Part shown: one piece after another, positions 1 to 64,000 of the stretch | Numbering within the stretch: position 1 is the first letter of the stretch | How the letters are laid out: every line of letters starts with the position of its first letter | Made by a program: the position numbers and the translations under genes | Notes under the pieces: model-generated | Told to the model about the DNA's origin: nothing | Databases searched by the model: none | The model's input: the letters and a program-made list of their open reading frames with translations, nothing else | Assembly (NCBI GenBank): GCA_035402645.1 | Contig: DAONDQ010000004.1 | Span: 293-64,292, forward strand | Origin: Candidatus Cloacimonadota bacterium | Lineage (GTDB): Bacteria > Cloacimonadota > Cloacimonadia > Cloacimonadales > DAONDQ01 | Direction of reading: 5' to 3' | DNA: 64,000 nucleotides

Positions 1-470
1 AAAGCTATCTCACCTGTTCCCCAAGTATCACCAGTGGTAACGCGCTGAATCTTAACCATCAGTATTGAGGAATATACTTCGCTAGATGGAGCAGCCATAT
101 CAGCAATCAGAGTATCCAACTTCATCTTGTACTGATCGGTAGTAGCAAGTGTTATGGTCTTACTTCCACTGTTGGGAAGTGTAGCCGGTATTACATCACC
201 GTGATTGAACCATCCCCAAGTGAAGTCAAACACAATATTTCCATTTGCCGAAGCTATTGGAACATAGTGTATATGTACGCTATCACATGGAGTCTGAAGT
301 TTCTTTCGGTGTGTCATTTGGAAAATCATACTAAAAATATCGTTCCTTGCAATATGAGGGATAACTACACCCGTAGTACGAAGTTCCCTAAGAGTCCACT
401 GAGTAGTGCCGGATAGGGCAGTTCCTAGTATTCCCTGTACATCATCATGATATAAATGTCCGGATTTCAT
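1..470 (-). CDS. hypothetical protein of the tail-fibre operon (partial; C-terminus lies beyond the window edge)
   Basis: The minus-strand frame is open from the ATG at 470-468 (MKSGHLYHDDVQGILGTALSG...) to position 1. It starts 1 nt after the stop of the upstream fibre gene. No motif recognised. Confidence 0.5.
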   Translation of the reverse strand, partial: MKSGHLYHDDVQGILGTALSGTTQWTLRELRTTGVVIPHIARNDIFSMIFQMTHRKKLQTPCDSVHIHYVPIASANGNIVFDFTWGWFNHGDVIPATLPNSGSKTITLATTDQYKMKLDTLIADMAAPSSEVYSSILMVKIQRVTTGDTWGTGEIA

Positions 471-471
471 T

Positions 472-2829
472 TTATGCCTCTATCGTTTGTTTCATTACCC
501 ACGCACTAGACTCTCTGCGTTCGATAACGAAGTTATTACCACTGCGTCCGAATCTCCAACTTCCGTCTGTGGTAGGTTCGCCCCAGTAGTGGTACGAAGT
601 AGACGGAGTGATTAATGAATCAGCATTTATTTTCAGAGTCTGATCTGAAACTGCCGAACCCATTATACCGTAAAGTAATGCTTTAGCCTGTTCACCGGCA
701 GTGTCGGTTCTATCGATGCAATCAAATATTAAACGATTAGAACCAAGTTCATATTTACCGGCACAGTTACCTATGAAGGTATTATATGATTGAGTTGTTA
801 ATGCAAGTCCTGCATACTTACCAAGCACTATATTATAACTACCAGTAGTCAGAAGTCCAAGTGATTGATCGCCTATTACCACGTTTTCAGAACCAGTAGT
901 CAGTGCTCTCAAAGACATATAACCTATTGCTACATTTAAAGAGCCGGATGTAACACTTTGATACCCTAATGTTCCGTGTCCTATACCAATATTACCTACA
1001 CCTGTATTATTAGCAGGAGTGTTTGATCCGTCAATCGAGGATACACCTATACCAATATTGGAACTGCCTCTCATCTGATTCAAAGCATACTGACCTATGG
1101 CAATACAGTTTGTTGCAGTAGTAAGCATACCCGCGCATCCCATACCGATAGCTACATTAGCATATCCCGTACTTAGTGATTGTAAGCAGTTAGCGCCGAC
1201 CGCCACGTTATTGTATCCAGTGTATATAGTTTGAAGTGCAAGAGTTCCTATTGCTATGTTGTTTGATCCAACATTTCCAATATTAGGGTAAGCACCTTCC
1301 ATAGCTTGCTGACCGATTGCTACGTTATTTGATCCGTTCATCAATCTCATAGCCCAATATCCGATTGCAACGGAGTAATTAGAATCAGTAGTATCTACAC
1401 CGGTATTATAACCGATGAAGGTATTATTGAGACCAGTAGTTAATCCGTATCCTGCAGACCGACCTAAAGCTATGTTGTATGATGCCGTTGAACTGAAACT
1501 CATAGCTTGGTAACCGGCTACCACATTAAATGAACCAGTATTATTTGCAGGAGTTGCCGAACCAAACAGTGCTGCTGAACCGATTGCTATATTAGCATCG
1601 CCCTTCATATAATACATGGTACTGGGACCGACCGCTACGTTATGCGAATTAGTATCCATAGCTCTAGCTGCTGAATAACCAATCACAACATTGATCCCGC
1701 CGGTTGTCAAAGCACTACCTGTTGCAGCACCAACAAGAATATTACCTTGTGAAGTGGAAACGTTTGAACCGGCTTGATGCCCGATGGCTATGTTATATGT
1801 TCCGGTAGACATATAGAACAATGATTCATTACCTATGGCTATATTTCCGCCACCAGTATTCTGTTCGTAAGTAGCTGAACCGTATAACGCACAGTAACCG
1901 AAAGCTAAATTCTGACTACCTTTAACACCATACATAGCGCATGAACCGATCGCGGTGTTCGTGTATGCATCGACCATGTATAGACCGGCATAGTGACCGA
2001 GTAAAACATTGTCATGACCAGTAGTGATATTATATCCGGATTGATTCGCCAATGCAAGATTGCGAGTACCGCTTGTAAGTAATCCCAAAGTAGAGTAACC
2101 TATGCCGACGTTTCCACTTCCATCAATAATTGATGCTAAAGTAGCTACACCTATGGCTATATTACCACTGGGATTATTGTTTGTTCCGCCCTGTAAAGCG
2201 TTCGGTCCTACGGCTATATTGTTACTGCCGTTTAGATACTGTCCGGCTTGTGAGCCTATGAGAGTATTCGAGTTTCCAGTAGATAGACCATATCCTGCGT
2301 TTTGACCTAAGCAAACATTACTAGAGCCAGTTGTCAAAGCACGTAAACAGTTCATACCCATACCGGTATTGTACATACCGCTAGTGATATTATACATGCA
2401 ATCATTACCCATAGCAATATTGCCCGAACCAGTAACCGGATCAACATAACCGCTCATTGCCCTGTATCCGACGGCTACATTTGACCAACCAGTAGCTTTA
2501 TACAATGCCCAAGCACCAATGGCAGTGTTGTACCAAGCATCAACGGCACTACCTAATGCACTGTAACCGACCGCTACATTATCCGAGTTCTCAACTATTT
2601 TGTTACCGGCATATGAACCAATCAAAACATTACGATAACCAATAGTGAGGGCGTTACCAGTTCCCCTACCAATCAAAATGTTATCAATTCCAGTTGTCAA
2701 AGCAGAACCGCAAGATGCGCCCGCTTTTATATTAAACAATGTTTCGTCGTAGTAAGCGAAGATTGCTTTTGCATCAGCAACTTGCGCTCCCGTCGTAATA
2801 TTTACTAAGCCTTTTAATTCATTAGCCAT
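472..2829 (-). CDS. tail fibre / adhesin built from YadA-head (Hep_Hag-like) 14-residue repeats
   Basis: 785 aa. It carries dozens of G-x-x-N-[IV]-A-[IV]-G-x-x-[AS]-[LM] units, for example GSNNVAIGQQAMEG, GSNNIAIGTLALQT and GYNNVAVGANCLQS. The C-terminal domain is non-repetitive. The N-terminus, MANELKGLVNITTG, is shared with ORF 3833-4252. Confidence 0.7.
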   Translation of the reverse strand: MANELKGLVNITTGAQVADAKAIFAYYDETLFNIKAGASCGSALTTGIDNILIGRGTGNALTIGYRNVLIGSYAGNKIVENSDNVAVGYSALGSAVDAWYNTAIGAWALYKATGWSNVAVGYRAMSGYVDPVTGSGNIAMGNDCMYNITSGMYNTGMGMNCLRALTTGSSNVCLGQNAGYGLSTGNSNTLIGSQAGQYLNGSNNIAVGPNALQGGTNNNPSGNIAIGVATLASIIDGSGNVGIGYSTLGLLTSGTRNLALANQSGYNITTGHDNVLLGHYAGLYMVDAYTNTAIGSCAMYGVKGSQNLAFGYCALYGSATYEQNTGGGNIAIGNESLFYMSTGTYNIAIGHQAGSNVSTSQGNILVGAATGSALTTGGINVVIGYSAARAMDTNSHNVAVGPSTMYYMKGDANIAIGSAALFGSATPANNTGSFNVVAGYQAMSFSSTASYNIALGRSAGYGLTTGLNNTFIGYNTGVDTTDSNYSVAIGYWAMRLMNGSNNVAIGQQAMEGAYPNIGNVGSNNIAIGTLALQTIYTGYNNVAVGANCLQSLSTGYANVAIGMGCAGMLTTATNCIAIGQYALNQMRGSSNIGIGVSSIDGSNTPANNTGVGNIGIGHGTLGYQSVTSGSLNVAIGYMSLRALTTGSENVVIGDQSLGLLTTGSYNIVLGKYAGLALTTQSYNTFIGNCAGKYELGSNRLIFDCIDRTDTAGEQAKALLYGIMGSAVSDQTLKINADSLITPSTSYHYWGEPTTDGSWRFGRSGNNFVIERRESSAWVMKQTIEA

Positions 2830-2837
2830 AACGCACC

Positions 2838-3836
2838 TTATGATAATATTTTAGGGTTAGAATAAGTTGATGGATTAAGTATAGCTGCGAAATTAACTTT
2901 GTTATTTACATCGTTAATTAAAGTTGATTCCGGAATCAGAAGACTATTATTCATCCAATCCAATTCTATCCACTGATCCGGTTCCGTTGTAGAAGCCGAA
3001 ACATAAGCTAATCCATATGTAAGAAACATACATGGATTTGCTCCATTGGGTATTATAAACATTTGGTCTAAAGACATACTTGTTTTCTCAAGAGGAACAG
3101 GAATCTGTAATTTAGATACATCACCTATATAAGAACCAACTATTAGTTCTGCTGAAGGTTCTGTATCTTCACACATAACAAATCCGTAATAGCGAACTCC
3201 GGCAGCATTTACCATTGTACCAGTGCTGATTGATATACCATCCGAAGTAAAACCACTTATGCCGGTTGTTAAATCAGCAGTAGCTGCAAGAAAATAGCTA
3301 GAGTAATAATCAGCATGATTAGATGTCCTAAATATCGCAGGATGTGCACCCGCTCCTTTAATAACAACCACTACTTTTGATTTAGTGGTTAAATCTATTC
3401 CCAATCCAGTTAATGTCCTTGCTAAGCCATTACCATCATAATAAAATGATTGATAACGCATATTAGTGAGAGTTCTTCCATTATGTGCTGAAAGTCCCCA
3501 AAATTTATAATCTACTCCATTGGTATTAACTGATGCATGAGTTCCCAATCTCATTTCATTTCCATTATATGTTGCACCAAATCCACCAAGTATGTTGGCT
3601 ACGGCTGAACCTTTGCATCCGCCTAATATAGTTCCCATTACACCCTGCACGGCAGTATCGGCTTTAGTAACTATGAAATGTGGATCTTGTCCTGTTTGAA
3701 GAATTGAACCGGCTGAATCGCCAACATATGTTCCAAGGAAAAGACTTGCTTTTCCCCAAATGCACTGATTAGCGACCTTAGCGCCATGTCCTAAGATACT
3801 AAAATTTAAAGTACTATTTGAATCATTTTTAATCAT
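2838..3836 (-). CDS. hypothetical tail-fibre-module protein
   Basis: 332-aa ORF with a 4-nt overlap to the upstream ORF, sitting between two fibre genes. No motif recognised. Confidence 0.45.
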   Translation of the reverse strand: MIKNDSNSTLNFSILGHGAKVANQCIWGKASLFLGTYVGDSAGSILQTGQDPHFIVTKADTAVQGVMGTILGGCKGSAVANILGGFGATYNGNEMRLGTHASVNTNGVDYKFWGLSAHNGRTLTNMRYQSFYYDGNGLARTLTGLGIDLTTKSKVVVVIKGAGAHPAIFRTSNHADYYSSYFLAATADLTTGISGFTSDGISISTGTMVNAAGVRYYGFVMCEDTEPSAELIVGSYIGDVSKLQIPVPLEKTSMSLDQMFIIPNGANPCMFLTYGLAYVSASTTEPDQWIELDWMNNSLLIPESTLINDVNNKVNFAAILNPSTYSNPKILS

Positions 3837-4252
3837 TGTATCACCGATATGTTACCAGTTGAATTTATTACTAAAAATGTAGTATCTGCCACAACACAAA
3901 GCAAATCCACAGTATCGCGTTTATATGTAGCCTGTATTGCTCCATTCGTTCCAACAGTGGTTGGATAATCTCCCATAATTATCTGTTGTCCTGCAAACTG
4001 CTGAATACCCCATAATCCTTCTCCCATACCCACTACCTTAAATATAGTTCCTTTAACACATGTTTGGGGAAGTTTAAGACCTTGATAAGTTGCTTTTAAA
4101 ACTAAATGTATAGTATTAGGTGTTAAAATAACAACAGGTACACTATTTACATCTATCATTGATCTGTATCCCACTATACTTTGAAGATAGCGAGCATCCG
4201 GATCAACTTCTTGTCCGGTAGTTACATCCACTAATCCTTTGATGTTGCTCAT
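3833..4252 (-). CDS. small fibre-associated protein with a shared N-terminal docking motif
   Basis: 139 aa. The N-terminus MSNIKGLVDVTTGQEV parallels MANELKGLVNITTGAQV of the 785-aa fibre. Confidence 0.45.
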   Translation of the reverse strand: MSNIKGLVDVTTGQEVDPDARYLQSIVGYRSMIDVNSVPVVILTPNTIHLVLKATYQGLKLPQTCVKGTIFKVVGMGEGLWGIQQFAGQQIIMGDYPTTVGTNGAIQATYKRDTVDLLCVVADTTFLVINSTGNISVIQ

Positions 4253-4261
4253 ATTAGTTCC

Positions 4262-7147
4262 TTACCAAGTTGTTTCCACTACGTGACGGATAACAACATT
4301 GTCTGCTACCCAAATATAATTATAGCCACCATAGTAACCGCGTTCACCGTCTTTACCTGTCGATGTCGGTGTAGGTGCTGCACTAAGTGTCCTACGTGAT
4401 GCAATAGGCTGATTCTCGCTGTTACGGTAGAGCGTATAAGCTGCACCGTTAAATGCGTGTGAATCAAGTCCGGCATCGTAAGCGTATGCATTACCGGCAG
4501 TGTTCTTTTTGATTGTGAAATCAAAGTCGCCCGCTCCGGTATTGAATACAGAGTTCACTCCGCGTGTTTCAAATCCGATAGTAGGTCTAGTTGCAGTGTT
4601 GAAGAGTCCAACACCGAAGCAACTATTATAGATACAAGTTACCGCGCGGTCATTTGTAGCAAAGTACATCGGTTTGTTGGCATCGTTCGTGTTACCAAGA
4701 ACTACTGCTTCTGATTCTGCAATCGCGTTACCTGCAAGATCCTTAATAAAGGACGAACCCGCATAGGTCGCTCCGCACATTCTTATAAATGTACCTCTTG
4801 AAGTACCTCTGTTTGATGAAACAATCAATTCTGCAAGTCCTGCAGATGCACTGCCCAGTACCGACAACTGATTAGCAAAGCCATTAGTGATTTCAACAAA
4901 ATGTCCACTAATAGTAAGTTTGCTAGTGATTGACCAAGTACCGCCAAGTGTCATGCGAGCGACATCCATATTACCACTGACTATATCTGTTGTCGCGTGA
5001 GTATGACCGGTAAGAGAGAAGCTACTGAACGAGTAGCCACTGTCTTTAAGTATAGAACCTGTTGCGCCATTAAATGATGCGAAGTTTCCGTCTACTGCGC
5101 TTGTAGGACCGCTAACTATGCTATCAACATTGCGCTGAACAAGATTCCATTTGCTTCCAACAGTAGCTTGATCGCCGGATGCAGTTCCGTCGGTGTTACA
5201 AATCATCATATCACCAACTTCAACTATTGTACCGGATGATCCACCAATCTTTCCTGCTACTGAAACAACATACAGATGACCACAATCTGCTGCAGGATAA
5301 TTAGGAGAAGCTGCACAATCAATTACACCTTTGTACACTAGAGCATTTGCAGCTGCGATTAGACCATCAACATACAACTTATTTACAAGCTGATAGTCAG
5401 TAGTGGGAGATGCAGTAGGTCCGATTGGGAATGTTCCGAATGTATGAACATCTGTTCCCGCGTCGTAATTATATGCGATTCCAGAGGTTTTCTTATAGAT
5501 AAGGAAGTCCATATCTTGGGCATCCTTATTGAAGTAGTTAGCAAAAGCACCGGCAGTGTTACCATCGAATGATGCAATAACTTTACCGTTAGCTTCCAAC
5601 TGAATGAAACCACGTTGGAACTTCAATCTAGTATTAGTATCCGGAGTTCCTGCCATATAGTGACGTATGCTATCCGCTACCTGTATATCGCCATATATGA
5701 ATCTGACCACTGCACCGGAGATATCGAGAGTGGAATTGAGTGCCCAATCACCACTGAGAGGCATACGAGCGATATCAAGATTTCCACTTATTAAATCACT
5801 TGTTGCATGGCTATGACCGACCACCGATACAACATTTCCGGCAACAGTAACTTGTCCATCATTTCTGACTCTAAACAGGTCAGTATCAGACGAATTTGTT
5901 ACATGGAAAGCATCAACTTGATCATCACTTGTACGACCTTTAACTTTCAATCTGTCTTGAGATGTCCCGAGTGTACCTATTCCAAAACCGCCACTTGAGC
6001 CATTATAGAAGGAAGTGCTACTTCCACCGTTCATAACTATTCCTTGAGTGGAAGAGTTACCGCGATAGATATTGATTATACCACCAAGATTATCTGCACC
6101 AAATATGATACCAATATGATTAAATGTGGCTGCGGTATCTTCGAGCGTTAGGAATGTGAAAGTGGAATTATCTTTCGGTCCAATCATTCTGTGAGATGAC
6201 GTAACGGTCGACCATGTTCCGCCAACTGGCATAGCCAACGGATCGATTGTATCACCAGTATTATGTGCGCTAAGAACGGTCGTCGCGCGATCCCAAAGAT
6301 TTTCGGGAACTATTGCATCATCAACATACTTCTTATTAGCAAACTGATAATCCGTTGTTGGTGCTGCTGAAGGTCCGACAGGGAACGTGCTGAAAGTGTG
6401 CAAATCAAGTCCTGCATCATACTTATAAGCGTTGATTCCTGCGGTAGCTGCGCTTATGTTGAAGTCCAAATCTTGATGCCCGAAGTTGAAATCAATTACT
6501 CCGGACCCGAAAAGAAGACCATTGTAACTTATTCCGGAACTTATCTGTATGAGATTCAATCCACCTATTCTGCGAATAGTGGCAACACCACTTGCGCCTA
6601 AATAGAACTCAACACCGGTTGCAACTGTATTAACCATCTGAAACGCGAGAGCCTGTGCAGTTACATTGGTACTATTAAGTTTTACAGTTGTTGCTGATGC
6701 TAATGCGTTCTCGATTGTCAAATCACCAGTTACGTTCCAAGTTCCGCTAACTGGCATACGTGCGACATTGAGATTACCGCTTGAAAGGTCACCGGCTGAT
6801 CTCGTAGCAATGTCTGCGATGGACGACGTTGTCTTATCAATCATCGCCCAAGTATAATCATTGGCTGCAGGATAAACGTTACCCATTCTAGGTGCGCCCA
6901 TAGGTCCGAAGGATAGTACGCCCGATTGCATACTCGTATCAAGCCATGTGGCAGTTCCGGTATCCCATACCCACATAGTATCGGTAGAGCCAACGATTGC
7001 GAACCAACCCGCCTGTCCAGGTGTAGGCAAAGCTGCAGGATTTACATAGTATCCCTTGAAGTTCGCCAGTGATGCAAACTCTGCATGGTCATGACATACA
7101 AGACTTATGCCAAGTTTCTTTAAGAAAATGTCTACAACTGGAGTCAT
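4262..7147 (-). CDS. long tail fibre with a three-fold internal module repeat
   Basis: 961 aa. Three copies of SGN[LM][ND][VI]ARM[PT][VL][SG]G[TD]W are present. Three copies of ...YxYDAG[LT]DxH[TA]F... are also present. The first two of those are followed by PTTDYQxxNKxYVD, a common fibre-shaft motif. Confidence 0.7.
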   Translation of the reverse strand: MTPVVDIFLKKLGISLVCHDHAEFASLANFKGYYVNPAALPTPGQAGWFAIVGSTDTMWVWDTGTATWLDTSMQSGVLSFGPMGAPRMGNVYPAANDYTWAMIDKTTSSIADIATRSAGDLSSGNLNVARMPVSGTWNVTGDLTIENALASATTVKLNSTNVTAQALAFQMVNTVATGVEFYLGASGVATIRRIGGLNLIQISSGISYNGLLFGSGVIDFNFGHQDLDFNISAATAGINAYKYDAGLDLHTFSTFPVGPSAAPTTDYQFANKKYVDDAIVPENLWDRATTVLSAHNTGDTIDPLAMPVGGTWSTVTSSHRMIGPKDNSTFTFLTLEDTAATFNHIGIIFGADNLGGIINIYRGNSSTQGIVMNGGSSTSFYNGSSGGFGIGTLGTSQDRLKVKGRTSDDQVDAFHVTNSSDTDLFRVRNDGQVTVAGNVVSVVGHSHATSDLISGNLDIARMPLSGDWALNSTLDISGAVVRFIYGDIQVADSIRHYMAGTPDTNTRLKFQRGFIQLEANGKVIASFDGNTAGAFANYFNKDAQDMDFLIYKKTSGIAYNYDAGTDVHTFGTFPIGPTASPTTDYQLVNKLYVDGLIAAANALVYKGVIDCAASPNYPAADCGHLYVVSVAGKIGGSSGTIVEVGDMMICNTDGTASGDQATVGSKWNLVQRNVDSIVSGPTSAVDGNFASFNGATGSILKDSGYSFSSFSLTGHTHATTDIVSGNMDVARMTLGGTWSITSKLTISGHFVEITNGFANQLSVLGSASAGLAELIVSSNRGTSRGTFIRMCGATYAGSSFIKDLAGNAIAESEAVVLGNTNDANKPMYFATNDRAVTCIYNSCFGVGLFNTATRPTIGFETRGVNSVFNTGAGDFDFTIKKNTAGNAYAYDAGLDSHAFNGAAYTLYRNSENQPIASRRTLSAAPTPTSTGKDGERGYYGGYNYIWVADNVVIRHVVETTW

Positions 7148-7158
7148 GTTAGTTCTCC

Positions 7159-7473
7159 TTATTTATATGTTAGGAGAGCACGATTTGCAGCGATATTGTC
7201 AAATTTACCATCGCCGTCTGCCCATTCCGTTGTGATTACTGAACCAACAGTTGTTGACCGTTGTATCTGCCATACCGCTGCATTGACATTAGAACCACAA
7301 GCAGCCCGACAAGTATAAATGCAAAGAGGATCGGTAGTGTCCGTTATCTCTTTAAGAACGTCTGGCTCAATGATAACGATTTCACGCTTATCACCAGTTT
7401 CGTTCCTCTGCATGTTTCCTTCATCATACGGTCTCGGTAGACCATCGTACACGGGTTTGAATACCTTCTTCAT
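7159..7473 (-). CDS. small virion protein (portal-adjacent) carrying the N-terminal FKPVYD motif
   Basis: 104 aa, MKKVFKPVYDGLPRPYDEG..., with a 4-nt overlap with the portal gene stop. Confidence 0.5.
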   Translation of the reverse strand: MKKVFKPVYDGLPRPYDEGNMQRNETGDKREIVIIEPDVLKEITDTTDPLCIYTCRAACGSNVNAAVWQIQRSTTVGSVITTEWADGDGKFDNIAANRALLTYK

Positions 7474-9230
7474 GACGCACCTCTTGTCTTATTTTTATTA
7501 TTAATTGGATTCATATTTCCATCTTGGGAAATCTTTTTCATATCTTTAGCCATTGTCCCGTCAGCCATCTGCATCATGGCTTTCTTTCCACCTTGCGAAT
7601 TAGGATCGCCTTGAGCAGCTTGTATACGAGCAAGTCTTTCTGCGTGGTCTTGCGAGGCTTTCGCTGCTTCGCCTTTTGGGAAACCAATAGTTTCCGACGC
7701 CGTAGCATTGGAAACAAGTCCTGCTTCTGCAGCCTTCATAATGAATTCCGGATCGGTATTCATAACCTCAGCTGAATCAATTTCCTCGAATATCTCGTCC
7801 ATAGTGGTAGGAGATGCTTTATGCCCGAGAGTAAGTTGAGCAATATCCTTAGCTATGGCTTTCTGATATATCTTACTTGGAACAGTAATCATAACTTTAG
7901 CTTTCTTCATGGCTTCATCAGAACGTTCAGCTTCTGTCTGTAATGTGAACTGGCGAGGATAAGCTACTGTTACGTCATTAGGCTTATTCTCGTACATATG
8001 CCACAGTTCAGCTATGCGACGTTCAGTTGATTCAAGCATCACACCGAGATAAGCCAATCCGCTAACGAGACCTTCGTTGTCTAATTCCTTACTTTCAGCT
8101 GATGCCATACGAGGTCTGATATTATTGAGATTCAGAGAGATGAGTTCGCGTATTTCTTTCTTCATAGCATCCTGTTTCTCCATCGAAACCTTTAGAGGTT
8201 CGGGAGAAGGATGTATGAATCCCGGACGTTCTGAACCGACAGGATATTTACGCCCTTGTGCTGCACCAGTTACGATTTCTTTTGCCTTAGCTTGATCAGC
8301 TTCTTGAGTTGTTCCTTCTACTGGAGCAGTATTCCCACCTAATCCGCCAGTGCTAACCGCTGCAGTTGATGCGGTCTGTGCCTTACGGATGTACTCCATC
8401 ATATCACTTTTTGGATCATACTGTTCAGTATAGAACGGGAAATTTGATTTCGTTATGTAATTGATGTCGGAAGAAGCAATATTAAGAAGAGCAATCTGAT
8501 AATTGGCTATATCTGCCATCAATGCTTGCTTTGTTTCCAGTATGATAAATGGTATTTCTTTGATTTTCAAATCAAAACCGCTTATCTCGTTTCCTGCTTC
8601 ATCATACTCGGTAATGGAGACGCCCGCCGGTGTCCTAACTAAGTATCGGTAGGTTATCTCTATTTCGTCCGGAAGTCCCCACTGTTCATCAACGTCATTA
8701 CCATGACAACGAAGAAGCAGAACCGATAATTTGTTATCTTCGCCATACTGCCAAGAGAGAATATCCTCAGTAGGGAATGTGTATATGTATGGGTGCTTAT
8801 CTCCGAGGGTAGCCATCGTAGGTCCGATGTTCTTGTGCATATCCACGTATATGCCTACGCGAGCCATAGGAAGAAGTTCAGTTAATACGTTCTCGCCAAT
8901 GTAACCATTCATGCTTGAACCGTGTTCATCTACTCCACCAATCAATCCGGCTATGGCTTTCTGATATGATTCAGAACCATTTGTACGACGAATGTCGTTG
9001 GCTCGACTGAATATGGCTTTCCTAACGTCCTCGATAGCAGTTTTTGCGAAAGCCGGAACATAGGTAATAGCCTTCCTAACAAGGAAATCGTTATTCGTTT
9101 CCCTTGTGGAATAGTATTTAAGATACTGATCTATGAAATCGTCGCCACCGGCATATGTGTAACGCCACTTCTTCCACTTGTCATACATGGCTTTATATTC
9201 GGGATGACGAATATCAATCAGCTTACCCAT
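7470..9230 (-). CDS. portal protein
   Basis: 586 aa, starting 1 nt inside the TerL stop. Size, position and the flexible Gly/Lys/Asp-rich C-terminus fit a portal. The call rests on synteny rather than a motif. Confidence 0.7.
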   Translation of the reverse strand: MGKLIDIRHPEYKAMYDKWKKWRYTYAGGDDFIDQYLKYYSTRETNNDFLVRKAITYVPAFAKTAIEDVRKAIFSRANDIRRTNGSESYQKAIAGLIGGVDEHGSSMNGYIGENVLTELLPMARVGIYVDMHKNIGPTMATLGDKHPYIYTFPTEDILSWQYGEDNKLSVLLLRCHGNDVDEQWGLPDEIEITYRYLVRTPAGVSITEYDEAGNEISGFDLKIKEIPFIILETKQALMADIANYQIALLNIASSDINYITKSNFPFYTEQYDPKSDMMEYIRKAQTASTAAVSTGGLGGNTAPVEGTTQEADQAKAKEIVTGAAQGRKYPVGSERPGFIHPSPEPLKVSMEKQDAMKKEIRELISLNLNNIRPRMASAESKELDNEGLVSGLAYLGVMLESTERRIAELWHMYENKPNDVTVAYPRQFTLQTEAERSDEAMKKAKVMITVPSKIYQKAIAKDIAQLTLGHKASPTTMDEIFEEIDSAEVMNTDPEFIMKAAEAGLVSNATASETIGFPKGEAAKASQDHAERLARIQAAQGDPNSQGGKKAMMQMADGTMAKDMKKISQDGNMNPINNKNKTRGAS

Positions 9231-10909
9231 TAGAAAATTCCTCCTATGTCTTTATATCCCGCGGTCTTCGCTGCGAGATTGAAAGCAATCTCCGAGTAAG
9301 TGCGAGAATGAGCAAAATGGTCAGGTCCGACATTCATGAACTTCGCGACAGGATTGCCATTATCATCTTTCTCGTACACTTTAACAACTGCTTTCATATG
9401 TTCTTTGTATTCCATTTCTGCATCCATAGGAATCTTGATGCGTTTGGCACTAAAACGGCTGATTGCCAAATCCATCCACGATGTCCTGTCTACTGTAACC
9501 GTCGGTAGTTCGCTACCAAGTATGGTATCCCTACTCTTTTGGTCGCGTCCATAGAAGCAAGCATAGGCGATGCCAGGAAATCTTGCACAGAACTTGAGAG
9601 ATTCGCGACGTTCGGGATTTGCATCAATAACTACGCAGTTAGTTGCGTACTTCATTACAAACTTGTCCAGTTCATTGAAGTCCACAACTTTACCTTCGAA
9701 AAGTATACGAGGTATGAAGTTCATGTGCATATCTGAATCAGAACTAACCGGTGCGGGTATCCATTCGCATACTTCCACGTTCAGCCACTTGCCAACATCA
9801 ACGCCCATAGTTACAATATGTGAACGAGAAGAGTCTGCCCCGTTCTTGTATGCGGAAGAACAATCTTTGATTTCGGAATCATTAACTCTCGCTCCCTCTA
9901 CAATATGAGGCAGACCTAATTTCGAGTTATAGAACTCCTGTTCATCAGCAGGATTGATCATCGCCTTGAAGTATTGGCTAACGATTTCCGCGGGGCTAAC
10001 TGTGCCCGAGTAAAGTTGATTGATATAGAAACCGCGGGATGTCGCTTGGCTATTCTGCGAAACCCACTCGCCTTTGGCTAGCCAATCGGTCTTCGTTGCA
10101 TGGTCTAATTTGCCCTTGCAGCTCGTACAAATCAGATACGACTCTTTGACGGAAGGGTCGAAGGCATCTTTGCCGCGAATCTCTACGGATTCGGGGAAGG
10201 TGAGTTCCGTTTGTTTCGAGCAGCAAGGGCATGGGAAGAAGAAATGTTCCATCGTGCTCTGCTTATATGGAACATCAATGCCGAAATCCGGCACGGTCGG
10301 AGTGGATACCATCCACATCTGCTTATCCAACTGACCGCTCATACGTTCCCATACAAGCGGTATATGTTCGACGACCATCTTGTCTAACTCGTCAATGGCG
10401 CATCGACCGACAGGTACGGAAACCAAATTAACTTTAGACCGCGAGCCTCTTATGTAGAGATTCGCCGATCCTGCACGTTTGTGCTTCGTGTTCTTCACAT
10501 CCGAGAACATAGTATCTAAATGGGGACTTAATTCGAGGGCTGCATCGAATCGGGATGAACTGAATATCCCTGCGTTATCATCGTTAGGTAGGACATACAA
10601 TACTGATTCACCACGTATGTCGATATTGAAGAACGTCCAGTTAAGGAGTAACTCGGTGTAACCCATCTGCGCTGCTTTACGACCGACGTTGAGTTCAGCT
10701 TTTGAATCATGCATACCGCGAAGCCAAGGATGATGCTTGAAGTTCCATAACCCCGGATATGGCTTGCCCATTACGCGATATTGTTCTGCCCAATTTGAGC
10801 AAGTCGTTAGCGCCGATCTCTTTAGACCGGTTTCAATCTTGTTGAAAAACAACGCGCCGAGATTCTGCTCGGGTTGCTCAACAAGTGCTAAATTTCCCAG
10901 TGTCATCAT
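9230..10909 (-). CDS. terL: terminase large subunit (GpA-like)
   Basis: 559 aa. It has the GpA-type Walker A variant GRKAAQMGYTE, Walker B CAIDELD, and the C-terminal nuclease signatures MGVDVGKW and VVIDANPERRE. Confidence 0.85.
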   Translation of the reverse strand: MMTLGNLALVEQPEQNLGALFFNKIETGLKRSALTTCSNWAEQYRVMGKPYPGLWNFKHHPWLRGMHDSKAELNVGRKAAQMGYTELLLNWTFFNIDIRGESVLYVLPNDDNAGIFSSSRFDAALELSPHLDTMFSDVKNTKHKRAGSANLYIRGSRSKVNLVSVPVGRCAIDELDKMVVEHIPLVWERMSGQLDKQMWMVSTPTVPDFGIDVPYKQSTMEHFFFPCPCCSKQTELTFPESVEIRGKDAFDPSVKESYLICTSCKGKLDHATKTDWLAKGEWVSQNSQATSRGFYINQLYSGTVSPAEIVSQYFKAMINPADEQEFYNSKLGLPHIVEGARVNDSEIKDCSSAYKNGADSSRSHIVTMGVDVGKWLNVEVCEWIPAPVSSDSDMHMNFIPRILFEGKVVDFNELDKFVMKYATNCVVIDANPERRESLKFCARFPGIAYACFYGRDQKSRDTILGSELPTVTVDRTSWMDLAISRFSAKRIKIPMDAEMEYKEHMKAVVKVYEKDDNGNPVAKFMNVGPDHFAHSRTYSEIAFNLAAKTAGYKDIGGIF

Positions 10910-10979
10910 CTTTCGCGTCTACCCTCTTTATGATTCTCTCTATGAATACGTTTAACGCGCCTAGGTTTCATATGCTTCT

Positions 10980-11522
10980 TCATGATTCTTTCCTCTCCGT
11001 TAAAGCGACCTGCATTTCGCGCACAATATTCTCAATCGTTTCTTTATCTGTAACGTATTTGTTTATGATTCCGACAATCTGCTCTGCCATCCTTATAACC
11101 GTGGTCTTCTCAATAGTGACGCCCATGTCCTTCTCCAATTTATGGCAACTCGTCACCAGTTTCTCGATCTTCAGTATGAGTTCGCTAATCGCGCCGGATT
11201 GAAGAATCATCTCGCTTGCATTTTCGAAGGCGTTCATCTTCTCTTCGAGAGTCATACGAAGTATAGCAATCTCATCGCGCAAGTCCTTAATGCCACTTGA
11301 TTCCCGCATCTCCGCTGCGCGAGTATGGAACTTCGTCAATCGGTAGTTGCGGAGGTTCTTCTCCTTCGCCTCGGTAGTAGCAGTATCACCGCCGTGTGCC
11401 AAACAATACTTCGAACCCACTTCGGCAACGTTGAGACACTGCCCATGAGCCTGTGAACCGGCTTGACACCGATTAGGATCGCGTTCATCCGTTACCCGTT
11501 TGATTCGTTCTTTATCAATCAT
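10980..11522 (-). CDS. putative terminase small subunit (zinc-ribbon plus coiled coil)
   Basis: 180 aa directly upstream of terL. The N-terminus carries RCQAGSQAHGQCLNVAEVGSKYCLAHGG, a C..C..C.H cluster, followed by a helical domain. The call is by position only. Confidence 0.45.
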   Translation of the reverse strand: MIDKERIKRVTDERDPNRCQAGSQAHGQCLNVAEVGSKYCLAHGGDTATTEAKEKNLRNYRLTKFHTRAAEMRESSGIKDLRDEIAILRMTLEEKMNAFENASEMILQSGAISELILKIEKLVTSCHKLEKDMGVTIEKTTVIRMAEQIVGIINKYVTDKETIENIVREMQVALTERKES

Positions 11523-11559
11523 AAAACGATTACTCCATCAGCTTACACACTTTACTGCC

Positions 11560-11575
11560 ATGATTATGCAATCAT
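11560..11575 (-). promoter_or_regulatory. 5'-UTR hairpin of the TGATT-N4-AATCA family
   Basis: ATGATT-ATGC-AATCAT, lying between the predicted -10 element (11588-11593) and the terS start. Confidence 0.4.
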
Positions 11576-11587
11576 ACATTTTCACTT

Positions 11588-11616
11588 ACTATACTACAAA
11601 ACACAAATAATAACAA
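11588..11616 (-). promoter_or_regulatory. sigma70-type promoter, copy 1 of 3 (drives the terS-terL-portal-fibre operon)
   Basis: The minus strand reads TTGTTA-17 nt-TATAGT. The same architecture and flanks (GTAGTATAGTA) occur at 33785-33813 and 33933-33961. Confidence 0.55.
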
Positions 11617-11790
11617 GTAGTGCCTTCCCGCGAAAATATAAAAATCATAAATGCCGATTCACTTTTAACATTTGCCAACGACTCGTGTAACAATTACCCA
11701 CTGGCTCTCGGATTGTGCAATCCGTATGAAGTATTAAATACACCATATATGTGAGTTTCGATGGAGGGTTCGGCGGACTTGGAAAATTTC

Positions 11791-11860
11791 ACAACTTACT
11801 ACAACAATTATAACCCACCGCCTGTTGTAAATGGTTGTTGAATCACAACGCGATACAACA
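11791..11860. repeat. cluster of ACAAC/GTTGT pentamer repeats
   Basis: cACAACttactACAACaatt...ccTGTTGTaaatgGTTGTtgaatcACAACgcgatACAACaaaac. The order is two direct, two inverted and two direct copies, upstream of terS. Confidence 0.5.
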
Positions 11861-11934
11861 AAACTATTTTTAAAATATTTTATTTATTTTGCTTGTATAG
11901 TTTGTTTATTTACGAATGACAATTATATTATTAT

Positions 11935-12058
11935 AGGATAATAATATATCCTATGTTCATTGATAATATAATAGTTTGAAGTTTGTAAAAACTGGCACGA
12001 ACGTGCAAAGCTACAAATTAAAACAAAGGTAAATAATAACAAGATAAAAACTTGTTAT
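11935..12058 (+). promoter_or_regulatory. repeated regulatory module, copy A
   Basis: It opens with the near-palindrome AGGATAATAATATATCCT. A 24-nt block ATATATCCTATGTTCATTGATAAT (11944-11967) follows and is identical to 13236-13259. Next comes a nested hairpin at 11982-12017. The module ends with the hairpin ATAACAAG-ATAAAAA-CTTGTTAT (12036-12058). Confidence 0.55.
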
Positions 12059-12065
12059 CCTAATT

Positions 12066-12451
12066 GAAAAATTATTCTATTGTAATCTGTTGTATCGAAA
12101 ATAAAAAGGTGATACAATGAAAATTTTTAATTATCATTTCGTAATTTTTGGTACTAACGAAAAACGCAATTTAATTATTGACGCCTCTTGCGAATCTGAG
12201 GCAATACAAAAATTCAATTGCAAAACAGAATTACAAAATATTAGAATTGAAAAAATATCTTATGCAAATATTCCGAATAGGAAAAACGCTTATGGTGAAT
12301 TCGTTGTTCAAATTTATGTAAATGGGAAAAGACAAAAAGACAACGAATATTTCGCGACGAATTTCGATGACGCTTTAGCGACCGCGCAAAGTATGATAAC
12401 GAATTACTAAAACAAACAAGATACAACAGATTCACAATAGAATAATTTTTC
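12066..12451 (+). repeat. inverted-repeat pair 1, bracketing ORF 12117-12410
   Basis: The left arm 12066-12096 is GAAAAATTATTCTATTGTAATCTGTTGTATC. Its reverse complement matches 12420-12451 at all 31 positions, with one extra C in the right arm. Confidence 0.9.
12117..12410 (+). CDS. hypothetical early protein (97 aa)
   Basis: ORF preceded by the AAAAGGTGATACAATG leader. No motif recognised. Confidence 0.55.
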   Translation: MKIFNYHFVIFGTNEKRNLIIDASCESEAIQKFNCKTELQNIRIEKISYANIPNRKNAYGEFVVQIYVNGKRQKDNEYFATNFDDALATAQSMITNY

Positions 12452-12465
12452 AAACAAAATAAAAA

Positions 12466-12862
12466 TACTGTTGTATATTGTATAGCTTGCCTTTTGAAAA
12501 GGTGATAAAATGGAAATTAAAATTTTAAAGATAGATGGTTTTACTTGCCTTAATTATTTATCCAGTATGGAAACAATACAAGATAGATATTTAATTCAAG
12601 CGGTTATGTCATACGTTATACAACACAAGGAAACAAAAGTAATTGACCATGCATACTGGAAAGCGGAATATCATTTAATAATTGAAAATGCTTTTGAGAT
12701 ATTTTTTATTAAAGAGCAAACAAAGAAAACGGAAATATATTTAAAACTTATTCCGCTTGAAGAAAATTTATTTTTGAATTACGAATATCAAAATAAAATT
12801 CTATTACTTGGAATTGTCAATTAACAAAAGGCAAAAGGCAAGATATACAATATACAACAGTA
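12466..12862 (+). repeat. inverted-repeat pair 2, bracketing ORF 12510-12824
   Basis: The left arm 12466-12495 is TACTGTTGTATATTGTATAGCTTGCCTTTT. Its reverse complement matches 12833-12862 at 29 of 30 positions. Confidence 0.9.
12510..12824 (+). CDS. hypothetical early protein (104 aa)
   Basis: ORF preceded by the AAAAGGTGATAAAATG leader. No motif recognised. Confidence 0.55.
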   Translation: MEIKILKIDGFTCLNYLSSMETIQDRYLIQAVMSYVIQHKETKVIDHAYWKAEYHLIIENAFEIFFIKEQTKKTEIYLKLIPLEENLFLNYEYQNKILLLGIVN

Positions 12863-12864
12863 TA

Positions 12865-13112
12865 GAAAATATTTTTTAGTGCCTCTTGAATAGCCAAAAG
12901 GTGATAACATGAAAAGCGGAATAATGGAATTAATAAACAAACTGGAAAGAGTAAATAGGAAACTAAAAAGGCTTGAAAGCTATTTAAACAAAAGAGGAAA
13001 TGATATTTTACAGGAAAGACATTTTAGACTTTACAAGGAAAAAAGGCTTTTATTAAAGCATATTTCAATTGAACTAAATTAAAAATTTCAAGAGGCACTA
13101 AAAAATATTTTC
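12865..13112 (+). repeat. inverted-repeat pair 3, bracketing ORF 12909-13082
   Basis: The left arm 12865-12890 is GAAAATATTTTTTAGTGCCTCTTGAA. Its reverse complement is identical to 13087-13112 (26/26). Confidence 0.9.
12909..13082 (+). CDS. hypothetical coiled-coil miniprotein (57 aa, below the ORF-track cutoff)
   Basis: The ATG follows an AAAAGGTGATAACATG leader. The product is MKSGIMELINKLERVNRKLKRLESYLNKRGNDILQERHFRLYKEKRLLLKHISIELN. Confidence 0.45.
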   Translation: MKSGIMELINKLERVNRKLKRLESYLNKRGNDILQERHFRLYKEKRLLLKHISIELN

Positions 13113-13130
13113 AATTTATTTTGTAAAGGC

Positions 13131-13177
13131 TTGAAAATAATTTTTAGTATGCTGTAAATTCAGAAAATTATTTTCAA
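13131..13177 (+). terminator. AT-rich hairpin with a T-tract (weak intrinsic terminator, or an 'empty' fourth repeat unit)
   Basis: TTGAAAATAATTTT (13131-13144) and AAAATTATTTTCAA (13164-13177) pair 14/14 around a 19-nt loop. The downstream sequence is TTATTTTTTACTTTT. Confidence 0.45.
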
Positions 13178-13209
13178 TTATTTTTTACTTTTGTTTGAAC
13201 TATTAAATT

Positions 13210-13353
13210 AAGGATATACTATATATAAGGATATTATATATCCTATGTTCATTGATAATTAAATAGTGTTTTGTTTTTCAAAAACGGGATTTTGAAAATC
13301 CAAGCTGAAAACAAAATACAACAGGGAAATTAAAAAAGATAAAAACTTTTTTA
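13210..13353 (+). promoter_or_regulatory. repeated regulatory module, copy B
   Basis: AGGATAT..ATATCCT near-palindromes are followed by the 24-nt block 13236-13259, identical to copy A. A nested hairpin lies at 13268-13319. The module ends with the hairpin TAAAAAAG-ATAAAAA-CTTTTTTA (13331-13353), which has the same loop as copy A on a compensatorily changed stem. Confidence 0.55.
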
Positions 13354-13392
13354 CTGGATTACGATTTCAAATAATCTTAATCAAATTTCATT

Positions 13393-14490
13393 AAATGATT
13401 GAATATTGCTTTTCCGCTTTCCTCAAAAATGAGGTGCGTAAATGATTAATCTTAAAGGTCTTAAAATTCAGGAAATAGCAAAAGACAAGTGCTTTCCTAA
13501 CGTCAAAAATCCGAGAATTGAACTTATCACCTTTGATATAGATGATACGCTCAAAGATGAAAAGACTACAACAGGAATTAAAAAGCCTTGCGTTGTCTTT
13601 GATGATGGTTCGGGAAAATTTGAAATAGGGCAAGGTCACCGCCGTTGGGCAAGTGCCATGAAATTCGAACATATCAAAACTATTCCGTGTATTGTTATTC
13701 CGAAAAGCGGATTAACGGAATTGGATATGTTGGAAATTCTTATGGACCATAATGAGGAAACACCGCTTTCAAAAGCGGAATGTTTCAAGGCAATAAAGGA
13801 ATTTTTCCTTTTGTCTTTCGGTGATTCGGCAATAATAAAGCGTTGTAAAATGCTTCTGAATTCCTCTTTCGGTAGTCCATCGCCGGAAAAGATAAAAGAT
13901 GCTCGAAAAGAGGCGGTCGAAATGCATGAAGATGCCGACCGCGCCGAAGAAAAAGTAATTTTCGAAAAGCACCACGGCACTATTCAGAATTTCCGCCGTC
14001 TTGCCCTTTTGCCTGTTTCCGTTCAAGAGGAATATATAAAGGCATGGCAAGGTCGGAATTCCGACCTAACTCAGAAAGATATTAAAATACTTTCTGAATT
14101 TTGGAACGAACTTGTAAAGGCTAATCCGGAAACAAAGGTTTCCGAACCTCCAAAAGCGTTCGAAGATAAGGTCGAGGAACTAAAGGAAATAAACCGCCAA
14201 CCGGATGATAAGAAAAAATCCGTAAAGCGGTCAAAGTCCGACATAGAAAATATGTCAAAAGGCACTGAAAATGCTATCGTGCGGAAAACTCTTTCATGGG
14301 TTTTAGGTGAAATTACTGATTCCGAGTTGAAAGATTACGTCAAGGCAAAAAGCAACTAACTAACATGGGACGGGAAATCCCATGAATGAGATTTCGTTTT
14401 TATTGATTTTTATTGTAATAGCCTTTATATACTGGCTATGTTTTGAGAAATAAATAAAATCGGAAAGCGGAAAGCAATATTCAATTATTT
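13393..14490 (+). repeat. inverted-repeat pair bracketing the ParB-like gene
   Basis: The left arm 13393-13422 is AAATGATTGAATATTGCTTTTCCGCTTTCC. Its reverse complement matches 14462-14490 (GGAAAGCGGAAAGCAATATTCAATTATTT) with one indel and one mismatch. Confidence 0.85.
13442..14359 (+). CDS. ParB/Srx-fold N-terminal domain protein (paralogue 1)
   Basis: 305 aa. The ParB box-II-like sequence is EIGQGHRRWASAMKFEHIKTIPCIV. The C-terminal LSWVLGEITD matches LAWTIGEISD of ORF 28311-29213. Confidence 0.65.
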   Translation: MINLKGLKIQEIAKDKCFPNVKNPRIELITFDIDDTLKDEKTTTGIKKPCVVFDDGSGKFEIGQGHRRWASAMKFEHIKTIPCIVIPKSGLTELDMLEILMDHNEETPLSKAECFKAIKEFFLLSFGDSAIIKRCKMLLNSSFGSPSPEKIKDARKEAVEMHEDADRAEEKVIFEKHHGTIQNFRRLALLPVSVQEEYIKAWQGRNSDLTQKDIKILSEFWNELVKANPETKVSEPPKAFEDKVEELKEINRQPDDKKKSVKRSKSDIENMSKGTENAIVRKTLSWVLGEITDSELKDYVKAKSN

Positions 14491-14500
14491 AAGGAACAAA

Positions 14501-14737
14501 ATGGATGATATTTATAAAATTGTTTATTCCGATAAATTCGTTAATATGACGAATTTTGATTTGGCAAATTATTGCCGTCAAAACTTCGGCATTTTCTCGG
14601 ATTATTCGGAAAAGCTATTTGCGAATGATTCATACATCAAGTATCTATCTTGCGCGTTTACAGAATTGAAGAAAAATGACTCTGTAAAGGCGCAATATGT
14701 TCGCGAGGAAATTTTAAAACGATTGATGAATCAGTAA
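14501..14737 (+). CDS. hypothetical protein (78 aa)
   Basis: ORF with an AAGGAACAAAATG leader immediately after the right arm of the ParB-gene repeat. Confidence 0.45.
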   Translation: MDDIYKIVYSDKFVNMTNFDLANYCRQNFGIFSDYSEKLFANDSYIKYLSCAFTELKKNDSVKAQYVREEILKRLMNQ

Positions 14738-14751
14738 CAAAGGGGAAAATT

Positions 14752-14934
14752 ATGATGAAAAGTACAACAGAAACTCTTTTGGAATACTTCTTTGATTCGC
14801 TTATTATGCATGACTATGACAACGCCGACGACATCATCGAAGATTTCCGAAATTTTCCCGATTTTTACAAAGAATTGAATCGTATGTATACCGAAGCAAC
14901 AAAGGAAAGGAATCCGGTACAATGGAAAAGCTAA
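14752..14934 (+). CDS. hypothetical protein (60 aa)
   Basis: ORF preceded by GGGGAAAATTATG, in an operon with its neighbours. Confidence 0.4.
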   Translation: MMKSTTETLLEYFFDSLIMHDYDNADDIIEDFRNFPDFYKELNRMYTEATKERNPVQWKS

Positions 14935-15098
14935 TTGAATTGCACACGATGTATTGCTTGGATGCCATCGTCGACGGAGATTTCAAAAGTTACAAGAAAA
15001 GCTATCTGTATCTTGCGGAATTGAGCAGGAAATTCACTAAACTGCACAAATTCATCGTCATGATTCTCGAATCATTAGAAGAAAGGAGGATGGCATGA
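14922..15098 (+). CDS. hypothetical protein (58 aa, below the ORF-track cutoff)
   Basis: The ATG at 14922 overlaps the end of the previous ORF. The product begins MEKLIELHTMYCLDAIVDGDFKSYKK and the stop is at 15096-15098. The terminator follows 35 nt later. Confidence 0.4.
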   Translation: MEKLIELHTMYCLDAIVDGDFKSYKKSYLYLAELSRKFTKLHKFIVMILESLEERRMA

Positions 15099-15133
15099 AG
15101 TAAACAAGTAAAATTAGTCCTTTTTGATCATGA

Positions 15134-15170
15134 ATGGCGCATAATTTACCCCGATTATGCGCCATTTTTC
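15134..15170 (+). terminator. rho-independent terminator ending the plus-strand early block
   Basis: A perfect 12-bp stem, ATGGCGCATAAT / ATTATGCGCCAT, closes an 8-nt loop and is followed by TTTTC. Confidence 0.8.
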
Positions 15171-15460
15171 GTGCCTGTAAACCGATGACGGCAGAATCAC
15201 CACATAAGGCGCTGATTCTCCGCCCTGCATCCATTTCCGCCTGTAAAAGCGCTAAAAAGCATTAATCATGATTTGCTGATCTTAGCGAATCATAAAATAC
15301 AATGTATCGCGAAAACTGGCTTCGTGGTAAATTCCGGATTGATTCTTCGGTACTCCGAAGATTACATGATTTAGTGCCAAGATTAACAATGTTAGTTTTA
15401 CGAGTTTGGATTTGGTCAGTAAAGGGAAGTCGGATTCAGAATCATTTTGAGGCTGGATTC

Positions 15461-15502
15461 TAACTTACTTACTAATATACTTACTAACTAACTAACTAAC
15501 TT
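15461..15502. repeat. TAACTTAC / CTAA short tandem repeats
   Basis: TAACTTACTTACTAATATACTTACTAACTAACTAACTAACTT. TAACTTAC is the reverse complement of the GTAAGTTA iterons at 33901-33924. Confidence 0.8.
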
Positions 15503-15642
15503 CGTCAAATATGATAAGCATACTCCCCTATATATGTACATATACTGGTCTCCTGTCAGTAACTCCGTAAAGCAAGCCTAAGTTTTCAGCCAGTACGGAC
15601 ACGTAAAAGCCTGTAAAATCGAAATTTAAGCGGTTACTACGC

Positions 15643-15694
15643 AATTAAAGGGCATTTCCCGAAGGTTTTGTAAAACCGACTCCGAGAAATGCCC
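15643..15694 (-). terminator. terminator-like hairpin ending the minus-strand replication block
   Basis: On the minus strand, GGGCATTTC ... GAAATGCCC forms a 9-bp stem. It contains an inner GGTTTT/AAAACC stem and is followed by TTTAATT. It lies 38 nt after the nuclease gene stop. Confidence 0.55.
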
Positions 15695-15731
15695 ATTGGT
15701 AACTTTTGTCAATGAAATGTGTAAACTGAAT

Positions 15732-16901
15732 CTATCGCGCTCGCGTCATGGTATCTAACCATTTATCATTGTCCGATGGCGCAATCATGCAACTGTTAAT
15801 TAACATTTCGCACTGGTTCACCGAAGCTAATTCGGGGTTCACTTCGAACTCGCTGAGCGTATGCTTGAAAAACATCTTCTTGAGCCTTTCGTCGTCGAGA
15901 GCCAGTATACTCCACAAGTATATATACTTCTCCATCAGAGATTTTTGGAAGTCCTTACCGACACCCATACGGAAACTGGCGATTCGTATCTCCGGCATAA
16001 GGGATTGTGCAATCACGAGTTCCTCATACTCCGAAGCCGACATCATTCCCCTATCCCTTAATTGCTTACAACAGAGTTGATCAATACCGCAGTATATCTC
16101 GTCACCCACTTCCGCGCCGAGTGCCCAAGCATAGGTCACGACCTGTCCTGCCCATTCTTCGCTGACCGTTTCGAGGTTCAACATACCATTGACATTGATA
16201 CCGCACACGTTGTGATGCATATAATCTTTGTGTGCTTTATTGTGGTTCTTGGAATGTGCGCCAATCGTTTCATCCCAACCATCACGTAACACACTATACC
16301 CTTTCTTTGGACTTGTTGTCGATGCGCTCATGAAGCCATTGACTTTCCAATCGAGGATGAACGTCGCGATTTTGTTGCCATCGGACGCGCAAGCGGTTTG
16401 GAAACAAAGATCGGGCTTACCTAACAATGGTACGCCGTGCATAGTTCGCGTGACCGTTTTCTCCATTTTAATTGATCCCTCAATCGCCTTGCCCATATCC
16501 ATAGCTAACGATGCCAAAGCACCGGATTGCATATAGCAACGGAAGGCGTATCGACCGGCATTAACAAGGAACTCTCTGTTCCTTACACTATGACTCGCTT
16601 CGACCTGCGTAGTAAGCATAGTTTCGAGGTCGTATTCCGTGCCCGCGGATTTCCCAATCAGTTTCTCGTAAAGCCACGACTTCGCGAACGCATCGAACGA
16701 CGATCCCACGCCCATAGGAACGGTCTGCGGAATCTTCTCCGGCGGATTAGCACAAATCCTTTGGAGGAAGAACTCGTCGGGATACTTGTAGAACTGATTG
16801 ACCGACGTAGGGGATAGGAATTTAGGTCGACGAAGCGGTGGCACTTCCCCGTAAATCGGCTTGAATATTAAAGTCTTTCCATCATGTGTTCGGTAATTCA
16901 T
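15732..16901 (-). CDS. PD-(D/E)XK (RecB/Cas4-like) nuclease
   Basis: 389 aa. Motifs are GKPDLCF, FILDWKVNG (D...D-x-K) and QVVTYAW (QxxxY). The N-terminus contains LIFKPIYGE. Confidence 0.55.
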   Translation of the reverse strand: MNYRTHDGKTLIFKPIYGEVPPLRRPKFLSPTSVNQFYKYPDEFFLQRICANPPEKIPQTVPMGVGSSFDAFAKSWLYEKLIGKSAGTEYDLETMLTTQVEASHSVRNREFLVNAGRYAFRCYMQSGALASLAMDMGKAIEGSIKMEKTVTRTMHGVPLLGKPDLCFQTACASDGNKIATFILDWKVNGFMSASTTSPKKGYSVLRDGWDETIGAHSKNHNKAHKDYMHHNVCGINVNGMLNLETVSEEWAGQVVTYAWALGAEVGDEIYCGIDQLCCKQLRDRGMMSASEYEELVIAQSLMPEIRIASFRMGVGKDFQKSLMEKYIYLWSILALDDERLKKMFFKHTLSEFEVNPELASVNQCEMLINSCMIAPSDNDKWLDTMTRAR

Positions 16902-17106
16902 TTCTCTCCTTTAATTGTTTCTCTATATCGATTAAACACGCTTCCATGCTTTCCATTTGGTAAGCCATGACACCCTCACCCACTCCGATATTAACATACA
17001 TGGTGTAGGTGATTCGTTTATCACCATACATACATTTGTCGACGGAGAAGAAATCATGCTTACCTGCCAATTTCCTCAGCTTCGCTAATGCTTGTTTCTG
17101 TGTCAT
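16882..17106 (-). CDS. hypothetical protein (74 aa)
   Basis: In-operon ORF overlapping both neighbours. Confidence 0.4.
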   Translation of the reverse strand: MTQKQALAKLRKLAGKHDFFSVDKCMYGDKRITYTMYVNIGVGEGVMAYQMESMEACLIDIEKQLKERNELPNT

Positions 17107-17330
17107 TTACCGCTTTCCTCATTTAATGATAATACAATGCGATGTCCTTCCTCATTGTATATCTGTTTAACTTGTACTGGCGGAACAATCATTATTCCGT
17201 CGATGGTATAAGCGCGACCTTTGAACTCCACCAAGATAGGAATCTTGATGTCATCGAGGTTGCGCTTCGATTCACGAATCCTTCTAATCTCTTCAACTAA
17301 TTCACGATCATTCATTTCTTTCTCTCCCAT
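17103..17330 (-). CDS. hypothetical protein (75 aa)
   Basis: In-operon ORF with a 4-nt overlap downstream. Confidence 0.4.
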   Translation of the reverse strand: MGEKEMNDRELVEEIRRIRESKRNLDDIKIPILVEFKGRAYTIDGIMIVPPVQVKQIYNEEGHRIVLSLNEESGK

Positions 17331-17500
17331 ATTTTATCTTGACAACTCTGACATATTCCGCTAATCTTGAACTCCTTAACGGATAACTCATCTTCGAAAT
17401 CCTTGGCTTCGACCTTGTTGTGGCACAGTGGACAGTTTCCCATCTCAATCTGTTCCAGTTCCTTCACGAAGCCAACCTTCTTCATGATTTCTTTATTCAC
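17312..17500 (-). CDS. zinc-ribbon miniprotein (62 aa)
   Basis: CPLCHNK ... CQSCQDK. It has a GTG start preceded by AAGGAG. Confidence 0.45.
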   Translation of the reverse strand: MNKEIMKKVGFVKELEQIEMGNCPLCHNKVEAKDFEDELSVKEFKISGICQSCQDKIWERKK

Positions 17501-17651
17501 GTGTACCCATCTCCTTGTTTATTTTGACACATTCATCCTGTACTACCCAATGCCATATTCCTTTAATCGGATCGAAAGGAATATAGTTATCTCGCGCCCA
17601 CTGACGATATTCTTTTTCTTCTTCGATTGTCAAATCTTTATATAGTTTCAT
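17493..17651 (-). CDS. hypothetical protein (52 aa, below the ORF-track cutoff)
   Basis: The ATG at 17651 forms an ATGA overlap with the upstream stop. The product is MKLYKDLTIEEEKEYRQWARDNYIPFDPIKGIWHWVVQDECVKINKEMGTRE, and it fills an otherwise empty 150-nt gap. Confidence 0.45.
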   Translation of the reverse strand: MKLYKDLTIEEEKEYRQWARDNYIPFDPIKGIWHWVVQDECVKINKEMGTRE

Positions 17652-17845
17652 TTGATTTCCTTTACCTCATAGAGTTTGCCATCGTAAATGATAGCACGAA
17701 TCATGTTCTTGTTTTCCAACGCTTTGATTCGACGATCATGCTTCACTAAGGTAGCAATAAGTAGTACAATAAAGAACGATACCACTATAGCTATCAGAAT
17801 GAAAAACAAATCAACTTTGTGTATTGTGATCATTTCATCACCCAT
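17648..17845 (-). CDS. small membrane protein (65 aa, one TM helix)
   Basis: Hydrophobic segment FFILIAIVVSFFIVLLIATLV. Confidence 0.45.
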   Translation of the reverse strand: MGDEMITIHKVDLFFILIAIVVSFFIVLLIATLVKHDRRIKALENKNMIRAIIYDGKLYEVKEIK

Positions 17846-17996
17846 TCTATTTGTTTGTTTTCAATCATTTGTGTATATTCGCCAATGCTATGAAATATTA
17901 TTCCAATAGCAATATACTTATAACCGATCTGAACCATATGTCTACTTTTAAAATAAAAGAATTTGCATGGTGGTTTTGAAATATCAATAAAAAATG

Positions 17997-19019
17997 TCAT
18001 TCTTCCTCCATGTAAGGTCTATGATACCTTGCTTCCTTTGGAACGCCATCAACTGTCAGTTCACGATACCGGAAAGTAATCTTCTTTCCTAACGGGAAAT
18101 GAGGACTAATACCCACACATTTATATCCGGGAATCATATCCTCATTTGGATGAAAGGTTCTTTCCGCATCGGTCATGCCACTCAACTCGAAGCTCTTGCC
18201 ATGCCAACCTATGACTAATGCACCAATCATACCTAACATCTTGCCTGTCTTGCCTTCCTTACCGGCGATGTATCCGGTAACGTATCCTTCATCATCTTTC
18301 CAAGGTTTGATTTTAAGTATGGTATTGCATCGTTTCGCCATCCATACATCGTAACTTGCCCTAAGCATTAGACCTTCACCGCCTTTATCGCAAACCTCTT
18401 TCAATGCTTGATTGATGTTGGTAGTGCTGAGGTTCGTGTAGTCCACCAAGCAGATGTTACCATTCCAATTAATTCCGCTTAGTCTCTCATAGGTCGCTCC
18501 GAATGTACTACTTTGGCATAGTTCCTTGATTCCCAAATCACGCCAATAGGATTCAGCTTGGACAGGAATTATCACATCCGTCTTGCTGATGACTCTCGGC
18601 TCAAGGAAGTAACGAACCATAGGCGCACCGAACACCATCAAGTTGATTCGTTCCCAATTCTTGATGTCCTGTTCGGTGTAGTCGAGCCTCTTGGTTATGC
18701 TCATACATTCTTGGAACTGTCCTCGACCGAGGTACAACTCACCTTCGAGAAGATAAGGATGTTGCATCAGTTGCTCGATGATGAAAGGCGGAGCAGTTAT
18801 AACCTTCCCCAAGGAAGACCATAGTCCAGTGCTAATCATCTCGCGCTTATCCTTCTTAGTATTCGCCCATGTTACATTCTTCGCGGGCATACCCACAGTG
18901 ACGCCACCATCCCAAATGAAGTACCTACCATCTAGCTTTTCGCTGATGTACCAATCACTCGGATTGATAATGTGCTTCTTTGGATCGTAGACGTGTGCTT
19001 TATGTATGAACTCAGCCAT
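17997..19019 (-). CDS. ATP-dependent DNA ligase
   Basis: Motif I is SEKLDGRY (KxDG), motif III LEGELY, motif IV GGEGLMLR and motif V ILKIKP. The start is moved to the ATG at 19019 (MAEFIHK), which is preceded by AGGAGGA. The track start at 19097 lies inside the upstream gene. Confidence 0.85.
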   Translation of the reverse strand: MAEFIHKAHVYDPKKHIINPSDWYISEKLDGRYFIWDGGVTVGMPAKNVTWANTKKDKREMISTGLWSSLGKVITAPPFIIEQLMQHPYLLEGELYLGRGQFQECMSITKRLDYTEQDIKNWERINLMVFGAPMVRYFLEPRVISKTDVIIPVQAESYWRDLGIKELCQSSTFGATYERLSGINWNGNICLVDYTNLSTTNINQALKEVCDKGGEGLMLRASYDVWMAKRCNTILKIKPWKDDEGYVTGYIAGKEGKTGKMLGMIGALVIGWHGKSFELSGMTDAERTFHPNEDMIPGYKCVGISPHFPLGKKITFRYRELTVDGVPKEARYHRPYMEEE

Positions 19020-19317
19020 TTGAATCGTCCTCCTGTATTGGTAAATTCTCTTGTTCAAGTTGATCGAGTATATCACCCTCGTCTCGTATACGCACACTCA
19101 TGTAATCGTGTTCGCACCCGCACTCACAACAAACCTGTATTTCATCAACTTCATCTTGTGCATATATAGGAGTAACTGATTCGTCATCGATGTCCACATT
19201 CTTAGGCAGACAACCAATACAATACACGTCGCCATTCCAAGTTACCGCATCGAATTCGAATAGCATCATGGTTTCAGACTCCCAATTAATGCTTGCTTCT
19301 TCATGCATGGTTCGCAC
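19012..19317 (-). CDS. hypothetical Cys-rich protein (101 aa)
   Basis: CIGC ... CCECGC. In-operon. Confidence 0.4.
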
Positions 19318-19574
19318 TTGTAGATGTAGATGTCGCCCATTTCACCTTTTCTTACATAGAGTTTCATCTTCTCTCCACAAGTCTTACAGATTTGGCAATC
19401 ACTCGAAACCATCCTGCATTTCTTGTACTTCTTGCCCGAACCACATGGACACAATGAGTTACGACCTATGTTTGCTTCGTTGAATACCATAGGCTGACCA
19501 TCGTTGTGCCAGTGTCTTACCATTCTACCCTTCTTTGACATCTGTTTTGATCCTTTCATCTTTGAAATCGTCAC
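19266..19574 (-). CDS. SEC-C motif zinc-binding protein
   Basis: The canonical SEC-C metal-binding motif [12 protein letters not shown] is followed by a second CxxC pair. Confidence 0.5.
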
Positions 19575-19767
19575 ATATTATTTCGGCATGGCACAGACTT
19601 AACTGTACTCTGCCCGTATTGGGTGATTCATGTGGCTCTAAGAATAGAGGACACCAATCACCACAACATCCGCCATCCTTATCATAAGGACAGGCTTGCT
19701 TTTTAAATGTTCCGGCTCTCTTAATGAATAGAAAGCCATCACTACTGATTTTGCAATCCATCTTCAT
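19525..19767 (-). CDS. hypothetical Cys-rich protein (80 aa)
   Basis: In-operon ORF containing [15 protein letters not shown]. Confidence 0.4.
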
Positions 19768-20147
19768 CGATTAGTTTGCTCCCTCATGGCATCTCTTGCC
19801 TGTTTGTGAATAATATCGTTATCCTCAATGTTTACAGGAGGATTATGATATTCGTTATTATCATTTGCCTTTGCCATCTTGTACTTGCATACCGGACACT
19901 GAAACAAATCACCGCGATATGTAGTGAATCGGTCTACGAATACATTCATGCCTGTCTTGATGCACTGCAACTCATGTCCACATTCTGCACATATTAGCAT
20001 ATTCATTTTCTCCTTATGTTTTTCAATCCATTCTCGCAATTCCGTATACGCTTCCCATCTGCCCATAGCAGTTCGGGACATCTTACACGTCTTGCGCTCT
20101 ATTTCGATGTAGTTATCGAGATGTTGTATTAATGTCGTCACATCCAC
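19764..20147 (-). CDS. zinc-ribbon protein (127 aa)
   Basis: CAECGHELQC ... CPVCKYK. Confidence 0.45.
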   Translation of the reverse strand: MDVTTLIQHLDNYIEIERKTCKMSRTAMGRWEAYTELREWIEKHKEKMNMLICAECGHELQCIKTGMNVFVDRFTTYRGDLFQCPVCKYKMAKANDNNEYHNPPVNIEDNDIIHKQARDAMREQTNR

Positions 20148-20452
20148 CTAACTATATCTATTACATCAGCGATTGTCAAATCAGTGTCCTTGTTCTCGTC
20201 CTTCTCGGCATCGTAACCCACAAAGAGTCCATTACCGGCGAATGGCTGAGGACAACCCACTATCATGAAGGTACTCTCCACCTTCTTGCAATAGCCTTCT
20301 TCATCAACCCATAGTGTGCTTTCGGAGATAGTAGTAGCGACCTCAATCAAACTACATCCGATGTGCTTGTAGCAATCCTCCAAGAAGTTCTTATCACTTA
20401 CTTGGACTTCACGAATAGTTCTTTCTTTGGAATTGATTAGTATGGCTCTCAT
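20138..20452 (-). CDS. hypothetical protein, DUF3846-like by recollection
   Basis: 104 aa, MRAILINSKERTIREVQVSD...LWVDEEGY. The pattern resembles a phage/plasmid family, but this was not checked. Confidence 0.35.
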   Translation of the reverse strand: MRAILINSKERTIREVQVSDKNFLEDCYKHIGCSLIEVATTISESTLWVDEEGYCKKVESTFMIVGCPQPFAGNGLFVGYDAEKDENKDTDLTIADVIDIVRWM

Positions 20453-20646
20453 GTTATTCCCCTCCTTTTAATGAATACATCAATCACTTCGATCTGCTTC
20501 TCAAGGTTTGTCATACAAACTGTATCAGCGATTTCCCTGTTGGTCATCTCTTTCAGTTCGTCGACCTTGTCCTGCTTCTTCTTGCGAAGATCCTTTAATG
20601 CCTTCGCTGGCATTACCATCATCTGATTGTCCATTCCTTCACTCAT
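20449..20646 (-). CDS. hypothetical protein (65 aa)
   Basis: The start is moved to the ATG at 20646 (MSEGMDNQ), which is preceded by AAGGGAG. Confidence 0.4.
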   Translation of the reverse strand: MSEGMDNQMMVMPAKALKDLRKKKQDKVDELKEMTNREIADTVCMTNLEKQIEVIDVFIKRRGIT

Positions 20647-20816
20647 AACACACTCCCTTTTATATAAATTTGACCGTTCTTTAAGAACTCCATATCTTTT
20701 CCGTCCCGTATTCTTCGAGCGTGAGTCCAACTTATCTTGATGAACTCATCACCATTCTGCGTTATATCGAAGAACCGCCTATTGATTGGTAAATCCTTGA
20801 AGGGTACTTTCCTCAT
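20643..20816 (-). CDS. hypothetical protein (57 aa, below the ORF-track cutoff)
   Basis: ATGA overlaps occur at both ends, with the sigma gene stop and with the next start. The product begins MRKVPFKDLPINRRFFDITQNGDEFIKISWTHARRIRDG. Confidence 0.45.
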   Translation of the reverse strand: MRKVPFKDLPINRRFFDITQNGDEFIKISWTHARRIRDGKDMEFLKNGQIYIKGSVL

Positions 20817-21475
20817 GATTCGATATCCCTCAATATTCGCCTAAGTTTCTCCATCAACTCTGTCTTGACTTGATGAATGTACTGTTGGCTGACTTTTATT
20901 TCTGCTCCGATTTCCGAATCAGTGAAGCCACATACCTTACCATGTAATACGTGCAACTCCACCTTATTCAGCTTCGATTCGATAATCTCAGCTATGTCGG
21001 AATACATATACTCCGTGACCAACTCCGGACTCTCATTGAAGTTCTGATAATCAATGAACTTGTATTTCAATTCCTCTTCGCGATTGAGTTTCTTGAGCAT
21101 CCTATACCACCACTGTGGAACAGGTACTACACTTAGATTGGCGCGGTGTGTCTGAACTCGTCCCCTTATACATTTCGCTATATACTGGATATAGTTTCGA
21201 TGAGGAAGTTCCTCTAACTTATTCACGCACTCCACAAGACACTCCACTGCCACTGAATATTCATCTTTGGTTTTCCTACCAATCTTCTTAGCTAATGGTA
21301 GGAGGTCTAATATAATTTGTTCATGCTTTCCCATGATTAGCAAATCATATATTCCGTTATTATCCAAAGATCCTCCATCCGATGTAGGAGATGAAGCTGA
21401 TGAGCCACACTGCCCAGATACAGAAGGCGACTCTGCCAACTGTTCTGCCGATTGAACGACGCTTGTACTTTCCAT
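20813..21475 (-). CDS. phage-encoded sigma-70 family factor
   Basis: 220 aa. The C-terminal region-4-like HTH is ELHVLHGKVCGFTDSEIGAEIKVSQQYIHQVKTELMEKLRRIL. An upstream helical region resembles region 2. Confidence 0.6.
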   Translation of the reverse strand: MESTSVVQSAEQLAESPSVSGQCGSSASSPTSDGGSLDNNGIYDLLIMGKHEQIILDLLPLAKKIGRKTKDEYSVAVECLVECVNKLEELPHRNYIQYIAKCIRGRVQTHRANLSVVPVPQWWYRMLKKLNREEELKYKFIDYQNFNESPELVTEYMYSDIAEIIESKLNKVELHVLHGKVCGFTDSEIGAEIKVSQQYIHQVKTELMEKLRRILRDIES

Positions 21476-21498
21476 AATTCACTACGCACCCCTTTTTA

Positions 21499-21873
21499 TT
21501 AAAAATTTGGACTTACTATTACTTCCGCTCCACATTTACAACGATAACTGTAATTCGCATCAGCTTCCACGCGCTTCTTAATCTTGCACAGTGGACACAT
21601 GACCGTTTGTATTCCCGATTCCACAATCTCTTCTAAGGAATCGCAAGCCACGGCATTAACTGTTGAATAGTTATTAATTATGCTTGGCTTACCTTGTATG
21701 ATTCGCTTCGAACCTACTGTCCAATCGCCATGTGAGGTCATACAATCTTCGCACATGTTTGCCCAAGTGGATCGACCACTCATACGGGCATCATATATTC
21801 CCGGCTTCTTACCGCATATATCGCAGTTGGGAATTGATTCAACATAAATGTCTTTAATCATTTTACACCCCAA
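21499..21873 (-). CDS. double zinc-ribbon protein (124 aa)
   Basis: CDICGKK...CEDC and CPLCKIK...CKCG. Confidence 0.45.
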   Translation of the reverse strand: MGCKMIKDIYVESIPNCDICGKKPGIYDARMSGRSTWANMCEDCMTSHGDWTVGSKRIIQGKPSIINNYSTVNAVACDSLEEIVESGIQTVMCPLCKIKKRVEADANYSYRCKCGAEVIVSPNF

Positions 21874-22043
21874 AATGTTTTAAAGTGCATAGATTGCCTT
21901 ACGTATTTAGCTTGCTTGTTACTCTTTATTGTGAAATACGGAGCATTATTATTTGAGCAAGTTATGCATCGACCATCATGTCCATAGTGGCTCTTATGCT
22001 TACGGAGATGACTTATTAGTTGTAGATGCTTGGAAGTAATCAT
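21858..22043 (-). CDS. hypothetical protein (61 aa)
   Basis: In-operon ORF with a 4-nt overlap upstream. Confidence 0.35.
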   Translation of the reverse strand: MITSKHLQLISHLRKHKSHYGHDGRCITCSNNNAPYFTIKSNKQAKYVRQSMHFKTFWGVK

Positions 22044-22306
22044 TGAATACTCCTTATTCCTAATGACTTTAGGAAGTTGAAGACCTCTTCGCTAATCTCT
22101 TTGCCTTCCGTGAATACGAAGATGTCATCTTGGCTTACTAAATCACGGTCATTCTGAACACCAAGAGTTGGATCAGCATCAAGACTCTCATGAAACCATG
22201 CTTGAAATGGTGTAGTGTGTTTGGATTTAACAATCCAAGTGAGAGTTCTATTGTGTCCGATTGATTCAAACACTAAATAATATTTCATTTGAACTGCTCC
22301 GGACAC
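22040..22306 (-). CDS. hypothetical protein (88 aa)
   Basis: In-operon ORF. Confidence 0.4.
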   Translation of the reverse strand: MSGAVQMKYYLVFESIGHNRTLTWIVKSKHTTPFQAWFHESLDADPTLGVQNDRDLVSQDDIFVFTEGKEISEEVFNFLKSLGIRSIQ

Positions 22307-22479
22307 CCTTCATAGGGATTCCGTTCATGTCTTATTGCACCATCTACATCACTGCCATCATACCCATCAATGAATTCAATCACGATAGGGCGGTCACCAT
22401 TCTTGATGGCTTCCATCATGCACTGCCGAGCGTTAGCAAGCCCTTGGGCATTACTAACCTTGATAACTTCCTTGTTCAT
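22285..22479 (-). CDS. hypothetical protein (64 aa)
   Basis: The start is moved to the ATG at 22479 (MNKEVIKV), which is preceded by AGAGGTG. Confidence 0.4.
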   Translation of the reverse strand: MNKEVIKVSNAQGLANARQCMMEAIKNGDRPIVIEFIDGYDGSDVDGAIRHERNPYEGCPEQFK

Positions 22480-22534
22480 TACGCACCTCTCTTCTATTTT
22501 TGGTTTCTTTGACTTGCCTATATTCCAAGGCATT

Positions 22535-22963
22535 TTAGATAGTTTTAAAGACCTTCCCATAAGTTATGAACTCCTCTTTTGTAATCTCCTTAACGCCCGT
22601 AATCTCAAGTATCGCCTCACCAACATCGACTTTGGGTAGGCTACCAAGACTTTCGAGTTCAGTGTAGTCGTGTACTGATTCTCTCCAGTTTTCAATGGCG
22701 TCTCCGCAATCCATAGCTTTGGTAATATAGAACACGTCGTGTGAACTGTTTTCGTTTTCATTTGGTGTATTCTGTTCGGTGATTAAATAGAACTTCTTAG
22801 GAGGCACTGCGATTACTGAATCGAGCTTCCAAGTTTCCTCATATATCTTTTCGCACTTGGTACACTTCAACTGACGAGTCATGGAGTCCTCTTCGTAATG
22901 ATCATACTCGGATAGGACTTCCAGTTCATCGTTGCCACATTCGCATTTTTCTAATCTTTTCAT
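22535..22963 (-). CDS. zinc-ribbon protein
   Basis: The start is moved to the ATG at 22963 (MKRLEKCECGN), which is preceded by GGAGGA and forms a TAATG overlap. Motif CECG...CTKC. Confidence 0.45.
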   Translation of the reverse strand: MKRLEKCECGNDELEVLSEYDHYEEDSMTRQLKCTKCEKIYEETWKLDSVIAVPPKKFYLITEQNTPNENENSSHDVFYITKAMDCGDAIENWRESVHDYTELESLGSLPKVDVGEAILEITGVKEITKEEFITYGKVFKTI

Positions 22964-23292
22964 TATTCCTCCAACAGTTCGATGAAGTTGCAATCATAGA
23001 GGCTTTCGTACATCTCCGGTGTGATGTCCATCACGTGCATGAGAAGTACCACAGTTAAATCATCTTCGTAGTTGCCTGTTGGCTTTCCTTCGGAATCCAT
23101 TATGGGAGATAGGTGTTGGTTGTATGCGTTCCATAATCCACGCCAATCATCCTTCTTACAAATCATGTGTTCGGTGACCTCAAGCGGAACTAAATCAGCG
23201 TTCTCCTGTGCTGAGTTTGTCGGCTTGACCATGTGATTCTTGAATCGGTTCTTGATTGTCAATAGCTTAGCCATTTGAATCATCCCTTTCAT
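22963..23292 (-). CDS. hypothetical protein (first gene after the operator region)
   Basis: 109-aa ORF. The alternative start MAKLL at 23274 has the better SD spacing. Confidence 0.45.
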   Translation of the reverse strand: MKGMIQMAKLLTIKNRFKNHMVKPTNSAQENADLVPLEVTEHMICKKDDWRGLWNAYNQHLSPIMDSEGKPTGNYEDDLTVVLLMHVMDITPEMYESLYDCNFIELLEE

Positions 23293-23357
23293 TTTGATTT
23301 TGATTTACGATAATCATAATCTTGTTTCCGACCTTCCATTAGTATAACGAAAATTCG

Positions 23358-23371
23358 TTACAAAATTGTAA
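23358..23371. promoter_or_regulatory. operator O1, TTACAAAATTGTAA
   Basis: Inverted half-sites TTACAA and TTGTAA are separated by AA. It abuts a second palindrome of the same design, AACGAAAATTCGTT, at 23346-23359. Confidence 0.6.
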
Positions 23372-23468
23372 TTAACCTTTATAATTTTTCCATATTTCGA
23401 CATAATATAATATAAAGCTATATTCAATATATACAAGCGGAAAACAAAAATAATTGAAAAATAATTAG

Positions 23469-23482
23469 TTACAAAATTGTAA
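23469..23482. promoter_or_regulatory. operator O2, (AG)TTACAAAATTGTAA(CT)
   Basis: Identical 14-mer. Here the symmetry extends to 18 bp. Confidence 0.6.
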
Positions 23483-23499
23483 CTACATTTTACAACGAA

Positions 23500-23513
23500 T
23501 TACAAAATTGTAA
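23500..23513. promoter_or_regulatory. operator O3, TTACAAAATTGTAA
   Basis: Identical 14-mer, 31 bp centre-to-centre from O2. Confidence 0.6.
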
Positions 23514-23537
23514 GATTCAAGAATCCAATAATCATAA

Positions 23538-24044
23538 TCAATGTTCGTGCATCCCATTGATGTGTAAATCAAACAACTCCAAAGATGTTTGGCATTTACT
23601 ACCAAAGATATAGAAAATATCAAAATCATTATACAAGTAATCGATTGCCAAATCCGTATATATTTTCCCCATTGGATCATATATGGATTTGCTTCGCCAA
23701 TCCCAAGCGATAGCATGATGACCATTCGTTAGTACAATGTCATGATGCTCAAAGTACATCTTCACACTATAGAATGGCTTGAATGATTTAATATCTTTCA
23801 TGTCATGGCTTATATCCAAACTCTTAGGCAACTCCATCACAGTAAAACCCCTTGAGTTTGCTAACCAAATCAATTCAGCAGAATGGAAGCCACGATAGCA
23901 CCGAGGAACTTCTAGGTTGGTAAAAGCTATCTCAGTGCCATCGTGACCTAAAATCTTAAACACGTGTTCTACATCTACGCCCATGCACATAGCAAAGGCA
24001 GTAGCAAGACAACTGGCTCGATTAGGTTGTTTAATCAGATTCAT
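23538..24044 (-). CDS. papain-fold cysteine peptidase (C39-like)
   Basis: QPNRASCLATAFAMCMG has Gln six residues before the candidate catalytic Cys. GHHAIAWD and IYDP are candidate His and Asp residues. The start is moved to 24044 (ATGA overlap with the upstream stop). Confidence 0.45.
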   Translation of the reverse strand: MNLIKQPNRASCLATAFAMCMGVDVEHVFKILGHDGTEIAFTNLEVPRCYRGFHSAELIWLANSRGFTVMELPKSLDISHDMKDIKSFKPFYSVKMYFEHHDIVLTNGHHAIAWDWRSKSIYDPMGKIYTDLAIDYLYNDFDIFYIFGSKCQTSLELFDLHINGMHEH

Positions 24045-24394
24045 GGTTTCATTATGCTCAAGTAACAATGCCAATTAGGTGCGCCAAACAGTTTCCTATA
24101 CTCGTCATCCGTACCCGCAGTAAGTATCCAAATACCCACTCCGGCAGCTGAGAATTTAGGGAAGTCAATCAACTGTTGGCTTGTGAATCTACTGCCTTTC
24201 ATGTTTGGTAATTTGACCTCTATCCATCGTATACCATACTTTTGATGGGCAGTAAACAGATCGGGGAATCCGGCTTGATACATATTGCCGTGAGTAGGCT
24301 TGACAAACCAATCACGGCACTTCATGTAATCAGAGATGGCTTTCTGAACTTTAGCCTCCGGACTATTTTCGCCGTATTCTTTAGCTTTAAACAT
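24041..24394 (-). CDS. VRR-NUC domain nuclease
   Basis: GFPDLF ... IRWIEVKLPNMKGSRFTSQQ, a PD...E-x-K core followed by a conserved Q. Confidence 0.65.
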   Translation of the reverse strand: MFKAKEYGENSPEAKVQKAISDYMKCRDWFVKPTHGNMYQAGFPDLFTAHQKYGIRWIEVKLPNMKGSRFTSQQLIDFPKFSAAGVGIWILTAGTDDEYRKLFGAPNWHCYLSIMKP

Positions 24395-24653
24395 CTTTAT
24401 CCATCCATGACTTTGTTATGGCTGACATCTTGATTATATCATCGAGATGTTTAGACATACCAGTAGAGTCCTTTTGAATTCGCTCGATATTAACGAGGTT
24501 GGCTATCTCGATTATCCTATGGGTATAGAACTCAAGACTTCCCATCTCGCTTATCAGTTTCATGTCCATGTCCTTCTTCGGATTGAACCGGCACTTCGAT
24601 AGCGTCCTGCTTATGTCCTTTGCAGAGATCATTTTCGCATTTACCTTTGGCAT
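24387..24653 (-). CDS. hypothetical protein (88 aa)
   Basis: Strong SD: AGGAGATAAAGATG. Confidence 0.45.
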   Translation of the reverse strand: MPKVNAKMISAKDISRTLSKCRFNPKKDMDMKLISEMGSLEFYTHRIIEIANLVNIERIQKDSTGMSKHLDDIIKMSAITKSWMDKDV

Positions 24654-24891
24654 CTTTATCTCCTATTACAGATTTCTCAATCAGTTTCAACACATAAGCA
24701 TACTTGCTGAAAAGAATTTGCAAACAACAAGCCTTAACATCTTCGACATCTATATCCTTTGCAAATATCTCCGGCAATAGTACGCCGTTAAGAGTTGCCC
24801 TATGAGATAAATCTTCCTGCTCGTAGATACACAAATCTGTGTAGGGCAAATTGAATCTGTGTACTTTCGTTCCCGGCTTAATTTGATCCAT
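24532..24891 (-). CDS. hypothetical protein (119 aa; the last ~40 codons overlap the next gene out of frame)
   Basis: In-operon ORF with an unusual 122-nt overlap. Confidence 0.4.
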   Translation of the reverse strand: MDQIKPGTKVHRFNLPYTDLCIYEQEDLSHRATLNGVLLPEIFAKDIDVEDVKACCLQILFSKYAYVLKLIEKSVIGDKDAKGKCENDLCKGHKQDAIEVPVQSEEGHGHETDKRDGKS

Positions 24892-25234
24892 ACGTCCTCC
24901 TTATGCAAGTAGGACGACTTGTCCACTTGGTTTTCAATTTCGATTTAGCTTCTTTGAGAAGTTTCATTTCGGGTAGGTCAGTGAGTTTGTAGACCTTATA
25001 GTGCTTCCATCTGTCCGGAGGACACAAGGCATACACTTCATTGAATTCACGAACCTCCATTAAGATGAAGGAATCAAGCCACTCGATGGCGTCGACAAGT
25101 TTCTCTTTACGGGCAACTGTTGATGGACGCACCTCGAAATCTCCAATCTCCGCATCAATTAATGATGGCTTCACTCGATCTTGAAATGATTTGAGAATCA
25201 TCTCTGCCAATTCTTGCTTGGTCTTATCATGCAT
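24878..25234 (-). CDS. hypothetical protein (118 aa)
   Basis: In-operon ORF. Confidence 0.4.
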   Translation of the reverse strand: MHDKTKQELAEMILKSFQDRVKPSLIDAEIGDFEVRPSTVARKEKLVDAIEWLDSFILMEVREFNEVYALCPPDRWKHYKVYKLTDLPEMKLLKEAKSKLKTKWTSRPTCIRRTYGSN

Positions 25235-25586
25235 TAGACCTTCTCCTTTTTATGATTGTTATCAACGTTCCTTTGTTCATAATAAGGTAGTTAGGAATCT
25301 TTAGAGATGAGGCTTCCTTTCGTAAGGTTTCCACATTCCAAAGATCGAGTGGCAGTAACTTCTTATTATGTTCAAGCCAATTTTTTAATTCCTCAATCTT
25401 GCCTTCCATTATCCATTTGAAAATCTTATCCTTGTCTTTGTACTCCTCGAAGATTAATTCGAATTCCTTGTTAGCAATATAGTTTTCTACATTACGGAAG
25501 TTCTTCACTTTATCGTGAAGGTCTTCCCGAATATGCCCCAGTAGGGACTTTACTTCTCCGCCCATGATTTTAATCCTACCTTCCAT
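25227..25586 (-). CDS. hypothetical protein (119 aa)
   Basis: In-operon ORF overlapping the polymerase stop. The alternative start is at 25565. Confidence 0.4.
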   Translation of the reverse strand: MEGRIKIMGGEVKSLLGHIREDLHDKVKNFRNVENYIANKEFELIFEEYKDKDKIFKWIMEGKIEELKNWLEHNKKLLPLDLWNVETLRKEASSLKIPNYLIMNKGTLITIIKRRRSNA

Positions 25587-27814
25587 TCCATTTTGATTAG
25601 TGGAACTCTAGGTCTAAAAGATTCCACAGTTTGATTGACTATATCTTTAACACCCATAACCTTATCGTTTCTGACCGGTGTTAATATTTCATCATGAATG
25701 TTCAGAGGTGCGACGATCCAATCGCCGATACCTGCAGGTTGCATGTCCCATATGCGTCGCTGTACCCTTTTAGTGATTTGTGCGCCACTCGACTGTATCC
25801 TATGATTACAAGCTGCTCGCATAGCCCCTGCTTGAATTGCAAACGCAGCTCCGAACAAAGCACTTCGAACCGCGCCCGAAACTGATTGTTCTCTGTCGCG
25901 ACGAGTAACTGTAATCTTGAGACGCGTCCACTCTTTAGGTGGTGTTTCAGCAAGGTCAAAAAGCGCTTTACAGATTTTGTTTTCGAGTGTGAAGTAACGC
26001 CTAAAACCAAAGAGAGATTCGATATAGTCTGCAGGTTCATGCCATTCGACTTTTGTTCCAAGACCATTTGGCTGACGCATGGAACAAAACATATCGAACA
26101 CTTTGCGCCTCGCTTTACCAACCTCAGTGTACACCGACGTAAATCGCCTATACGCTTCATTAGCAACCTCCAAATCGACACCAAGTCGATCCTTTAATGT
26201 TTCAGCTTCACCACCATATAGGAGGGCGAATACTGCTTGTTTACATTTAGTATAAATAGCTTTGTCTGCACGTATTTCATCATATGATTTATCGAGAAAC
26301 ACGTACTGACCGAATAGTGCATGAATAGATTTACCAATCAGTAGGTCTTTGTGTAGGTTCGGATCGTTGTACTCTGCATCTGCCAGTACGACCTCAAATG
26401 AATCAAAGTCCCCACCACATAGAGTATAGTGTCGCGGATCGAAATTCAATGGGAAGCACTCCCTAACATATTTGTCATGCTTTATGCCTTGGGGGTTAAG
26501 ACCGTCAGCACCACTCATACGAGTAGAAAGTGTCCCAATAACTTTAAAGCTAGGACAGAATCGTCCTGCTTGAAGTAGCTTATCATACAACTCGACTTCC
26601 TTCATAGCTTGCCTACAAATGAGAACTTCTTCTGCTCTCAATGCGGATGGATGACGAATCATAACTGGCTCAAATGAGTTTGGATCGTTCTTCTCCCATT
26701 TGGCTATATCTTCCAGTATGGTCTTCTTAGTTGAATCAATGAAGGCTTTCTCAGTTTCATCCATAGGTTCAGTGACGTACATCAGAACTTTCTTAGGAGC
26801 ATTTACGAAAGGCAGTGATTCAGCAATCGCCTGTACCTTAGCTTTCAACTCGGTCATCTTCTCAATATCAACCTTGAAGCCATGCCAACGTACTGAACCA
26901 ACCATGCAAGCTAGTACTGAATCATCGTCATCCATGTGCATATCGCCTTGCTTCATGAAGTGCTCATACAATTTCCTAGTGTATACTACATCTGTTTTAG
27001 CATACTCTCTTGCTTGCTGATTATATCCCCAATGAGTTATATGTACATTAACTTTGTCTACCCAAGTATTAAGCCAGTGACCGCGGTAAGTCTGTTGCCA
27101 TACACCACGATCATTCCATACACCTGCTAAAGCATAAGGCGCGTAACCGTATTCCACAGGTCTGTGTCTTGATTCGACCTCCACATCTTGATATACAGTA
27201 ACATCGTTCTTATTCACGAGTCCAATGTCCACTGCCAAAGCCTTTAACGCACTGCTCGGAGCGAATTTCAATGTTACAGTTTTGAAGTCTACATCATCCT
27301 CTATATCCAGTACGTGCCATTGTACTCCGTTCTTGCTTCGCATGAAATAAATGGGATTCAATGGTATTAATTCATTTAACTTCTCAGCTAAAGAGTAGGC
27401 AAGCATGGTAGGTACTCTATTGATGTTTATATCTTCCCTATCCATTGTTGATTGATATTCACCTTTCCTTGCGTGTAGCATAAGGTCAAGACAGTGTTTA
27501 GGTTTCAAACAAGCACCATCCATAGCTTTAGGTTCAAGCATAGCAAGGTCTTCAATTATGTCGATTGGATAATCATCGTAGTTATGCCATAGTGATAGCA
27601 TATTATAAATCTTGCATAGATGGAAATGATCGAAAGCCAAATTGAATCCTACAAGACCGCCTTCATGATCCATCATCATTTCGATTAAGGATAAGGTTTC
27701 TTGTATAGGTGTAGTCCATACGGAATGAAGTTTGATAGGTTCATCATCCACTTGGTATTGGATTAGAACCACCACACCATGTAAGCCACAAGTTTCTGTA
27801 TCATACCATATCAT
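25550..27814 (-). CDS. family A DNA polymerase with 3'-5' exonuclease domain
   Basis: Exo I is WYDTETCGL and Exo II is FNLAFDHFHL. Polymerase motif A is GGDFDSFEVVL, motif B KQAVFALLYGG and motif C NIHDEILTP. Confidence 0.9.
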   Translation of the reverse strand: MIWYDTETCGLHGVVVLIQYQVDDEPIKLHSVWTTPIQETLSLIEMMMDHEGGLVGFNLAFDHFHLCKIYNMLSLWHNYDDYPIDIIEDLAMLEPKAMDGACLKPKHCLDLMLHARKGEYQSTMDREDININRVPTMLAYSLAEKLNELIPLNPIYFMRSKNGVQWHVLDIEDDVDFKTVTLKFAPSSALKALAVDIGLVNKNDVTVYQDVEVESRHRPVEYGYAPYALAGVWNDRGVWQQTYRGHWLNTWVDKVNVHITHWGYNQQAREYAKTDVVYTRKLYEHFMKQGDMHMDDDDSVLACMVGSVRWHGFKVDIEKMTELKAKVQAIAESLPFVNAPKKVLMYVTEPMDETEKAFIDSTKKTILEDIAKWEKNDPNSFEPVMIRHPSALRAEEVLICRQAMKEVELYDKLLQAGRFCPSFKVIGTLSTRMSGADGLNPQGIKHDKYVRECFPLNFDPRHYTLCGGDFDSFEVVLADAEYNDPNLHKDLLIGKSIHALFGQYVFLDKSYDEIRADKAIYTKCKQAVFALLYGGEAETLKDRLGVDLEVANEAYRRFTSVYTEVGKARRKVFDMFCSMRQPNGLGTKVEWHEPADYIESLFGFRRYFTLENKICKALFDLAETPPKEWTRLKITVTRRDREQSVSGAVRSALFGAAFAIQAGAMRAACNHRIQSSGAQITKRVQRRIWDMQPAGIGDWIVAPLNIHDEILTPVRNDKVMGVKDIVNQTVESFRPRVPLIKMEWKVGLKSWAEK

Positions 27815-28203
27815 TAGAAAGGCATATCCTTTTCATGGTGAATTAAAGATTGAACGTCATAGTAGACTCGTTTATTAAGTTCGATTGCTAAATCTCGCTC
27901 AGTAATACAGTTAGGACTTCCTTCCCAACCAAACAAACATAAGGCAACATTACTCCGACGTAAATCATCTAAGCTAATCTGCCTTAACATATTAACGTCC
28001 ACTGGATATTCCGTACTTAAAAGATAATTGAAATCTAAGAAATGATGAGAAACATTAAAACCTTGACTTATTAAGTAGGCTTCCATATTGATGCCCTTCT
28101 TAATATTGTCAATGAATCTCATTGGCTCATTTGCCGTTATTCTTCCTATGATGAAGACTTTTTTCATATGAAAAATACTTCCTCTCTTTGTTATGCTCAT
28201 CAC
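27814..28203 (-). CDS. hypothetical protein, possibly nucleoside 2-deoxyribosyltransferase-like (DUF4406-like)
   Basis: MKKVFIIGRITANEP...FGWEGSPNCITERDLAIELNKRVYY resembles that fold's pattern. The call is weak and the start is uncertain. Confidence 0.3.
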   Translation of the reverse strand: MMSITKRGSIFHMKKVFIIGRITANEPMRFIDNIKKGINMEAYLISQGFNVSHHFLDFNYLLSTEYPVDVNMLRQISLDDLRRSNVALCLFGWEGSPNCITERDLAIELNKRVYYDVQSLIHHEKDMPF

Positions 28204-28310
28204 TCTTATTGAAATCTTTACCTAAATCAACTAAGTCTATCACGTATTGTATCTCATCTATATGCCCGTGATAGACTTTAGTCTTGCGATGACATTTGAT
28301 ACTGGTGTCA

Positions 28311-29213
28311 TTACTGTTCTGAATCACTGTTATCACCCACCAGTTGAGATGTCGTGCTTATACACTGTGATTCCGGCATTACGAACTTGATGTTATTCTC
28401 CTTCGCGACGTGTTCGACAGTGAGAAGCATATCGTAATCACTTATCTCACCTATTGTCCATGCAAGGGCACGAGTAGCAAGTCCGTTACCAAATGTTTCA
28501 CGAATCAAAGTCTGAAGTTCCAGTACCTCGGACACGTGCCTCTGCCTCTTGGCATCTTTCTTTGCTACTCTAATGGTCATCTTCTTTCCATTAGCAGTGC
28601 CTTTAGTTCCCTTGTATTTGTGAACCAACTGAACCATGTCATCGATTGATCCGCCGTTCTTTCTAATAGTATACAGGTCACGAATCATGGTCTGATTGAT
28701 ATTACCAAGTCTTGCTTCTTCTTGGAACTCTTTAGGTAATTGGAGAAGCATACACCGAACCTGTACCCAACCACGAGTTGAGGACAACTTGTCTGCTATC
28801 TCCTGTTGAGTCATTCCTAAGTCGATGAACTTGCCTAATGCATTAGTTTCATCCATGATGTTTAAATCTGCTCTCTTGATGTTCTCCGCGAGATTTATGA
28901 ATCGCGCTTCCACATCACTAAGGTCATCACGTATGAAGCAAGGTATGGTCTCGGCTTCATTTACTTGATGCGCTTTGAATCGACGATGACCTGCAACGAT
29001 TATATACTTCTTACCATCTTTAGGCTCTTTCAATGTCCTAACGATGATTGGTGCGTGTAGACCGTTCTTTTTTATATCGTCAGCTATATCCACCACACTC
29101 AAAGCACTGAAACTACCACGACAGTTGAAATCCGGATCAGCGAATATTTCCTTCACCGGAATCTGATGTACTTGATAGCGTTCCTTCATGTTTTCCAACG
29201 ATAAATCTGCCAT
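28311..29213 (-). CDS. ParB/Srx-fold N-terminal domain protein (paralogue 2)
   Basis: YIIVAGHRRFKAHQVNEAETIPCFI is like ParB box II (GxRRxxA), followed by an HTH-like MTQQEIADKLSSTRGWV. Confidence 0.7.
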   Translation of the reverse strand: MADLSLENMKERYQVHQIPVKEIFADPDFNCRGSFSALSVVDIADDIKKNGLHAPIIVRTLKEPKDGKKYIIVAGHRRFKAHQVNEAETIPCFIRDDLSDVEARFINLAENIKRADLNIMDETNALGKFIDLGMTQQEIADKLSSTRGWVQVRCMLLQLPKEFQEEARLGNINQTMIRDLYTIRKNGGSIDDMVQLVHKYKGTKGTANGKKMTIRVAKKDAKRQRHVSEVLELQTLIRETFGNGLATRALAWTIGEISDYDMLLTVEHVAKENNIKFVMPESQCISTTSQLVGDNSDSEQ

Positions 29214-29231
29214 AAATCCTCCACTATGTTA

Positions 29232-29441
29232 TTAATCTTTCCACCATTCATCGCCAACACCGACACCAATTTCTCCCCACAAATCTAAATAATCTCCGTA
29301 GCATGAATCACCACGAAACTTATCATATTTTTTCCCACGTTTGATTTGTTTCTCGAAGAAATTATCGGACTTCTTATCGTAGATAGAACCCTTCAACGCC
29401 TTATTGACGATGGAGTTCATCACGTTGCCATGTAATTTCAT
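29232..29441 (-). CDS. hypothetical protein (69 aa)
   Basis: 4-nt overlap with the SNF2 gene stop. Confidence 0.4.
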   Translation of the reverse strand: MKLHGNVMNSIVNKALKGSIYDKKSDNFFEKQIKRGKKYDKFRGDSCYGDYLDLWGEIGVGVGDEWWKD

Positions 29442-31318
29442 TTCATATACTCCCTTAGTTCTTCCATACTCATGGCTTGAAGTTCACGCTTCTTCTTCAA
29501 GTTCTCAAGAATCAATTCATCACTTTTGAGATTAACTATATCTATTATGGTTGCGCCTCTTTGGGCATCCATTCCAGGTCTATGTATCCTGTCCTCTGCC
29601 TGTATTCTATTCTCCGCTTTGAAATCATTAGAGAAGAATATGACTACGGGTGATGCCGTTAAGGTTAGTCCCATACCGCCCGACTCCGGATGCGCTATGA
29701 AGGCTATCTTGGGGTGATTCTCGAATCCGTTTTGGAACTCGTTAAGGACATCATCTTCTTTAATGCCCATATCATTAACCCAACCACGACCATCAACACG
29801 AATACAATTCCAAGTAAGACTTCTAGCAATATCCATACAACGATCGATGGAAGCCGTAAAACCAGCATATATAACAACACGTCCAATATCTTCGAACTCG
29901 TCAAGTAAATCACGTAGAACATCATCTTTAGGAGATTTGACAGTTTGAGTAGTCCTAATGATACGAGGAACAAGACCAGTACCGGCACACTTGTAACATT
30001 CCACAAGAACAGGCTTAATCTGCTCCGTCGGGACTGTGTTAGGATCAACGATTGGGAAATCTTCACACTTTTGAGTACCATTGCAAACAGGACATTTGGT
30101 CTTATCATTTGATTCCTCTTCTTTATACTGGAAGCCATCACTTAATTCCCTTAACAAAGTCAAGCCGGTGATAGCACGACCTGACGTATTCTTAATGTGT
30201 TCTGCAACTCTCAGTAGAGATGCATCCGGCTCGCACTTAATAAGCCTATAAATCTTATCGGGAATATCTAAACAATCTTTCTTTAACTGTGTTATAACTA
30301 ATCCTTTAAGTCTTTCACCGAGATACTGGACTTCATTCTTACATGGAATGAAATCATGATAATTTCCATTAGGGAAATTACTTATAGGATCGAACTGTTT
30401 ATGATTTATATCATCTTTATTCTTTCCACATTTGTTGCATAAATCATCACTGTTCTTCCAAGTTACTAGATGAGGGTACACACCGCCACTTAATGATTCA
30501 CGTTCTTCGATGATAGCAAGTCTGTTTCTGAACTTCTGAATATTGCCTTCCTTTAAATATCCCGGACAGGCTATCTCACAGAGATGCCACCAATCACATG
30601 GATTGTGAGGAGCGGGTGTACCACTCATCAAGTAAATGTGTCCTCTATCGCCGTACTTGCTTCTAACTATTTCAGCCAAGTACAAAGCTGCTTGACTTCT
30701 TTTGGCAACTGGAGTCTTAACTCGTGAACACTCATCAAAGACCACACCTTGAGGTATGTATTCATTATTCTTTACAAACTTCTCAAGTGATGAATACGTT
30801 ACGAACTCCGGTGTGATTGAACAGTTCCACTTACGGAACTCCAACTTCACTGCATTTATAGAACTATGCGTACCAACCCATAGCCAGTTGATTGCGCCAT
30901 CAATACGAGAAGCCCACTCCATAGCTTCGATAGCTGCTAAAGTCTTACCAACTCCCATTTCGCCAGCAAGAATGGCTTGTTTGCGAGTGATAAGATGCTT
31001 CGTTGCAAATATCTGATGCTTATAGAGTGGTCGAAGTGTAGCGTAATCGAAGTATGGCATATCGTAGCGCATATAAGGGTTCTTCCCTTCGAGGAACTCT
31101 AATTGAAAGATATTCCTGTTACTTGCTTTGATTGACCATATCTTCCGCGGATTCTCTTTATCATATCCATGATAACGTGCGCCATCAAATGATTTGATCT
31201 CGTCCAGTAGGGCGCGATTGAAGGGGAATGAACAGAAGATACGATCCCCTTCGTATTCCAATTTTACTGGAACTTTCCTGCCATTAGCATTGAAGTATGT
31301 TTGTTCCGTTGTTCCCAT
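29438..31318 (-). CDS. SNF2-family helicase with an inserted DnaJ-type zinc finger
   Basis: Motif I is LAGEMGVGKT, motif II VVFDECSR, motif III LMSGTPAPH and motif VI AEDRIHRPG. The insert between the two RecA lobes reads CPVCNGTQKC...CYKCAGTG. Confidence 0.85.
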   Translation of the reverse strand: MGTTEQTYFNANGRKVPVKLEYEGDRIFCSFPFNRALLDEIKSFDGARYHGYDKENPRKIWSIKASNRNIFQLEFLEGKNPYMRYDMPYFDYATLRPLYKHQIFATKHLITRKQAILAGEMGVGKTLAAIEAMEWASRIDGAINWLWVGTHSSINAVKLEFRKWNCSITPEFVTYSSLEKFVKNNEYIPQGVVFDECSRVKTPVAKRSQAALYLAEIVRSKYGDRGHIYLMSGTPAPHNPCDWWHLCEIACPGYLKEGNIQKFRNRLAIIEERESLSGGVYPHLVTWKNSDDLCNKCGKNKDDINHKQFDPISNFPNGNYHDFIPCKNEVQYLGERLKGLVITQLKKDCLDIPDKIYRLIKCEPDASLLRVAEHIKNTSGRAITGLTLLRELSDGFQYKEEESNDKTKCPVCNGTQKCEDFPIVDPNTVPTEQIKPVLVECYKCAGTGLVPRIIRTTQTVKSPKDDVLRDLLDEFEDIGRVVIYAGFTASIDRCMDIARSLTWNCIRVDGRGWVNDMGIKEDDVLNEFQNGFENHPKIAFIAHPESGGMGLTLTASPVVIFFSNDFKAENRIQAEDRIHRPGMDAQRGATIIDIVNLKSDELILENLKKKRELQAMSMEELREYMK

Positions 31319-31731
31319 TAAAACATATCCTTATCTATGTTCTTGAGCATTTTCTTGTACTCTATGCATCTCTCCGATATTGATTCGTCAATCCGGCACA
31401 GTAGGAAATAGTCTACGAAGTCCCGCCACTGCACAAGGTTACCTGTTAAACAAACGAATCCCTTATTGTACCGAACAATTAAGAAGTTATTGATTAGCAA
31501 GATGTTCTTCATGGGAGTCTGATTCACTTCGAATACATCAGTACAGTAGATTAATTCTCGTGCATCAGTTCCTGGAAATGCCTCGTTGCATATCTTTATG
31601 AAGGAAGTATAATCGAGAGGATTATTGAGTTCATCCGTATGTTTACGAATGATTGACGAATCCATCGACTTGATGGAAACGAGAAATGGCTTCCAATTTA
31701 TGGATGATCCAAGTATCATATTAATAACCAA
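31318..31731 (-). CDS. hypothetical protein
   Basis: The stop overlaps the SNF2 start by 1 nt. The track start is TTG. The first ATG is at 31719. Confidence 0.4.
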   Translation of the reverse strand: MVINMILGSSINWKPFLVSIKSMDSSIIRKHTDELNNPLDYTSFIKICNEAFPGTDARELIYCTDVFEVNQTPMKNILLINNFLIVRYNKGFVCLTGNLVQWRDFVDYFLLCRIDESISERCIEYKKMLKNIDKDMF

Positions 31732-31734
31732 CCT

Positions 31735-31772
31735 TATTAAAAAGCGAGCAACCTTTTTTAGAGAGGTTGCTC
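31735..31772 (-). terminator. rho-independent terminator
   Basis: The minus strand reads GAGCAACCT-CTCTAAAAA-AGGTTGCTC followed by GCTTTTTAATAA. Confidence 0.65.
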
Positions 31773-31928
31773 AATCATGCTCTTGCGAGGTGCGTATGCT
31801 CACAATAGGGAGATTGAGTTATCCCAATCCGCCTATGGTGAGCATGGGGTGTTTCCACCTACCTTGCCCAACCATCCGATTATAGTGTCGGAACTTCCAT
31901 AGGACGAGTGAATCGAACCCACAAGGAG

Positions 31929-32573
31929 TTATCTCGCCCTATCGTTCTTTTCAGCTTCCGCAGCCATCTCGGACATCTTGTCGTCGGGCTTTTGGAAGGT
32001 GGCTATCTCTGCTTCAATCGTTTCCTTTGAAGGCAGATCTTCGTCAAGAGGCACTGAGCAAGTCGTCACCTTCGGGGCATGCCAACTGTACTTCTTACCT
32101 TCGATGAAGATAACCTTTATTGTTGCAGATTTGCCAATCAACGCTCTGAGGGGTTTCGCCTCATACAGTGCTGATTTGTTGTTCAGATAATAAGGAACGA
32201 ATCCATGGTCGGGAAGCCACAGAAGGAACTCCACTCCGCACATACAACCGGAGTCTTGGACTCCTGCTTCTGCTTGGATTTTGGCGAACGCTTCTGACTT
32301 CGGATCGTGGATTATTTCCATGTTATCGCCGGTACGAATCGCTTTGGGACGCCATGCAATGACTAAGCAATCAAATGACTGTCCCAAGTCAAGGGTATCC
32401 TGTCCATCAACAAGAGCAAAATGCCCCATTGGGAACTTGCCCGATTTAACAAGATTGCTTGATGCCCCATAGAGTTGAATCCTCTTGAAGCCTGTTGATC
32501 CGGCAATCGAATTAAATACGGAGTCATCATAGACGGCAACCGCATTTTCCTGTTTCACTATTTCATTTTCCAT
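31929..32573 (-). CDS. hypothetical protein (214 aa; possible ssDNA-binding or annealing role by position only)
   Basis: The ORF has a good SD and a charged C-terminal tail. It sits between a ParB-like gene and the helicase. No diagnostic motif. Confidence 0.4.
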   Translation of the reverse strand: MENEIVKQENAVAVYDDSVFNSIAGSTGFKRIQLYGASSNLVKSGKFPMGHFALVDGQDTLDLGQSFDCLVIAWRPKAIRTGDNMEIIHDPKSEAFAKIQAEAGVQDSGCMCGVEFLLWLPDHGFVPYYLNNKSALYEAKPLRALIGKSATIKVIFIEGKKYSWHAPKVTTCSVPLDEDLPSKETIEAEIATFQKPDDKMSEMAAEAEKNDRAR

Positions 32574-32663
32574 GTTCTTGTTTCCTGTTTCTTTTGGCAG
32601 ATTAGCCGAAGTAACGTTAAGTACACTAAGTGGATAACGTTACTTCGGCATCACCTGAACTTG

Positions 32664-33665
32664 TTATGCGATCTTGATTCCGACGGAAGCGGCATCCTTC
32701 TTAGCCTGCTCTGCTTCCTTCTGAAGTTTGGCAATCTTTGCCTCGGCGTTCTCGTACTTCTTCTGAACGGTTTCCTTGATACGCCTTTCCTTCGCTTCGG
32801 CGAGAGCCTTCTTACGGGCTTCGTACTTGGCGAGAGATTCGGCAATCGCGGCTTTGTCCATTTTCAGAACCCAGCGAATCGCAAGTGCGAATCCATCGGC
32901 AGGAGTACCGGCGTTTTCCTCTTTGCAGAGTTTCGCGCCAATAGCCGGTGATTCATATTCACCCTTGATTTCGGCAGGTTTCCTCATGACAGGAATTGCC
33001 ACGAATTCTTCCGGCTGACCGTCCTTGCCTTCGCGACGTGCCTTGTCGAGTTCCTTCTTCCTTGATTCAACAAGGGGAACGAATTCAACGGGAGGAAGAG
33101 TCATGGCTCTGTCAAGGAAAGCTGCGATTTCGCCTTCGGGTAGCTTGCTGAGTGCATACGCATTACCGAGTTTGATTTCACCGCTATCAACGGAGTCCTG
33201 TACTTCCTTGGGAAGAGTAAGGAGACCAAAGCGTTCTGAAATCCATGCCGTTGATTTGCAAATCTTCTGAGCGAGATCGGCAACGGTCATGAGAGGGTAG
33301 ACGGAAAGCATACGCTTGAGACCTTTGGCGTACTCAACGGGCTTTGTGTCGACCTTCTGAATATTCGCAACAATCTGAGTTTCAAGAGCTTCTGCCTCTG
33401 AAACATCGAGGATCTGAACAGGTATCTCAATCAAACCTGCCCTCTTTGCGCCTGTATAGCGATGGAGACCATCAACGATACAGAATTTCCCCGCATTTTC
33501 GCCGTCGCGGAGTTCACGGACGCTAATGGGATTTACGATTCCCTTAGCCTTAATCGATTCTGCAATCTCCTGGAACTGTTCTGATTCCTCATTTACTGAG
33601 CGCAGAGCGACGGGAGATTCGACGATCTGATCCAGTTTGAGTGTCGCAAGTTTTGACATTTGCAA
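32664..33665 (-). CDS. ParB/Srx-fold N-terminal domain protein (paralogue 3) with a Lys/Ala/Glu-rich C-terminal tail
   Basis: CIVDGLHRYTGAKRAGLIEIPVQIL (ParB box II-like) is followed by an HTH-like MTVADLAQKICKSTAWISERF. This is the first gene of the minus-strand block. Confidence 0.65.
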   Translation of the reverse strand: MQMSKLATLKLDQIVESPVALRSVNEESEQFQEIAESIKAKGIVNPISVRELRDGENAGKFCIVDGLHRYTGAKRAGLIEIPVQILDVSEAEALETQIVANIQKVDTKPVEYAKGLKRMLSVYPLMTVADLAQKICKSTAWISERFGLLTLPKEVQDSVDSGEIKLGNAYALSKLPEGEIAAFLDRAMTLPPVEFVPLVESRKKELDKARREGKDGQPEEFVAIPVMRKPAEIKGEYESPAIGAKLCKEENAGTPADGFALAIRWVLKMDKAAIAESLAKYEARKKALAEAKERRIKETVQKKYENAEAKIAKLQKEAEQAKKDAASVGIKIA

Positions 33666-33784
33666 CTCCTTTCTCGTGATTGTTCAATCATTGCACTTTT
33701 AAGGAAACAATAATCATAATCATCAAAACAGAATTCCGGCAATCTTCTGATTGTGATTATCAATATAGTTCCTTCCGTCAATGT

Positions 33785-33813
33785 ACTATACTACAATATA
33801 TAAGAAAAAACAA
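33785..33813 (-). promoter_or_regulatory. sigma70-type promoter, copy 2 of 3 (drives the minus-strand replication block)
   Basis: The minus strand reads TTGTTT-17 nt-TATAGT, inside the left arm of the inverted repeat. Confidence 0.55.
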
Positions 33814-33900
33814 GTAAGGTTACAAACTTACTAAAAAACAGTTTGAAATACGTTTATATATATGGTATATATTACAATATTTAGCAATCTATAAATATTT

Positions 33901-33924
33901 GTAAGTTAGTAAGTTAGTAAGTTA
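33901..33924 (+). repeat. three tandem GTAAGTTA iterons
   Basis: GTAAGTTAGTAAGTTAGTAAGTTA. A fourth, inverted copy (AACTTAC) lies near 33825. Confidence 0.85.
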
Positions 33925-33932
33925 AATAATAC

Positions 33933-33961
33933 TTGTTTTTTACCTTATATTGTAGTATAGT
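33933..33961 (+). promoter_or_regulatory. sigma70-type promoter, copy 3 of 3 (drives the primase-methylase block)
   Basis: TTGTTT-17 nt-TATAGT, inside the right arm of the inverted repeat. Confidence 0.55.
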
Positions 33962-34047
33962 ACATTGTAAGGAATTTACCCGTTGCAGAATCACAATCAT
34001 AAGCATTTCAAAATTGATTGTGATTATTTAAAAAGATTGGCTAATCA

Positions 34048-36687
34048 ATGCGTAGTGATGTCGTTAAAAAATTTCTAACTGCCCAAACTCATTCTGACCT
34101 CGCGATGATTTACGAATCATTCATGCAGTGTCATGTACTTGTTTCATCAGATGGCTCAACTAATAGGGATGGAGCAACCTTTACAAATGGAATTGAAACA
34201 TGGTATCCATTTGTTATATCTGACAATGAGTCTGATTCAAAAATCATTAACTTCAATTTTGATGCCCACGTAGAAGGTATAGGCTTAACTGGTTGGGATT
34301 GGAAGAACAAGTTATCCCGATGGGTAGCCTTCGACTTCGATTCTATTGTTGGGCATAAGAAAGGACTTACCGATGGAGAAATCAAAGAGATCAGTGGTTC
34401 TATTGCAGAAATCGATTACGTCACCATTCGTAAGTCTACTGGGGGAAAAGGACTTCACATCTATGTTACACTCAATCCTCCGATCCCAACTACTAATCGC
34501 TCGGAACATGCAGCCCTTGCGAGAGCCATCTTACATAAAATATCAGCCCAAAGTGGAGTTCCACTTAAAGACAAAGTAGATATTTGTGGCGGTAATATGT
34601 TTGTTTGGCATCGTAAGATGACCAAAGAGAATCAAGGCTTACTTCTCATTAAACAAGGTAAGCCACTTGATGATGTTCCCAACTGGAAAGATCAGATTGA
34701 TTTCGTAATCGGAGGCAAACCTAGAGTAAAAGACTTTGATGGTGTTGCCACTGCTAAGATTGATATTGCCATTGATGAAGAACATAAGAAGTTAATCAAC
34801 TTTTTACAGGAAAGGCGAGCGATGTGGTATTGGGATGGCGACAAACATATGCTTGTTTGTCATACAGCCGATCTTGCTGATGCCCACAAAGAGATGAATC
34901 TTCGTGGCATCTTCCGAACGGTTGCAACGGGTAAAAACCGTCCCGATATTAATTGTTTCGCCTTTCCTCTTCGTCAAGGTGGTTGGGTTGTAAGACGATT
35001 TGGAGCAGGTACGGCAGAAGATACAAATTGGGATTTAGATGATAAGAATTGGAGAAAATGTTATTTCAATGTCGATGCCGATATTAAAACTGCATCTCAA
35101 ACATTCGGAGGAATAGAACATACTTCCGGTGCTTATGTATTTAAAACCGCTGATGAAGCAGGATTAGCTGCATCTGCTTTAGGTGTTCACTTAGCACTAC
35201 CCGACATAGCTAATTATTGTACTGCTTCAATCAAAGAACATAAAGATGGTAGACTCATAGTATCTATTGAGGATAAAGAGCATAAGATTCCACAATCAGA
35301 GATGCAAGGTTGGATCAAAGAGAAAGCTACTTGGAAAAGATTATATATCAAACCTAGAACAGTTAAAGCTAAAGAAGATAATTCATCTTATGATGATTTC
35401 ATTAGACATTTAGTATCTCCAAGTGGAGAAGATTATGGTTGGGCATTAAGAACAGAAGAAGGTTGGAACTTCGAAGCACTGGCACACGTTCGATTGGTTC
35501 TTGAATCAATGGGACTACCTACTCAAGAGGTACGTGATGCATTAGGTAATAGTGTTATGAAATGTTGGAAGATAGTTAATATACCATTTAAAGATGAATA
35601 TCCGGGCGGTAGACAATGGAACAGGAACTCCGCTCAAATACGATTCCAACCATCACTTGATGTTACTTTAGACTTAGCAAAGAAGTGTCCAAGTTGGTGG
35701 AGAATACTTAGTCATTGTGGAGCAGGTCTTGATGATATTGTCAAGATGAATGATTGGGCTAAAAGCAACAACATTCACTCCGGTGCTGAGTATCTAATCA
35801 CTTGGATAGCGTCGATGTTCCAAGAACCAACTGAACCTCTCCCATACTTGTTCTTCTACGGACCTCAGAATAGTGGTAAGAGTATATTCCATGAGGCATT
35901 ATCTCTATTGGTTACTAATGGAATAGTTAAAGCAGATAACGCTTTGATTAATAAATCGGGATTCAATGCAGAGATGGAGTCCGCGGTACTATGCGTTGTT
36001 GAGGAAATCAATTTGGCTAAGAGTAGAGAAGCAGCTAACCGAATAAAGGATTGGGTTACTGCTAGGGATATAATGATTCATAGGAAAGGCAAGACACCTT
36101 ATATGATGCCTAATGTATCACATTGGGTACAAATGAGTAATGATCATGATGCCTGTCCTATATTTCCCGGCGATACTCGAATAGTAGTTCTATTCGTTGA
36201 TAAATTGAATATCATCATACCTAAGAAGAAGTTGATTGATTCACTAATCGAAGAAGCAAGGGACTTCATGGCTTACATAATTAATTATAATCTTCCGGAG
36301 TCCTTCGACCGCTTGAATGTACCAGTGATTGCAACATCCGACAAGATGAATATTGAACAATCTAATAAGAGTATGTTAGAGATGTTCATAGATGATGAAT
36401 GTTTCCGTTGTGATGGTGAAATGATTAAGTTCAGTGAGTTCTGTGATAAATTTATGGAATGGCTTGGACCTACAACAGAGTTTTGGTCTAAGCAGAAGAT
36501 TGGGAAAGAACTCCCTCCTATGTTCCCTAAAGGTAGGTTACCTCAGAGTGGTCAGTTCTATGTAGGTAATATTACTTTCGATGCGGAAATCAAATCGACA
36601 GGTAAGTGTGTTGTATTGGGTGATAAGTTAATTAAACAAGAAACAGTAATATCAGAGGCGGTAGTTCATGAATCAAAACTTATTTGA
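34048..36687 (+). CDS. bifunctional AEP primase-polymerase / SF3 (D5-like) helicase
   Basis: 879 aa. The AEP motifs are VAFDFDS (DxD) and GGKGLHIYV (sxH). The SF3 Walker A is FFYGPQNSGKS and the Walker B is LCVVEE. Confidence 0.85.
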   Translation: MRSDVVKKFLTAQTHSDLAMIYESFMQCHVLVSSDGSTNRDGATFTNGIETWYPFVISDNESDSKIINFNFDAHVEGIGLTGWDWKNKLSRWVAFDFDSIVGHKKGLTDGEIKEISGSIAEIDYVTIRKSTGGKGLHIYVTLNPPIPTTNRSEHAALARAILHKISAQSGVPLKDKVDICGGNMFVWHRKMTKENQGLLLIKQGKPLDDVPNWKDQIDFVIGGKPRVKDFDGVATAKIDIAIDEEHKKLINFLQERRAMWYWDGDKHMLVCHTADLADAHKEMNLRGIFRTVATGKNRPDINCFAFPLRQGGWVVRRFGAGTAEDTNWDLDDKNWRKCYFNVDADIKTASQTFGGIEHTSGAYVFKTADEAGLAASALGVHLALPDIANYCTASIKEHKDGRLIVSIEDKEHKIPQSEMQGWIKEKATWKRLYIKPRTVKAKEDNSSYDDFIRHLVSPSGEDYGWALRTEEGWNFEALAHVRLVLESMGLPTQEVRDALGNSVMKCWKIVNIPFKDEYPGGRQWNRNSAQIRFQPSLDVTLDLAKKCPSWWRILSHCGAGLDDIVKMNDWAKSNNIHSGAEYLITWIASMFQEPTEPLPYLFFYGPQNSGKSIFHEALSLLVTNGIVKADNALINKSGFNAEMESAVLCVVEEINLAKSREAANRIKDWVTARDIMIHRKGKTPYMMPNVSHWVQMSNDHDACPIFPGDTRIVVLFVDKLNIIIPKKKLIDSLIEEARDFMAYIINYNLPESFDRLNVPVIATSDKMNIEQSNKSMLEMFIDDECFRCDGEMIKFSEFCDKFMEWLGPTTEFWSKQKIGKELPPMFPKGRLPQSGQFYVGNITFDAEIKSTGKCVVLGDKLIKQETVISEAVVHESKLI

Positions 36688-37555
36688 TATGTTTGAAAGA
36701 TTAGAAGGACACGATACTAAAGTAACCACTAGAGAAGTAGCGGTTAAAGCACCATTTGGATATCCAGGTGGTAAGAGTCGTAGTGTGGAGCATATACTTC
36801 CGCATTTACCATATAACGGCAAATACGTCGAGATATTTGGTGGAAGCGGAATTATACTACTCAATCGTAGACCGGATAAGATGGAAGTATATAACGATAA
36901 ATATGGTGGAGTAGTGAACTTCTATCGATGCATTAAAGATCCAATAAAACTAAAGGCTCTGATTGATTACTTAGAACTCACTTTGAAATCTAGAGAAATG
37001 TTCCTTGATTCTCAAGATTTGATTGTTACCAGTAAAGATGATGTAGAACGTGCAGCTAACTGGTATTACATGATTATGCACTCATTCTCAAAACTGGGAC
37101 GTAATTTCGGTCGTGATTTAAATAAAACATCACACGGCATTGACAGTCATTTTCCTATATTTAAACAAACACACAATAGATTGAAAAATGTTTTAATTGA
37201 GAATCTAGATTGGACAACTTGTATAAAGGACTTCGACAGTTATGATACGGTCTTCTACTGCGATCCACCATACATGAATACTACTACAAGCGGTAATCTG
37301 TATGAGCATGGTATGTCAATTAAAGACCACACTAATTTGTGTGAGATGATTTTCCAATCAAAGGGATTCTTTGCATTAAGTGGATATGAAAATGAAATGT
37401 ATTCGACATTCCCTTGGGATGATATTCAAGTGTGGGATGTAAATGTTTCTATGACCGCTCAAGCATTTTCAGATACAAACAATTTCGCAGATAAGAAGGA
37501 TCAAATCACACGTGGAAAACGAACAGAAAGACTCTACATCAAATATGCAAGATGA
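36668..37555 (+). CDS. N6-adenine DNA methyltransferase (Dam/D12 class)
   Basis: The SAM-binding motif is EIFGGSGIILLN (FxGxG) and the catalytic motif is FYCDPPYMNT (DPPY). Confidence 0.85.
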   Translation: MNQNLFDMFERLEGHDTKVTTREVAVKAPFGYPGGKSRSVEHILPHLPYNGKYVEIFGGSGIILLNRRPDKMEVYNDKYGGVVNFYRCIKDPIKLKALIDYLELTLKSREMFLDSQDLIVTSKDDVERAANWYYMIMHSFSKLGRNFGRDLNKTSHGIDSHFPIFKQTHNRLKNVLIENLDWTTCIKDFDSYDTVFYCDPPYMNTTTSGNLYEHGMSIKDHTNLCEMIFQSKGFFALSGYENEMYSTFPWDDIQVWDVNVSMTAQAFSDTNNFADKKDQITRGKRTERLYIKYAR

Positions 37556-37688
37556 TGAGTGTGATGCTCCCATCTGTTGTATATGCGGTAATCCAGTAGA
37601 TAAGTCGGATGTAAAACCCGGCTCTACTGTATGTTATTATTGTTGGAGGGATTATAAAAATGATCAAAACGATTTTGAATGAAGAACC
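37545..37688 (+). CDS. possible zinc-ribbon miniprotein (47 aa, below the ORF-track cutoff)
   Basis: MQDDECDAPICCICGNPVDKSDVKPGSTVCYYCWRDYKNDQNDFE. It overlaps both neighbours and has no clear SD. Confidence 0.3.
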
Positions 37689-38157
37689 AGTAGAGATGGA
37701 AACATCAACCACTGTGATGCGTCCTATTACTTTGCATGGGTTAAATTACGATAATAGTGAATTTAAAGCTAAATGCCATACTGTATGGCATAAAAATTCA
37801 AATGAACACTATATTACAATTCATCAAGATAAGAACCTCATGATTTGGGGAGGCACTAAGAACTTCGATAATTTGATTGAAATGGTGATGATAATACTGA
37901 ACGCTAACACATTCATAGCTAAGGCAAATAGTCTAATAGCTTTCGTCGTCCACACATCAGAACCAGTAAATGGATTAACTGGTGTTACATTCTCTAATAA
38001 TGATTTTAAAATATTTATAAATGTTAGAGTTATGCCGGATGGTATAATCATTTATTTTAATGATTATATAATCGGAGTAAATGGTAAATCATTGGATCTT
38101 AATAAAATAGTGGAATTCATAGTAATTGGAAAATACTTATATGAAACATCTAAATGA
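37660..38157 (+). CDS. hypothetical protein (165 aa)
   Basis: ORF preceded by GGAGGGATTATAAAAATG. Confidence 0.45.
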   Translation: MIKTILNEEPVEMETSTTVMRPITLHGLNYDNSEFKAKCHTVWHKNSNEHYITIHQDKNLMIWGGTKNFDNLIEMVMIILNANTFIAKANSLIAFVVHTSEPVNGLTGVTFSNNDFKIFINVRVMPDGIIIYFNDYIIGVNGKSLDLNKIVEFIVIGKYLYETSK

Positions 38158-38740
38158 TAATTTACTATGTGTAGTTACGACCTTCTTAACAGGTCCGGAT
38201 CATCAGCGCGATGATATACTGCAAATATGTATTACTCCTTTAGATCGATTCCTTAAGGTTGATGGTTCAATCGCACCATTTATAGCTACTATGAATCCAC
38301 GTCGAGGCAACTGTGATAAAGATTGGTTAGGCAATGACTTCAGCAAGATGGAACAACTAATACGTAACGGCATCGATCCGGATTTCGTACAAGACCAATT
38401 AGAGAAATGGTTTGTTAAGTACCGCATAAGAGAAACGAAACTCATTATGCCGTTAGCTTATAATTGGGCATTATCTCGTTCATTCCTAATTGATTGGTTG
38501 AGCATTGATTCATTCAATGGTTACTTCGACTATCGTTATAGAGATATAATGACCGCTTCGATATACTGCAATGATAGAGCCTACTGGCATGAAGAAGATT
38601 ATCCTTATCCTAAACACAATTTGACTTATATATGTAATCAATGTGGCGTTGATTACAAGAAGTCTAACGATATAATGCAACAAAGTATGGCGATAGCTGC
38701 TTGTTATCGTCAAATGATGGGAGTGTTTATAGGAGTATGA
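38126..38740 (+). CDS. degenerate DnaQ-like exonuclease paralogue (catalytic residues replaced)
   Basis: It aligns with ORF 40203-40787. LLCVVTTFLTGPD pairs with TVCAIDTETSGLD. PLAYNWALSRSFL pairs with PLGHNISFDLMFL. KSNDIMQQS pairs with HSAESDARTS. The DEDDh positions are T, F, S, K and non-Asp. Confidence 0.5.
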   Translation: MENTYMKHLNDNLLCVVTTFLTGPDHQRDDILQICITPLDRFLKVDGSIAPFIATMNPRRGNCDKDWLGNDFSKMEQLIRNGIDPDFVQDQLEKWFVKYRIRETKLIMPLAYNWALSRSFLIDWLSIDSFNGYFDYRYRDIMTASIYCNDRAYWHEEDYPYPKHNLTYICNQCGVDYKKSNDIMQQSMAIAACYRQMMGVFIGV

Positions 38741-39012
38741 ATTTCTTTTTACAACTTAAACGGTTTCTACTTAGACTTAGGCTATTTGATGATTCTCCCG
38801 AACAGTGGAGATACTTTTATTTCGATACCGAAATAAGTTTTGGTTGGCTAAGGAATATTAGAATAGCTTACTGTCTAGACGAGAGAGCCAAAAGGCGTGA
38901 TTGGTTAATCGAGTATTTAAGTTGGCGATTGGAATTATATTATTTTAAAGAATATGATGGTGAAAATGTTTCACTACAAAGGAAATACAAATGGACAAGA
39001 TACAAAATGTAA
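38737..39012 (+). CDS. hypothetical protein (91 aa)
   Basis: The start is moved to the ATG at 38737 (ATGA overlap with the upstream stop). Confidence 0.4.
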   Translation: MNFFLQLKRFLLRLRLFDDSPEQWRYFYFDTEISFGWLRNIRIAYCLDERAKRRDWLIEYLSWRLELYYFKEYDGENVSLQRKYKWTRYKM

Positions 39013-39281
39013 ACACATACTATGCTAGTTATAATCTGTGTTTTATTTGTTTAAAGAATAATATACCATTCACGCATTGTAGTGGCAATTTTAAATTTGA
39101 AAATAATACTTTAATCAGTTATGGTGAGGTTATAGGTATACCTCAAATCGATGGAACATATCAAATCATTGGAGAACCATTTAGTCCAGTACAAGGTAAA
39201 CACTACGCAGTAATACGTAGATATAACGATTATGTGAAAGGAAAGGTGGAACGTGAGAATTTGTCTAATTGTGAAGGATGA
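38991..39281 (+). CDS. hypothetical protein (96 aa)
   Basis: In-operon ORF. Confidence 0.4.
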   Translation: MDKIQNVNTYYASYNLCFICLKNNIPFTHCSGNFKFENNTLISYGEVIGIPQIDGTYQIIGEPFSPVQGKHYAVIRRYNDYVKGKVERENLSNCEG

Positions 39282-39918
39282 GTATCCATGTTATTTAGAT
39301 GAATGGTTGAATCATCACGAGAAACTCGGAAAGATAACCATCTACAATAATGGTAGGGATATTGACGTGATTCCTCAATTTGGATTAGAAGTAATACCAT
39401 TTCCAGGAAATCAAGTCCAGTTGAACGCATACAATCATATGGCTAAAAGATACCCAAATGATTATATTCTCTTTATTGATTCAGATGAATTCTTCTTCAG
39501 CAACTATGATGTAGAGCAACTCGAAGCCGAATGTTGTATGCATGGTGCGTTAGCTTTCAACTGGCAAATGTATGGCAGTAGCGGATTGTTGAAGCACGAC
39601 AATGGCTCGCAACTTACCAAATTCACCAAGAAATTACCCGAATACCACGTTGTTAATCGTCAGTTCAAGACACTGGTGCAGGGAAAGAACGTGATGCATT
39701 TCAGCAATCCACATGAAGCTAAGTTGCGTACAGGCGCGTACAATCGTCCTACTAAGTTAGGTTGGACTCAAGATGTAGATATAACGTTAGGTTATATAAA
39801 TCATTATTTCCTTCGCAGTAGGGAGGAGTTTGAGCTAAAAATTAAGAAGGGTAGAGCCGATACAACAAGTAAGAGAACTATTGGAGAGTTCTTAGCAATA
39901 AATAGGGAGTGCGTATGA
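39253..39918 (+). CDS. glycosyltransferase (GT2-like, Glyco_tranf_2_4 / GT92-type pattern)
   Basis: VKDEYPCYLDEWLNHHEKLG, the DxD-type motif FIDSDEFF, NWQMYGSSG and INHYFLRSREEF. It has a GTG start after AAAGGTGG. Confidence 0.6.
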   Translation: MRICLIVKDEYPCYLDEWLNHHEKLGKITIYNNGRDIDVIPQFGLEVIPFPGNQVQLNAYNHMAKRYPNDYILFIDSDEFFFSNYDVEQLEAECCMHGALAFNWQMYGSSGLLKHDNGSQLTKFTKKLPEYHVVNRQFKTLVQGKNVMHFSNPHEAKLRTGAYNRPTKLGWTQDVDITLGYINHYFLRSREEFELKIKKGRADTTSKRTIGEFLAINRECV

Positions 39919-40136
39919 AAATAGAAGCCGGAGATACTGTTTGCACCAAGATGGTGTATACTGCCAAATGTTATACTAGGACACCCATTAAAGATTTAAT
40001 AGGACATTTCTCATATCATCTTAGCAAAGAGTCATCAAGGCTTAATAATATAACACAAGATGACATTAATAAGATGATTAAGAAATGTAAAGGAAATCAC
40101 AAGAAAGCATATGAAAGATTAGTGGAGGGAAAATGA
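39909..40136 (+). CDS. hypothetical protein (75 aa)
   Basis: In-operon ORF. Confidence 0.4.
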   Translation: MRMKIEAGDTVCTKMVYTAKCYTRTPIKDLIGHFSYHLSKESSRLNNITQDDINKMIKKCKGNHKKAYERLVEGK

Positions 40137-40216
40137 TTTGGTTAGGGGTAGGAATAGGGTTCATACTGGTGATGACTATATATTTCACAATATTAAAAGG
40201 AGATGACGATGAATGA
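40133..40216 (+). CDS. possible 27-aa single-TM micropeptide
   Basis: ATGA overlap with the upstream stop. The product is MIWLGVGIGFILVMTIYFTILKGDDDE. Confidence 0.3.
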   Translation: MIWLGVGIGFILVMTIYFTILKGDDDE

Positions 40217-40787
40217 ATCAGATTACACAGTCTGTGCTATCGACACTGAAACGAGTGGACTTGATCCACGATTGCATGAGGTACTATCCTTATGCATCAT
40301 GCCTGTCAATGACAAGTTCGAAGATTTAGGACTCACTCTGAACTTGCGTATAAGGGCAAATAATCCTGTCGATGCCAAAGCCATAGCTATCAACAAACTT
40401 GATCCAACTGTCGGGATTGCGAAATCCGAAGCATGGAAGACCATACGTGAATGGCGAAGGAAGAATCTAATCACCAAGATAGTTCCTCTTGGACACAATA
40501 TCTCTTTTGATTTGATGTTCCTAAAGACGCTAATGCCCAACCCCACAGACTTCCAAGACATTTTCCACTATCGCTTTAAGGATAGTATGATTATGGCACA
40601 GATAATTAATGATGTGCATTTCGCAAGGAAGAGCGTTAAGTTCTTCAACGCAGTAGGCTTGGAAAAGGTGTCAGAACGATTGGGCATCCAAAATATGGTA
40701 GCACATTCCGCAGAGAGTGATGCTCGCACATCACTACTCTGCTATAAGAAAATGCTAGGTATGCTTGCTATTGTTGAGCCAACCTAA
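40203..40787 (+). CDS. DEDDh 3'-5' exonuclease (DnaQ-like)
   Basis: Exo I is AIDTETSGLD, Exo II GHNISFDLMFL and Exo III HSAESDARTS. The likely start is the ATG at 40209, after AAGGAG. Confidence 0.8.
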   Translation: MTMNESDYTVCAIDTETSGLDPRLHEVLSLCIMPVNDKFEDLGLTLNLRIRANNPVDAKAIAINKLDPTVGIAKSEAWKTIREWRRKNLITKIVPLGHNISFDLMFLKTLMPNPTDFQDIFHYRFKDSMIMAQIINDVHFARKSVKFFNAVGLEKVSERLGIQNMVAHSAESDARTSLLCYKKMLGMLAIVEPT

Positions 40788-42171
40788 ATTCGTGATCGAA
40801 TCCCGTCAGTATAGGTGTGAGCGTACGTTTCTGCTCCCCTATATTGGCGCGGAGTTTCTGTTCCTTAGTTCGTATGTCATAGTTAAGACTCTTCGCGTAC
40901 TCTATATTCCCATTGATGAAAGAATCACATCCATAGTAGATTATCTTCTTACATCCCCACAATTTAGCTATATGAGTAGCCATACATATTGATTGAGGAT
41001 GGAAATTATTAGGAATATTGAAGTCCTCCATATTATACGTGAACACGCTAGGGTGTCGCGTATACCATGCGCTAGTAATATAAGGCAGTAACATCGTTCC
41101 TCTCTTACTCCAACATATCTCTCCAAGTTGGCTATCCTGTTGAACACAATACATATCATTCTTGATGTTCAACGATTCAATTTTATGTATAGCTTGATTT
41201 AACCCAATGATTGGGCAATCCGGATCGAAATGCTTTTCTTTCAGATTATCCATACTTGGACCTTTACCAACTATGTAACAGACCTTGTCTTTGTATCTAT
41301 CCTTAGTATCACCTATTATCTTCCGTTTCTCAATAGGGTGCAGTACCCACGCTAAAGGCTCTACACGTTTGGCAAAGCGATCAAGAATCACTTCGATCTG
41401 CTTATTAGGCTTAGGTAGTATGAGTCTACCTAGTGGATCGCGTCTACAATTCTTAACTTCCTTTGGATACTCAATCGTTTCCGGACGTATATTCAGTAGA
41501 TCGAAATACACGTTTGCATCAGTACCGAGGAACTGTTTAAGGATTGAGTAATCCGGATCGTTAGCAAATGTACTGGTATGACCGGACCCGATGCCACCGC
41601 GACCGGGTAACCCTTTCATACCAATACATAACTTTTCTTGGCTATCATCAAGCCAGTGTCTACCTTGAGCCATCTTCCATAACTCTATGTCGATGAACTT
41701 CAAGTCCTTCTCACAGAGAGATTCAAGGTAGGGAAGATTGTTAGGACGTATGCCTGTCTGACACAGTGAAGCGTGTCGAGTGTTATTATGACAGTGCCAC
41801 CAACGATACTGTACATTATAGTAGATGGCATTAGGCTGACCTACTATATGATTCGTCTTCAACCAGTCATGCATCTTCTCAACGTATGTTGGCTTATAGT
41901 AATCATCGTCTTCCCAAAAGATAATCATATCGTTCTTTATTAAAGGAAGTGCAGTACGCAAGTTGAGTCCCAGAGTATGCGGAGGGTCGTCCGGTCGGGG
42001 AACTCTTCTCACGTACTGCACTTTTGAACAAGGTTGAGTAGGCGTTTTGCCGTCATCAATAACTATCCACTGATCCACTTTCATGGTCTGTCGTTCCATC
42101 CACTGTTCACAAATCTTAAATACTACATGACGGTCGCCCGTACACGTTATAGCTGTAATTTTCTCACTCAT
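40768..42171 (-). CDS. two-domain glycosyltransferase-like protein (N-terminal DxD GT-like, C-terminal Maf/DUF115-like)
   Basis: The N-terminus carries WIVIDDGKTP and FWEDDDYY. The C-terminus carries YIVGKGPSMDNL...IIGLNQA...YCVQQD...IIYYGCDS, which resembles the GxGPS motif of motility-accessory-factor type sugar transferases. Confidence 0.45.
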   Translation of the reverse strand: MSEKITAITCTGDRHVVFKICEQWMERQTMKVDQWIVIDDGKTPTQPCSKVQYVRRVPRPDDPPHTLGLNLRTALPLIKNDMIIFWEDDDYYKPTYVEKMHDWLKTNHIVGQPNAIYYNVQYRWWHCHNNTRHASLCQTGIRPNNLPYLESLCEKDLKFIDIELWKMAQGRHWLDDSQEKLCIGMKGLPGRGGIGSGHTSTFANDPDYSILKQFLGTDANVYFDLLNIRPETIEYPKEVKNCRRDPLGRLILPKPNKQIEVILDRFAKRVEPLAWVLHPIEKRKIIGDTKDRYKDKVCYIVGKGPSMDNLKEKHFDPDCPIIGLNQAIHKIESLNIKNDMYCVQQDSQLGEICWSKRGTMLLPYITSAWYTRHPSVFTYNMEDFNIPNNFHPQSICMATHIAKLWGCKKIIYYGCDSFINGNIEYAKSLNYDIRTKEQKLRANIGEQKRTLTPILTGFDHEFRLAQQ

Positions 42172-42518
42172 AAGAAACTCCCATCATCATTTCTGATTGT
42201 TTTGTTTGATTCATCTGTTGTGTTAAGTTGTTTGGATTCACCAATCACTGCACGAGTGCAAGTATCGCACTGTCGCCATGTTGTGACGAACTTGTCTAAC
42301 TCGCAGAAGTACGTGTAGCGTTTAATCCCACAAGGAGTGGGCGTATTAGTGAACGCTCTGAACTTGCATGGTTTGTAAATCTTGTGAAGTACCCACGGAT
42401 CTGTTTCATCAGCCATGTATCCTTCCGGCGGTGTGGGAGGTTGTCTACCCTTCTTAGGATAAATCAAATCCCCGTTCGTCATTAATCGACCTCGTTCACT
42501 CATTTTGACCCTCCACAT
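42168..42518 (-). CDS. hypothetical Cys-rich protein (116 aa)
   Basis: 4-nt overlap downstream. Confidence 0.4.
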   Translation of the reverse strand: MWRVKMSERGRLMTNGDLIYPKKGRQPPTPPEGYMADETDPWVLHKIYKPCKFRAFTNTPTPCGIKRYTYFCELDKFVTTWRQCDTCTRAVIGESKQLNTTDESNKTIRNDDGSFL

Positions 42519-42531
42519 ATCTATTTAATAA

Positions 42532-44820
42532 CTAAGGCTTCGCTTGGAACACAATATTAATATTACAGTAATTATAATTATTACTGCCCATTCCTCCACC
42601 AACGTAATCAACTCTGAAAGAAACACTTTTCTGTGTTGTGAATGTATTATCATCAAGAATTAGATTAAGATATGAATACACAAATGCACCACCATTATAA
42701 GGTTGATCATCACTTGCTTTATCAAAATGCCCAAATGTTCCTCCTGTCCATGTAGGTGTACCCATAGACCATTTTAATCGCCCCGCACTAGAACGGAAAA
42801 CAATCTGAACATTAGGTCTAGGATTAGCATAGTTCTGACTAATATTCCAGTTTAGTTCAACACCGTATGATGGATATACTGGAGGACAAGCATGAGATAT
42901 AGCCGACCAAGTTATTGCCATATATAAACGACAATCTAGATATGTCGATTTAGTATCAGATTTATCACCAGTATCAGCTATATAACATTGATATGTTTTG
43001 CTATTAGGTAAAGTATCTTGATTTAACACATCTAGTATTTCGTAATGTAAATTAAATGTAGGTGTATTGAACGCTGCTGCACCTAATGGCGTAACATTAA
43101 AGTTACCGCTTTTAGTTGTATAAACATTTATATTGGCAGTGCTTCCTGCATTATTATTAGTAACAGGCACAATCATGTCTTTTAGTTCATCAGCCGTGTA
43201 ACCTTGCCCATATACTCTACTTAGGCTTATGGCATTACATATTAAATAAGGTCTATTACAGAAAGGACATTTTGGATGATACATATCTTTATAGCCTAAT
43301 GCTATCTTAGATTTAAATGTGAATTCTCTAAAAGTCACCCAATCTGCCACAGTAAATGATCTAATAGAACTGTGTCCGGATACCGGAAGAACAGAAGGCA
43401 TAGGTCCAAATCTATCATCCTCTTTAGAACTTACCAACTTTATTAAATTACTGGTTGTTTCAACCCAACCATTAGTTAGTGATATATAACTGCCCTTTTT
43501 GGAATTGGGGAATCTTATAAATTCTCTATTTTCATAGTTATCTAAATATGTTGATATTTCACCACTGTCTGTCCACCATGCACCGTCGGTTAAAGCATGA
43601 TTTAAATTATTATTTTGTAGTGAAGTATAAGTATGATAACGAGAACCTACAATGCCCCAACAAGTATTGCCTAATGCATAATTAGTTGTAGAAGACCAAC
43701 CATATCCATGTGTATATTGATAGTCTAAACTGGTAAGAAATTCAGCATATGCATCATTAAGCCAAATATATAATATATTGTTCTGATATATATCGTAATA
43801 CGAACTTGTACGTATACTATTATGCCAAAGAGTGCTAGCTAAAGTATATTGACAATGACCTTGCCAACCCATCCATTCTACATTTAAATTAATATTTAGA
43901 ACATTTTGAAAGCGACTTTGATACATTCTATATCCTGCACCGTCGTCGTGAGTATAGTGAGATAATTGTTGCCAAGTTAGTTCAGCGGAATGATTGCAAC
44001 ATCTATTTGGATCAGCTGCACAGTAAGTAGAGTATCCAACACCATTTGCATCAGCGTCTAAATCTGTTTCAATTATTAGAGGATAATAACTGGAATATCC
44101 CGAATTAGCTGCAGGAGAAACTGTCTTTTTCAAGTAGTCAAGACACGCTTCGAGTTCTTGAAATACTATCTCTCCATTAGTCATTAGTATGGGTGGACCT
44201 ACTGGTTGTGTCTTGTATGACGTTGATTGACAAATCGTAAAGGTCTTACCCGACATGTATGGGGTATAGTATATTGTATTATCTGAATTACACTTACTCC
44301 ATTCACGCCTACCAGTTATAGGATCAATACCGCCTAAGTTAAGATGCTCCAACAACTTACAATAGGAGTAATTAGAAATATAACTTCCACCTTGAAAGAA
44401 CTTATACACTAAATTTTCCGGTAACACCCCATATTTTATATCAGTTCTAGGTGAGGCTTCATTTTTGATGAAACCATCAGAACCGTACCAATGATAAAGT
44501 GGATAAGTTAAATCGCTTTCCCTGTAAGCTAACATTGTGGTTATTATGTTTTGCCATAGTTCACGAATAACTGTTTCTCCACCTGCTGAATCATATACTC
44601 CACTAGCTACATATGAATCCTGCCACCATTGTCTAGTGGTTATATATGCAGCAGGATAAGAGCCATTAATAGCAGAGAAATCTCTTAATGTATGACAGAT
44701 GTGTCTATACCTCCAACCCCAAACACGTACCATCTCTTCCGATTCGAGATTACGTGCTTGAAATGGACTCTCCACAAAAGAGCCTAAATCATTTTTATCA
44801 AATACATTAAGGAGTCCCAT
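42532..44820 (-). CDS. tail tip / receptor-binding candidate (Tyr/Trp/Asn-rich)
   Basis: The start is moved to the ATG at 44820 (TAATG overlap with the upstream stop). It is the last large gene of the tail module. No motif recognised. Confidence 0.45.
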   Translation of the reverse strand: MGLLNVFDKNDLGSFVESPFQARNLESEEMVRVWGWRYRHICHTLRDFSAINGSYPAAYITTRQWWQDSYVASGVYDSAGGETVIRELWQNIITTMLAYRESDLTYPLYHWYGSDGFIKNEASPRTDIKYGVLPENLVYKFFQGGSYISNYSYCKLLEHLNLGGIDPITGRREWSKCNSDNTIYYTPYMSGKTFTICQSTSYKTQPVGPPILMTNGEIVFQELEACLDYLKKTVSPAANSGYSSYYPLIIETDLDADANGVGYSTYCAADPNRCCNHSAELTWQQLSHYTHDDGAGYRMYQSRFQNVLNINLNVEWMGWQGHCQYTLASTLWHNSIRTSSYYDIYQNNILYIWLNDAYAEFLTSLDYQYTHGYGWSSTTNYALGNTCWGIVGSRYHTYTSLQNNNLNHALTDGAWWTDSGEISTYLDNYENREFIRFPNSKKGSYISLTNGWVETTSNLIKLVSSKEDDRFGPMPSVLPVSGHSSIRSFTVADWVTFREFTFKSKIALGYKDMYHPKCPFCNRPYLICNAISLSRVYGQGYTADELKDMIVPVTNNNAGSTANINVYTTKSGNFNVTPLGAAAFNTPTFNLHYEILDVLNQDTLPNSKTYQCYIADTGDKSDTKSTYLDCRLYMAITWSAISHACPPVYPSYGVELNWNISQNYANPRPNVQIVFRSSAGRLKWSMGTPTWTGGTFGHFDKASDDQPYNGGAFVYSYLNLILDDNTFTTQKSVSFRVDYVGGGMGSNNYNYCNINIVFQAKP

Positions 44821-47708
44821 TAGCTTGTTACTTCCTCTTTCTTTGCCCATGCCCTATGACTTATTTCCAACCAGTATAATTTTCCCGGCTTAGGATGTGC
44901 CAATCCAAGACCATCGGGATAATATTTAGCCTGTACGGTAGTGAACGTGCCATCGCTTTTCCTATATGGTGGATTGACTACTTCCGTTTGGATATAATCA
45001 TTCCCGTCTAAATCCTTGCCGGATGCCCTACGAACGTCCTCTGCTTGCCGTTGATAATTCACCATTGGGAAATCGGGATTCTTACCATCAGCAAATGATT
45101 TGCCGTCCCAATCCATAACCCTAAGCGAACCGGAGTTACCATCTGAATACTTCGCTATCCAAAAGATTAAATCCTCATCATCCGGATCGGGAGGATTCTC
45201 AATCTTACCATTCTCTTTAATGTTATCGGGATTGGTCAGCATACACTTGAGAACGTTATCGTATACTTCCAATATCTTAAATGTGGCAGTAGTACCCAAA
45301 CTCTGACCTACATCAGCGTTGCTTTCTGATGTTCTAGGTGCGTCTTTCTTAACTGTCCTACCCGCTTTCCTAATTGATGCCGGTGCTCTTGCACGAGGAT
45401 TATCTACCGGTATCTTATAATCAGTAAGACTCAATCCTTCCGCGGGATTAGGTGGCTTAACATCAGCACTATCATCTAAATAGGCTAAGCCTTCGCCTTG
45501 TTTGATTGGTAACCAAACATTAAGAGTTATCTGATGCGTCGATGTATCAATATCGATTCCATCAACCACTCCGAAAATATCTGCACCACCATTAATATAA
45601 TCACAGTGAACAGTTATTACATCCCACATCTGAACTGCTAAGGAAGTTAAGAAAGTATTTATCTTCAACTTCACCCACGCGTTAGCCATGCGATAAGACC
45701 AAAATCTTGCGCTCTTCTCAACAAGCGATTGGATATTGTATATCGAGAAGGTACACTCGTAATCCTTCTTCGTATACAGTAACTTATTAGTTTCATAGAT
45801 GACTTTCTTCTTTTCTTCTTCCTCATACGTGTGATTCCACAATCCAGTGAACTTCGGATGTATGTCATCAGTGCTAGTCTTACTTATGTTCATGCTCTTG
45901 AACTGAATCTTCGATATGTTCGATGTGTATATTGATTCAGTTGGCTCTTTGGAAAGATAATGAGTATATGCTATACCGGCTTCCAAGTACATACCAACCC
46001 TAGCTTGCCAAGCGAAGTCCTTTATAGCTGCTAAAGCATCCACTTGGCTAAGTACGGCGAAATGACTTGGATACTTCTCAATCAAAGCAGATACTTCATC
46101 AAACGTAGTAGTGTCCGGTATTAAGCCGGTTATCCTATGAGCCAGTATCCATCTGATTGCATCATCAGTTGTATTGTCGCCAATAGAACTGGTTAGGCTG
46201 ACGTATATCCTACTGCCATCCCAATTCTCATTGGGTATGCTTGCTAAATCAGTTTTGAACTTCAATACAGTAAGATGTTCCACTACTCCAGTAGAGGGAT
46301 CGACAACGCAGGGATAATCTAAGAATATATCAAAGTAGGAACTAGGAACGGCTACCAGTTCACCTTTACGTTTAGCCATAACTTCATGTATAGCCAAACT
46401 AGGAACGCTATTAACCACTATAACACTACCGGCATTATATATCTTAACCTTAGCCCCAGGTGATATATTCCAGTATAGAGGTTCATTTTGATTAGGTAAC
46501 ATGCTCCACTCAAATTCCGTTTTACCTTTGATGCTCATCACAACAGATGGATATGTTGGATATTTCTCGTTGTGAGTAGTGCCAAGTAGTCTTTCCTTGT
46601 AAAATAAATCACGATAAGGTTGGGACATAAAGGCTTTAGTCCCGTCTTGATTACCAATGGTGCAAACAAACGTTTCAGTTGTTGTCTTAGTCTTAATGTC
46701 CGCATCACCCGACTTATCGGCATTAGGAACGGCTAGAGTATCGGGATTCACTTCGTGCATACCACCGTTATCGTCCTCTAGGTACTTATATACTCTATCG
46801 ACATGAATTAGAAGTGTCTTACCGCGGACGTCTTTATCCGTAGTTATCCATATGGCGTTAATATTTGTATAGTCGTAATCCGATTCGAGACGTCCTGCAA
46901 TCTGACAATTAATAGGATAGCCTGTATTGAAACTACCTATACCTACACAGTTACACGATGTCTTATCGTCTGTATCGAACTTGACTAAGTATAGTGATTT
47001 ATCAATCTCTAACAGTACGGTCTGACCTGCATAGTCCTCGAAGTGGCTAACGTGGAAATGTGTGCTTTTATATGTAGTCTTGCCAGTGTCCGGATCATTA
47101 GGTTCTCTATACCATGTCGTCCACGATGATATAGCAGTAAGCAATTCGCCAGTACAACCCAACTGAAGTTCAACTCCTGGAACTCGTAGAGGTGTACCAA
47201 AACATAGGGGAAGAACTTTACCAACATCTTCTTCGGCGGGAAAGTCTACACAACCTTCATGTATCTCCAGTAGTAAATCTTCGCTATCTATTTCAGCATT
47301 TATTTCAAAACTGAACTTGCGGTCACCTTCATTCCAAGTTATATTGGATACAACTTTGCCGTGAAGAATAGGAACTAAATCAGCTTCTCCCAATCCTTCA
47401 TAGTGATGATATATAGTTACGGGACGTTGCTCCACGACCGTATTGTCAAATAAATCTTTAAGAGAACCATCAATATCACTAAGAGTACAAGAAGCTGACT
47501 GAATCTGTCCATAGGATTTGTCATTTAGTTGCCCCGACACTGTTGAGAAATCATATATTTTACCTTCAATGTTTAATGCTCCTAAAGTGAACGACTTGTC
47601 TGCATAGTAGCGAGTACCAGTTGTCCACTCCACTTTAATTATGGCGATTGGTTCAGTACCTAATCGCCTATCAGCGAGTGCTTGAGTAGCCGGTGTTAGT
47701 TCTCTCAT
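44820..47708 (-). CDS. tail tip hub protein (lambda gpL/gpJ-region analogue)
   Basis: 962 aa, downstream of two gpM-like domains. The N-terminus LGTEPIAIIKVEWTTGTRYYADKS resembles the conserved tip-protein start seen in GTA/lambda-like tails. The call rests on synteny. Confidence 0.5.
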   Translation of the reverse strand: MRELTPATQALADRRLGTEPIAIIKVEWTTGTRYYADKSFTLGALNIEGKIYDFSTVSGQLNDKSYGQIQSASCTLSDIDGSLKDLFDNTVVEQRPVTIYHHYEGLGEADLVPILHGKVVSNITWNEGDRKFSFEINAEIDSEDLLLEIHEGCVDFPAEEDVGKVLPLCFGTPLRVPGVELQLGCTGELLTAISSWTTWYREPNDPDTGKTTYKSTHFHVSHFEDYAGQTVLLEIDKSLYLVKFDTDDKTSCNCVGIGSFNTGYPINCQIAGRLESDYDYTNINAIWITTDKDVRGKTLLIHVDRVYKYLEDDNGGMHEVNPDTLAVPNADKSGDADIKTKTTTETFVCTIGNQDGTKAFMSQPYRDLFYKERLLGTTHNEKYPTYPSVVMSIKGKTEFEWSMLPNQNEPLYWNISPGAKVKIYNAGSVIVVNSVPSLAIHEVMAKRKGELVAVPSSYFDIFLDYPCVVDPSTGVVEHLTVLKFKTDLASIPNENWDGSRIYVSLTSSIGDNTTDDAIRWILAHRITGLIPDTTTFDEVSALIEKYPSHFAVLSQVDALAAIKDFAWQARVGMYLEAGIAYTHYLSKEPTESIYTSNISKIQFKSMNISKTSTDDIHPKFTGLWNHTYEEEEKKKVIYETNKLLYTKKDYECTFSIYNIQSLVEKSARFWSYRMANAWVKLKINTFLTSLAVQMWDVITVHCDYINGGADIFGVVDGIDIDTSTHQITLNVWLPIKQGEGLAYLDDSADVKPPNPAEGLSLTDYKIPVDNPRARAPASIRKAGRTVKKDAPRTSESNADVGQSLGTTATFKILEVYDNVLKCMLTNPDNIKENGKIENPPDPDDEDLIFWIAKYSDGNSGSLRVMDWDGKSFADGKNPDFPMVNYQRQAEDVRRASGKDLDGNDYIQTEVVNPPYRKSDGTFTTVQAKYYPDGLGLAHPKPGKLYWLEISHRAWAKKEEVTS

Positions 47709-48067
47709 ATTTTCTCCAGTGTGATTGTGAAATCATAAGCATACATATTATTATATCCGCGTCCAATACATGTGAACTCTATTGGATCAGATATTACTCT
47801 TACATTATGTTCAGTTCCGAATTCATCTGTGTAGACTAATATTTGTCCTGCTGATGCTTTTAAGAATTCGATTACTTCATCTTTCTTACTACCCATCACA
47901 CCTTTGATTGGTAACTCAAACTTGTCAGCCGGTGGAGTATACCGGAAGGAATATATCTTGCCATCCATAGCATGATCAAACATTGTTTTGACATTAACAA
48001 TCTTTGCTTCACCATACTGCGGATTAGGCAGTATCAAATTGTATGTATCGTATGAGAACAGTATCAT
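47705..48067 (-). CDS. minor tail protein (lambda gpM-like)
   Basis: 120 aa. EVIEFLKASAGQILVYTDEFGTEHNVRVISDPIEFTCIGRGY...FTITLEKI matches the pattern of the C-terminus of the upstream 898-aa protein. Confidence 0.45.
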   Translation of the reverse strand: MILFSYDTYNLILPNPQYGEAKIVNVKTMFDHAMDGKIYSFRYTPPADKFELPIKGVMGSKKDEVIEFLKASAGQILVYTDEFGTEHNVRVISDPIEFTCIGRGYNNMYAYDFTITLEKI

Positions 48068-50760
48068 ATTAATACTCCTTCAAACTTGAAAGCTAAATTA
48101 TAGAATAAGCCATTATCACACTGACCACCTCGTCCATACGTTTCACTCCTACACTCCGGATCAAGTATTACACCAAGCCATTCTCGACCACAGTAATCAG
48201 TAAGAGTTATCTCGTCACCGGCACTTAACTTATAGAACGTGAAGAATTCTTCTCTCTTAGTTAATGTTAAGTGTTGGAACTTATAATTTAATGTTTCGAA
48301 TGTAGGATACGAGTTCTTGAAATGTTGTAACTCTTTCCCACGAGTATAATCATTTATTATATTAAGTTGTAAGCCTTGACTATCTTCGTAGGGATTACGC
48401 AAGTCCATATCCATAGCCCCAAAGTAACCATTATATGACAGGCTGATATGGTCGGCTACACACGTATTCTCCGGACACACTCCGGTAACTGGATCATCTG
48501 AATCCCCTACACGTGGATTCCAATTAACACCATCTTCACTATAAGCATCACTGCCACCTGTTCCCGCACCCACTCGGAATACTACTGTACGCACACGCGA
48601 GCGTAGTCTTAGATTCGACAATCCGAAGCGTCCATATATTGATTGAGCAGGACTTACTGATTGTCCAATCAACATATTATTAAATCCCGGTCTTACGAGT
48701 TCTACTACTACGGATTGCCCGAATCCCGAAGTAGGATCGGCATACTCAATCTTAAATAATTCTTGTTCAAGATTAAGTATATTATCGGGTTCTTTAAGAT
48801 ATGCCCTATGTGCTTCACCATTAAGTATCATGGTGTTAGCTGCACCCCTACTATTCACTGCACTAACTATTTGATTAAAACCATTGCCGTGTACTATGGT
48901 GTTACTATTGATTTTATATTTAGATACAACTTGGTGCATACCGGCAGACTTAACAGGATTAGGAACGTTCTTCTGTACAAACGCTTCTGCTGAATCATCA
49001 AACGCACTATAATTATCCGTCAGTTCTCCAAGTACACCTTTGTTCTGCTGTACGAGAGTCAAATTATGTGTTACATCTCTAGTGTGTTCAGTGTAATTAG
49101 TTATCTCTTGACCGAATCCACTATTATTACCACTCCCCTTGCTAGTATTATTATCGTTGGAATGGTCGAACTCCATATCATTACTTACTGATTCTTCAAT
49201 CGGAACAACCAATGTAAAAGTAGGTCCAGGATCAACGCCATATGTAGCATAGTAGCCACTAAGTAGGGGATAAGCCGTTGTACCGCCAGAGGCATAATAT
49301 AGTGAGGAATCATATCCATTCATATCAGTACCGATAAGCCAATTTATACCATAATCAGTATACATATATAGATATAAGGCTTTATCAGAATTATAATAGT
49401 AAGGAACACCAAAAGAATTGATACCGGCATATGCAAATACACCATCAGCACTACCACTATCTGAACCTGCTCCAATATAATTACGTCCTGTTTCGGGTAA
49501 AGGTTGCTCTGTCAAGGTAACATATGCTTCTCCACCACCCCAGTTCCAATATGTGCCAGTAGCATCTCCACCGTACTTTTGGAAAGGTCCGTCATACGAT
49601 AGTGTTGAACTCATCGTCCAGTATTCATCAGACCATTCCGTTATATAATAAAATATGTAACGTTCTGAACCATCGAGCTTATACCAAGGCTGACCATTTA
49701 TAAGACCTTCTTGCTTATAATATTCACCTAAATATGACGCGTCTCCGTAAAGCATAGATACGAATACTCTAGGAGCAAGATTCTCGTGGGGCTTCTGATG
49801 ATTGCCCAATCCCTGCGTTACTGAACGAGAGAACTCTACTCCACCGCCATCTAATTCAGTACAGACTAAATCAGTCAGTGTCCAACCATTGTAACCTGTC
49901 CAAGACGAGTATATAGAAGGCTTTTCTGATATTGGTATATAGTAGCATCCGGTGGTTGGATTGAGGTTATTTGTTTTAAGAGTTATACACCATCTTAACA
50001 CACTAGCCAATGTGTATGCGAAGATGTGATACAGTTCATTTGCATAGTAAGGATAACCATTAAATGTACCAACGTAATTGTAAGCACCAGTTACATCGTG
50101 ATTCAAACTCGTTCCAGTAATTATGAAACGTGTACCAGTATTGCTTATTTCCGACATCATAGTAGTTGGTTCGGGTGCAGTACCACCATTAACTACCCAA
50201 CCAGTTGCCGGAGGGAAATATTCAGATGCTCCTAAAGTAGAATAGTATCGTGCTGAACCATTCTGATATAATCTCCAGTAGGTAGAATAGAATCTCAAAT
50301 CCCAAGTTGGATCATCACGTTTCTTATATTGTGGCTTATTGTTATAGTAACCTGTTAATGTGTATAAGCCATTAGCAGCAGTTGAACCCGCTCCTATTAC
50401 TCTACATGATTTAACTGCATTGTTACGTTGTATAACCGTAGTGGGTTGTGGTGCTACTCCACCCCAAACTCCCCAATTCTTATACTGTACATCGATTGAC
50501 GTATTAGGATTAACGTGTTCACGATAGTAAGCAGTGCTAGTTCCAGTACCTAATACCCAGTATTGATAATTCGAATAACCATATCTAAGCCAGTACGTTA
50601 CACCGCCAGTAATTTTCTCGTAAGCGGGTGCGCCTTGATAATCAGCTACGCGAGTATATATTCCATCATATACTGGATCACCGCAACCACCGACGTAGAC
50701 AGTATCTAGAAATGCATCTAGTTTTAGACTATGGCTAACACTTTGGGTATATATGGACAT
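48064..50760 (-). CDS. large distal tail protein with five or more aromatic repeat modules and a C-terminal gpM-like domain
   Basis: The repeat units fit G-x-Y-x(3-5)-G-x-x-N-x-x-P-x-Y...Y/W...W, for example GIYTRVADYQGAPAYEK, GLYTLTGYYNNKPQYKK, GAYNYVGTFNGYPYYAN, GEYYKQEGLINGQPWYK and GVFAYAGINSFGVPYYY. Confidence 0.5.
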   Translation of the reverse strand: MSIYTQSVSHSLKLDAFLDTVYVGGCGDPVYDGIYTRVADYQGAPAYEKITGGVTYWLRYGYSNYQYWVLGTGTSTAYYREHVNPNTSIDVQYKNWGVWGGVAPQPTTVIQRNNAVKSCRVIGAGSTAANGLYTLTGYYNNKPQYKKRDDPTWDLRFYSTYWRLYQNGSARYYSTLGASEYFPPATGWVVNGGTAPEPTTMMSEISNTGTRFIITGTSLNHDVTGAYNYVGTFNGYPYYANELYHIFAYTLASVLRWCITLKTNNLNPTTGCYYIPISEKPSIYSSWTGYNGWTLTDLVCTELDGGGVEFSRSVTQGLGNHQKPHENLAPRVFVSMLYGDASYLGEYYKQEGLINGQPWYKLDGSERYIFYYITEWSDEYWTMSSTLSYDGPFQKYGGDATGTYWNWGGGEAYVTLTEQPLPETGRNYIGAGSDSGSADGVFAYAGINSFGVPYYYNSDKALYLYMYTDYGINWLIGTDMNGYDSSLYYASGGTTAYPLLSGYYATYGVDPGPTFTLVVPIEESVSNDMEFDHSNDNNTSKGSGNNSGFGQEITNYTEHTRDVTHNLTLVQQNKGVLGELTDNYSAFDDSAEAFVQKNVPNPVKSAGMHQVVSKYKINSNTIVHGNGFNQIVSAVNSRGAANTMILNGEAHRAYLKEPDNILNLEQELFKIEYADPTSGFGQSVVVELVRPGFNNMLIGQSVSPAQSIYGRFGLSNLRLRSRVRTVVFRVGAGTGGSDAYSEDGVNWNPRVGDSDDPVTGVCPENTCVADHISLSYNGYFGAMDMDLRNPYEDSQGLQLNIINDYTRGKELQHFKNSYPTFETLNYKFQHLTLTKREEFFTFYKLSAGDEITLTDYCGREWLGVILDPECRSETYGRGGQCDNGLFYNLAFKFEGVLI

Positions 50761-50789
50761 CGAAATCTCCTTGATAGGTTAGGCGAGTC

Positions 50790-50809
50790 GAGTGATTCTG
50801 CAATCACTC
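50790..50809 (-). terminator. hairpin of the TGATT-N4-AATCA family after the 172-aa gene
   Basis: GAGTGATT-CTGC-AATCACTC, an 8-bp stem 19 nt after the stop. Confidence 0.45.
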
Positions 50810-50827
50810 AACTCTTGAACCCATCAC

Positions 50828-51346
50828 TTAGACTTCTGATGCATTGACAGTGTACGTTACTTTCAACTGGTCACCATTGACCACAGTAACGTTAGTTGCG
50901 AAAGCAGCAGTAGACCAAAGTGTTCCGGTCGTTCCGCCTTTATCGCTTGCACTGGTTACGAAGATACCTTTGATTACTCCACCAACATTGATGTTGAAGG
51001 TAATCGGAGTAGCGTTCGTGATGCTCTTCGAAGCTGCTGCACCTTCTGTCCATTCAACACGTGTTGAATCAGAATAGCCAGCCTTTGAGCCTGTGCCGTT
51101 TGATTCTGTCCATCCTGCGTGAGAGGACATCTGATCGGCTGCATTGAAAGCACTGAAGCCGTCGTTATCAACCAAACTGATGTACCATGTGGTAATCTGA
51201 GTAGCTGCATGGAACATGACATCGAGAATCTTATTAAGACCGACATCCACGATTCCATTAGGCATTTCATACTTACCAATCACTTCTCCGGCACGGACGT
51301 GTTCCACATGGAAACGCCCCTTCATCTTCATTTTACTCTCGTTCAT
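50828..51346 (-). CDS. virion structural protein (172 aa) directly after the tape measure
   Basis: The composition is beta-rich. It lies between the TMP and the distal tail genes and is followed by a hairpin. Confidence 0.45.
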   Translation of the reverse strand: MNESKMKMKGRFHVEHVRAGEVIGKYEMPNGIVDVGLNKILDVMFHAATQITTWYISLVDNDGFSAFNAADQMSSHAGWTESNGTGSKAGYSDSTRVEWTEGAAASKSITNATPITFNINVGGVIKGIFVTSASDKGGTTGTLWSTAAFATNVTVVNGDQLKVTYTVNASEV

Positions 51347-51375
51347 TTTGTTCTCCTTGCCCTGTGGGCGTTATT

Positions 51376-54300
51376 TTATCTTGCGTAAGGTCTACTTCCT
51401 GTATTCAAGTTTCTCACATTATAGTAGGGTTGGTCGCGTGTTGCACCATTTATGCCTTGACCATTAACTGACACGTTATTCTGTCCTCTACTTGCACCCT
51501 TCTCAATCACTTGAGCTGTTTTAACTGCTAGTGTTTCACCTCCCATTGTAACTGTTACATCAAAGACATTAGGTGCATTATTCTTCTGATTCTCCTTACT
51601 GATGCCACCCTGCCAATTCTGTATACCTCTGTTGGCTTCCCAATCAGTGCGATATGCTTGCGAGTTCATCTGCTTGATGCTTGCTTCTCTCAACTTAGCA
51701 TAAGTATCTCCAACTGCTGACATATCACCAAAGGTATCACCACCCATATCAGCTAGTCCACCCATGCCCTGCATACCCTTAGTCCCAAACATATTATATT
51801 TCCAATTTCCCGGCTTTACACCTTTGAAAGACGTTAAATCTTCTGCAGCCTGTCTAGGAGGATTAGCCAATTTATCCAAGTCTTTATTAGTCTGATCAGT
51901 TTTAGCATTAGCTATCATAATCTGATTAACTATCTCATTCAACGGAGTAGCTATCCAATCCGCAGGATTAGCTAGTGGATCTTGAACATTGTCCAGTACG
52001 GTCTTAACTGCTTCCGGTGATTTAGCAATCGGAGTAACAGTTGTAGGAACTGGTGCATACTTCTTAATCTGATCCTCCATTCCTGCTTTAGCTGCGTAAG
52101 CTGCTGATTTCCTAGTATCAATCTCTACTATCTTAGCTTTCTTTTCTTCCGGTGTTAATGTTGTAGATTTATTTATATCTATTCTCTGCTTGATTAATTC
52201 AAAGATTCTACCATTCAATGCATTTATAGCATCTGTGAATTCCTTGTATCTCTCTGTATCTAGTTTTGTTTCAGCAGTAGTTTTAGCAACCGGCTTTGAT
52301 TCTACAATCTTCTTAGCCTGTTCCGGAGTTGGAGCATTAACAGTTGGAGGAACAACTGGTGCGTTCTTAGATAAGGCTTCATCAAACAACTTAGAGAAAT
52401 CAAGTCCAGGAACATTATTTTGGAATGTCTTATTAACAGTATTCTCGAACGTCGTAGTCCTAGTTTTCATCTCGGTGAGTTTAACAGGATTCTTTAACGT
52501 TTCATTAAATCCTTTCATGCCTTCAGTTACGTTCTTCAATTCTACATTTAACTTATTAAAACTTTCAGTTGCCTTTTCTGATTCTTCACGGCTCTTCATA
52601 GTCGTAACTAGAACACGTTTCATCTCAAATAGATTATTTTGAAGTTCAGTAGGTAGACCGCCCTTATCTGTTTTAGTTCCTGCCGTTACAATATCAACTT
52701 GTTTTATTGCTGCTCTGATTTGTTCAGCACTGATCTTGTTAATATCCTCATTCATTGTTTCAAACAATTTAGGGAAACCATTAAAAGCCTCGGCAATAGG
52801 CTTAGCTAAATCCTCTGTCCATAAAGCATTAGTTTTCTCAGTAGCTACTCTCTTGGCTTCTGCTTCCGGTAAAGTAGTTTTAAGAACATTGAACAGTTCA
52901 TCAAACATAGCTTGCCTAGAAAGATTGAAACTCTCGCCCATAACTTTAGGCAACAGTTTAAATAACTGACTTGATGCATCTACGCCTTTCTGCTGAGGAA
53001 CAAGCATCTTGGATGCTTCTTTGTCTGCTTTAGATTGCAGTGCTTTTTCCTGCTCTTTAAGCACATCACGTTGTGCCTCTATGAATTTAATCATATCCTG
53101 CTTCTCTTGCAGTTTCTGCATACTCTTTAACTGATTCATAATAACCGCATTCAATTTATCCATTTCATTGATTTGGCTATCAGAAACAGAGTTCATAGTT
53201 TCAATCAATTTCTTATTCTCTTGAACTCCACTGAAAGATTTACCAAACTCAGTTTTCAGCTGAAGTGTAAGTTCCGGTGATAATCCGGCTTCACCTATTA
53301 CTTTCTGAGCGTCTTTATACAGTTTGGCAAGTTCTTCCGTAGCCTTAGGCATATTCTTAGCAGAAGTAGAAATATTACCCATCTTGGTCTTAATTTCTTC
53401 TAAGTCATCTTTAGCCTTCTGATTGCGTTGACGTTCTTCTTCAAGCATATCTAACTGTTTCTTCTTTTCCGCCAGTACAATCTGCTCCTTCTTCACACGT
53501 TCGTCAATCAAGCGACCGTGGTCACGTATAACTTCTCCGGTACTCTTACCTATTGTTTCGTATTTATCGCTAAGTGCAATCAACTCATCCCAATACTTAG
53601 CGAATTCTGTCATGTCCCTACGATCAAATGCTGATAATGCGCCTTTCTTAACTGCTGCATACATCGTGTCGAGAGCGTTCTTTCTCTCGTTAATTTGAGC
53701 AAGTTCATAACTTGTTATCTCATTCTGTGTGTCCTTTGAGAATTTCTTCTGCTTAGTGAAAGCATCACCATTTACATCAACACCTTTAACTGCCGAACCA
53801 GTAGCAGTAGTAGTCTTACGCTTGAATAAGTCACCCTGTCCAAGTACACGCAAGTCTTGGGTGTTAGCAAACTTTGCACCGGCTTTGACTAAATCAAGAT
53901 AACGTTGATATGTCCTATTGAGTTTGATTTGGGCATCATTTGTTACACCTATCTTATCCACCAAGCCAGTGTAATAGGATAATGTCGAAGAACCGGATTG
54001 CATACCGGCTATACTAGCAGTAAGACTCTTAATAGTGTTACTTGTTTCAGTGATTCTTGAATCAAGGAAATTAATTAACTTAGCTATGGAGTTGATTGAA
54101 CCACTAACATAGTCCGTTATCAATTTAACATTATTAGATATAGTCGCATTAAGTGCATCAACTTCACTATTCAATCCGGCTATCTTAACGGCAACGCCTT
54201 GTTCCATCACTTGTCTTGATGCTTCTGCTTCTTTCTTAAAAGCATTAACACGTTCTTCTATCTGTGCAATAGTTTTAGCGTGTCGTTCAGCTAACTGTTT

Positions 54301-56685
54301 TTCATATACCTTATCCAGTGAAAGCAATCCTTCATACTCTGCATTCACCTTTATAACCCATTTCCATGCTTCCATGTAAGCGTACACTAATGCGGTCGCG
54401 CCAACAAATATAGCACCACCAATCAAAGGATTGAACTTAGCCATAGCTGCGGTATTAGCTTCGGTAGCTACTGCATTTTTAGTCTTGGCAATAGTATTAG
54501 CTTCCAATGCAAGAGTCTGTTGAGCCAATTCATAATTTACAATATTGACTCTAACTCGCCAACCAATATACAATGCAGAAAGGAACTCTAAGACTCGTCC
54601 GGCTGCTTCAATAGCACCAACGAAATCATTAACAGGCTTAATGCCTAATGTCTTAGAAATCTCGAGTCCTTTTAATCCATCATCTACATCACTGATGAAT
54701 CCCTTAATAATATTCAATGCGCCTTCACCTAAAGTCTGAACAAAGTAATTATGAACTTTGTTCATCTCCATTTGAAGTAACTTACCAGTTGATTCAATAG
54801 AGATGTGAGTAGCTTTAAAATACTGTGATTGCTTAGTGTTATACTGTTCAAGTATACTATCGAACTTTGCCATCTGATCGCCAGTAAGAGATATGATACC
54901 TTGTATGGGACGTATATCTCCAAACAATCTAGCAAGCCAAGGAGTACCTTTACCGGCTTTAGATGCTTCTTCATTTATCTGTCTAATAAGATTGGGCAAT
55001 CCCATAGCGGATATTGCAGCTTCGCCCGAATCATAACCAAGTTGCTTGAAATACTTACCGAGTTCCTCAGTTGGTTTCAGCATCTTCATCATGATATTTC
55101 TAATCTGTGTCATAGCAACATCGACCTTCTTACCTTGCAAGGTCATGATTGCCATCATAGCACCTAACTCGTCCTCTTTCACTCCGAGTTCTGCAGCAGT
55201 TACGGCTACGTTACCATAACTGTTAGCAATATCACTTGCTCTCAATCGACCAATTTCAATAGTCTTGAATAGTGATGCAGCCGAATCATTAGTTTGATCT
55301 GATGTCTTACCAAAAGCATTAAGTGAAGAAGATAAAAGATTAACGGCATCGGCAGTTGATGAAACAGTAGTACGTGCGAAGACCATACTGTCTGCCATAA
55401 ATCTAGTGGCATTAGCCCCGAAAGCTACTTGGTTTGAAATAGTCTGATAAATACCTTCGGCAACATCTGTCATGCTCATGCCATACACATCAGATAATCT
55501 TCTTATCTCAGCTTCCCAAGTTCCAAAAGGCAGTGGTGCTTCTTGTCCAATAGTACGTATTTCTGAAATCTTAACTTGCAGTGTAGCCATCTCTTTGAGT
55601 CCTGTTCGGGTGGCATTGATTATATCATACACTGCTTTATGAATTGATTGCGTAAGTAAGAAACGTCCCCAATATGCCCACTGTGCTCGCGCTCTAGCAA
55701 CGCCCTCTGTATGTGTAGCAAGTCCTGCATCTACTCGTTTCAAAGTGGTTGCTGAATCAACCATAGCCATCTGTGCGCCCTTAATCGCATCACGTTCTCT
55801 GTTAGTGGCAATAGTTTGTGCCGACAGTTTTGCGTTCTTAGCAGTAAAACCCCTACCAACAGTATCAGTAGCGACCTTCATCTCCATATACTGTTTGTTT
55901 AAGCCACCGACCGCAACTGCTTCACCCGCCCACTGACCTGCACCCGTTGATACTAAATTGTACTTAGTAGGTGTTGGCTTACCCATTACAGGTACAGTAC
56001 CCATAGTTACATTTCTAGCAGCCATATCAGCAGATAACTTGGCTTGGTAATCAAGTTGCATCTGAGCAAATTTAGCTTGACGAGCTATTTCTGCTGCTTC
56101 TGCTGCTTTCTGTTTCTCTGCCTTTATAGCTAAGAAGGAATTAAGTATAGCTAAATTACGACTCTGAAATGATTCTTCTTCTGAAAGTAACTGATTGTGC
56201 AATCGCTTAGCGTTTTCAAATCTATTTAACGCGGCAATCTTTTCAGCGTTAATCATCTCTTGCTCATTCAATGTGAATAATTTATCATATGGAGTAGCAG
56301 TTTCAGTTCCCTTAGGTCTAACCGCAGGTCCGGGTGATGATATTCCTGCACCACCTTTGGCAAGTGCGTCAATACTAGCATTTAGTTTTGCTACTTCTCT
56401 ATCTACAACCTTATTAAGACTTACAAACTTACCACCTATTCCGCGGAATCGGGTATCTAGAATCTTTTCGCCGTTAGCCAGTGTGCGTTCAAATACTTCT
56501 GCTTTTATATTAAATAACTTCTCAAAATCATCTGCTGCATACTTAACTTTCTCGCCTACTTTAGCAGTAGCATTACCAAACGCATCAAGTTCAAGTGTAA
56601 CCTTTGCTATTTTAGCAGAGAATCCACCATCCTCGAAGTCTATTGCTCCGATTGTATCATCATATACTGGCTTAAAGATATTCAT
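51376..56685 (-). CDS. tape measure protein
   Basis: 1769 aa, largely alpha-helical and coiled-coil, with central hydrophobic segments (LIGGAIFVGATALVYAYMEAW). It lies downstream of the G/GT chaperone. The N-terminus is MNIFKPVYDD. Confidence 0.85.
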   Translation of the reverse strand: MNIFKPVYDDTIGAIDFEDGGFSAKIAKVTLELDAFGNATAKVGEKVKYAADDFEKLFNIKAEVFERTLANGEKILDTRFRGIGGKFVSLNKVVDREVAKLNASIDALAKGGAGISSPGPAVRPKGTETATPYDKLFTLNEQEMINAEKIAALNRFENAKRLHNQLLSEEESFQSRNLAILNSFLAIKAEKQKAAEAAEIARQAKFAQMQLDYQAKLSADMAARNVTMGTVPVMGKPTPTKYNLVSTGAGQWAGEAVAVGGLNKQYMEMKVATDTVGRGFTAKNAKLSAQTIATNRERDAIKGAQMAMVDSATTLKRVDAGLATHTEGVARARAQWAYWGRFLLTQSIHKAVYDIINATRTGLKEMATLQVKISEIRTIGQEAPLPFGTWEAEIRRLSDVYGMSMTDVAEGIYQTISNQVAFGANATRFMADSMVFARTTVSSTADAVNLLSSSLNAFGKTSDQTNDSAASLFKTIEIGRLRASDIANSYGNVAVTAAELGVKEDELGAMMAIMTLQGKKVDVAMTQIRNIMMKMLKPTEELGKYFKQLGYDSGEAAISAMGLPNLIRQINEEASKAGKGTPWLARLFGDIRPIQGIISLTGDQMAKFDSILEQYNTKQSQYFKATHISIESTGKLLQMEMNKVHNYFVQTLGEGALNIIKGFISDVDDGLKGLEISKTLGIKPVNDFVGAIEAAGRVLEFLSALYIGWRVRVNIVNYELAQQTLALEANTIAKTKNAVATEANTAAMAKFNPLIGGAIFVGATALVYAYMEAWKWVIKVNAEYEGLLSLDKVYEKQLAERHAKTIAQIEERVNAFKKEAEASRQVMEQGVAVKIAGLNSEVDALNATISNNVKLITDYVSGSINSIAKLINFLDSRITETSNTIKSLTASIAGMQSGSSTLSYYTGLVDKIGVTNDAQIKLNRTYQRYLDLVKAGAKFANTQDLRVLGQGDLFKRKTTTATGSAVKGVDVNGDAFTKQKKFSKDTQNEITSYELAQINERKNALDTMYAAVKKGALSAFDRRDMTEFAKYWDELIALSDKYETIGKSTGEVIRDHGRLIDERVKKEQIVLAEKKKQLDMLEEERQRNQKAKDDLEEIKTKMGNISTSAKNMPKATEELAKLYKDAQKVIGEAGLSPELTLQLKTEFGKSFSGVQENKKLIETMNSVSDSQINEMDKLNAVIMNQLKSMQKLQEKQDMIKFIEAQRDVLKEQEKALQSKADKEASKMLVPQQKGVDASSQLFKLLPKVMGESFNLSRQAMFDELFNVLKTTLPEAEAKRVATEKTNALWTEDLAKPIAEAFNGFPKLFETMNEDINKISAEQIRAAIKQVDIVTAGTKTDKGGLPTELQNNLFEMKRVLVTTMKSREESEKATESFNKLNVELKNVTEGMKGFNETLKNPVKLTEMKTRTTTFENTVNKTFQNNVPGLDFSKLFDEALSKNAPVVPPTVNAPTPEQAKKIVESKPVAKTTAETKLDTERYKEFTDAINALNGRIFELIKQRIDINKSTTLTPEEKKAKIVEIDTRKSAAYAAKAGMEDQIKKYAPVPTTVTPIAKSPEAVKTVLDNVQDPLANPADWIATPLNEIVNQIMIANAKTDQTNKDLDKLANPPRQAAEDLTSFKGVKPGNWKYNMFGTKGMQGMGGLADMGGDTFGDMSAVGDTYAKLREASIKQMNSQAYRTDWEANRGIQNWQGGISKENQKNNAPNVFDVTVTMGGETLAVKTAQVIEKGASRGQNNVSVNGQGINGATRDQPYYNVRNLNTGSRPYAR

Positions 56686-57267
56686 TTACGCACTCCTGTA
56701 TGACATCTTATAATATTTGTTTAGTTTAGGAATATACTTTTTCTTATTAGCTTGGATATAAGCACTGAACGCTTTACGCCCTATATCCATACTGCGCCAC
56801 TTATTTTCCCAATACAGATAATGTCTTACAGAGGGGAAAAATAGAAAACTTATTTTTGATCCAATAATCTGAAACATAAACAATCCTCTCTCTGCACCGG
56901 CTTCGGGAGTCCTAATGTATGTTCCCCTAATTCCTGGAAACATTGAACCTTTCCTCCAATACTTAGCCTTATCAGCATCTTTTCTAGTTCTCTGAATAGC
57001 ACCACTGACATTGATTGAAGCAGGAGAATCTTTTAATCCTAAATATTCGTTTGCATCAGAAACTCCACCTTCGAAAGTCTCGACTTTTCCTAGGAAAGTT
57101 GACCTAGCCATTCCAGTATCAACATGAACTCGGTTAGAAGCAGCTAGAGCAAACGCCCTAGCTGCTTTCTTTGTTAATTCCTTCAAGCCATTCATATAGT
57201 CAGATGTGAATTTTTCCTTATCGAAGGAAATTGTCTTAAATCTAACTTTGAACTTTACAGATGGCAT
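56686..57267 (-). CDS. HK97 gp10-like tail/neck component
   Basis: The start is moved to the ATG at 57267 (MPSVKFKV). The motif VHVDTGMARSTF resembles the vDTGnLrnS signature of the HK97 gp10 family. Its position between the chaperone and the TMP is atypical. Confidence 0.4.
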   Translation of the reverse strand: MPSVKFKVRFKTISFDKEKFTSDYMNGLKELTKKAARAFALAASNRVHVDTGMARSTFLGKVETFEGGVSDANEYLGLKDSPASINVSGAIQRTRKDADKAKYWRKGSMFPGIRGTYIRTPEAGAERGLFMFQIIGSKISFLFFPSVRHYLYWENKWRSMDIGRKAFSAYIQANKKKYIPKLNKYYKMSYRSA

Positions 57268-57886
57268 GATTCTTCGTATTCCCTTATGTTCTCGTAAGCA
57301 ATGTATTTTGCTTGAGACCAACAATCCAATTCATAGAAGTCCTTGGGTTGAATATGCCATCTTTCACAGATGCGCCAAATAACATATTCACCAGTTCGAC
57401 CACTTGGGTAAAGAGGACTTAGACCTTTACCTGTTGCGTAGCTAAAAAACGTTTCTTAGCCTCTTCAACTTTCTGATCGTCCAATCCGTTGGCTTCAAGT
57501 ACACCATTGATTAAACGTCCTATTTCGATATCGCTCAGCCCTGCGTTCTTCAATTCGGTTTCGTAGTTGAGCCAAGTCGATGAATCGTCAATCTTAACTG
57601 TTTCCCATTCTAGGTTCTCAGTGGCTGACAGTGATTGGATAATCATGTAAGCCGTTCTCTTACGGGTGAAATCTCCAAGTTTCGTAAGATACTTTTCATC
57701 ATTGAGAACTGCTACTGCATCTTCGCCGGGTTTCTGCATCATAGGTGGCTTAGGTACAGGACACAGTGCGTTAAAAGTTTCAAAATTAAGAACTGCTTTA
57801 GCTTTGAAATAGATATCACCGCTTGCGCGTATGACAGGAATCACTACTTCGCTCGGACCATCAATCTTCTTACCATTAACTTTCAT
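57255..57886 (-). CDS. tail assembly chaperone G-T fusion made by a programmed -1 frameshift
   Basis: The slippery heptamer T_TTT_TTA lies at 57449-57443 on the minus strand, 8 codons before the G stop. The -1 frame is open for 62 codons (SYATGKGLSPLYPSGRTGEYVIWRICERWHIQPKDFYELDCW...) through the apparent intergenic gap, to a TAA at 57257-57255. Confidence 0.65.
57419..57886 (-). CDS. tail assembly chaperone (gpG analogue)
   Basis: 155 aa between the tail tube and TMP genes. It carries the slippery site near its 3' end. Confidence 0.65.
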   Translation of the reverse strand: MKVNGKKIDGPSEVVIPVIRASGDIYFKAKAVLNFETFNALCPVPKPPMMQKPGEDAVAVLNDEKYLTKLGDFTRKRTAYMIIQSLSATENLEWETVKIDDSSTWLNYETELKNAGLSDIEIGRLINGVLEANGLDDQKVEEAKKRFLATQQVKV

Positions 57887-57919
57887 CTCGATACCCTCCG
57901 CAATTTATTGTTAGGAAAG

Positions 57920-57951
57920 GTGGCGGAATGATTTTGCAATCACTCCGCCAC
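57920..57951 (-). terminator. strong hairpin after the tail tube gene (attenuator/stabiliser)
   Basis: GTGGCGGAATGATT-TTGC-AATCACTCCGCCAC forms 13 of 14 base pairs. It has no clear U-tract and belongs to the same TGATT-N4-AATCA family. Confidence 0.5.
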
Positions 57952-57962
57952 TTGTTGCATTG

Positions 57963-58469
57963 TTACGTTGTTGATGTGACGCGAGTTATCGTCGCTTCCG
58001 TGATGTTGCACTTGCCGGTAACTGAAATCTGACCTGCTTTAAGGTCATAGTTCAGTTCCTCATAACGGAAGTCAGAAAGAAGAATAACTTCTTTCTTTGA
58101 GCCGTCAGCGCAATCCGGATCGATAACGATTTCCAAATCAAGCGAATAGGGTTCGCAAGGATCGGAAGAAGCCGTTACCCATGCCGAAGCATTACCACGT
58201 TTCTTGAGAACATCCACCGGTGTCGGAGGAAGCCCTGTGTCGGCTTTCAGCCACTCCCACAGGAAATCAAGAGTTACATCAACTGGAACCTGATCACCAT
58301 CGCGAACTGTGTCAAGGAGTCCCTTGTCCAGTTCGTAGGTCCTCGGTTTTGATTCCTTGAAGGTGATATTTCCGTCACCGATCTTCACAAGAAGAACGTT
58401 AGGTGTCGGAGTAGTACCATCCTTGAAGGCAATCGTTGATTTTTTAATATCAACTTTCATTTCAATCAC
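57963..58469 (-). CDS. major tail tube protein
   Basis: 168 aa, immediately upstream of the chaperone/TMP genes and followed by a strong hairpin. The pattern IGDGNITFKESKPRTYELDKGLLDTVRDGDQVPVDV is typical of siphovirus tube proteins. Confidence 0.55.
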   Translation of the reverse strand: MIEMKVDIKKSTIAFKDGTTPTPNVLLVKIGDGNITFKESKPRTYELDKGLLDTVRDGDQVPVDVTLDFLWEWLKADTGLPPTPVDVLKKRGNASAWVTASSDPCEPYSLDLEIVIDPDCADGSKKEVILLSDFRYEELNYDLKAGQISVTGKCNITEATITRVTSTT

Positions 58470-58933
58470 TCCTCGTTAATTGTGAGTTCCATTGAATAGC
58501 GACCTTGTACTTCGGAAGTATTCACATCTATTGAAGGTGCTTGCCGTCCAAACCTGTTGGTCTCGACAATTCCCTGCAAGGATATGCATCCCACTAATAC
58601 ATTACGATCGTCTCCAATTTCGTCACCGAATTTATAAATACGAATCGACGATTCAAACATCTTTGCCACAAGACCGCAAGTCTTAATTTCACGATATGCA
58701 TCTTTGTCATTATACAAAGATTGAACAAGTACGTTAATGACGATATCATAGCCGTAATAGTTTTTAGCGATGTCGCGTCTATCCGGACCATTCATTCGCA
58801 ATTCAAAATAGTCTTGCGACTTATTCGTATTGCGCTTCTGACCTTCAAGATACATCACAAGTGAACCTTTACGGTCACTGAAATGCTTGGCAACGGACGC
58901 CAAAATCCATTTAGGCATTGATTCCAACATCAT
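58466..58933 (-). CDS. neck / tail terminator candidate
   Basis: 155 aa with a 4-nt overlap with the tube gene. The call is by position only. Confidence 0.4.
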   Translation of the reverse strand: MMLESMPKWILASVAKHFSDRKGSLVMYLEGQKRNTNKSQDYFELRMNGPDRRDIAKNYYGYDIVINVLVQSLYNDKDAYREIKTCGLVAKMFESSIRIYKFGDEIGDDRNVLVGCISLQGIVETNRFGRQAPSIDVNTSEVQGRYSMELTINEE

Positions 58934-59393
58934 TAAGTCCTGCGTTTTGTGTTAAAGATTGAGAAATCACGTTATCAGCTTCTGTGCCTTTCACGTTTAC
59001 TATCGTAACAAGCCACAGAGTCGTATTCTCATAGTTCTCGCAGTTGGCGATAGTATACCGCTTTCCATTGATTACTACTCGATCATTTGCGTCGAATTCG
59101 CCACGCCAATCCTTAGGGAAGTTCTTCTGTTCAACCATCAGTAGTCGGGTATTGGTATCGTAGTATCCGCCATAGGCGAATTGACCATTAAATACCTTTA
59201 GTACCCTATCCATTTTGATTGGTAGGAGAACTGCCTTCTTGACCTTTGTGTCGGCATAGACGTTGGTCATCTTGCCAGTTTCGACATTGATTGTCTCACT
59301 GGCAAGATGAAGCCAATTTACTACTACTGCGTGGTTTTTACGCAGGTCGTAGTATGATTTACGAATCATGTGTTTGTTATAACAGGTAATCAT
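58911..59393 (-). CDS. head closure / head-tail joining protein candidate
   Basis: 160 aa directly after the capsid gene. The C-terminal DRVVINGKRYTIANCENYENTTLWLV resembles the head-tail joining family ending. Confidence 0.45.
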   Translation of the reverse strand: MITCYNKHMIRKSYYDLRKNHAVVVNWLHLASETINVETGKMTNVYADTKVKKAVLLPIKMDRVLKVFNGQFAYGGYYDTNTRLLMVEQKNFPKDWRGEFDANDRVVINGKRYTIANCENYENTTLWLVTIVNVKGTEADNVISQSLTQNAGLNDVGINA

Positions 59394-59395
59394 GA

Positions 59396-60793
59396 TTAAG
59401 CAAGCAGTACTGCTCCCTGTGCTGCATCGAGAACCGCGACACCCATCAGCATGTCGACCGTTACAAGATGTCCCTGTTTCACGCCATCATAAGTGATGGT
59501 AACGCGCAGTGAAAGTCCGTTATCTTCCTGTACGGAAGCAACCGCGAGGTTACCCATAGGAAGAGCGAGAGGACGATTCACGAGAGCGAGTGCATCACGT
59601 GTGAACGCGAAGTTGTAAGAACCGCCAGGTCCGACTCCGAGGATTGCGTCATCAGCGAGCGCACCTGCAAGAGGACGGTTGAGCAGAACATCAGCTTCAG
59701 TACCAGTGTTGTTAGATATTTCCATGATGGTGTATATCTCACCGGCTGCCGAGCGAAGTATCTGTCCGATCTGCGGAGAAGATGTGAATCCATCAATATG
59801 GATTTCCTTCACATATCCGTCTGCATAGCCTGCGCCAAGGTCAACGCGAACAGGTGTGTAGATGACAATGTCAGCATTGTCGACCACTGCATCACGAAGT
59901 CCGGAAACAAGCACGATCTGAGTCGGTGTTGCGCCACCAACAGTGCTCGATACAACGTAAGGATACATTGATCCTTCAATCGTAAGGAACGAACCTGCAA
60001 GTATTGCAGCACTGAAACCGTCGACCACAAGTGTGGTAGAACCGATTGCGTAACCGCTTGCGTTGTTGATTTCACCGCCGAGAACTCTCTGCGTCAGACC
60101 AGTCTGAACGTAAGGTGTGTTCTGTCCCATGAAGAAATCAAATCCCAGCTTGCGCCCGAGAGATGCTTCACGAAGAGCAGTACCTTGATCGCCAACCTTG
60201 TCAGCAGCAGTAAAGAGTTCGAGACCGAGAAGCGTGGCTTCCGTTGCGGTCGTGGTAAGGAAATTCCTTCCCATAAGAGGAACTTTGTTGTCGTTCATCT
60301 TCTTTCTGATTGAAAGAATGTTGGAAACGGAATTGTTACCAGTGAGTCCGTCAAGGTTACCGGCGTTGTTTGCTATGAACTGAGGGATAAATCCCGCAAT
60401 AGCCTTGTCTGCACCGGAAGCGATACTCTGAATCGCAGGGCGCAGGAAGTAAGCAACGAGGTCCTTGAAAGCCATCGTCATCTGAGAATCACGGATAAGG
60501 AACGTGGTGTGAAGGTGCTGATTCAGAGCGACAGGCTGAGTGGTCGCATTGGCGTTCTGAACAGTAACGTCATCATTTGTTCCCTTACGTTTCGCGGTGA
60601 AAGCTGCGGGCTTGTCAATATTCACTACCTGTCCGTAATCTGCGATTTCGTTCTTGTAGTTACGATTGACAAGGTTACCGAGCACCATATTTTCCTGCAG
60701 AAGAACAAGACCTTCGAGTGCCCACTTCTCGGGAATCAGAGCATCGACGGAGTTGTCATAAACAGGACGAAAAATCTTCAAAAACTTTTTCAT
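59396..60793 (-). CDS. major capsid protein
   Basis: 465 aa with a 4-nt overlap with the scaffold gene stop and a strong SD (AAGGAGAAAGG). It is followed by the neck and tail genes. The N-terminus is MKKFLKIFRPVYDN. Confidence 0.7.
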   Translation of the reverse strand: MKKFLKIFRPVYDNSVDALIPEKWALEGLVLLQENMVLGNLVNRNYKNEIADYGQVVNIDKPAAFTAKRKGTNDDVTVQNANATTQPVALNQHLHTTFLIRDSQMTMAFKDLVAYFLRPAIQSIASGADKAIAGFIPQFIANNAGNLDGLTGNNSVSNILSIRKKMNDNKVPLMGRNFLTTTATEATLLGLELFTAADKVGDQGTALREASLGRKLGFDFFMGQNTPYVQTGLTQRVLGGEINNASGYAIGSTTLVVDGFSAAILAGSFLTIEGSMYPYVVSSTVGGATPTQIVLVSGLRDAVVDNADIVIYTPVRVDLGAGYADGYVKEIHIDGFTSSPQIGQILRSAAGEIYTIMEISNNTGTEADVLLNRPLAGALADDAILGVGPGGSYNFAFTRDALALVNRPLALPMGNLAVASVQEDNGLSLRVTITYDGVKQGHLVTVDMLMGVAVLDAAQGAVLLA

Positions 60794-61587
60794 AATTCGC
60801 CTTTCTCCTTCATTTTCTTTCTATGTTCTTTGTATTCGGTCGGCGTCATCTTGGAGAAATCAACTGGCTTCCCGCCTTTTCCGTTATTTCCTCCCATACC
60901 TTCCGATACACCGTTTTTAAACAAATTTCCATAGACATTGGAAAGTTCCTTCATTCTCTTCACTACCTCGTTAGAGGGAAGTTCAAGCTGAATTGGCTTT
61001 CCACTCTTGGAATCGACGTCATTGAATTTGACGACTACATCGTAATTGCCGGATGGCTTTCCCGATTCGTCCATCATTTCAACAACACGCGCATTAGGAG
61101 ATAGTATAGCTACAACCTGTTGCGGGGCAAATGCCTCATTAGTCATGGCTGCATCCATGAGATTTCTAATGATTGTCGAATCTTCAAAACGCTTCTGCCA
61201 AGTCTTAGAAAGGCTAAGGGCGTCATCACGTTCCTTAGTCAATTTCTCTTCGAGCTTCTTGCGCTCTCTATTGGCAATTTCCTCTTTGGACATCGTTGCC
61301 TTGCGAAGTTCTTCCAACTGCTTCTCGTACTCTTCCTTCTCAGAAGCGGTCATCGTTACTTTCGTCTTGGCTTCTTCAAGCTGCTGAATCAATTTTGCTT
61401 TCGCATCTTTGTCAGCTGCTCTTTCTCTTGCTACGATGGCATTGAGTTCTTCCTGTGTAAACGTCTTACCTTTTGCTTTCTCGGCTGCATCGGCTGCTGC
61501 TTTGTCAGCTGCTGCTTTTGCTGCTGCATCGGCATTAGGATCGTCGTACACTGGTTTGAAAACCCGATTCCACAATCTCGTCTTCAT
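60790..61587 (-). CDS. scaffolding protein
   Basis: Ala/Lys/Glu-rich coiled coil immediately upstream of the capsid gene. The start is moved to the ATG at 61587 (MKTRLWNRVFKPVYDD), which is preceded by GAAGGAG. Confidence 0.6.
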   Translation of the reverse strand: MKTRLWNRVFKPVYDDPNADAAAKAAADKAAADAAEKAKGKTFTQEELNAIVARERAADKDAKAKLIQQLEEAKTKVTMTASEKEEYEKQLEELRKATMSKEEIANRERKKLEEKLTKERDDALSLSKTWQKRFEDSTIIRNLMDAAMTNEAFAPQQVVAILSPNARVVEMMDESGKPSGNYDVVVKFNDVDSKSGKPIQLELPSNEVVKRMKELSNVYGNLFKNGVSEGMGGNNGKGGKPVDFSKMTPTEYKEHRKKMKEKGEL

Positions 61588-61615
61588 AATACTCCTTCTA
61601 CGCACCCTTCGTCTA

Positions 61616-62062
61616 TTACGTTGCCCTAGTGATGTTCAGTTCGCGACTATCACGAAGGTACGGTGCAAGCAGATGCCAAGCCGTAGGGCTAGGAATTCCT
61701 GCTAACACATAGTCTTGAACTACGCGAGCATCATAGGTGTTTTGAATCGAAGATATGCCATTACTATTAATGCGCGTATTTTCGATTTCCATATCTGCAT
61801 CAACGTCGTCTAATAGTCGCAACGCCAATTCGCACGTTGCTTCCTTAATCGCCGTTGGTACATTCTCGTCATCTCCACGCGGAAACTGCAATTCTTGATC
61901 CGGATCTGCCTTATCACCAATGAAGTTGAGTTTATCGATGGCGCGTGTAGCCATGATAAGTGCTTTCAACTTATCGGTGTCAGATGCATCATCCCAAGCA
62001 TCTGTGTGCAATCGTTCTGAGAAGTATGCTTGAGCATCTACAACTGTTATATAAGGCGTCAT
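61616..62062 (-). CDS. head-tail connector/adaptor (gp6-like)
   Basis: YITVVDAQAYFSERLHTDAWDDASDTDKLKALIMATRAIDKLNFIG matches the usual N-terminal pattern of this adaptor family. Confidence 0.5.
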   Translation of the reverse strand: MTPYITVVDAQAYFSERLHTDAWDDASDTDKLKALIMATRAIDKLNFIGDKADPDQELQFPRGDDENVPTAIKEATCELALRLLDDVDADMEIENTRINSNGISSIQNTYDARVVQDYVLAGIPSPTAWHLLAPYLRDSRELNITRAT

Positions 62063-62064
62063 GA

Positions 62065-62235
62065 TTATCTATGCCTCCTACGTCCTGCTGCAGCCCATTT
62101 AGCCATACGTTTTGCTCCGTATTTCTTTCTGCCAATCCAAGCTGCAAGTGCTTTTGGATTCTTAACTCCTTTACGAGATAGTTTGCGCGTTAGCGCTTTG
62201 AACCTACCTCCCGATCCTAGTCTTGCTTTAGCCAT
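62065..62235 (-). CDS. highly basic 56-aa protein (below the ORF-track cutoff)
   Basis: MAKARLGSGGRFKALTRKLSRKGVKNPKALAAWIGRKKYGAKRMAKWAAAGRRRHR. The stop is 2 nt before the connector gene start. Confidence 0.5.
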   Translation of the reverse strand: MAKARLGSGGRFKALTRKLSRKGVKNPKALAAWIGRKKYGAKRMAKWAAAGRRRHR

Positions 62236-62291
62236 TTGTTACCTTTTGCGTTTGCCACGCCCTTTTGATTTGCAAGCCATTGCAGTTCTCC

Positions 62292-62705
62292 TTATTTAGT
62301 TACTACACCGGCAGGTGTTACACTAACCGGCTTACTACTTGTTGCTTCAATCACCTTAGCAAGAGCCTCTAGACCTTCCTTAGCCTTGTCCCAGTTAAAT
62401 CCTTCGGGTATAGTCAAATATACTTTCTTGCCAGTAGCAAAAATTGCTTTGATTGAACCAGTAGGGTTCTCTTGCGTGGGCGGTTCAGCCACCAATTCCA
62501 CGAATGTGCCATCAGTAGTAACCAAAACAAGTTTTTCTTTTAAATTCATGCTAATCATTCCTATGGCATCGCCCTTGAAATTCTGAATAACAACAGGCTT
62601 TCCATCTTTGTCAAATGTCGTTACAGACATAGAGCTGCAACCGCTAAGAGTAATGATAGCGCTAAGACACAGAACCAAAATAATTCCCATTTTTCCATTC
62701 ATCAT
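62292..62705 (-). CDS. lipoprotein
   Basis: The signal peptide with lipobox is MGIILVLCLSAIITLSGC|SS. Confidence 0.7.
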   Translation of the reverse strand: MMNGKMGIILVLCLSAIITLSGCSSMSVTTFDKDGKPVVIQNFKGDAIGMISMNLKEKLVLVTTDGTFVELVAEPPTQENPTGSIKAIFATGKKVYLTIPEGFNWDKAKEGLEALAKVIEATSSKPVSVTPAGVVTK

Positions 62706-63100
62706 TTACCTCCAAATCTGTTAATTAAGAATTCTATTATTACGGTTGTAATCGCAATTACTGCCGTCCATTTTAAAGTTTTTGATTCCTTAATCTCAAC
62801 CTCAACGCCTTCAATTTTCTTATCTTGATTGTCTATTTTGATAGTATGCTCAGCTATCAATCTAGAATTAGTATTTGATTTGTCAAAAAGCTGATCTCTA
62901 TTCTTTTTTATATCTTGGATGTTGTCATTTACAACCGCAAGTAACTTGTTAGTTTCCTGCATTTCCTTGACCATGTCTTTCTGATTGTTCTCAAATGAAT
63001 TCAATCTGTCAGCATGTAATTTGCACTGTTGTTCACGTGCCTTAAATGCCTTTTCAACTGACTCATCTACTATCTTATGTATAGTCTGAGTATCTGTCAT
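62702..63100 (-). CDS. coiled-coil protein with a C-terminal membrane anchor
   Basis: 132 aa. A heptad-rich body is followed by WTAVIAITTVIIEFLINRF at the C-terminus. It forms an ATGA overlap with the lipoprotein gene. Confidence 0.5.
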   Translation of the reverse strand: MTDTQTIHKIVDESVEKAFKAREQQCKLHADRLNSFENNQKDMVKEMQETNKLLAVVNDNIQDIKKNRDQLFDKSNTNSRLIAEHTIKIDNQDKKIEGVEVEIKESKTLKWTAVIAITTVIIEFLINRFGGK

Positions 63101-63603
63101 GGGAGTTCCTTTACTGCTACAAAAGTTCGATTCTTTTCAATATTTGATTTATTGTGTTTTAAATAAGCCGTCCACCCCCACGTTCCAACGGCTTCTTTAA
63201 AAGAGAATATATCAAACTTAGTCGCTTTACATTCCTTCATACCAATATATAAAACCTCATCGTTGATTGCGCGATCAAATATCTCTGCACCATATAGACC
63301 ATCGTGTCCAGTTGCAGGAGCAGCGTACCTGTCATCCATCGGAGGATATAGCCACCAAATGGCTTTAGGTGTGCTTGCCAAATCAAACTTGAAACCTTCC
63401 TTAATTGTTACTTCAATCTTCTTACCGTTACTGAACTCGATTACGAATTTGAACTCTTTTTCAAGATTGTAGATGGTCTTCCGGAAGATTAACCAGTAAC
63501 CCTCCGTGTGATCATTAGAAATATGAACACGTTTACCGTCGGCAAAGTGAACATGTTTCACATGAACGCCATCTACAATCTTGATTAGAGGTTCTCTTTT
63601 CAT
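63097..63603 (-). CDS. hypothetical protein, DUF1353-like by recollection
   Basis: FKFDLASTPKAIWWLYPP...PATGHDGLYG resembles the D-x-S-x-P ... HD-x-x-Y pattern. Not checked. Confidence 0.3.
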   Translation of the reverse strand: MKREPLIKIVDGVHVKHVHFADGKRVHISNDHTEGYWLIFRKTIYNLEKEFKFVIEFSNGKKIEVTIKEGFKFDLASTPKAIWWLYPPMDDRYAAPATGHDGLYGAEIFDRAINDEVLYIGMKECKATKFDIFSFKEAVGTWGWTAYLKHNKSNIEKNRTFVAVKELP

Positions 63604-63986
63604 TATTCCTCGATTATTGCTTCTATGCCTTCAAGCATATTTGGTGTCATTCCCTTGTCCGGTATCTCGCTCAACTTCATCTTGTGGAGTTCGACTTTGA
63701 TTTCTTCATCAAGGAACTTTTTGAATTCCTCGTTCTTCTTGTTCAGATACTCCACCAGTTTCGTTCTGTCTTTGATTGAGAACTCAGTATTGATTACTGC
63801 ATCTTTCTCGTCCTTCATTTCAAGCATAACAGGGTTTCCCTTGTCATCTTTTTCTGCAAGTTCCTTGCAAAGTTCGATGCGACCGTCCTCAATCTTCTTC
63901 TGAACATCCTGTATCGTCTCGATTTCGTCTTTGATCTTCTTGCGATTCTTGCTTATTGCGTAGGTCCACTTCATTGAACCTTCCAC
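63603..63986 (-). CDS. hypothetical coiled-coil protein (127 aa)
   Basis: In-operon ORF with a 1-nt overlap downstream. Confidence 0.4.
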   Translation of the reverse strand: MEGSMKWTYAISKNRKKIKDEIETIQDVQKKIEDGRIELCKELAEKDDKGNPVMLEMKDEKDAVINTEFSIKDRTKLVEYLNKKNEEFKKFLDEEIKVELHKMKLSEIPDKGMTPNMLEGIEAIIEE

Positions 63987-64000
63987 GTTACCGACCGCCA

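Follow-up and report, generated by a model that had tools for sequence, protein, structure and literature searches.

A transcriptionally insulated gap in an uncultivated tailed phage probably holds a second, inverted copy of its presumed replication-origin core

Introduction

The satellite phage P4 carries the same type of iteron at its ori and at a second cis-acting site, crr, that lies several kb away. This second site is made up of two direct repeats of 120 bp, each with three iterons; it has no AT-rich origin core and works in either orientation. The P4 initiator, the alpha protein, joins a primase and an SF3-type helicase in a single protein, and its primase domain is DnaG/Toprim-like. 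Phage P1 has in incA a bare iteron array that acts in the copy-number control of the plasmid prophage. SV40, papillomavirus, the SaPI islands and pRN1 have arrays of 4-6 bp recognition units, also in inverted orientation, around or beside an AT-rich and easily melted segment, and have one origin each.

The closest documented parallel to the locus described here is the Bacillus phage SPP1. [quoted passage not shown]

Here we describe an uncultivated tailed phage of ~64.5 kb, of which a stretch of 64 kb (the window) was analysed. Between two converging operons, the window carries what is probably a second, inverted copy of the phage's presumed replication-origin core.

Results

Gene content of the window

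When the GenBank phage collection was searched by blastn, no relatives of the phage were found; NCBI lists a primase identical to its own among the proteins of a Candidatus Cloacimonadota MAG. The phage has genes for a replisome of its own, comprising PolA, a prim-pol/DUF5906 helicase, an SNF2 helicase, a ligase and a nuclease (Table 1). The SNF2-type helicase is encoded in the early operon, as is a sigma-like protein, and a Dam-like methylase gene comes after the primase-helicase gene. The primase-helicase combines a DUF5906 (SF3-type) domain with a weak prim-pol match and belongs to a family with more than 900 homologues at E < 1e-50; its nearest solved structure is PDB 6k9c ('Primase'), which we take to be the primase-helicase of phage NrS-1. 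Some relatives have intein/LAGLIDADG insertions in their primase-helicase genes (homologues P0132, P0168 and P0179), and another such insertion is present in the DNA polymerase gene of relative L245 (1-2994, a PolA homologue). Scans with Pfam and PHROGs of 20 ORFs outside the structural-gene regions found neither an integrase nor a ParA-type ATPase, and a search for tRNA and tmRNA genes was also negative. With its own PolA, and with integrase and ParA absent among those ORFs, the phage looks lytic.

On the other side of the gap, an AT-rich plus-strand cassette closes with the ParB-N-like gene and three small ORFs, reaching up to position 15098. We also note a 60-nt direct repeat (11932-11991 and 13224-13283, 78% identical). 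Its two copies rank first and second in instability among the 60-bp stretches of the window and bracket a 27%-GC cassette of small genes between the terS-like and ParB-like genes. Each copy holds the palindrome TATAGGATA..TATATCCTATA plus TTGATAAT..TAAT. The repeat is probably a repeated promoter/operator, and cos probably lies near it, upstream of terS, with a predicted position of 11.5-12.1 kb.

Table 1. Features of the window and of three relatives (positions of the window unless a relative is named)
Feature	Position	Strand	Remarks
GpA large terminase, lambda-type	9230-10909	minus	
Small-terminase-like (terS-like) gene	10980-11522	minus	
ParB-N-like gene	13442-14359	plus	N-terminal domain resembles Noc/ParB
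Intrinsic terminator	15136-15170	plus	ends ParB-like operon; hairpin 15136-15163
GCCTGTAAA, copy 1	15173-15181	plus	same side of module as copy 2
GCCTGTAAA, copy 2	15239-15247	plus	same side of module as copy 1
Inverted repeat ATGATTTGCT / AGCGAATCAT	15268-15293		-12.0 kcal/mol, z -4.0
TCTTCGG-TACT-CCGAAGA hairpin	15344-15361		weak; z -2.4 plus strand, -1.9 minus strand
Origin-like module, gap copy	15458-15568	minus	profile HMM E 2.6e-07, full length
Iteron run of gap copy	15462-15501	minus	nine AGTN tetramers, one break
Palindrome TATATGTACATATA	15531-15544		within AT-rich spacer; aligns with TATATATATGGTATATAT of origin copy
Box CTGTCAGTAAC of gap copy	15553-15563	plus	one iteron unit, inverted relative to run
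GCCTGTAAA, copy 3	15609-15617	plus	opposite side of module
Terminator-like hairpin	15650-15694	minus	ends early operon, just after nuclease gene
Early operon	33665 down to 15732	minus	long
PD-(D/E)XK nuclease	15732-16901	minus	last gene of early operon
ATP-dependent ligase	17997-19097	minus	early operon
Family-A DNA polymerase (PolA)	25550-27814	minus	early operon
Second ParB	28311-29213	minus	early operon
ParB with ParB_N and HTH domains	32664-33665	minus	early operon
Partner module, origin copy	33821-33929	plus	profile HMM E 1.2e-06, full length
Inverted iteron unit of origin copy	33826-33832		part of partner module
Prim-pol/DUF5906 (SF3-type) primase-helicase	34048-36687	plus	879 aa; diverges from early operon
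Triple AATCATGGT, relative L009	7236/7286/7661		
Triple CTTGACAA, relative L010	7227/7330/7776		
Triple CTAACAAA, relative L011	7332/7468/7564		

A gene-free gap closed by two terminators

The gap between the two converging operons (15099-15731) had originally been predicted to lack any ORF of 60 aa or more and to be flanked by convergent terminators, and both statements hold. It has zero ORFs of that length, and the gene callers placed no gene in it in any of the five contigs that carry the zone. The flanking hairpins are both real. That of the plus strand, with a 10-bp stem core (GGCGCATAAT/ATTATGCGCC) and 13 pairs in the predicted fold, is followed directly by UUUUU and is fully canonical as an intrinsic terminator; it folds at -21.8 kcal/mol (z -5.7), and 0 of 200 shuffles fold as well. 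The minus-strand hairpin is strong (-28.1 kcal/mol, z -5.9) and has a weaker tail, UUUAAUU. Both were overlooked by a simple terminator scanner. Analogous hairpins are found 3' of the nuclease gene in the relatives L009, L010 and L011. The two terminators would stop the converging operons from transcribing across the module that lies between them, and the gap is best read, with somewhat better than even confidence, as a transcriptionally insulated non-coding island with a duplicated origin-like core.

An origin-like module present at two sites

The tetramer repeats of the gap had been described as the reverse complement of iterons at the origin, and this is what we find: the run, which reads AGTT (four times), AGTA (twice), TATT, AGTA (twice) and AGTT, is the reverse complement of three copies of GTAAGTTA at 33901-33924. 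Runs of at least three AGTN units occur at only two places in the 64 kb, 15462-15501 on the minus strand and 33904-33923 on the plus strand, where shuffles give a mean of 0.69.

Each run belongs to a larger module with a fixed order of parts. Read towards the run, the module consists of a box, which is an inverted iteron unit, then an AT-rich spacer of 52-70 bp with a TATATA element, and then a tandem run of 6-10 AGTN tetramers with the core AGTAAGT. The box is TTACTGACAG or AACTTACTAA, the opposite strand of which reads as one or two iteron units (CAGTAAGT); L009 has the TTACTGACAG of the gap copy without a change. When a profile HMM was built from the modules of five relatives, with the window excluded, it had exactly two matches in the 64 kb, both covering the full model: the one in the gap and a partner between the gene for the ParB with an HTH domain and the primase-helicase gene, ~120 bp upstream of the latter. 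The two copies are 18.3 kb apart, and that in the gap is inverted relative to that in the origin region. When all 60-bp stretches of the window are ranked by duplex stability, the origin copy is the third least stable (top 0.1%) and the gap copy the 12th (top 1.3%). As judged from these sequence comparisons, 15458-15568 is a paralogue of 33821-33929.

We take the copy at 33.9 kb to be the presumed primary origin because it is next to the primase-helicase gene, is AT-rich and carries the repeats, because inverted iteron units flank the most melt-prone DNA of the region, and because divergent, operator-rich promoter regions lie on both sides.

Other sequences are also repeated in this intergenic region (33666-34047). 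On either side of the module is one arm of an 18-bp inverted repeat, GTACTATACTACAATATA (33783-33800 and 33948-33965), and outside these arms are four AATCAYAATCA / TGATTRTGATT sites, which are kept in the relatives L157, L158 and L244. These sites look like operators and resemble the heptad (WATCACW) arrays bound by ribbon-helix-helix repressors.

The module is conserved where the rest of the gap is not

Four near-identical contigs (L005-L008), which encode identical flanking proteins, match the window with 100% identity over 901 bp and so offer no informative variation across the zone. More can be learned from three syntenic relatives reached through homologues of the nuclease, L009, L010 and L011, whose nucleases are 63%, 54% and 51% identical to that of the window. 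In each, the nuclease gene is followed by a gene-free gap of 740-826 bp and a converging ParB-like operon, and the loci of L009 and L011 reach on to the terminase genes. Their gaps align only in a block around the AGTN run. The gap had been called conserved-looking, with related genomes proposed as the check; what is kept in all three relatives is the ~110-bp module, while the remainder of the gap does not align between them.

The same module is present ~120 bp upstream of the primase gene in the ParB-primase intergenic regions of L157 (from the same phage lineage as L010), L158 and L244. Origin and gap copies can be aligned across genomes, with a local alignment of 108 nt between the L158 origin and the L009 gap (score 88, z 29) and one of 117 nt between the origin of the window and the L011 gap (z 9.2). 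When the two copies of the window are aligned to each other, the tetramer run alone is significant (z 4.7), which counts somewhat against reading both as origins. The module is a real, conserved, non-coding element and presumably a functional one.

An IMG/VR scan for six AGTW units in a row returned more than 119 loci, mostly unrelated and including giant-virus contigs, and these do not encode the neighboring genes of the phage except for three Dam-methylase hits. Since the repeat is this frequent in unrelated viral contigs, its bare presence is not diagnostic, and it is the ordered, duplicated module that carries the signal.

The two-site layout extends further than the repeat itself. Contig IMGVR_UViG_3300048591_000302, whose nuclease and primase are 36% and 54% identical to those of the window, has no AGTN runs and carries GATAAATAAG repeats instead. 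In its post-nuclease gap, a stretch of 135 bp (L001 7345-7479) duplicates a segment upstream of its primase gene (L162 2693-2827) with 91% identity (E 1e-45), at a distance of ~20 kb. A different repeat at the same two sites implies that the layout is older than its sequence, and that the two copies change together within a genome would be expected if both have to be recognised by a single protein. In this contig the copies form direct repeats, whereas those of the window are inverted; the orientation thus seems not to matter, and its variability is a second point that weighs against the origin reading. A third comes from the more distant primase relatives, as a comparison of 26 primase loci with 80 nuclease loci, two same-contig pairs included, gave no repeats common to the origin region and the nuclease flank. 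Contig ERZ27247683 k141_1625842 likewise has no origin/gap repeat, and its gene order after the nuclease differs; the gaps of still more distant relatives hold other direct repeats.

Several further repeats were seen in these relatives. The gap of IMGVR_UViG_3300048591_000302 that holds the second origin copy also has, at L001 7660-7860, a cluster of ~20-bp palindromes (GGTGTGACAnnnTGTCACACC, GGTGCAACTTTTGTTGCACC), several of which are followed by a T-rich motif variant ending in TACTTTRG (TTTGTTACTTTAGG, TTTCTACTTTAGG, TTTGCTACTTTGG). The start of the same contig (L001 9956-10115) has, at the contig end, 23 repeats of the heptamer GAGCGTG, which are either an assembly artefact or a genuine terminal/tandem repeat. 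The palindrome TGTCTCAnnTAAGACA is dispersed through the early region of ERZ27247683 k141_1625842 (L161 9680-9700 and at least seven places in L159) and is probably a regulator site or a terminator. Non-coding gaps of L159 (13059-13549) and L245 (6900-7168) have long (CG)n palindromes, CGCGCGCGCGCG...CGCGCGCGCG, beside three or four direct repeats, and these stretches could form Z-DNA or cruciforms. Finally, the post-nuclease tail of a 45%-identical relative (L246 5100-5230) has three TTWGTAAGTYR motifs, spaced rather than tandem, the core of which is the iteron core of the window, along with 2.5 copies of ATGGGCAATTAACATGTTA.

Other elements of the gap

The sequence GCCTGTAAA had been reported three times in the gap and is indeed found there three times (Table 1), these being its only copies in the 64 kb. 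Only 2 of 2000 shuffles of the zone have a 9-mer that occurs at least three times. The triplet is non-random but lineage-specific. The gaps of L009, L010 and L011 each have a same-strand triple 8-9-mer of their own that straddles the module (AATCATGGT, CTTGACAA and CTAACAAA, respectively). Sigma-70 geometry around GCCTGTAAA and the TTGACAA blocks was considered, and neither inspection by eye nor a promoter scan gave a consistent promoter fit; the triples of the relatives did not fit promoter geometry either.

The perfect palindromes TATATGTACATATA and AATCATGATT, which had been singled out as notable, lose that standing: the window has six 14-bp perfect palindromes where shuffles have 5.4, and 58 of 10 bp, and at such chance frequencies neither is remarkable on its own. 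The AATCAT/ATGATT half-sites are present as claimed, with a marginal enrichment in the gap (5 copies, 1.4 expected, P 0.013). Three of them are accounted for by the inverted repeat at 15268-15293, which overlaps AATCATGATT and could be an operator or a hairpin. The half-sites are clearly enriched in all origin regions; their enrichment in the gap is seen in the window and in L009 and is absent from L010 and L011, and we rejected them as a second conserved motif of the gap. The CTTCGG hairpin exists, but it is weak (z about -2) and missing from the alignments with relatives.

Alternative roles of the module and the gap

The role favored by these comparisons is that of a second origin, as had been suggested among several possibilities, or of a related cis-acting replication site: the whole core is duplicated and the layout recurs. 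Each copy lies near a ParB-like gene, however, which makes the binding protein ambiguous, and the AGTN arrays might instead bind one of the three ParB-like proteins as centromere-like, ParB-loading or silencing sites. The origin copy is ~160-260 bp from the start of the gene for the ParB with ParB_N and HTH domains, and the gap copy lies downstream of the operon with the ParB-N-like gene, an operon that is syntenic in L009, L010 and L011; by comparison, P1 has its parS site downstream of parB, and F has sopC downstream of sopB. By eye, a ParB-box-like motif can also be made out in the translated gene that converges on the L001 gap. Against these placements, the 20 ORFs scanned include no ParA-type ATPase, no module lies near the third ParB gene (28311-29213), and no HTH domain was detected in the ParB-like protein 305. 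Moreover, the combination of an inverted unit, a melt-prone spacer and a tandem run is origin-like, and the sites are tetramer arrays, whereas the canonical parS is a 16-bp palindrome. We regard the centromere, also among the roles first suggested, as a minority rival and rather unlikely.

Less likely again, and to our minds improbable, is that the module is a duplicated promoter and that the zone yields an RNA, small or antisense, such as a transcript of the minus strand that would run from ~15504 antisense into the ParB-like operon. A weak sigma-70-like match (9/12) at 15540-15511 of the minus strand points into the run, the equivalent spacer of L009 has TGTATAAT (an extended -10), and the zone as a whole folds better than its shuffles on both strands (z about -3). 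However, promoter-like sites number 8 when 7.3 are expected from shuffles, and the folding signal is that of the terminators and of local hairpins, which relatives do not keep. The module itself has no consensus RNA fold on either strand (0 pairs predicted) and no Rfam family; for the zone, Rfam gave no match above threshold, and at E up to 10 only chance hits to the terminator hairpin, and the ncRNA genes once suggested are not supported. In the origin region, furthermore, the module is central, between the 18-bp inverted repeat and the operator-like sites, and off the positions expected of divergent promoters.

The gap could also be a passive spacer, made up of two terminators and a drifting tetranucleotide microsatellite, with incidental stop codons in all frames of both strands. 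The abundance of AGTW runs in unrelated viral contigs, the lack of conservation over most of the zone and the uninformative near-identical contigs would all suit such a spacer. Yet the run has been kept in place in relatives that share just 51-63% identity in the flanking protein, it comes in constant order with the box and the AT-rich element, a duplicate of it is present at the origin region, and a distant relative keeps the two-site layout with another sequence. A passive spacer is strongly disfavored and, in our estimation, highly improbable.

Least probable of all is a cos packaging site or the physical genome ends, another of the roles first proposed: the lambda-type GpA terminase does imply cohesive ends, and the zone has a 14-bp palindrome with two-fold symmetry, but the terminase genes (9230-11522) are ~3.6-4 kb away with an operon in between, whereas lambda-like phages have cos immediately before the small terminase gene. 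Moreover, palindromes like this one are about as frequent as chance predicts, the module is present twice, and none of the three contigs with mappable ends (L006, L007 and L008) breaks in the zone. Two further roles were rejected outright. An attP or integration site has neither an integrase among the ORFs scanned nor a tRNA to go with it, and a three-frame stop insulator as the main role is at odds with the same array lying between divergent promoters at the origin, where there is no translation to stop.

Discussion

From the duplication of the module, its conservation, the low duplex stability of both copies and the terminators around one of them, we infer a protein-bound site with a role in replication. 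One origin-binding protein would occupy both copies, the likeliest candidate being the prim-pol/SF3-helicase encoded beside the origin copy. The gap copy might then fire as a second origin, or, with the initiator bound to it, it might serve as an auxiliary site or a barrier to forks and so assist the circularised cos genome in passing to concatemer synthesis; a replication terminus, as initially envisaged, or a fork barrier persists only as such a sub-reading of an origin-like site. The need of a cos phage for concatemers makes the concatemer switch attractive, but a plain second origin fits the data equally well.

Compared with SPP1, the phage has the same disposition of two loci with repeats and an AT-rich unwinding element, one at the initiator gene (here the presumed initiator) and the other intergenic between transcription signals; the distance is 12-13 kb in SPP1 and 18.3 kb here. 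The machinery differs: in SPP1, gp38 acts together with a separate helicase of the DnaB type and its loader, and the phage has an unrelated prim-pol/SF3-helicase fusion. SPP1 packages by a pac/headful mechanism and this phage has a cos-type GpA terminase, and the repeats here are AGTN arrays with a 4-bp period.

The likeness to P4 lies in an iteron type that is repeated at a second site and in what may be a comparable initiator, as the presumed one here combines an SF3-type domain with a weak prim-pol match, and the orientation-independence of crr fits the variable orientation that we see. The primase of alpha is, however, DnaG/Toprim-like rather than prim-pol, and the second site of the phage is one module only, in which the entire core is duplicated, down to the AT-rich spacer that crr lacks. 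P1, too, has a second iteron cluster outside its origin, oriR, and incA binds the initiator; incA is a bare array, whereas here the AT-rich element is copied as well and the phage looks lytic. With SV40, papillomavirus, the SaPI islands and pRN1, the phage has in common short units that are arrayed and inverted at an AT-rich segment, and it differs in having two candidate sites rather than one origin; the AGTAAGT unit and a tandem run of up to nine units are not known from these replicons. Most probably the gap copy is a duplicated origin core, an arrangement of a known kind with an unusual tetramer iteron.

A bolder possibility, which we offer tentatively and think more likely wrong than right, is that the prim-pol/SF3-helicase phages of this clade read their origins through AGTN arrays and keep a terminator-insulated second core, either as a looping partner like crr or as a roadblock at the passage from theta replication to concatemers for cos packaging. 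If true, AGTN arrays used in this way would amount to a new code for origin recognition, and the SPP1 oriR model, itself still unproven, would come to cover an unrelated family of initiators as well. Were the second copy a mere second origin, it would be an ordinary feature, worth annotating; were it to bar forks or to act as a looping partner, the 'roadblock' model of SPP1 oriR would have an independent test in a replication system unrelated to that of SPP1. The origins of uncultivated phages have almost never been mapped, and here sequence comparison by itself yields two candidate origin sites together with a candidate recognition motif, the AGTAAGT arrays, for initiators of the prim-pol/SF3-helicase type.

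Follow-up and report, generated by a model that had tools for sequence, protein, structure and literature searches.

At the glnA gene of E. coli, NtrC activates the sigma-54 promoter glnAp2 and represses the overlapping sigma-70 promoter glnAp1, and two of its sites lie about three helical turns apart over that sigma-70-type promoter. Lambda-type switches consist of several near-identical palindromes at the promoter of a developmental gene block, with a repressor gene adjoining or divergent from the operators. DVU1949 is a single-component sigma-54 activator, the regulon of which comprises genes of nitrogen metabolism and transport (Kazakov et al. 2015, PMC4641369). About 100 DVU1949 sites have been predicted in Desulfovibrionales, with the consensus TTTACAATATTGTAAA and members such as ATTACAAAATTGTAAT, GTTACATTTTTGTAAT, ATTACATTTTTGTAAC and TATACAATTTTGTAAC (PMC4641369, Additional file 4); the motif is a comparative-genomics prediction and not a footprint. 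Many of these sites form pairs 30-32 bp apart and some regions hold at least three of them (PMC4641369). Genes such as amt, glnA and gltB have them at a distance of 80-400 bp on the upstream side, usually together with a -24/-12 promoter.

Sullivan et al. (2010, PMC3037559) describe host NtcA sites and Pho boxes in the regulatory regions of cyanophages, and the NtcA sites are thought to couple the expression of phage genes to nitrogen stress in the host. The regulator in this case is of the CRP type, its site reads GTA-N8-TAC, and each genome contains 1-16 scattered sites. The E. coli CusR/HprR box, CATTACAAAATTGTAATG, is a single site for OmpR-family regulators of copper and oxidative-stress genes (PMC9302797; PMC3465305).

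The locus described here lies in a phage genome. The window is the whole stretch of DNA that was analysed, 64,000 nt, and a contig from another sample (L094) bridges both of its ends with about 423 nt missing from it; the window therefore represents nearly the whole of a circular or permuted phage genome of about 64.4 kb. GenBank holds no close phage relatives by DNA comparison, and the polymerase is at most 28% identical to those present. Metagenomes harbor more than 2000 relatives of the family-A DNA polymerase, and the closest relatives compared here (L002, L003/L004, L007-L009 and L090-L093) were chosen via this protein. Scans of IMG/VR and JGI with the protein encoded upstream of the gap returned nothing useful. 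The gene order begins with a divergent early region between the DUF5906 primase gene and a ParB-like gene, followed by the helicase, a second ParB-like gene, the family-A DNA polymerase, small genes and gpX; after the gap come small acidic and zinc-ribbon genes, the sigma-like gene and a ligase gene. The gap itself (23293-23537) is flanked by two minus-strand genes, 23538..24044/24074 and 22963..23274, hence its elements are read on the minus strand. It contains no tRNA. The genes that matter for its interpretation are as follows.

23538..24074, minus strand: gpX, the gene upstream of the gap; 168-178 aa, with a conserved Cys/His pattern and without a family match
22963..23274, minus strand: gene that opens the downstream operon; acidic protein of 103 aa (pI 4.7), without a family match, with an orthologue in L091
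20813..21475, minus strand: sigma-factor-like gene in the downstream run; PHROG 351 (E = 1.6e-7) and a weak Sigma70_r4 match
32664..33665 and 28311..29213: ParB_N+HTH_ParB proteins, identified with Pfam/PHROGs

Orthology with L091 suggests that the first downstream gene starts at ATG 23274 rather than at 23292. The two genes immediately downstream of the gap are acidic (pI 4.6-4.7), and the first of them varies among the box-carrying relatives. The sigma-like gene is kept in L002, L003, L007 and L008, and the downstream genes show no visible link to nitrogen. The search for DNA-binding proteins covered the early, replication and small-gene regions, outside the large structural genes (472-10909 and 40768-63986). 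The recognisable binders in the scanned regions are the two ParB_N+HTH_ParB proteins and the sigma-like protein, together with a third ParB_N protein. By Pfam and PHROGs, these regions yielded no classical HTH repressor, and they also yielded no activator of the Fis-type HTH or AAA+ kind encoded by the phage; the earlier note on this DNA had likewise seen no classical HTH repressor beside the gap.

The gap holds three exact copies of TTACAAAATTGTAA, referred to as boxes O1 to O3, where shuffles of the window give an expectation of 0.01. The window has no fourth copy, even with two mismatches allowed. O2 and O3 lie 31 bp apart, start to start, and ACGAA directly precedes O3 at 23495-23499. On these points an exact search agrees with the earlier note, which had reported the copies at 23358, 23469 and 23500, the 31-bp distance and the ACGAA. 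The boxes were scored with a position weight matrix (PWM) built from 101 published predicted DVU1949 sites, for which the training median is 12.5 bits and the 90th percentile 15.5 bits. The elements of the gap are given below in the direction of transcription. Box centres are counted from a transcription start that was placed 7 nt after the -10 hexamer and would thus lie near 23402; the predicted promoter to which this hexamer belongs is called P_gap.

23528..23539, minus strand: upstream copy of GATTATGATTAT, overlapping the gpX stop codon; at the same place in L002, L003, L007 and L090, and reading TGATTGTGATTGT in L091
23514..23525, no strand: GATT-N4-AATC palindrome GATTCAAGAATC, directly abutting O3; one of 83
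23500..23513, minus strand: box O3, an exact copy reading TTACAATTTTGTAA on the transcribed strand; centre at about -104.5 from the predicted start; 16.0 bits
23476..23505, minus strand: candidate weaker sigma-70-type promoter from a promoter scan, made of the boxes themselves; TTGTAA (O3, 23505..23500), 18 nt, TACAAT (O2, 23481..23476)
23469..23482, minus strand: box O2, an exact copy; centre at about -73.5; 16.5 bits
23437..23468, minus strand: UP-like, A/T-rich block ctaattatttttcaattatttttgttttccgc, which separates O2 from the -35 hexamer; kept in L007, L003 and L091
23431..23436, minus strand: predicted -35 hexamer of P_gap, TTGTAT; TTGTAT in L007 and L003, CTGTAT in L091
23409..23414, minus strand: predicted -10 hexamer of P_gap, TATATT; TATATT in L091, TGaTATACT in L007, TGaTATAGT in L003
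23358..23371, minus strand: box O1, an exact copy in the predicted transcribed leader, at about +31 to +45; found in the window only; 16.6 bits
23346..23359, no strand: second palindrome AACGAAAATTCGTT, a single copy in the same window-specific insertion as O1
23310..23321, minus strand: downstream copy, GATTATGATTAT(CG), located in the leader and followed by the start codon after about 36 nt

The same layout follows the gpX orthologue in L007, L003/L004 and L091. The cassette of these relatives starts with GATTATGATTA(A/T) at the end of gpX, and the A/T-rich block has the conserved form ttcaattatttttgttttccc. L007 carries the boxes GTTACAAAATTGTAAT and TTACAATATTGTTA, 31 bp apart, and L091 carries TTACAATTTTGTAA and TTACAATTATGTAT at the same distance, while L003/L004 have a single box, GTTACATTTTTGTAAC; O3 is kept in L091, L007 and L003. 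The hexamers of P_gap are always 16 nt apart, as TTGTAT-16-TATAnT in the window, L007 and L003 and with CTGTAT in L091, and L007 and L003 additionally carry the TGa of an extended -10 element. P_gap lies 32 nt downstream of O2, no box covers its hexamers, and it heads the operon that contains the sigma-like gene. The weaker TTGTAA-18-TACAAT arrangement also occurs in L007 and L091. Counted from the inferred start, the window and L007 have their box centres at about -74 and about -105, and the single box of L003 is centred at about -95; the differences of 10, 21 and 31 bp place them on the same helix face. The boxes are dispensable within the clade, since L002 and L090 lack them and differ in the central part, which holds a four-codon mini-ORF, and L008 lacks both the boxes and a gpX orthologue. 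Because of their conserved place and 31-bp spacing in related phages, the palindromes are taken to behave like real regulatory sites for a DNA-binding protein; on this comparative reading they are genuine, conserved cis-regulatory elements at the predicted promoter of the sigma-factor operon.

The conserved design has two boxes. O1 lies within a segment of about 26 nt that is missing from L091, the closest relative, and is by this comparison a recent, lineage-specific insertion outside the conserved design. The three-operator arrangement of the earlier note thus stands for the two-box, 31-bp part that is kept in L007 and L091, and O1 falls outside it. The second palindrome which that note had described as abutting O1 is present, but AACGAAAATTCGTT shares 2 nt with O1, and a search for it returned two matches with 1.02 expected, which is not significant alone. 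As a further box it was rejected, being a single copy that scores below 5 bits by the PWM and is missing from L091 and the other relatives.

The boxes come close to the optimum of the predicted DVU1949 motif. They fit the 16-bp palindrome TTTACAnnnnTGTAAA of DVU1949-type enhancers, O2 extending to the 16-bp palindrome GTTACAATTTTGTAAC, and their scores of 16.0-16.6 bits exceed the 90th percentile of the training sites, with the reservation that the motif is itself a Desulfovibrionales prediction. The three boxes are the top three PWM matches in the phage genome, and the probability of at least one such site in shuffles of the gap composition is 0.002 (0.2% of trials). Among the relatives, the boxes score 16.6 and 15.2 bits in L007, 15.9 bits in L003 and 16.0 and 12.4 bits in L091, and box-less relatives have nothing above 12.3 bits. 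The O3/O2 tandem of 31 bp, like those of L007 and L091, agrees with the published pairs (30-32 bp) and with pairs in metagenome-assembled genomes (MAGs; 30-31 bp). Four to five near-optimal boxes are also present in L001, a viral contig that has no proteins in common with the window in the 13 kb compared. Two further candidates for viral box carriers, L111 and L113, were rejected as chance matches in coding sequence, and a third, L112, has a different context.

The same sequence arrangement is rare in genomes at large. One genome per species was scanned for two exact boxes 10-40 nt apart, and only 14 stretches were found among 185,579 species genomes; five of the 14 have a spacing of 30-31 bp, start to start, and five of the 14 come from MAGs of Lentisphaerota/Victivallales. 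The neighbours of these pairs are genes of nitrogen assimilation, namely glutamate synthase (gltB, L101), amt-glnK (L102), amt and icd (L108), gdhA together with a gene for a GAF-AAA-HTH_8 activator (L099) and asparagine synthase (asnB, L110). The box pairs of L101 and L109 are each flanked by two perfect divergent sigma-54 promoters, and L108 has just one such promoter, which departs from the consensus at one position. A literature search revealed no nitrogen-related paper with the exact 14-mer. If read by such a regulator, the phage boxes would provide an independent check of a regulon motif that has so far rested on comparative genomics.

In contrast with the bacterial sites, the phage gap has no -24/-12 promoter and adjoins genes unrelated to nitrogen. 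No GG-N10-GC sigma-54 promoter is present in the gap on either strand or within 300 bp of the boxes in L007 or L091, where a sigma-54 enhancer requires one within about 70-300 bp, and for this reason the boxes are not classed as a working sigma-54 enhancer. It is very improbable that they serve as a true enhancer of a distant or non-canonical sigma-54 promoter, although enhancers can function remotely and also from a downstream position (as cited in PMC4641369) and a candidate, TGGCACTGAGATAGCT, lies on the right strand about 410 nt upstream, inside gpX (23940..23925, minus strand). This candidate is the sole one-mismatch match among the best 200 of 261 consensus matches in the window; about two one-mismatch matches are expected by chance by our estimate, and matches with up to three mismatches show no genome-wide enrichment (261 with 232 expected). 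Moreover, TGGCACTGAGATAGCT encodes an invariant peptide, DGTEIA, and the site is perfect in the box-less L002 and missing from the box-bearing L003.

The gap can be read as a conserved regulatory cassette that would head the operon with the phage sigma-like gene. On the minus strand, its proposed order is GATTATGATTAT where gpX ends, the pair of boxes with its 31-bp spacing, the A/T-rich UP-like block and TTGTAT-16-TATATT, followed by the third box in the leader of this phage alone and a second GATTATGATTAT before the first gene. A host enhancer-binding protein of the sigma-54 type, of the DVU1949 kind and belonging to a nitrogen regulon, would most likely bind the boxes as dimers on tandem sites three helical turns apart. 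Since the gap offers no sigma-54 promoter, a classical enhancer role is not expected of the bound protein; its proposed effect is to modulate, probably by dampening, the activity of the sigma-70 promoters that it overlaps or adjoins, where both the identity of the binder and the sign of its effect are inferred. O1 in the leader might add a roadblock or a loop in this phage. The operon, and perhaps a later programme through the sigma-like gene, would then respond to the nitrogen status of the host. We give about even chances to this reading, namely that the boxes are sites for a host DVU1949-type nitrogen-regulon activator that modulates the sigma-70 promoters of the sigma-like-gene operon.

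This proposed arrangement shares with NtrC at glnA two sites about three helical turns apart over a sigma-70-type promoter, here TTGTAA-18-TACAAT. The two differ in the sequence of the sites, in the lack of a downstream sigma-54 promoter in the phage and in the presence of a stronger, conserved phage promoter that lies clear of the sites, on their downstream side. The cyanophages offer the parallel of phage regulatory regions with sites for a global nitrogen regulator of the host; their NtcA sites are scattered, whereas a single cluster of three sigma-54 activator-type boxes at a single promoter is found here. If true, the proposal would provide a non-cyanophage case of a phage that wires a developmental, sigma-carrying operon to the nutrient status of its host, an instance of sigma-54 activator sites used without a sigma-54 promoter, and a clue to the host of a large family of uncultured phages.

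The earlier note had likened the gap to a multi-operator switch for the run of sigma-factor and zinc-ribbon genes and had suggested the small zinc-ribbon proteins for a binding screen. What stands is the general kind of element, with conserved boxes just upstream of P_gap; evidence for a phage repressor is lacking and the main promoter is not overlapped. The several near-identical palindromes at the promoter of a developmental gene block recall a lambda-type switch, but no recognisable repressor gene adjoins or diverges from the boxes and the flanking genes have no HTH match. The spacing is 31 bp, and the main hexamers are uncovered: O3 and O2 cover just the weak TTGTAA-18-TACAAT, P_gap follows 32 nt past O2 and O1 lies at +31 to +45. 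A host factor is likelier than a phage zinc-ribbon protein, because the box sequence and the tandem spacing both match the bacterial nitrogen-regulon motif. The same match bears on a broader proposal, that the boxes are operators for another regulator encoded by the phage, whether one of the ParB_N+HTH_ParB proteins (32664..33665 or 28311..29213), acting like KorB at its OB sites, or an unrecognised small binder, and that the bacterial likeness is coincidental. Several facts favour this proposal. ParB-family HTH dimers bind palindromes of 13-16 bp, and KorB acts at palindromic OB sites near promoters; the ParB-family HTH proteins are encoded on the same replicon as the boxes and are, in the regions scanned, the only recognisable sequence-specific binders besides the sigma-like protein. 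Other family members carry clade-specific clustered palindromes of their own, such as TCTCATTTTTGAGA twice in L009 and TGATAATAATATCA five times in L070, and many small phage genes have no assignable function. We nevertheless consider a phage-encoded binder somewhat unlikely, as it leaves unexplained both the identity in sequence and 30-31-bp spacing with bacterial nitrogen-gene enhancers and the box cluster of the unrelated L001. L002 has both ParB paralogues (52-61% identity) yet lacks the boxes, ParB alignments reveal no visible covariation with the boxes and no telling difference, and the genes adjacent to the gap are acidic and unlike one another among box-carrying phages. A search for the binder by phyletic pattern was set aside, as the clusters common to box carriers were spurious or uninformative, and so was an association test over 86 loci, which was confounded by phylogeny.

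In E. coli, the CusR/HprR box CATTACAAAATTGTAATG has exactly this 14-mer as its core (PMC9302797; PMC3465305), so unrelated regulators can share a sequence, which counts against the DVU1949 assignment. It is improbable, however, that the boxes are sites of a host OmpR-family regulator of the CusR/HprR/CopR type ('copper box') that would activate the sigma-70 promoter from upstream. With sites at -74 and -105, the layout at the sigma-70 promoter would be suitable for such an activator. The phage boxes fit the sequence TTACAAnnTTGTAA, a copper box of the Legionella copper system, and their core is identical to that of the E. coli box. To our knowledge, copper boxes are generally single. TTACAAnnTTGTAA appears in the text of a paper on the copper-responsive regulatory system of Legionella (PMC6989116), and the E. 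coli CusR/HprR example has one box (PMC9302797; PMC3465305), without a 31-bp tandem. A tandem of 30-32 bp is a regular feature of the listed DVU1949 sites, and the exact pairs in bacterial genomes adjoin nitrogen genes and sigma-54 promoters, not copper genes. The phage itself has no copper or oxidative-stress genes and no two-component system for them. Scarcely credible is a non-transcriptional role of the gap, whether as a terminator or an RNA structure or as an origin of replication in which iterons surround an A/T-rich stretch. In favour of such a role, the gap is A/T-rich in the middle, GATTATGATTAT is common to the gap and the divergent region near the primase gene, a sharing reminiscent of ori and crr in phage P4, and the box region folds as RNA with modestly greater stability than shuffles (z = -2.2). 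These features have to be set against a clear promoter conserved in the middle of the gap, the lack of any terminator-like site or Rfam match in it, the palindromic form of the boxes, which are not direct iterons, and the degenerate second boxes of L007 and L091, the uncompensated changes of which argue against an RNA hairpin.

The elements at the edges of the gap belong elsewhere. ATAATCATAATC, which reads GATTATGATTAT on the gene strand, occurs at 23310, 23528 and 33710; the earlier note had seen these copies, given as 23311, 23529 and 33709, and had described two of them as flanking the gap. With up to one mismatch, ATAATCATAATC has six copies with 1.09 expected, all in intergenic regulatory regions. 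GATTNNGATTAT similarly has six copies with 0.33 expected, all in regulatory regions: at both edges of the gap, in the ParB and primase leaders, which contain inverted pairs, and at position 13371. The GATTATGATTAT element is kept at the same places in L002, L003 and L007. The upstream copy is in a different reading frame in L003, which makes it a DNA- or RNA-level signal and not a coding one. The downstream copy reads GATTATGATTATCG(A/T)AA in L002, L003 and L007 and GATTATGATTAT in L091 and L090, and L008 has two copies of GATTATGATTATC, 27 bp apart, in the gap after its C8 gene. The ATAATCATAATC flanks are a separate motif system, more widely conserved than the boxes.

Palindromes of the form GATT-N4-AATC, a larger feature to which ATAATCATAATC belongs, are far more abundant. 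The window contains 83 of them with 2.45 expected, and GATT and AATC at every other spacing from 0 to 10 give 0-4 copies each. The candidates for readers of these sites are the ParB-like proteins and a D12-class methyltransferase. An extension of the host-activator reading, which we regard as unlikely, holds that the phage lineage copied the enhancer boxes of the host activator and, without any sigma-54 promoter, employs them to occlude or titrate at sigma-70 promoters, with nitrogen gating the sigma operon. The boxes would then sit in a cassette bounded by the phage-specific GATTATGATTAT and the system of 83 GATT-N4-AATC sites, perhaps read by the ParB-like proteins, and the host signal would meet the DNA-binding system of the phage at the gap. 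A literature search found no description of a GATT-N4/N5-AATC motif. The sites lie mostly inside genes, in all three frames, and individual sites are gained and lost between relatives at a maintained density. The N4 form is common to close relatives; distant family members have N5 (up to 45 per 22 kb), both N4 and N5, N3 or none, and the GATT-N4/N5-AATC palindromes are a strong signal common to many members of the family.

In L094, a contig from another sample, about 423 nt (within 8711-10001) link the end of the window to its start. It follows that the window covers nearly all of a circularly permuted genome that measures about 64.4 kb. The interrupted palindrome GATT-N4-AATC is present in 83 copies across the whole window against 2.45 expected; the same half-sites at each other spacing from N0 to N10 occur only 0-4 times. 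The majority of the sites lie within genes, where every reading frame is represented. Neighbouring sites are a median of about 610 bp apart, and their density is higher at 16-36 kb.

GATT-N4-AATC, example sites in the window:
23514-23525
33678-33689
34035-34046
11562-11573
11711-11722

Between relatives, the density of these sites is maintained although their positions turn over. Distant relatives differ in the spacing of GATT and AATC, using N5, both N4 and N5, N3, or none; L010, one of these relatives, is an N5 user with 45 copies per 22 kb. A literature search found no paper describing the GATT-N4-AATC pattern.

The sites are few (two in 12-16 kb) in a low-GC island at about 11900-15700 (GC about 0.30 versus 0.40), which therefore looks like a recent acquisition. 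Its genes lie on the plus strand, have strong AAAAGGTGATA ribosome sites and include a third ParB_N protein.

Features inside the low-GC island:
13442..14359, third ParB_N protein
11932 and 13224, copies of a 60-nt repeat that contains the palindrome ATAGGATAnnATATATCCTAT

A second GATT-containing element, GATTATGATTAT, in which GATT is repeated directly, occurs in regulatory regions only and is kept by close relatives. Its copies in the ParB and primase leaders are arranged as inverted pairs, which lie some 20-70 nt 3' of the predicted start sites. Covariation is seen in one pair and a mismatch in two, and for this reason either an RNA hairpin or a protein site is possible.

GATTATGATTAT copies and regions:
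Window 23310, 23528, 33710, 33749, 34016 and 13371, copies
L002 (close relative) 3607-3981 and 15039-15188, regions
L007 (close relative) 2952-3297 and 16910-17084, regions

The window also contains three copies of a promoter-like element of 33-38 nt, TACTTGTTnTT...TTGTAGTATAGTA (TTGTTn-17-TATAGT), two of which are divergent. The divergent primase/ParB region, at 33840-33930, carries (GTAAGTTA)x3 in tandem and, between these two elements, a run rich in TA; it is a candidate replication origin.

Promoter-like elements:
11587-11619, minus strand, before the structural-gene block starting at 11522
33779-33816, minus strand, and 33930-33967, plus strand, divergent, before the ParB and primase genes

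The related phages display features of their own. Two close relatives that lack the 14-bp boxes share a mini-ORF of four codons (MKKF). It is conserved, has a strong ribosome site, and ends in a TGA stop that forms the first three bases of TGATTATGATTAT. In some close relatives an intein that includes a LAGLIDADG endonuclease splits the DNA polymerase, and further members of the phage family carry their own clustered exact 14-bp palindromes.

Features of related phages:
L002 15155-15180 and L090 about 3615-3645, MKKF mini-ORF
L003 10001-13180 and L007 10001-13285, intein-interrupted DNA polymerase
L009 3669-3702, TCTCATTTTTGAGA x2, clustered palindrome
L035 2223-2268, TGAGTTTGAACTCA x2, clustered palindrome
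L070 911-1341 and 18222-18535, TGATAATAATATCA x5, clustered palindrome

Outside the phage family, in each of two bacterial MAGs the exact box pair sits between sigma-54 promoters that point away from each other and are both perfect (TGGCACGCTTTTTGCT and sequences like it). These pairs carry a motif of the type predicted for DVU1949, the Desulfovibrio nitrogen-regulon sigma-54 activator, well past Desulfovibrionales.

Box pairs between divergent sigma-54 promoters:
L101 194-393, Victivallales MAG
L109 5626-5962, Akkermansiaceae MAG

In an unrelated viral contig (L001, IMGVR_UViG_3300030708_000834), the region 12100-12300 harbors GTTACAAAATTGTAAT and GTTACAAAATTGTTAT within two tandem 46-bp units, and GTTACATTTTTGTAAC following a hairpin. 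This contig also has repeated TATGACAnnTGTCATA palindromes.

Follow-up and report, generated by a model that had tools for sequence, protein, structure and literature searches.

A mirror-symmetric intergenic region as the candidate replication-control hub of an uncultivated siphovirus family

The gap at positions 33660-34047 of the window (the whole 64-kb stretch of DNA that was analysed) is 388 bp long and separates a ParB-like gene on one side from a primase-helicase gene on the other. Its repeats raise the question of whether it serves as a replication origin, a centromere-like site or both (the proposal of the sequence-only reading), or as a control region for the two genes. The gap is a control region with mirror symmetry and is built as a quasi-palindrome of three layers, one nested in the other: TGATT-type sites on the outside, a pair of long inverted-repeat arms in the middle and an AT-rich centre bordered by short opposed repeats. 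The analysis draws on sequence architecture, family conservation, promoter copies, protein folds and motif statistics, from which we infer the identities of the binding proteins and the activities of the promoters and of the origin. We read the gap as the replication-control hub of an uncultivated siphovirus with an origin in its centre, a reading to which we give an even chance.

On the left, ParB1 (ParB/KorB-like, 331 aa, 32664-33659, minus strand) is the first gene of a leftward operon of ParB1, g214, SNF2, ParB2 and PolA, and its Shine-Dalgarno sequence AAGGAG (33666-33671, minus strand) is placed 6 nt upstream of the ATG at 33659. On the right, the primase-helicase gene (34048-36687, plus strand) begins directly at the end of the gap. 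The arrangement of Dam and primase on one side and ParB1, g214, SNF2, ParB2 and PolA on the other is common to at least 149 viral contigs, and the IMG/VR contigs with a ParB1 orthologue adjoining the gap number at least 149; for the primase, 918 homologues were identified at E <= 1e-20. Single-protein locus searches with ParB1 and with PolA returned no loci, and the loci were found by an alignment-based ParB1 search. Megablast and tblastn against GenBank phages gave domain-level matches only and no close relative, so this group is absent from the literature. With PolA, a ligase, an SNF2 helicase and a terminase, the gene set has a lytic appearance; the scan of window genes detected neither an integrase nor a protelomerase, and the phage encodes a sigma-like protein. 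Rfam covariance models gave no match at E <= 1 in 33400-34300.

About 70 related gaps, all metagenome-derived, were used for the family comparison. When the 61 non-redundant gaps are compared, TGATT/AATCA keeps to the outer 20% at either end, ACT[TG]AC has its maximum at a fraction of 0.4-0.5 of the gap and GT[AC]AGT at 0.6-0.7, and TATATA is central; CTCCTT/CCTCC is overrepresented in the related gaps at their ParB1 end. Enrichment of k-mers was found for ATCAAAT (48 of 69 gaps, 13 expected) and GACTTAC (24 of 69, 3.1 expected), and clusters of both motifs are almost restricted to the gaps (27 vs 3 and 10 vs 3, in 963 kb). A long inverted repeat is present in 45 of the 71 related gaps. All elements listed by the sequence-only reading were found at its coordinates and are not random, and its view of a functional, dyad-symmetric and probably protein-bound region appears right. 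Judged by these sequence comparisons, the replication-control hub is real and is conserved across a large uncultivated phage family.

The arms of the middle layer (33779-33816 and 33930-33967) are 38 nt long, 89% complementary and 113 nt apart, and this inverted repeat scores 22, where Markov shuffles give about 9.4 and at most 11.5. They are two outward-facing copies of a predicted sigma-70-type promoter, TTGTTT-N17-TATAGT. The left arm, on the minus strand, has its -35 box TTGTTT at 33813-33808 and its -10 box TATAGT at 33790-33785, and the right arm, on the plus strand, has the same boxes at 33933-33938 and 33956-33961, with a 17-nt spacer in both. A third copy, TTGTTA-N17-TATAGT, was found on the minus strand (promoter 11616-11588, within 11561-11616) together with a perfect TGATTGCATAATCA at 11574-11561, upstream of a 180-aa gene (ATG at 11522) which is the first in the terminase/portal operon. 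The left arm, the right arm and the copy at 11588-11616 share the two-block pattern TACTTGTT...TTGTAGTATAGTA, with 9-10 nt between the blocks, and all three are properly oriented at 39-125 nt before the first ATG of their operons.

Relatives with 69-72% primase identity retain the -35 box, the 17-nt spacer and the -10 box with a different spacer sequence; the equivalents of the right arm are TTGCAA-N17-TATAGT in L156 and TTGTAC-N17-TATAAT in L157. Within each phage the two arms are near-identical, and from phage to phage they are unrelated. The layout thus has the hexamers, the 17-nt spacer, the placement upstream of a gene and the retention in relatives that a sigma-70-type promoter calls for, and together with the third copy this speaks for the earlier suggestion of divergent promoters. 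Each arm-promoter copy agrees with the consensus at 8 of 12 positions and a generic promoter scanner missed them because the -35 box matches at only 3 of 6. The sigma-70 consensus may not apply to these promoters, since the source contig bears the label of a Cloacimonadota MAG and the phage has its own sigma-like protein. When active, the left promoter would drive the ParB1...PolA operon and the right one the primase-Dam operon.

The core between the arms (33817-33929, 113 bp) is as AT-rich as had been noted, with 19.5% GC, and when the 100-bp stretches of the window are ranked by stability, 33854-33953 comes second from the bottom (dG -101; mean -130, sd 7). On its right side the iteron-like unit GTAAGTTA stands three times in tandem on the plus strand (33901-33924; 100% matches, TRF score 48), and on its left side, in the opposite orientation, stand AAACTTAC (33824-33831), which is the inverted copy already reported near 33825, and a partial unit AAGGTTAC (33816-33823) with only a 5/8 match that had been missed; the left units together cover 33816-33831 on the minus strand. 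Between the two sets extends a 69-nt tract with 16% GC (33832-33900), a candidate DNA-unwinding element, and within it the reported TATATATATGGTATATAT, of the form (TA)4TGG(TA)3T, was found at 33855-33872. The GTAAGTTA array stops 8 nt short of the right -35 box, where an activator site or an UP-like element would be expected just as well.

Arrays of the AGTAAGT type occur at the equivalent position in L155-L157. The spacing from ACT[TG]AC to GT[AC]AGT clusters at 66-70 and 81-91 nt with AT-rich sequence between, and no more than 20 of the 69 gaps have the strict pair. Copies of the GTAAGTTA unit are not scattered over the window, where arrays of it are seen only in the gap and at 15.46-15.50 kb. 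The latter array, of the AGTTA/GTAAGT type (15461-15504, minus strand), is in a convergent intergenic region, has an alignment score of 34 against 19 +/- 2.6 in shuffles and has a GGATTCAGAATCA site beside it (15432-15444). A duplicate of the core module was considered for this site; the alignment is limited to the repeat array and short AT motifs, and the site is therefore treated as a second array and not as a duplicated module.

Whether this centre is a replication origin was analysed against the layout of SaPI-type origins. The initiator gene adjoins the repeats, and at least two short repeats on each side, opposed to each other, enclose the AT tract, AAGGTTAC being a weak one. The candidate initiator is the 879-aa primase-helicase, which starts at 34048, 124 nt from the GTAAGTTA array, and which combines a weak AEP primase signal, a D5/DUF5906 SF3-type helicase and a winged-helix-like C-terminal domain. 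Pfam matches were DUF5906 (8e-17) and, weakly, LigD_Prim-Pol and AEP-TOTE. Its AlphaFold model (pLDDT 81) was matched by Foldseek to NrS-1 (4e-14), MPXV E5, ASFV PrimPol, SaPI5 PriRep5 and SaPI1 Rep1-dsDNA, with 7ola, 7pds and 6k9c among the matched entries, and the model of the C-terminal domain (pLDDT 83) weakly matches RFX, Fur, SarX and forkhead winged-helix domains and the C-terminus of ASFV PrimPol (E 0.03-0.3, TM-score on the target 0.63-0.68). Perfect DnaA boxes (TTATCCACA) are present in two to five copies in the same gap of six relatives (L083, L085, L088, L095, L100, L112), and these make up 18 of the 34 perfect boxes in 1.04 Mb; in the gap 33660-34047 of the window no DnaA box was found with one mismatch allowed.

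An origin in the centre is thus plausible, and we consider it evenly balanced. As proposed, the one or two AACTTAC units and the three GTAAGTTA units, opposed across the 69-nt AT tract with its (TA)n middle, would form the phage origin. The self-loading AEP-SF3 primase-helicase would bind the short repeats via its winged-helix-like C-terminal domain, load one hexamer on each side and melt the AT tract, and negative supercoiling between the two diverging promoters may aid the melting. GC skew was also tried as an indicator of the origin and set aside: its local minimum at 33-34 kb mirrors the switch of gene strand and it is negative again at 41-64 kb, where the genes are on the minus strand, so that it follows gene orientation and gives no information on the origin.

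The main alternative, which we regard as possible though unlikely, is that the region is purely transcriptional, with arm promoters, TGATT operators and the GTAAGT/ACTTAC units and AT tract as shared activator or UP-type elements, and that the origin is elsewhere, for example in a gene or in the AT-rich stretches at 11.8-13.3 kb or 23.3-23.5 kb. Such a region would explain why the array comes so close to the right -35 box and the left unit to within about 10 nt of the left one, and why GTAAGT has the same orientation for both promoters when read outward. AT-rich spacers are moreover common between divergent promoters, the window has other AT-rich stretches of equal instability, and the skew carries no origin signal. 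What this alternative explains less well is that the second array at 15461-15504 stands in a convergent region without promoters, that no array stands directly upstream of the third promoter copy (11.6 kb), and that the opposed units keep a spacing of 66-91 nt between arms of freely varying sequence. The perfect DnaA-box clusters in the same gap of six relatives and the putative SaPI-like initiator, as modelled, encoded next door also argue for an origin in the centre.

At the left end of the outer layer stands the operator-like palindrome TGATTGTTCAATCA (33677-33690; TGATT-N4-AATCA), perfect and just upstream of the ParB1 Shine-Dalgarno sequence as previously described, followed by two doublets which form an inverted pair 25 nt apart, namely TGATTATGATTAT (33710-33722, minus strand, one mismatch) and TGATTGTGATTAT (33748-33760, plus strand, exact). 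At the right end a second inverted pair, 15 nt apart, is formed by TGATTGTGATTCT (33987-33999, minus strand, one mismatch to TGATTGTGATTAT) and an exact TGATTGTGATTAT (34015-34027, plus strand), and the imperfect palindrome AGATTGGCTAATCA (34034-34047) directly abuts the primase ATG. Both exact doublets and the inverted copy had been recognized in the sequence-only reading; the fourth doublet at 33710-33722 and the second palindrome at 34034-34047 were absent from its list, and so was the spread of the TGATT palindrome over the whole genome. The sites were compared by eye with the IHF consensus WATCAANNNNTTR and no match was seen.

TGATT-type palindromes with at most one mismatch number 70 in the 71 related gaps against 4.1 expected and are concentrated near both gene starts. 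The sites are located between promoter and ATG, and this position is kept in close relatives: the left outer doublet is kept as ATAATCATAATCA in the relatives with 69-72% primase identity, the right outer doublet as CTGATTATGATTAT in L155-L157, and the right palindrome has equivalents in L088 (GATGGTGGCATC-ATG) and L155 (TGATTGGATAATC). TGATT palindromes follow all three TTGTTw-N17-TATAGT promoters, which are those of the ParB1, primase and terminase operons. The shorter form GATT-N4-AATC was found 83 times in the 64-kb window against 4 expected, with 76 of these sites intragenic, and the palindromic form has about 83-100 copies genome-wide; the gap is its densest patch and a further cluster is at 23234-23322. 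At loci with the primase and without an adjoining ParB1 the site cluster is absent.

Other clades have other forms of the motif (GATG-N4-CATC, GATT-N5-AATC or GATA-N5-TATC), and the GATG clade has switched to GATG-N4-CATC in its gap and at its dispersed sites alike. In the clade with GATG sites and DnaA boxes, namely the six relatives named above, every ParB1 has W-I-x-G-R-L in its recognition helix; an exception to the link is L073, which has a GATG-rich gap but the helix WITDRL, and the recognition helix of ParB2 does not follow the site variants. The apparent covariation of ParB1 with the half-site is drawn from essentially one clade.

A phage-encoded dimeric DNA-binding protein, most likely the adjoining ParB1, probably occupies these sites. 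ParB1 has Pfam matches to ParB_N (1e-13) and HTH_ParB (2e-11) and sequence matches in the PDB to ParB, Spo0J, Noc and KorB (1e-23 to 1e-15). From its sequence it is without the canonical CTP-binding and hydrolysis motifs (GERRxR, ENLxR), having GLHR (GLHRY) instead of GERR in box II and ANIQK in place of ENLQR; ParB2 keeps AGHRRF and ENIKR/ENLQR, that is GxRR and ENLxR. Three ParB-like proteins had been expected, and only these two were detectable in the window when a third was looked for. No ParA, CbiA or AAA_31-type match was found in 27 window proteins by Pfam or PHROGs, small ORFs lying outside the scan.

An improbable alternative is a centromere-like (parS) site, at which ParB1, ParB2 or both would load on the TGATT sites and segregate or position the DNA of the phage or of a plasmid-prophage. 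It draws on the ParB-family genes flanking the region, on the palindromic sites clustered beside the ParB1 gene and on the motifs retained by ParB2, but it meets no ParA-type ATPase among the neighbouring genes tested, no integrase or protelomerase in a gene content of lytic appearance, and a ParB1 without GERR and ENLQR. The sites are also not localised, being spread over 64 kb and mostly inside genes, and in the gap they stand exactly between promoters and start codons, as at the terminase promoter. Because of this promoter-to-ATG position, the terminase copy, the dispersal, the lack of ParA and the ParB1 motifs, neither origin iterons made of TGATT sites nor a classical centromere is supported, and the sites appear operator-like. 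Thus the earlier proposal of an origin or centromere keeps its first part for the centre, where the conserved layout, the SaPI parallel, the helicase model and the DnaA boxes of relatives give it indirect support, and loses its second part together with the idea of TGATT iterons.

If ParB1 occupies sites beside both promoters, the two operons would be co-regulated, and the terminase operon, with the same promoter and palindrome, may be regulated together with both replication operons. A wider and distinctly doubtful proposal is that ParB1 marks the whole phage chromosome via about 80-100 sites and gates both promoters as well as the nested SaPI-like origin. This would make a Noc- or KorB-like phage system which links genome marking, early-gene control and origin firing. 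The genome-wide palindrome, whose half-site switches from clade to clade, is an experiment already set up by nature for the study of how ParB-family proteins recognize their DNA sites.

Two further alternatives are very improbable. An invertible switch, in which a recombinase flips the 113-bp core between the 38-nt repeats and moves the GTAAGTTA array to the other promoter, would suit the asymmetric core between long inverted repeats and the arm pairs that match within a phage and not between phages, but no invertase or recombinase is among the genes scanned, the gap is identical and its core in the same orientation in two independent assemblies (the orientation being the same across three), in close relatives it is invariably the primase side that carries the multi-copy array, and a single copy of the arm promoter is found at another place in the window. 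A site for telomere resolution or for packaging, or a cruciform element that acts through structure alone, could use the nested hairpin which the 267-nt region forms as single-stranded DNA (z = -11) and the alternating purine-pyrimidine tracts at the centre of the window's gap and of some relatives, but no protelomerase for a telRL-type site was found among the genes scanned, the centre falls short of a perfect palindrome, the core by itself has a weak, branched fold (z = -2.85) in spite of the strong folding of the outer nested repeats, and the terminase genes are 22 kb distant.

The phage family is represented by metagenomes only and no relative has been cultured or studied, and the hub provides a testable map of early transcription control and of the probable start of replication for the whole family. 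If the centre is the origin, the iteron / AT / iteron design of SaPI type would extend from satellites to full-size tailed phages, and an origin between twin promoters, otherwise best known in small eukaryotic DNA viruses, would be present in them.

SaPI origins have short penta- or hexanucleotide iterons beside rep with an AT-rich centre and at least two opposed iterons per side, the winged-helix domain in the C-terminus of Rep binds the iterons, and the initiator is a D5-type helicase which is sometimes fused to a primase (PMC9371898). The gap shares with them the opposed short repeats around an AT-rich tract and the adjoining initiator gene, and the primase-helicase model resembles Rep/PriRep in matching 7ola and 7pds and, weakly, in its predicted winged-helix-like C-terminal domain. 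SaPI origins are downstream of rep, whereas the element here precedes the initiator gene, lies between divergent promoters and is enclosed by a long inverted repeat, and its repeat copy number is asymmetric (1-2 vs 3). The likeness of the primase-helicase to SaPI Rep is detectable at fold level only, and binding and melting are a proposal.

The polyomavirus control region and the geminivirus intergenic region combine an origin core, opposed initiator sites, an AT tract and divergent promoters, and the polyomavirus initiator is an SF3 helicase which loads as two hexamers. The gap resembles these regions in having a candidate origin core between divergent promoters (PMC9894130, PMC12907893). Those systems are eukaryotic with unrelated sequences, and there the initiator autoregulates the promoters, whereas in the gap this role more likely belongs to a ParB-like protein distinct from the initiator.

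With iteron plasmids and P1-type origins (PMC4980987) the gap shares iteron-like repeats by an AT-rich region and, in six relatives, two to five perfect DnaA boxes, and the second array at 15.46-15.50 kb recalls the control loci P1 incA and P4 crr. It differs in that the window's gap has no DnaA box, the repeats are contiguous and of 6-8 bp instead of phased and of 17-22 bp, and the candidate initiator is a helicase-primase and not Rep_3 or RepA.

For the outer sites, a known parallel is the network of KorB with its 12 OB operators in plasmid RK2 (PMC11790492, PMC13584720), and VirB (PMC10770331) and BisD (PMC12409273) are further ParB-family regulators. Here too an element-encoded HTH protein of the ParB family goes with palindromes at the promoters of several operons, replication genes included, and the site pattern is consistent with global co-regulation of KorB type. 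Unlike KorB, ParB1 has GLHR and ANIQK and is in this respect nearer to the CTP-independent ParT of SCP2 (PMC12260392), the sites number about 83-100 and are mostly intragenic, they have the form TGATT-N4-AATCA with direct doublets in addition, and a KorA or IncC partner was not identified here.

Cluster O mycobacteriophages have dispersed 17-bp dyad repeats with a variable centre, about two thirds of them intergenic or near gene starts, and a protein with a ParB-like domain (PMC4351075). Like these lytic siphoviruses, the phage, itself of lytic appearance, has tens of copies of a short palindrome of variable centre and a ParB-like protein. Unlike the repeats of Cluster O, GATT-N4-AATC stands more densely, at about 1 per 770 bp, with 92% of its copies inside genes, and the replication-gene promoters are a further point of concentration.

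The gap at 33660-34047 keeps apart the leftward gene for ParB1, a ParB/KorB-like protein (32664-33659, whose true start codon is the ATG at 33659, with AAGGAG in front), and the rightward gene for an 879-aa primase-helicase (34048-36687), and it was identical, orientation included, in two independent assemblies. Its GC content is 26% as compared with 40% for the window, and of all 100-bp stretches in the 64 kb only one is less stable than its centre. All the gap features listed in the sequence-only reading were recovered: two 38-nt inverted-repeat arms (33779-33816 and 33930-33967, 89% complementary) around a 113-nt core, GTAAGTTA in three copies (33901-33924), an inverted copy of its unit, AAACTTAC (33824-33831), TATATATATGGTATATAT (33855-33872), the TGATT-type doublet TGATTGTGATTAT (33748-33760 and 34015-34027, inverted at 33987-33999) and the palindrome TGATTGTTCAATCA (33677-33690). 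Two elements had escaped that reading, namely a fourth doublet (33710-33722) and, right against the primase ATG, another palindrome, AGATTGGCTAATCA (34034-34047). The arms (repeat I1) and a further inverted repeat, I2 (arms 33744-33758 and 33989-34003), have a common centre near 33873, and the region 33744-34003 is therefore a quasi-palindrome, which as single-stranded DNA gave a fold z of -11.

The 64,564-nt source contig, of which the window is nearly all, was deposited within a Cloacimonadota MAG. It is a tailed phage despite the label 'Candidatus Cloacimonadota bacterium', having genes for terminase, portal, tape-measure protein and tail spike along with PolA, ligase, SNF2 helicase, Dam-type methylase, exonuclease and a sigma-like protein. 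Judged by its genes the phage is complete, and the contig is probably either mis-binned or a clue to the host. No close relative was found among GenBank phages. A ParB1 orthologue is present in at least 149 IMG/VR contigs with strict synteny (Dam, primase | ParB1, g214, SNF2, ParB2, PolA; g214 lies between ParB1 and SNF2, and ParB2 is a second ParB-like gene), and the phage is a member of a large metagenomic family. The protein database held 918 primase homologues at E <= 1e-20; LAGLIDADG and intein-splicing domains (PF14528, PF14890) were seen in some of these (P0012, P0048 and P0059, 1214-1263 aa), a sign that inteins may have inserted into the primase-helicase gene there.

From the related loci 71 gaps were extracted (69 non-redundant, lengths 327-1174 nt), and two motif classes were enriched family-wide: AATCAAATCA / TGATTTGATT, with ATCAAAT in 48 of 69 gaps (13 expected), and (G)ACTTAC / GT[AC]AGT, with GACTTAC in 24 gaps (3.1 expected). 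Their positions are stereotyped, with TGATT/AATCA in the outer 20% adjoining each gene, the maximum of ACT[TG]AC just left of centre, that of GT[AC]AGT just right of it and TATATA in the middle. Clusters of either class are nearly restricted to the gap (27 vs 3, and 10 vs 3, in 963 kb).

The arms are read here as promoters. Their motif recurs a third time at 11616-11588 on the minus strand, where the first gene of the terminase/portal operon has its ATG 65 nt downstream, and the blocks TACTTGTT and TTGTAGTATAGTA are common to all three copies, which together read TTGTTw-N17-TATAGT. Relatives with 69-72% primase identity have TTGCAA-N17-TATAGT and TTGTAC-N17-TATAAT at equivalent positions, with differing spacer sequences. 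A spacer fixed in length and variable in sequence between kept blocks is the signature of a bipartite promoter, and from this we infer promoter activity of the arms. They match the sigma-70 consensus at a modest 8 of 12 positions, because of which a generic promoter scanner missed them. Across the family a long inverted repeat was found in 45 of the 71 gaps (median score 18 vs 9 in shuffles); the arms show no sequence kinship between phages, and in many gaps their outer ends carry a -10-like box reading outward, e.g. CGTAwwATA or TATAGT. The sigma-like protein (220 aa, 20813-21475, minus strand) gave weak matches to the PHROG 351 RNA polymerase sigma factor (1.6e-7) and Pfam Sigma70_r4 (0.006), and through it the phage may redirect transcription itself.

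Going outward from the centre on each side, one meets the promoter, then an inverted pair of doublets, a 14-bp palindrome and the start codon, and a perfect TGATTGCATAATCA lies 13 nt past the terminase promoter. The TGATT sites are kept in close relatives although the surrounding sequence diverges. They belong to a genome-wide motif: perfect TGATT-N4-AATCA occurs 21 times in the window (0.5-0.8 expected) and only at the 4-nt gap, and the core GATT-N4-AATC 83 times (4.15 expected), at a median spacing of about 520 nt, 76 of the 83 being intragenic, in every codon phase and with no tie to gene starts (for example 609-622, 8561-8574, 18527-18540, 34106-34119, 47722-47735 and 59355-59368). The palindrome varies by clade among related phages, as GATG-N4-CATC in L088, L095 and L101 (34-36 copies per 15-21 kb), GATT-N5-AATC in L089, L121, L143 and L150, and GATA-N5-TATC in L096; other related clades are without any copy of the dispersed palindrome. 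The half-site switch is mirrored in the ParB1-primase gap, where the GATG clade has switched its sites likewise, including GATGGTGGCATC abutting the primase ATG, and partly in the ParB1 recognition helix. Within this motif the TGATT sites of the gap appear to be of operator type; as origin iterons they were rejected, being part of a dispersed genome-wide motif and placed between promoter and start codon.

Some further palindromes were noted. The AT-rich intergenic region 23293-23537, between two minus-strand genes, contains TTACAAAATTGTAA three times (23361-23374, 23471-23484 and 23501-23514) and is flanked by a second TGATT doublet/palindrome cluster (23234-23322 and 23530-23540) that straddles the start of the gene 22963-23274; in L082 a similar cluster lies beside the g178 homologue. 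Two loci with 58-62% primase identity (L027, 3580-3965; L067, 1560-1900) have, besides TGATT palindromes, four symmetric copies of TTCTCATTTTTGAGAA in the gap, which suggests an extra regulator in that lineage.

ParB1 has an HTH domain, is a true homologue of ParB, Spo0J, Noc and KorB, adjoins the gap in every syntenic locus and is the best candidate binder of the TGATT sites. Its recognition helix reads W-I-x-G-R-L in all 6 phages of the clade that has both GATG sites and DnaA boxes, and W-[IVL]-x-[EQDS]-R-L in almost every phage of the GATT type; phylogeny confounds this evidence, and L073 is an exception. ParB1 has GLHR for GERR and ANIQK for ENLQR, and its helix is variable; ParB2 (28311-29213, minus strand) has the canonical CTPase motifs AGHRRF and ENIKR/ENLQR and a helix, SRGWVQVR, invariant across the family. 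A third ParB-like gene, earlier claimed, was not detected, nor was a ParA-type partner found among the genes scanned. Because the sites are dispersed, the ParB1 motifs are lost and such a partner was not found in the scanned genes, the TGATT sites would behave as a global operator set in the manner of KorB, or as a dispersed one like that of Noc, rather than as a classical centromere; we consider a centromere in the gap very improbable.

The centre has AAGGTTAC and AAACTTAC on the left (33816-33831), 69 nt of 16% GC with a (TA)n centre in the middle, and the GTAAGTTA array on the right. In 20 gaps the strict pair ACT[TG]AC...GT[AC]AGT falls into spacing groups of 66-70 and 81-91 nt with AT-rich sequence between, and in close relatives the side facing the primase again has AGTAAGT-type arrays of several copies, with one or two units on the side of ParB. 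Unlike GATT-N4-AATC, the GTAAGT-type unit is not dispersed (71 matches vs 62 expected), and the only unit arrays in the window are at the gap and at 15461-15504, in a convergent region without promoter. This second array consists of minus-strand AGTTA/GTAAGT-type units, and the site GGATTCAGAATCA and the palindrome TATATATGTACATATA lie beside it, within 15432-15560; AGTTAGTTAGTTAGTTCAGTTC occurs in the ParB-primase gap of L020 and L021. A 27-36% GC island at 11523-15731, bounded on one side by the terminase operon and on the other by the replication operon's end, has small ORFs on the opposite (plus) strand and holds 3 of the 7 least stable 100-bp stretches of the window.

Perfect DnaA boxes (TGTGGATAA), none of which lies in the window's own gap, number 2-5 each in the gaps of six relatives (L083, L085, L088, L095, L100 and L112), in the primase-proximal third, with the GTAAGT/GTCAGT units on one side and the primase gene on the other; of the 34 found across 1.04 Mb of family sequence, 18 are these, concentrated in 3.4% of its bases. 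Transcription generates negative supercoiling according to the twin-domain model, and the AT tract between two diverging promoters would be exposed to it. In the protein encoded next to the gap, a D5/DUF5906 helicase is joined to a primase of AEP type, for which the signal was weak, and the AlphaFold model of this protein (pLDDT 81) matched the NrS-1 helicase region (E 4e-14), MPXV E5, vaccinia D5, ASFV PrimPol, SaPI5 PriRep5 and the SaPI1 Rep1-dsDNA complex; the last ~120 residues modelled alone (pLDDT 83) weakly resemble winged-helix DNA-binding domains (E 0.03-0.3). SaPI origins have 6-12 penta- or hexanucleotide iterons adjoining rep, with at least two on each side of an AT-rich centre in opposite directions, bound by a winged-helix domain in the Rep C-terminus while two hexamers self-load (PMC9371898), and the gap centre has the same layout. 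We give about even chances that the centre is an origin. Of the earlier proposal (an origin, a centromere-like site or both), the origin may stand for the centre, and for the TGATT sites neither is supported.

It is also possible, though we think it rather unlikely, that the centre is purely transcriptional, the array being an activator site or UP element; it stops 8 nt short of the right -35 box on the upstream side, a position which fits equally well. GC skew was uninformative on the origin. Inversion and telomere or packaging functions are each highly improbable.

Taken singly, the components are all of known kinds: operator-bearing divergent promoters, a regulator of the ParB family and, for a self-loading helicase, an iteron/AT/iteron origin. 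No description was found of their nested combination, of its being strictly conserved in a large family of uncultivated phages or of a genome-wide clade-switching palindrome, to which the 17-bp dyad repeat of Cluster O mycobacteriophages, itself unexplained, comes nearest as a precedent (PMC4351075).
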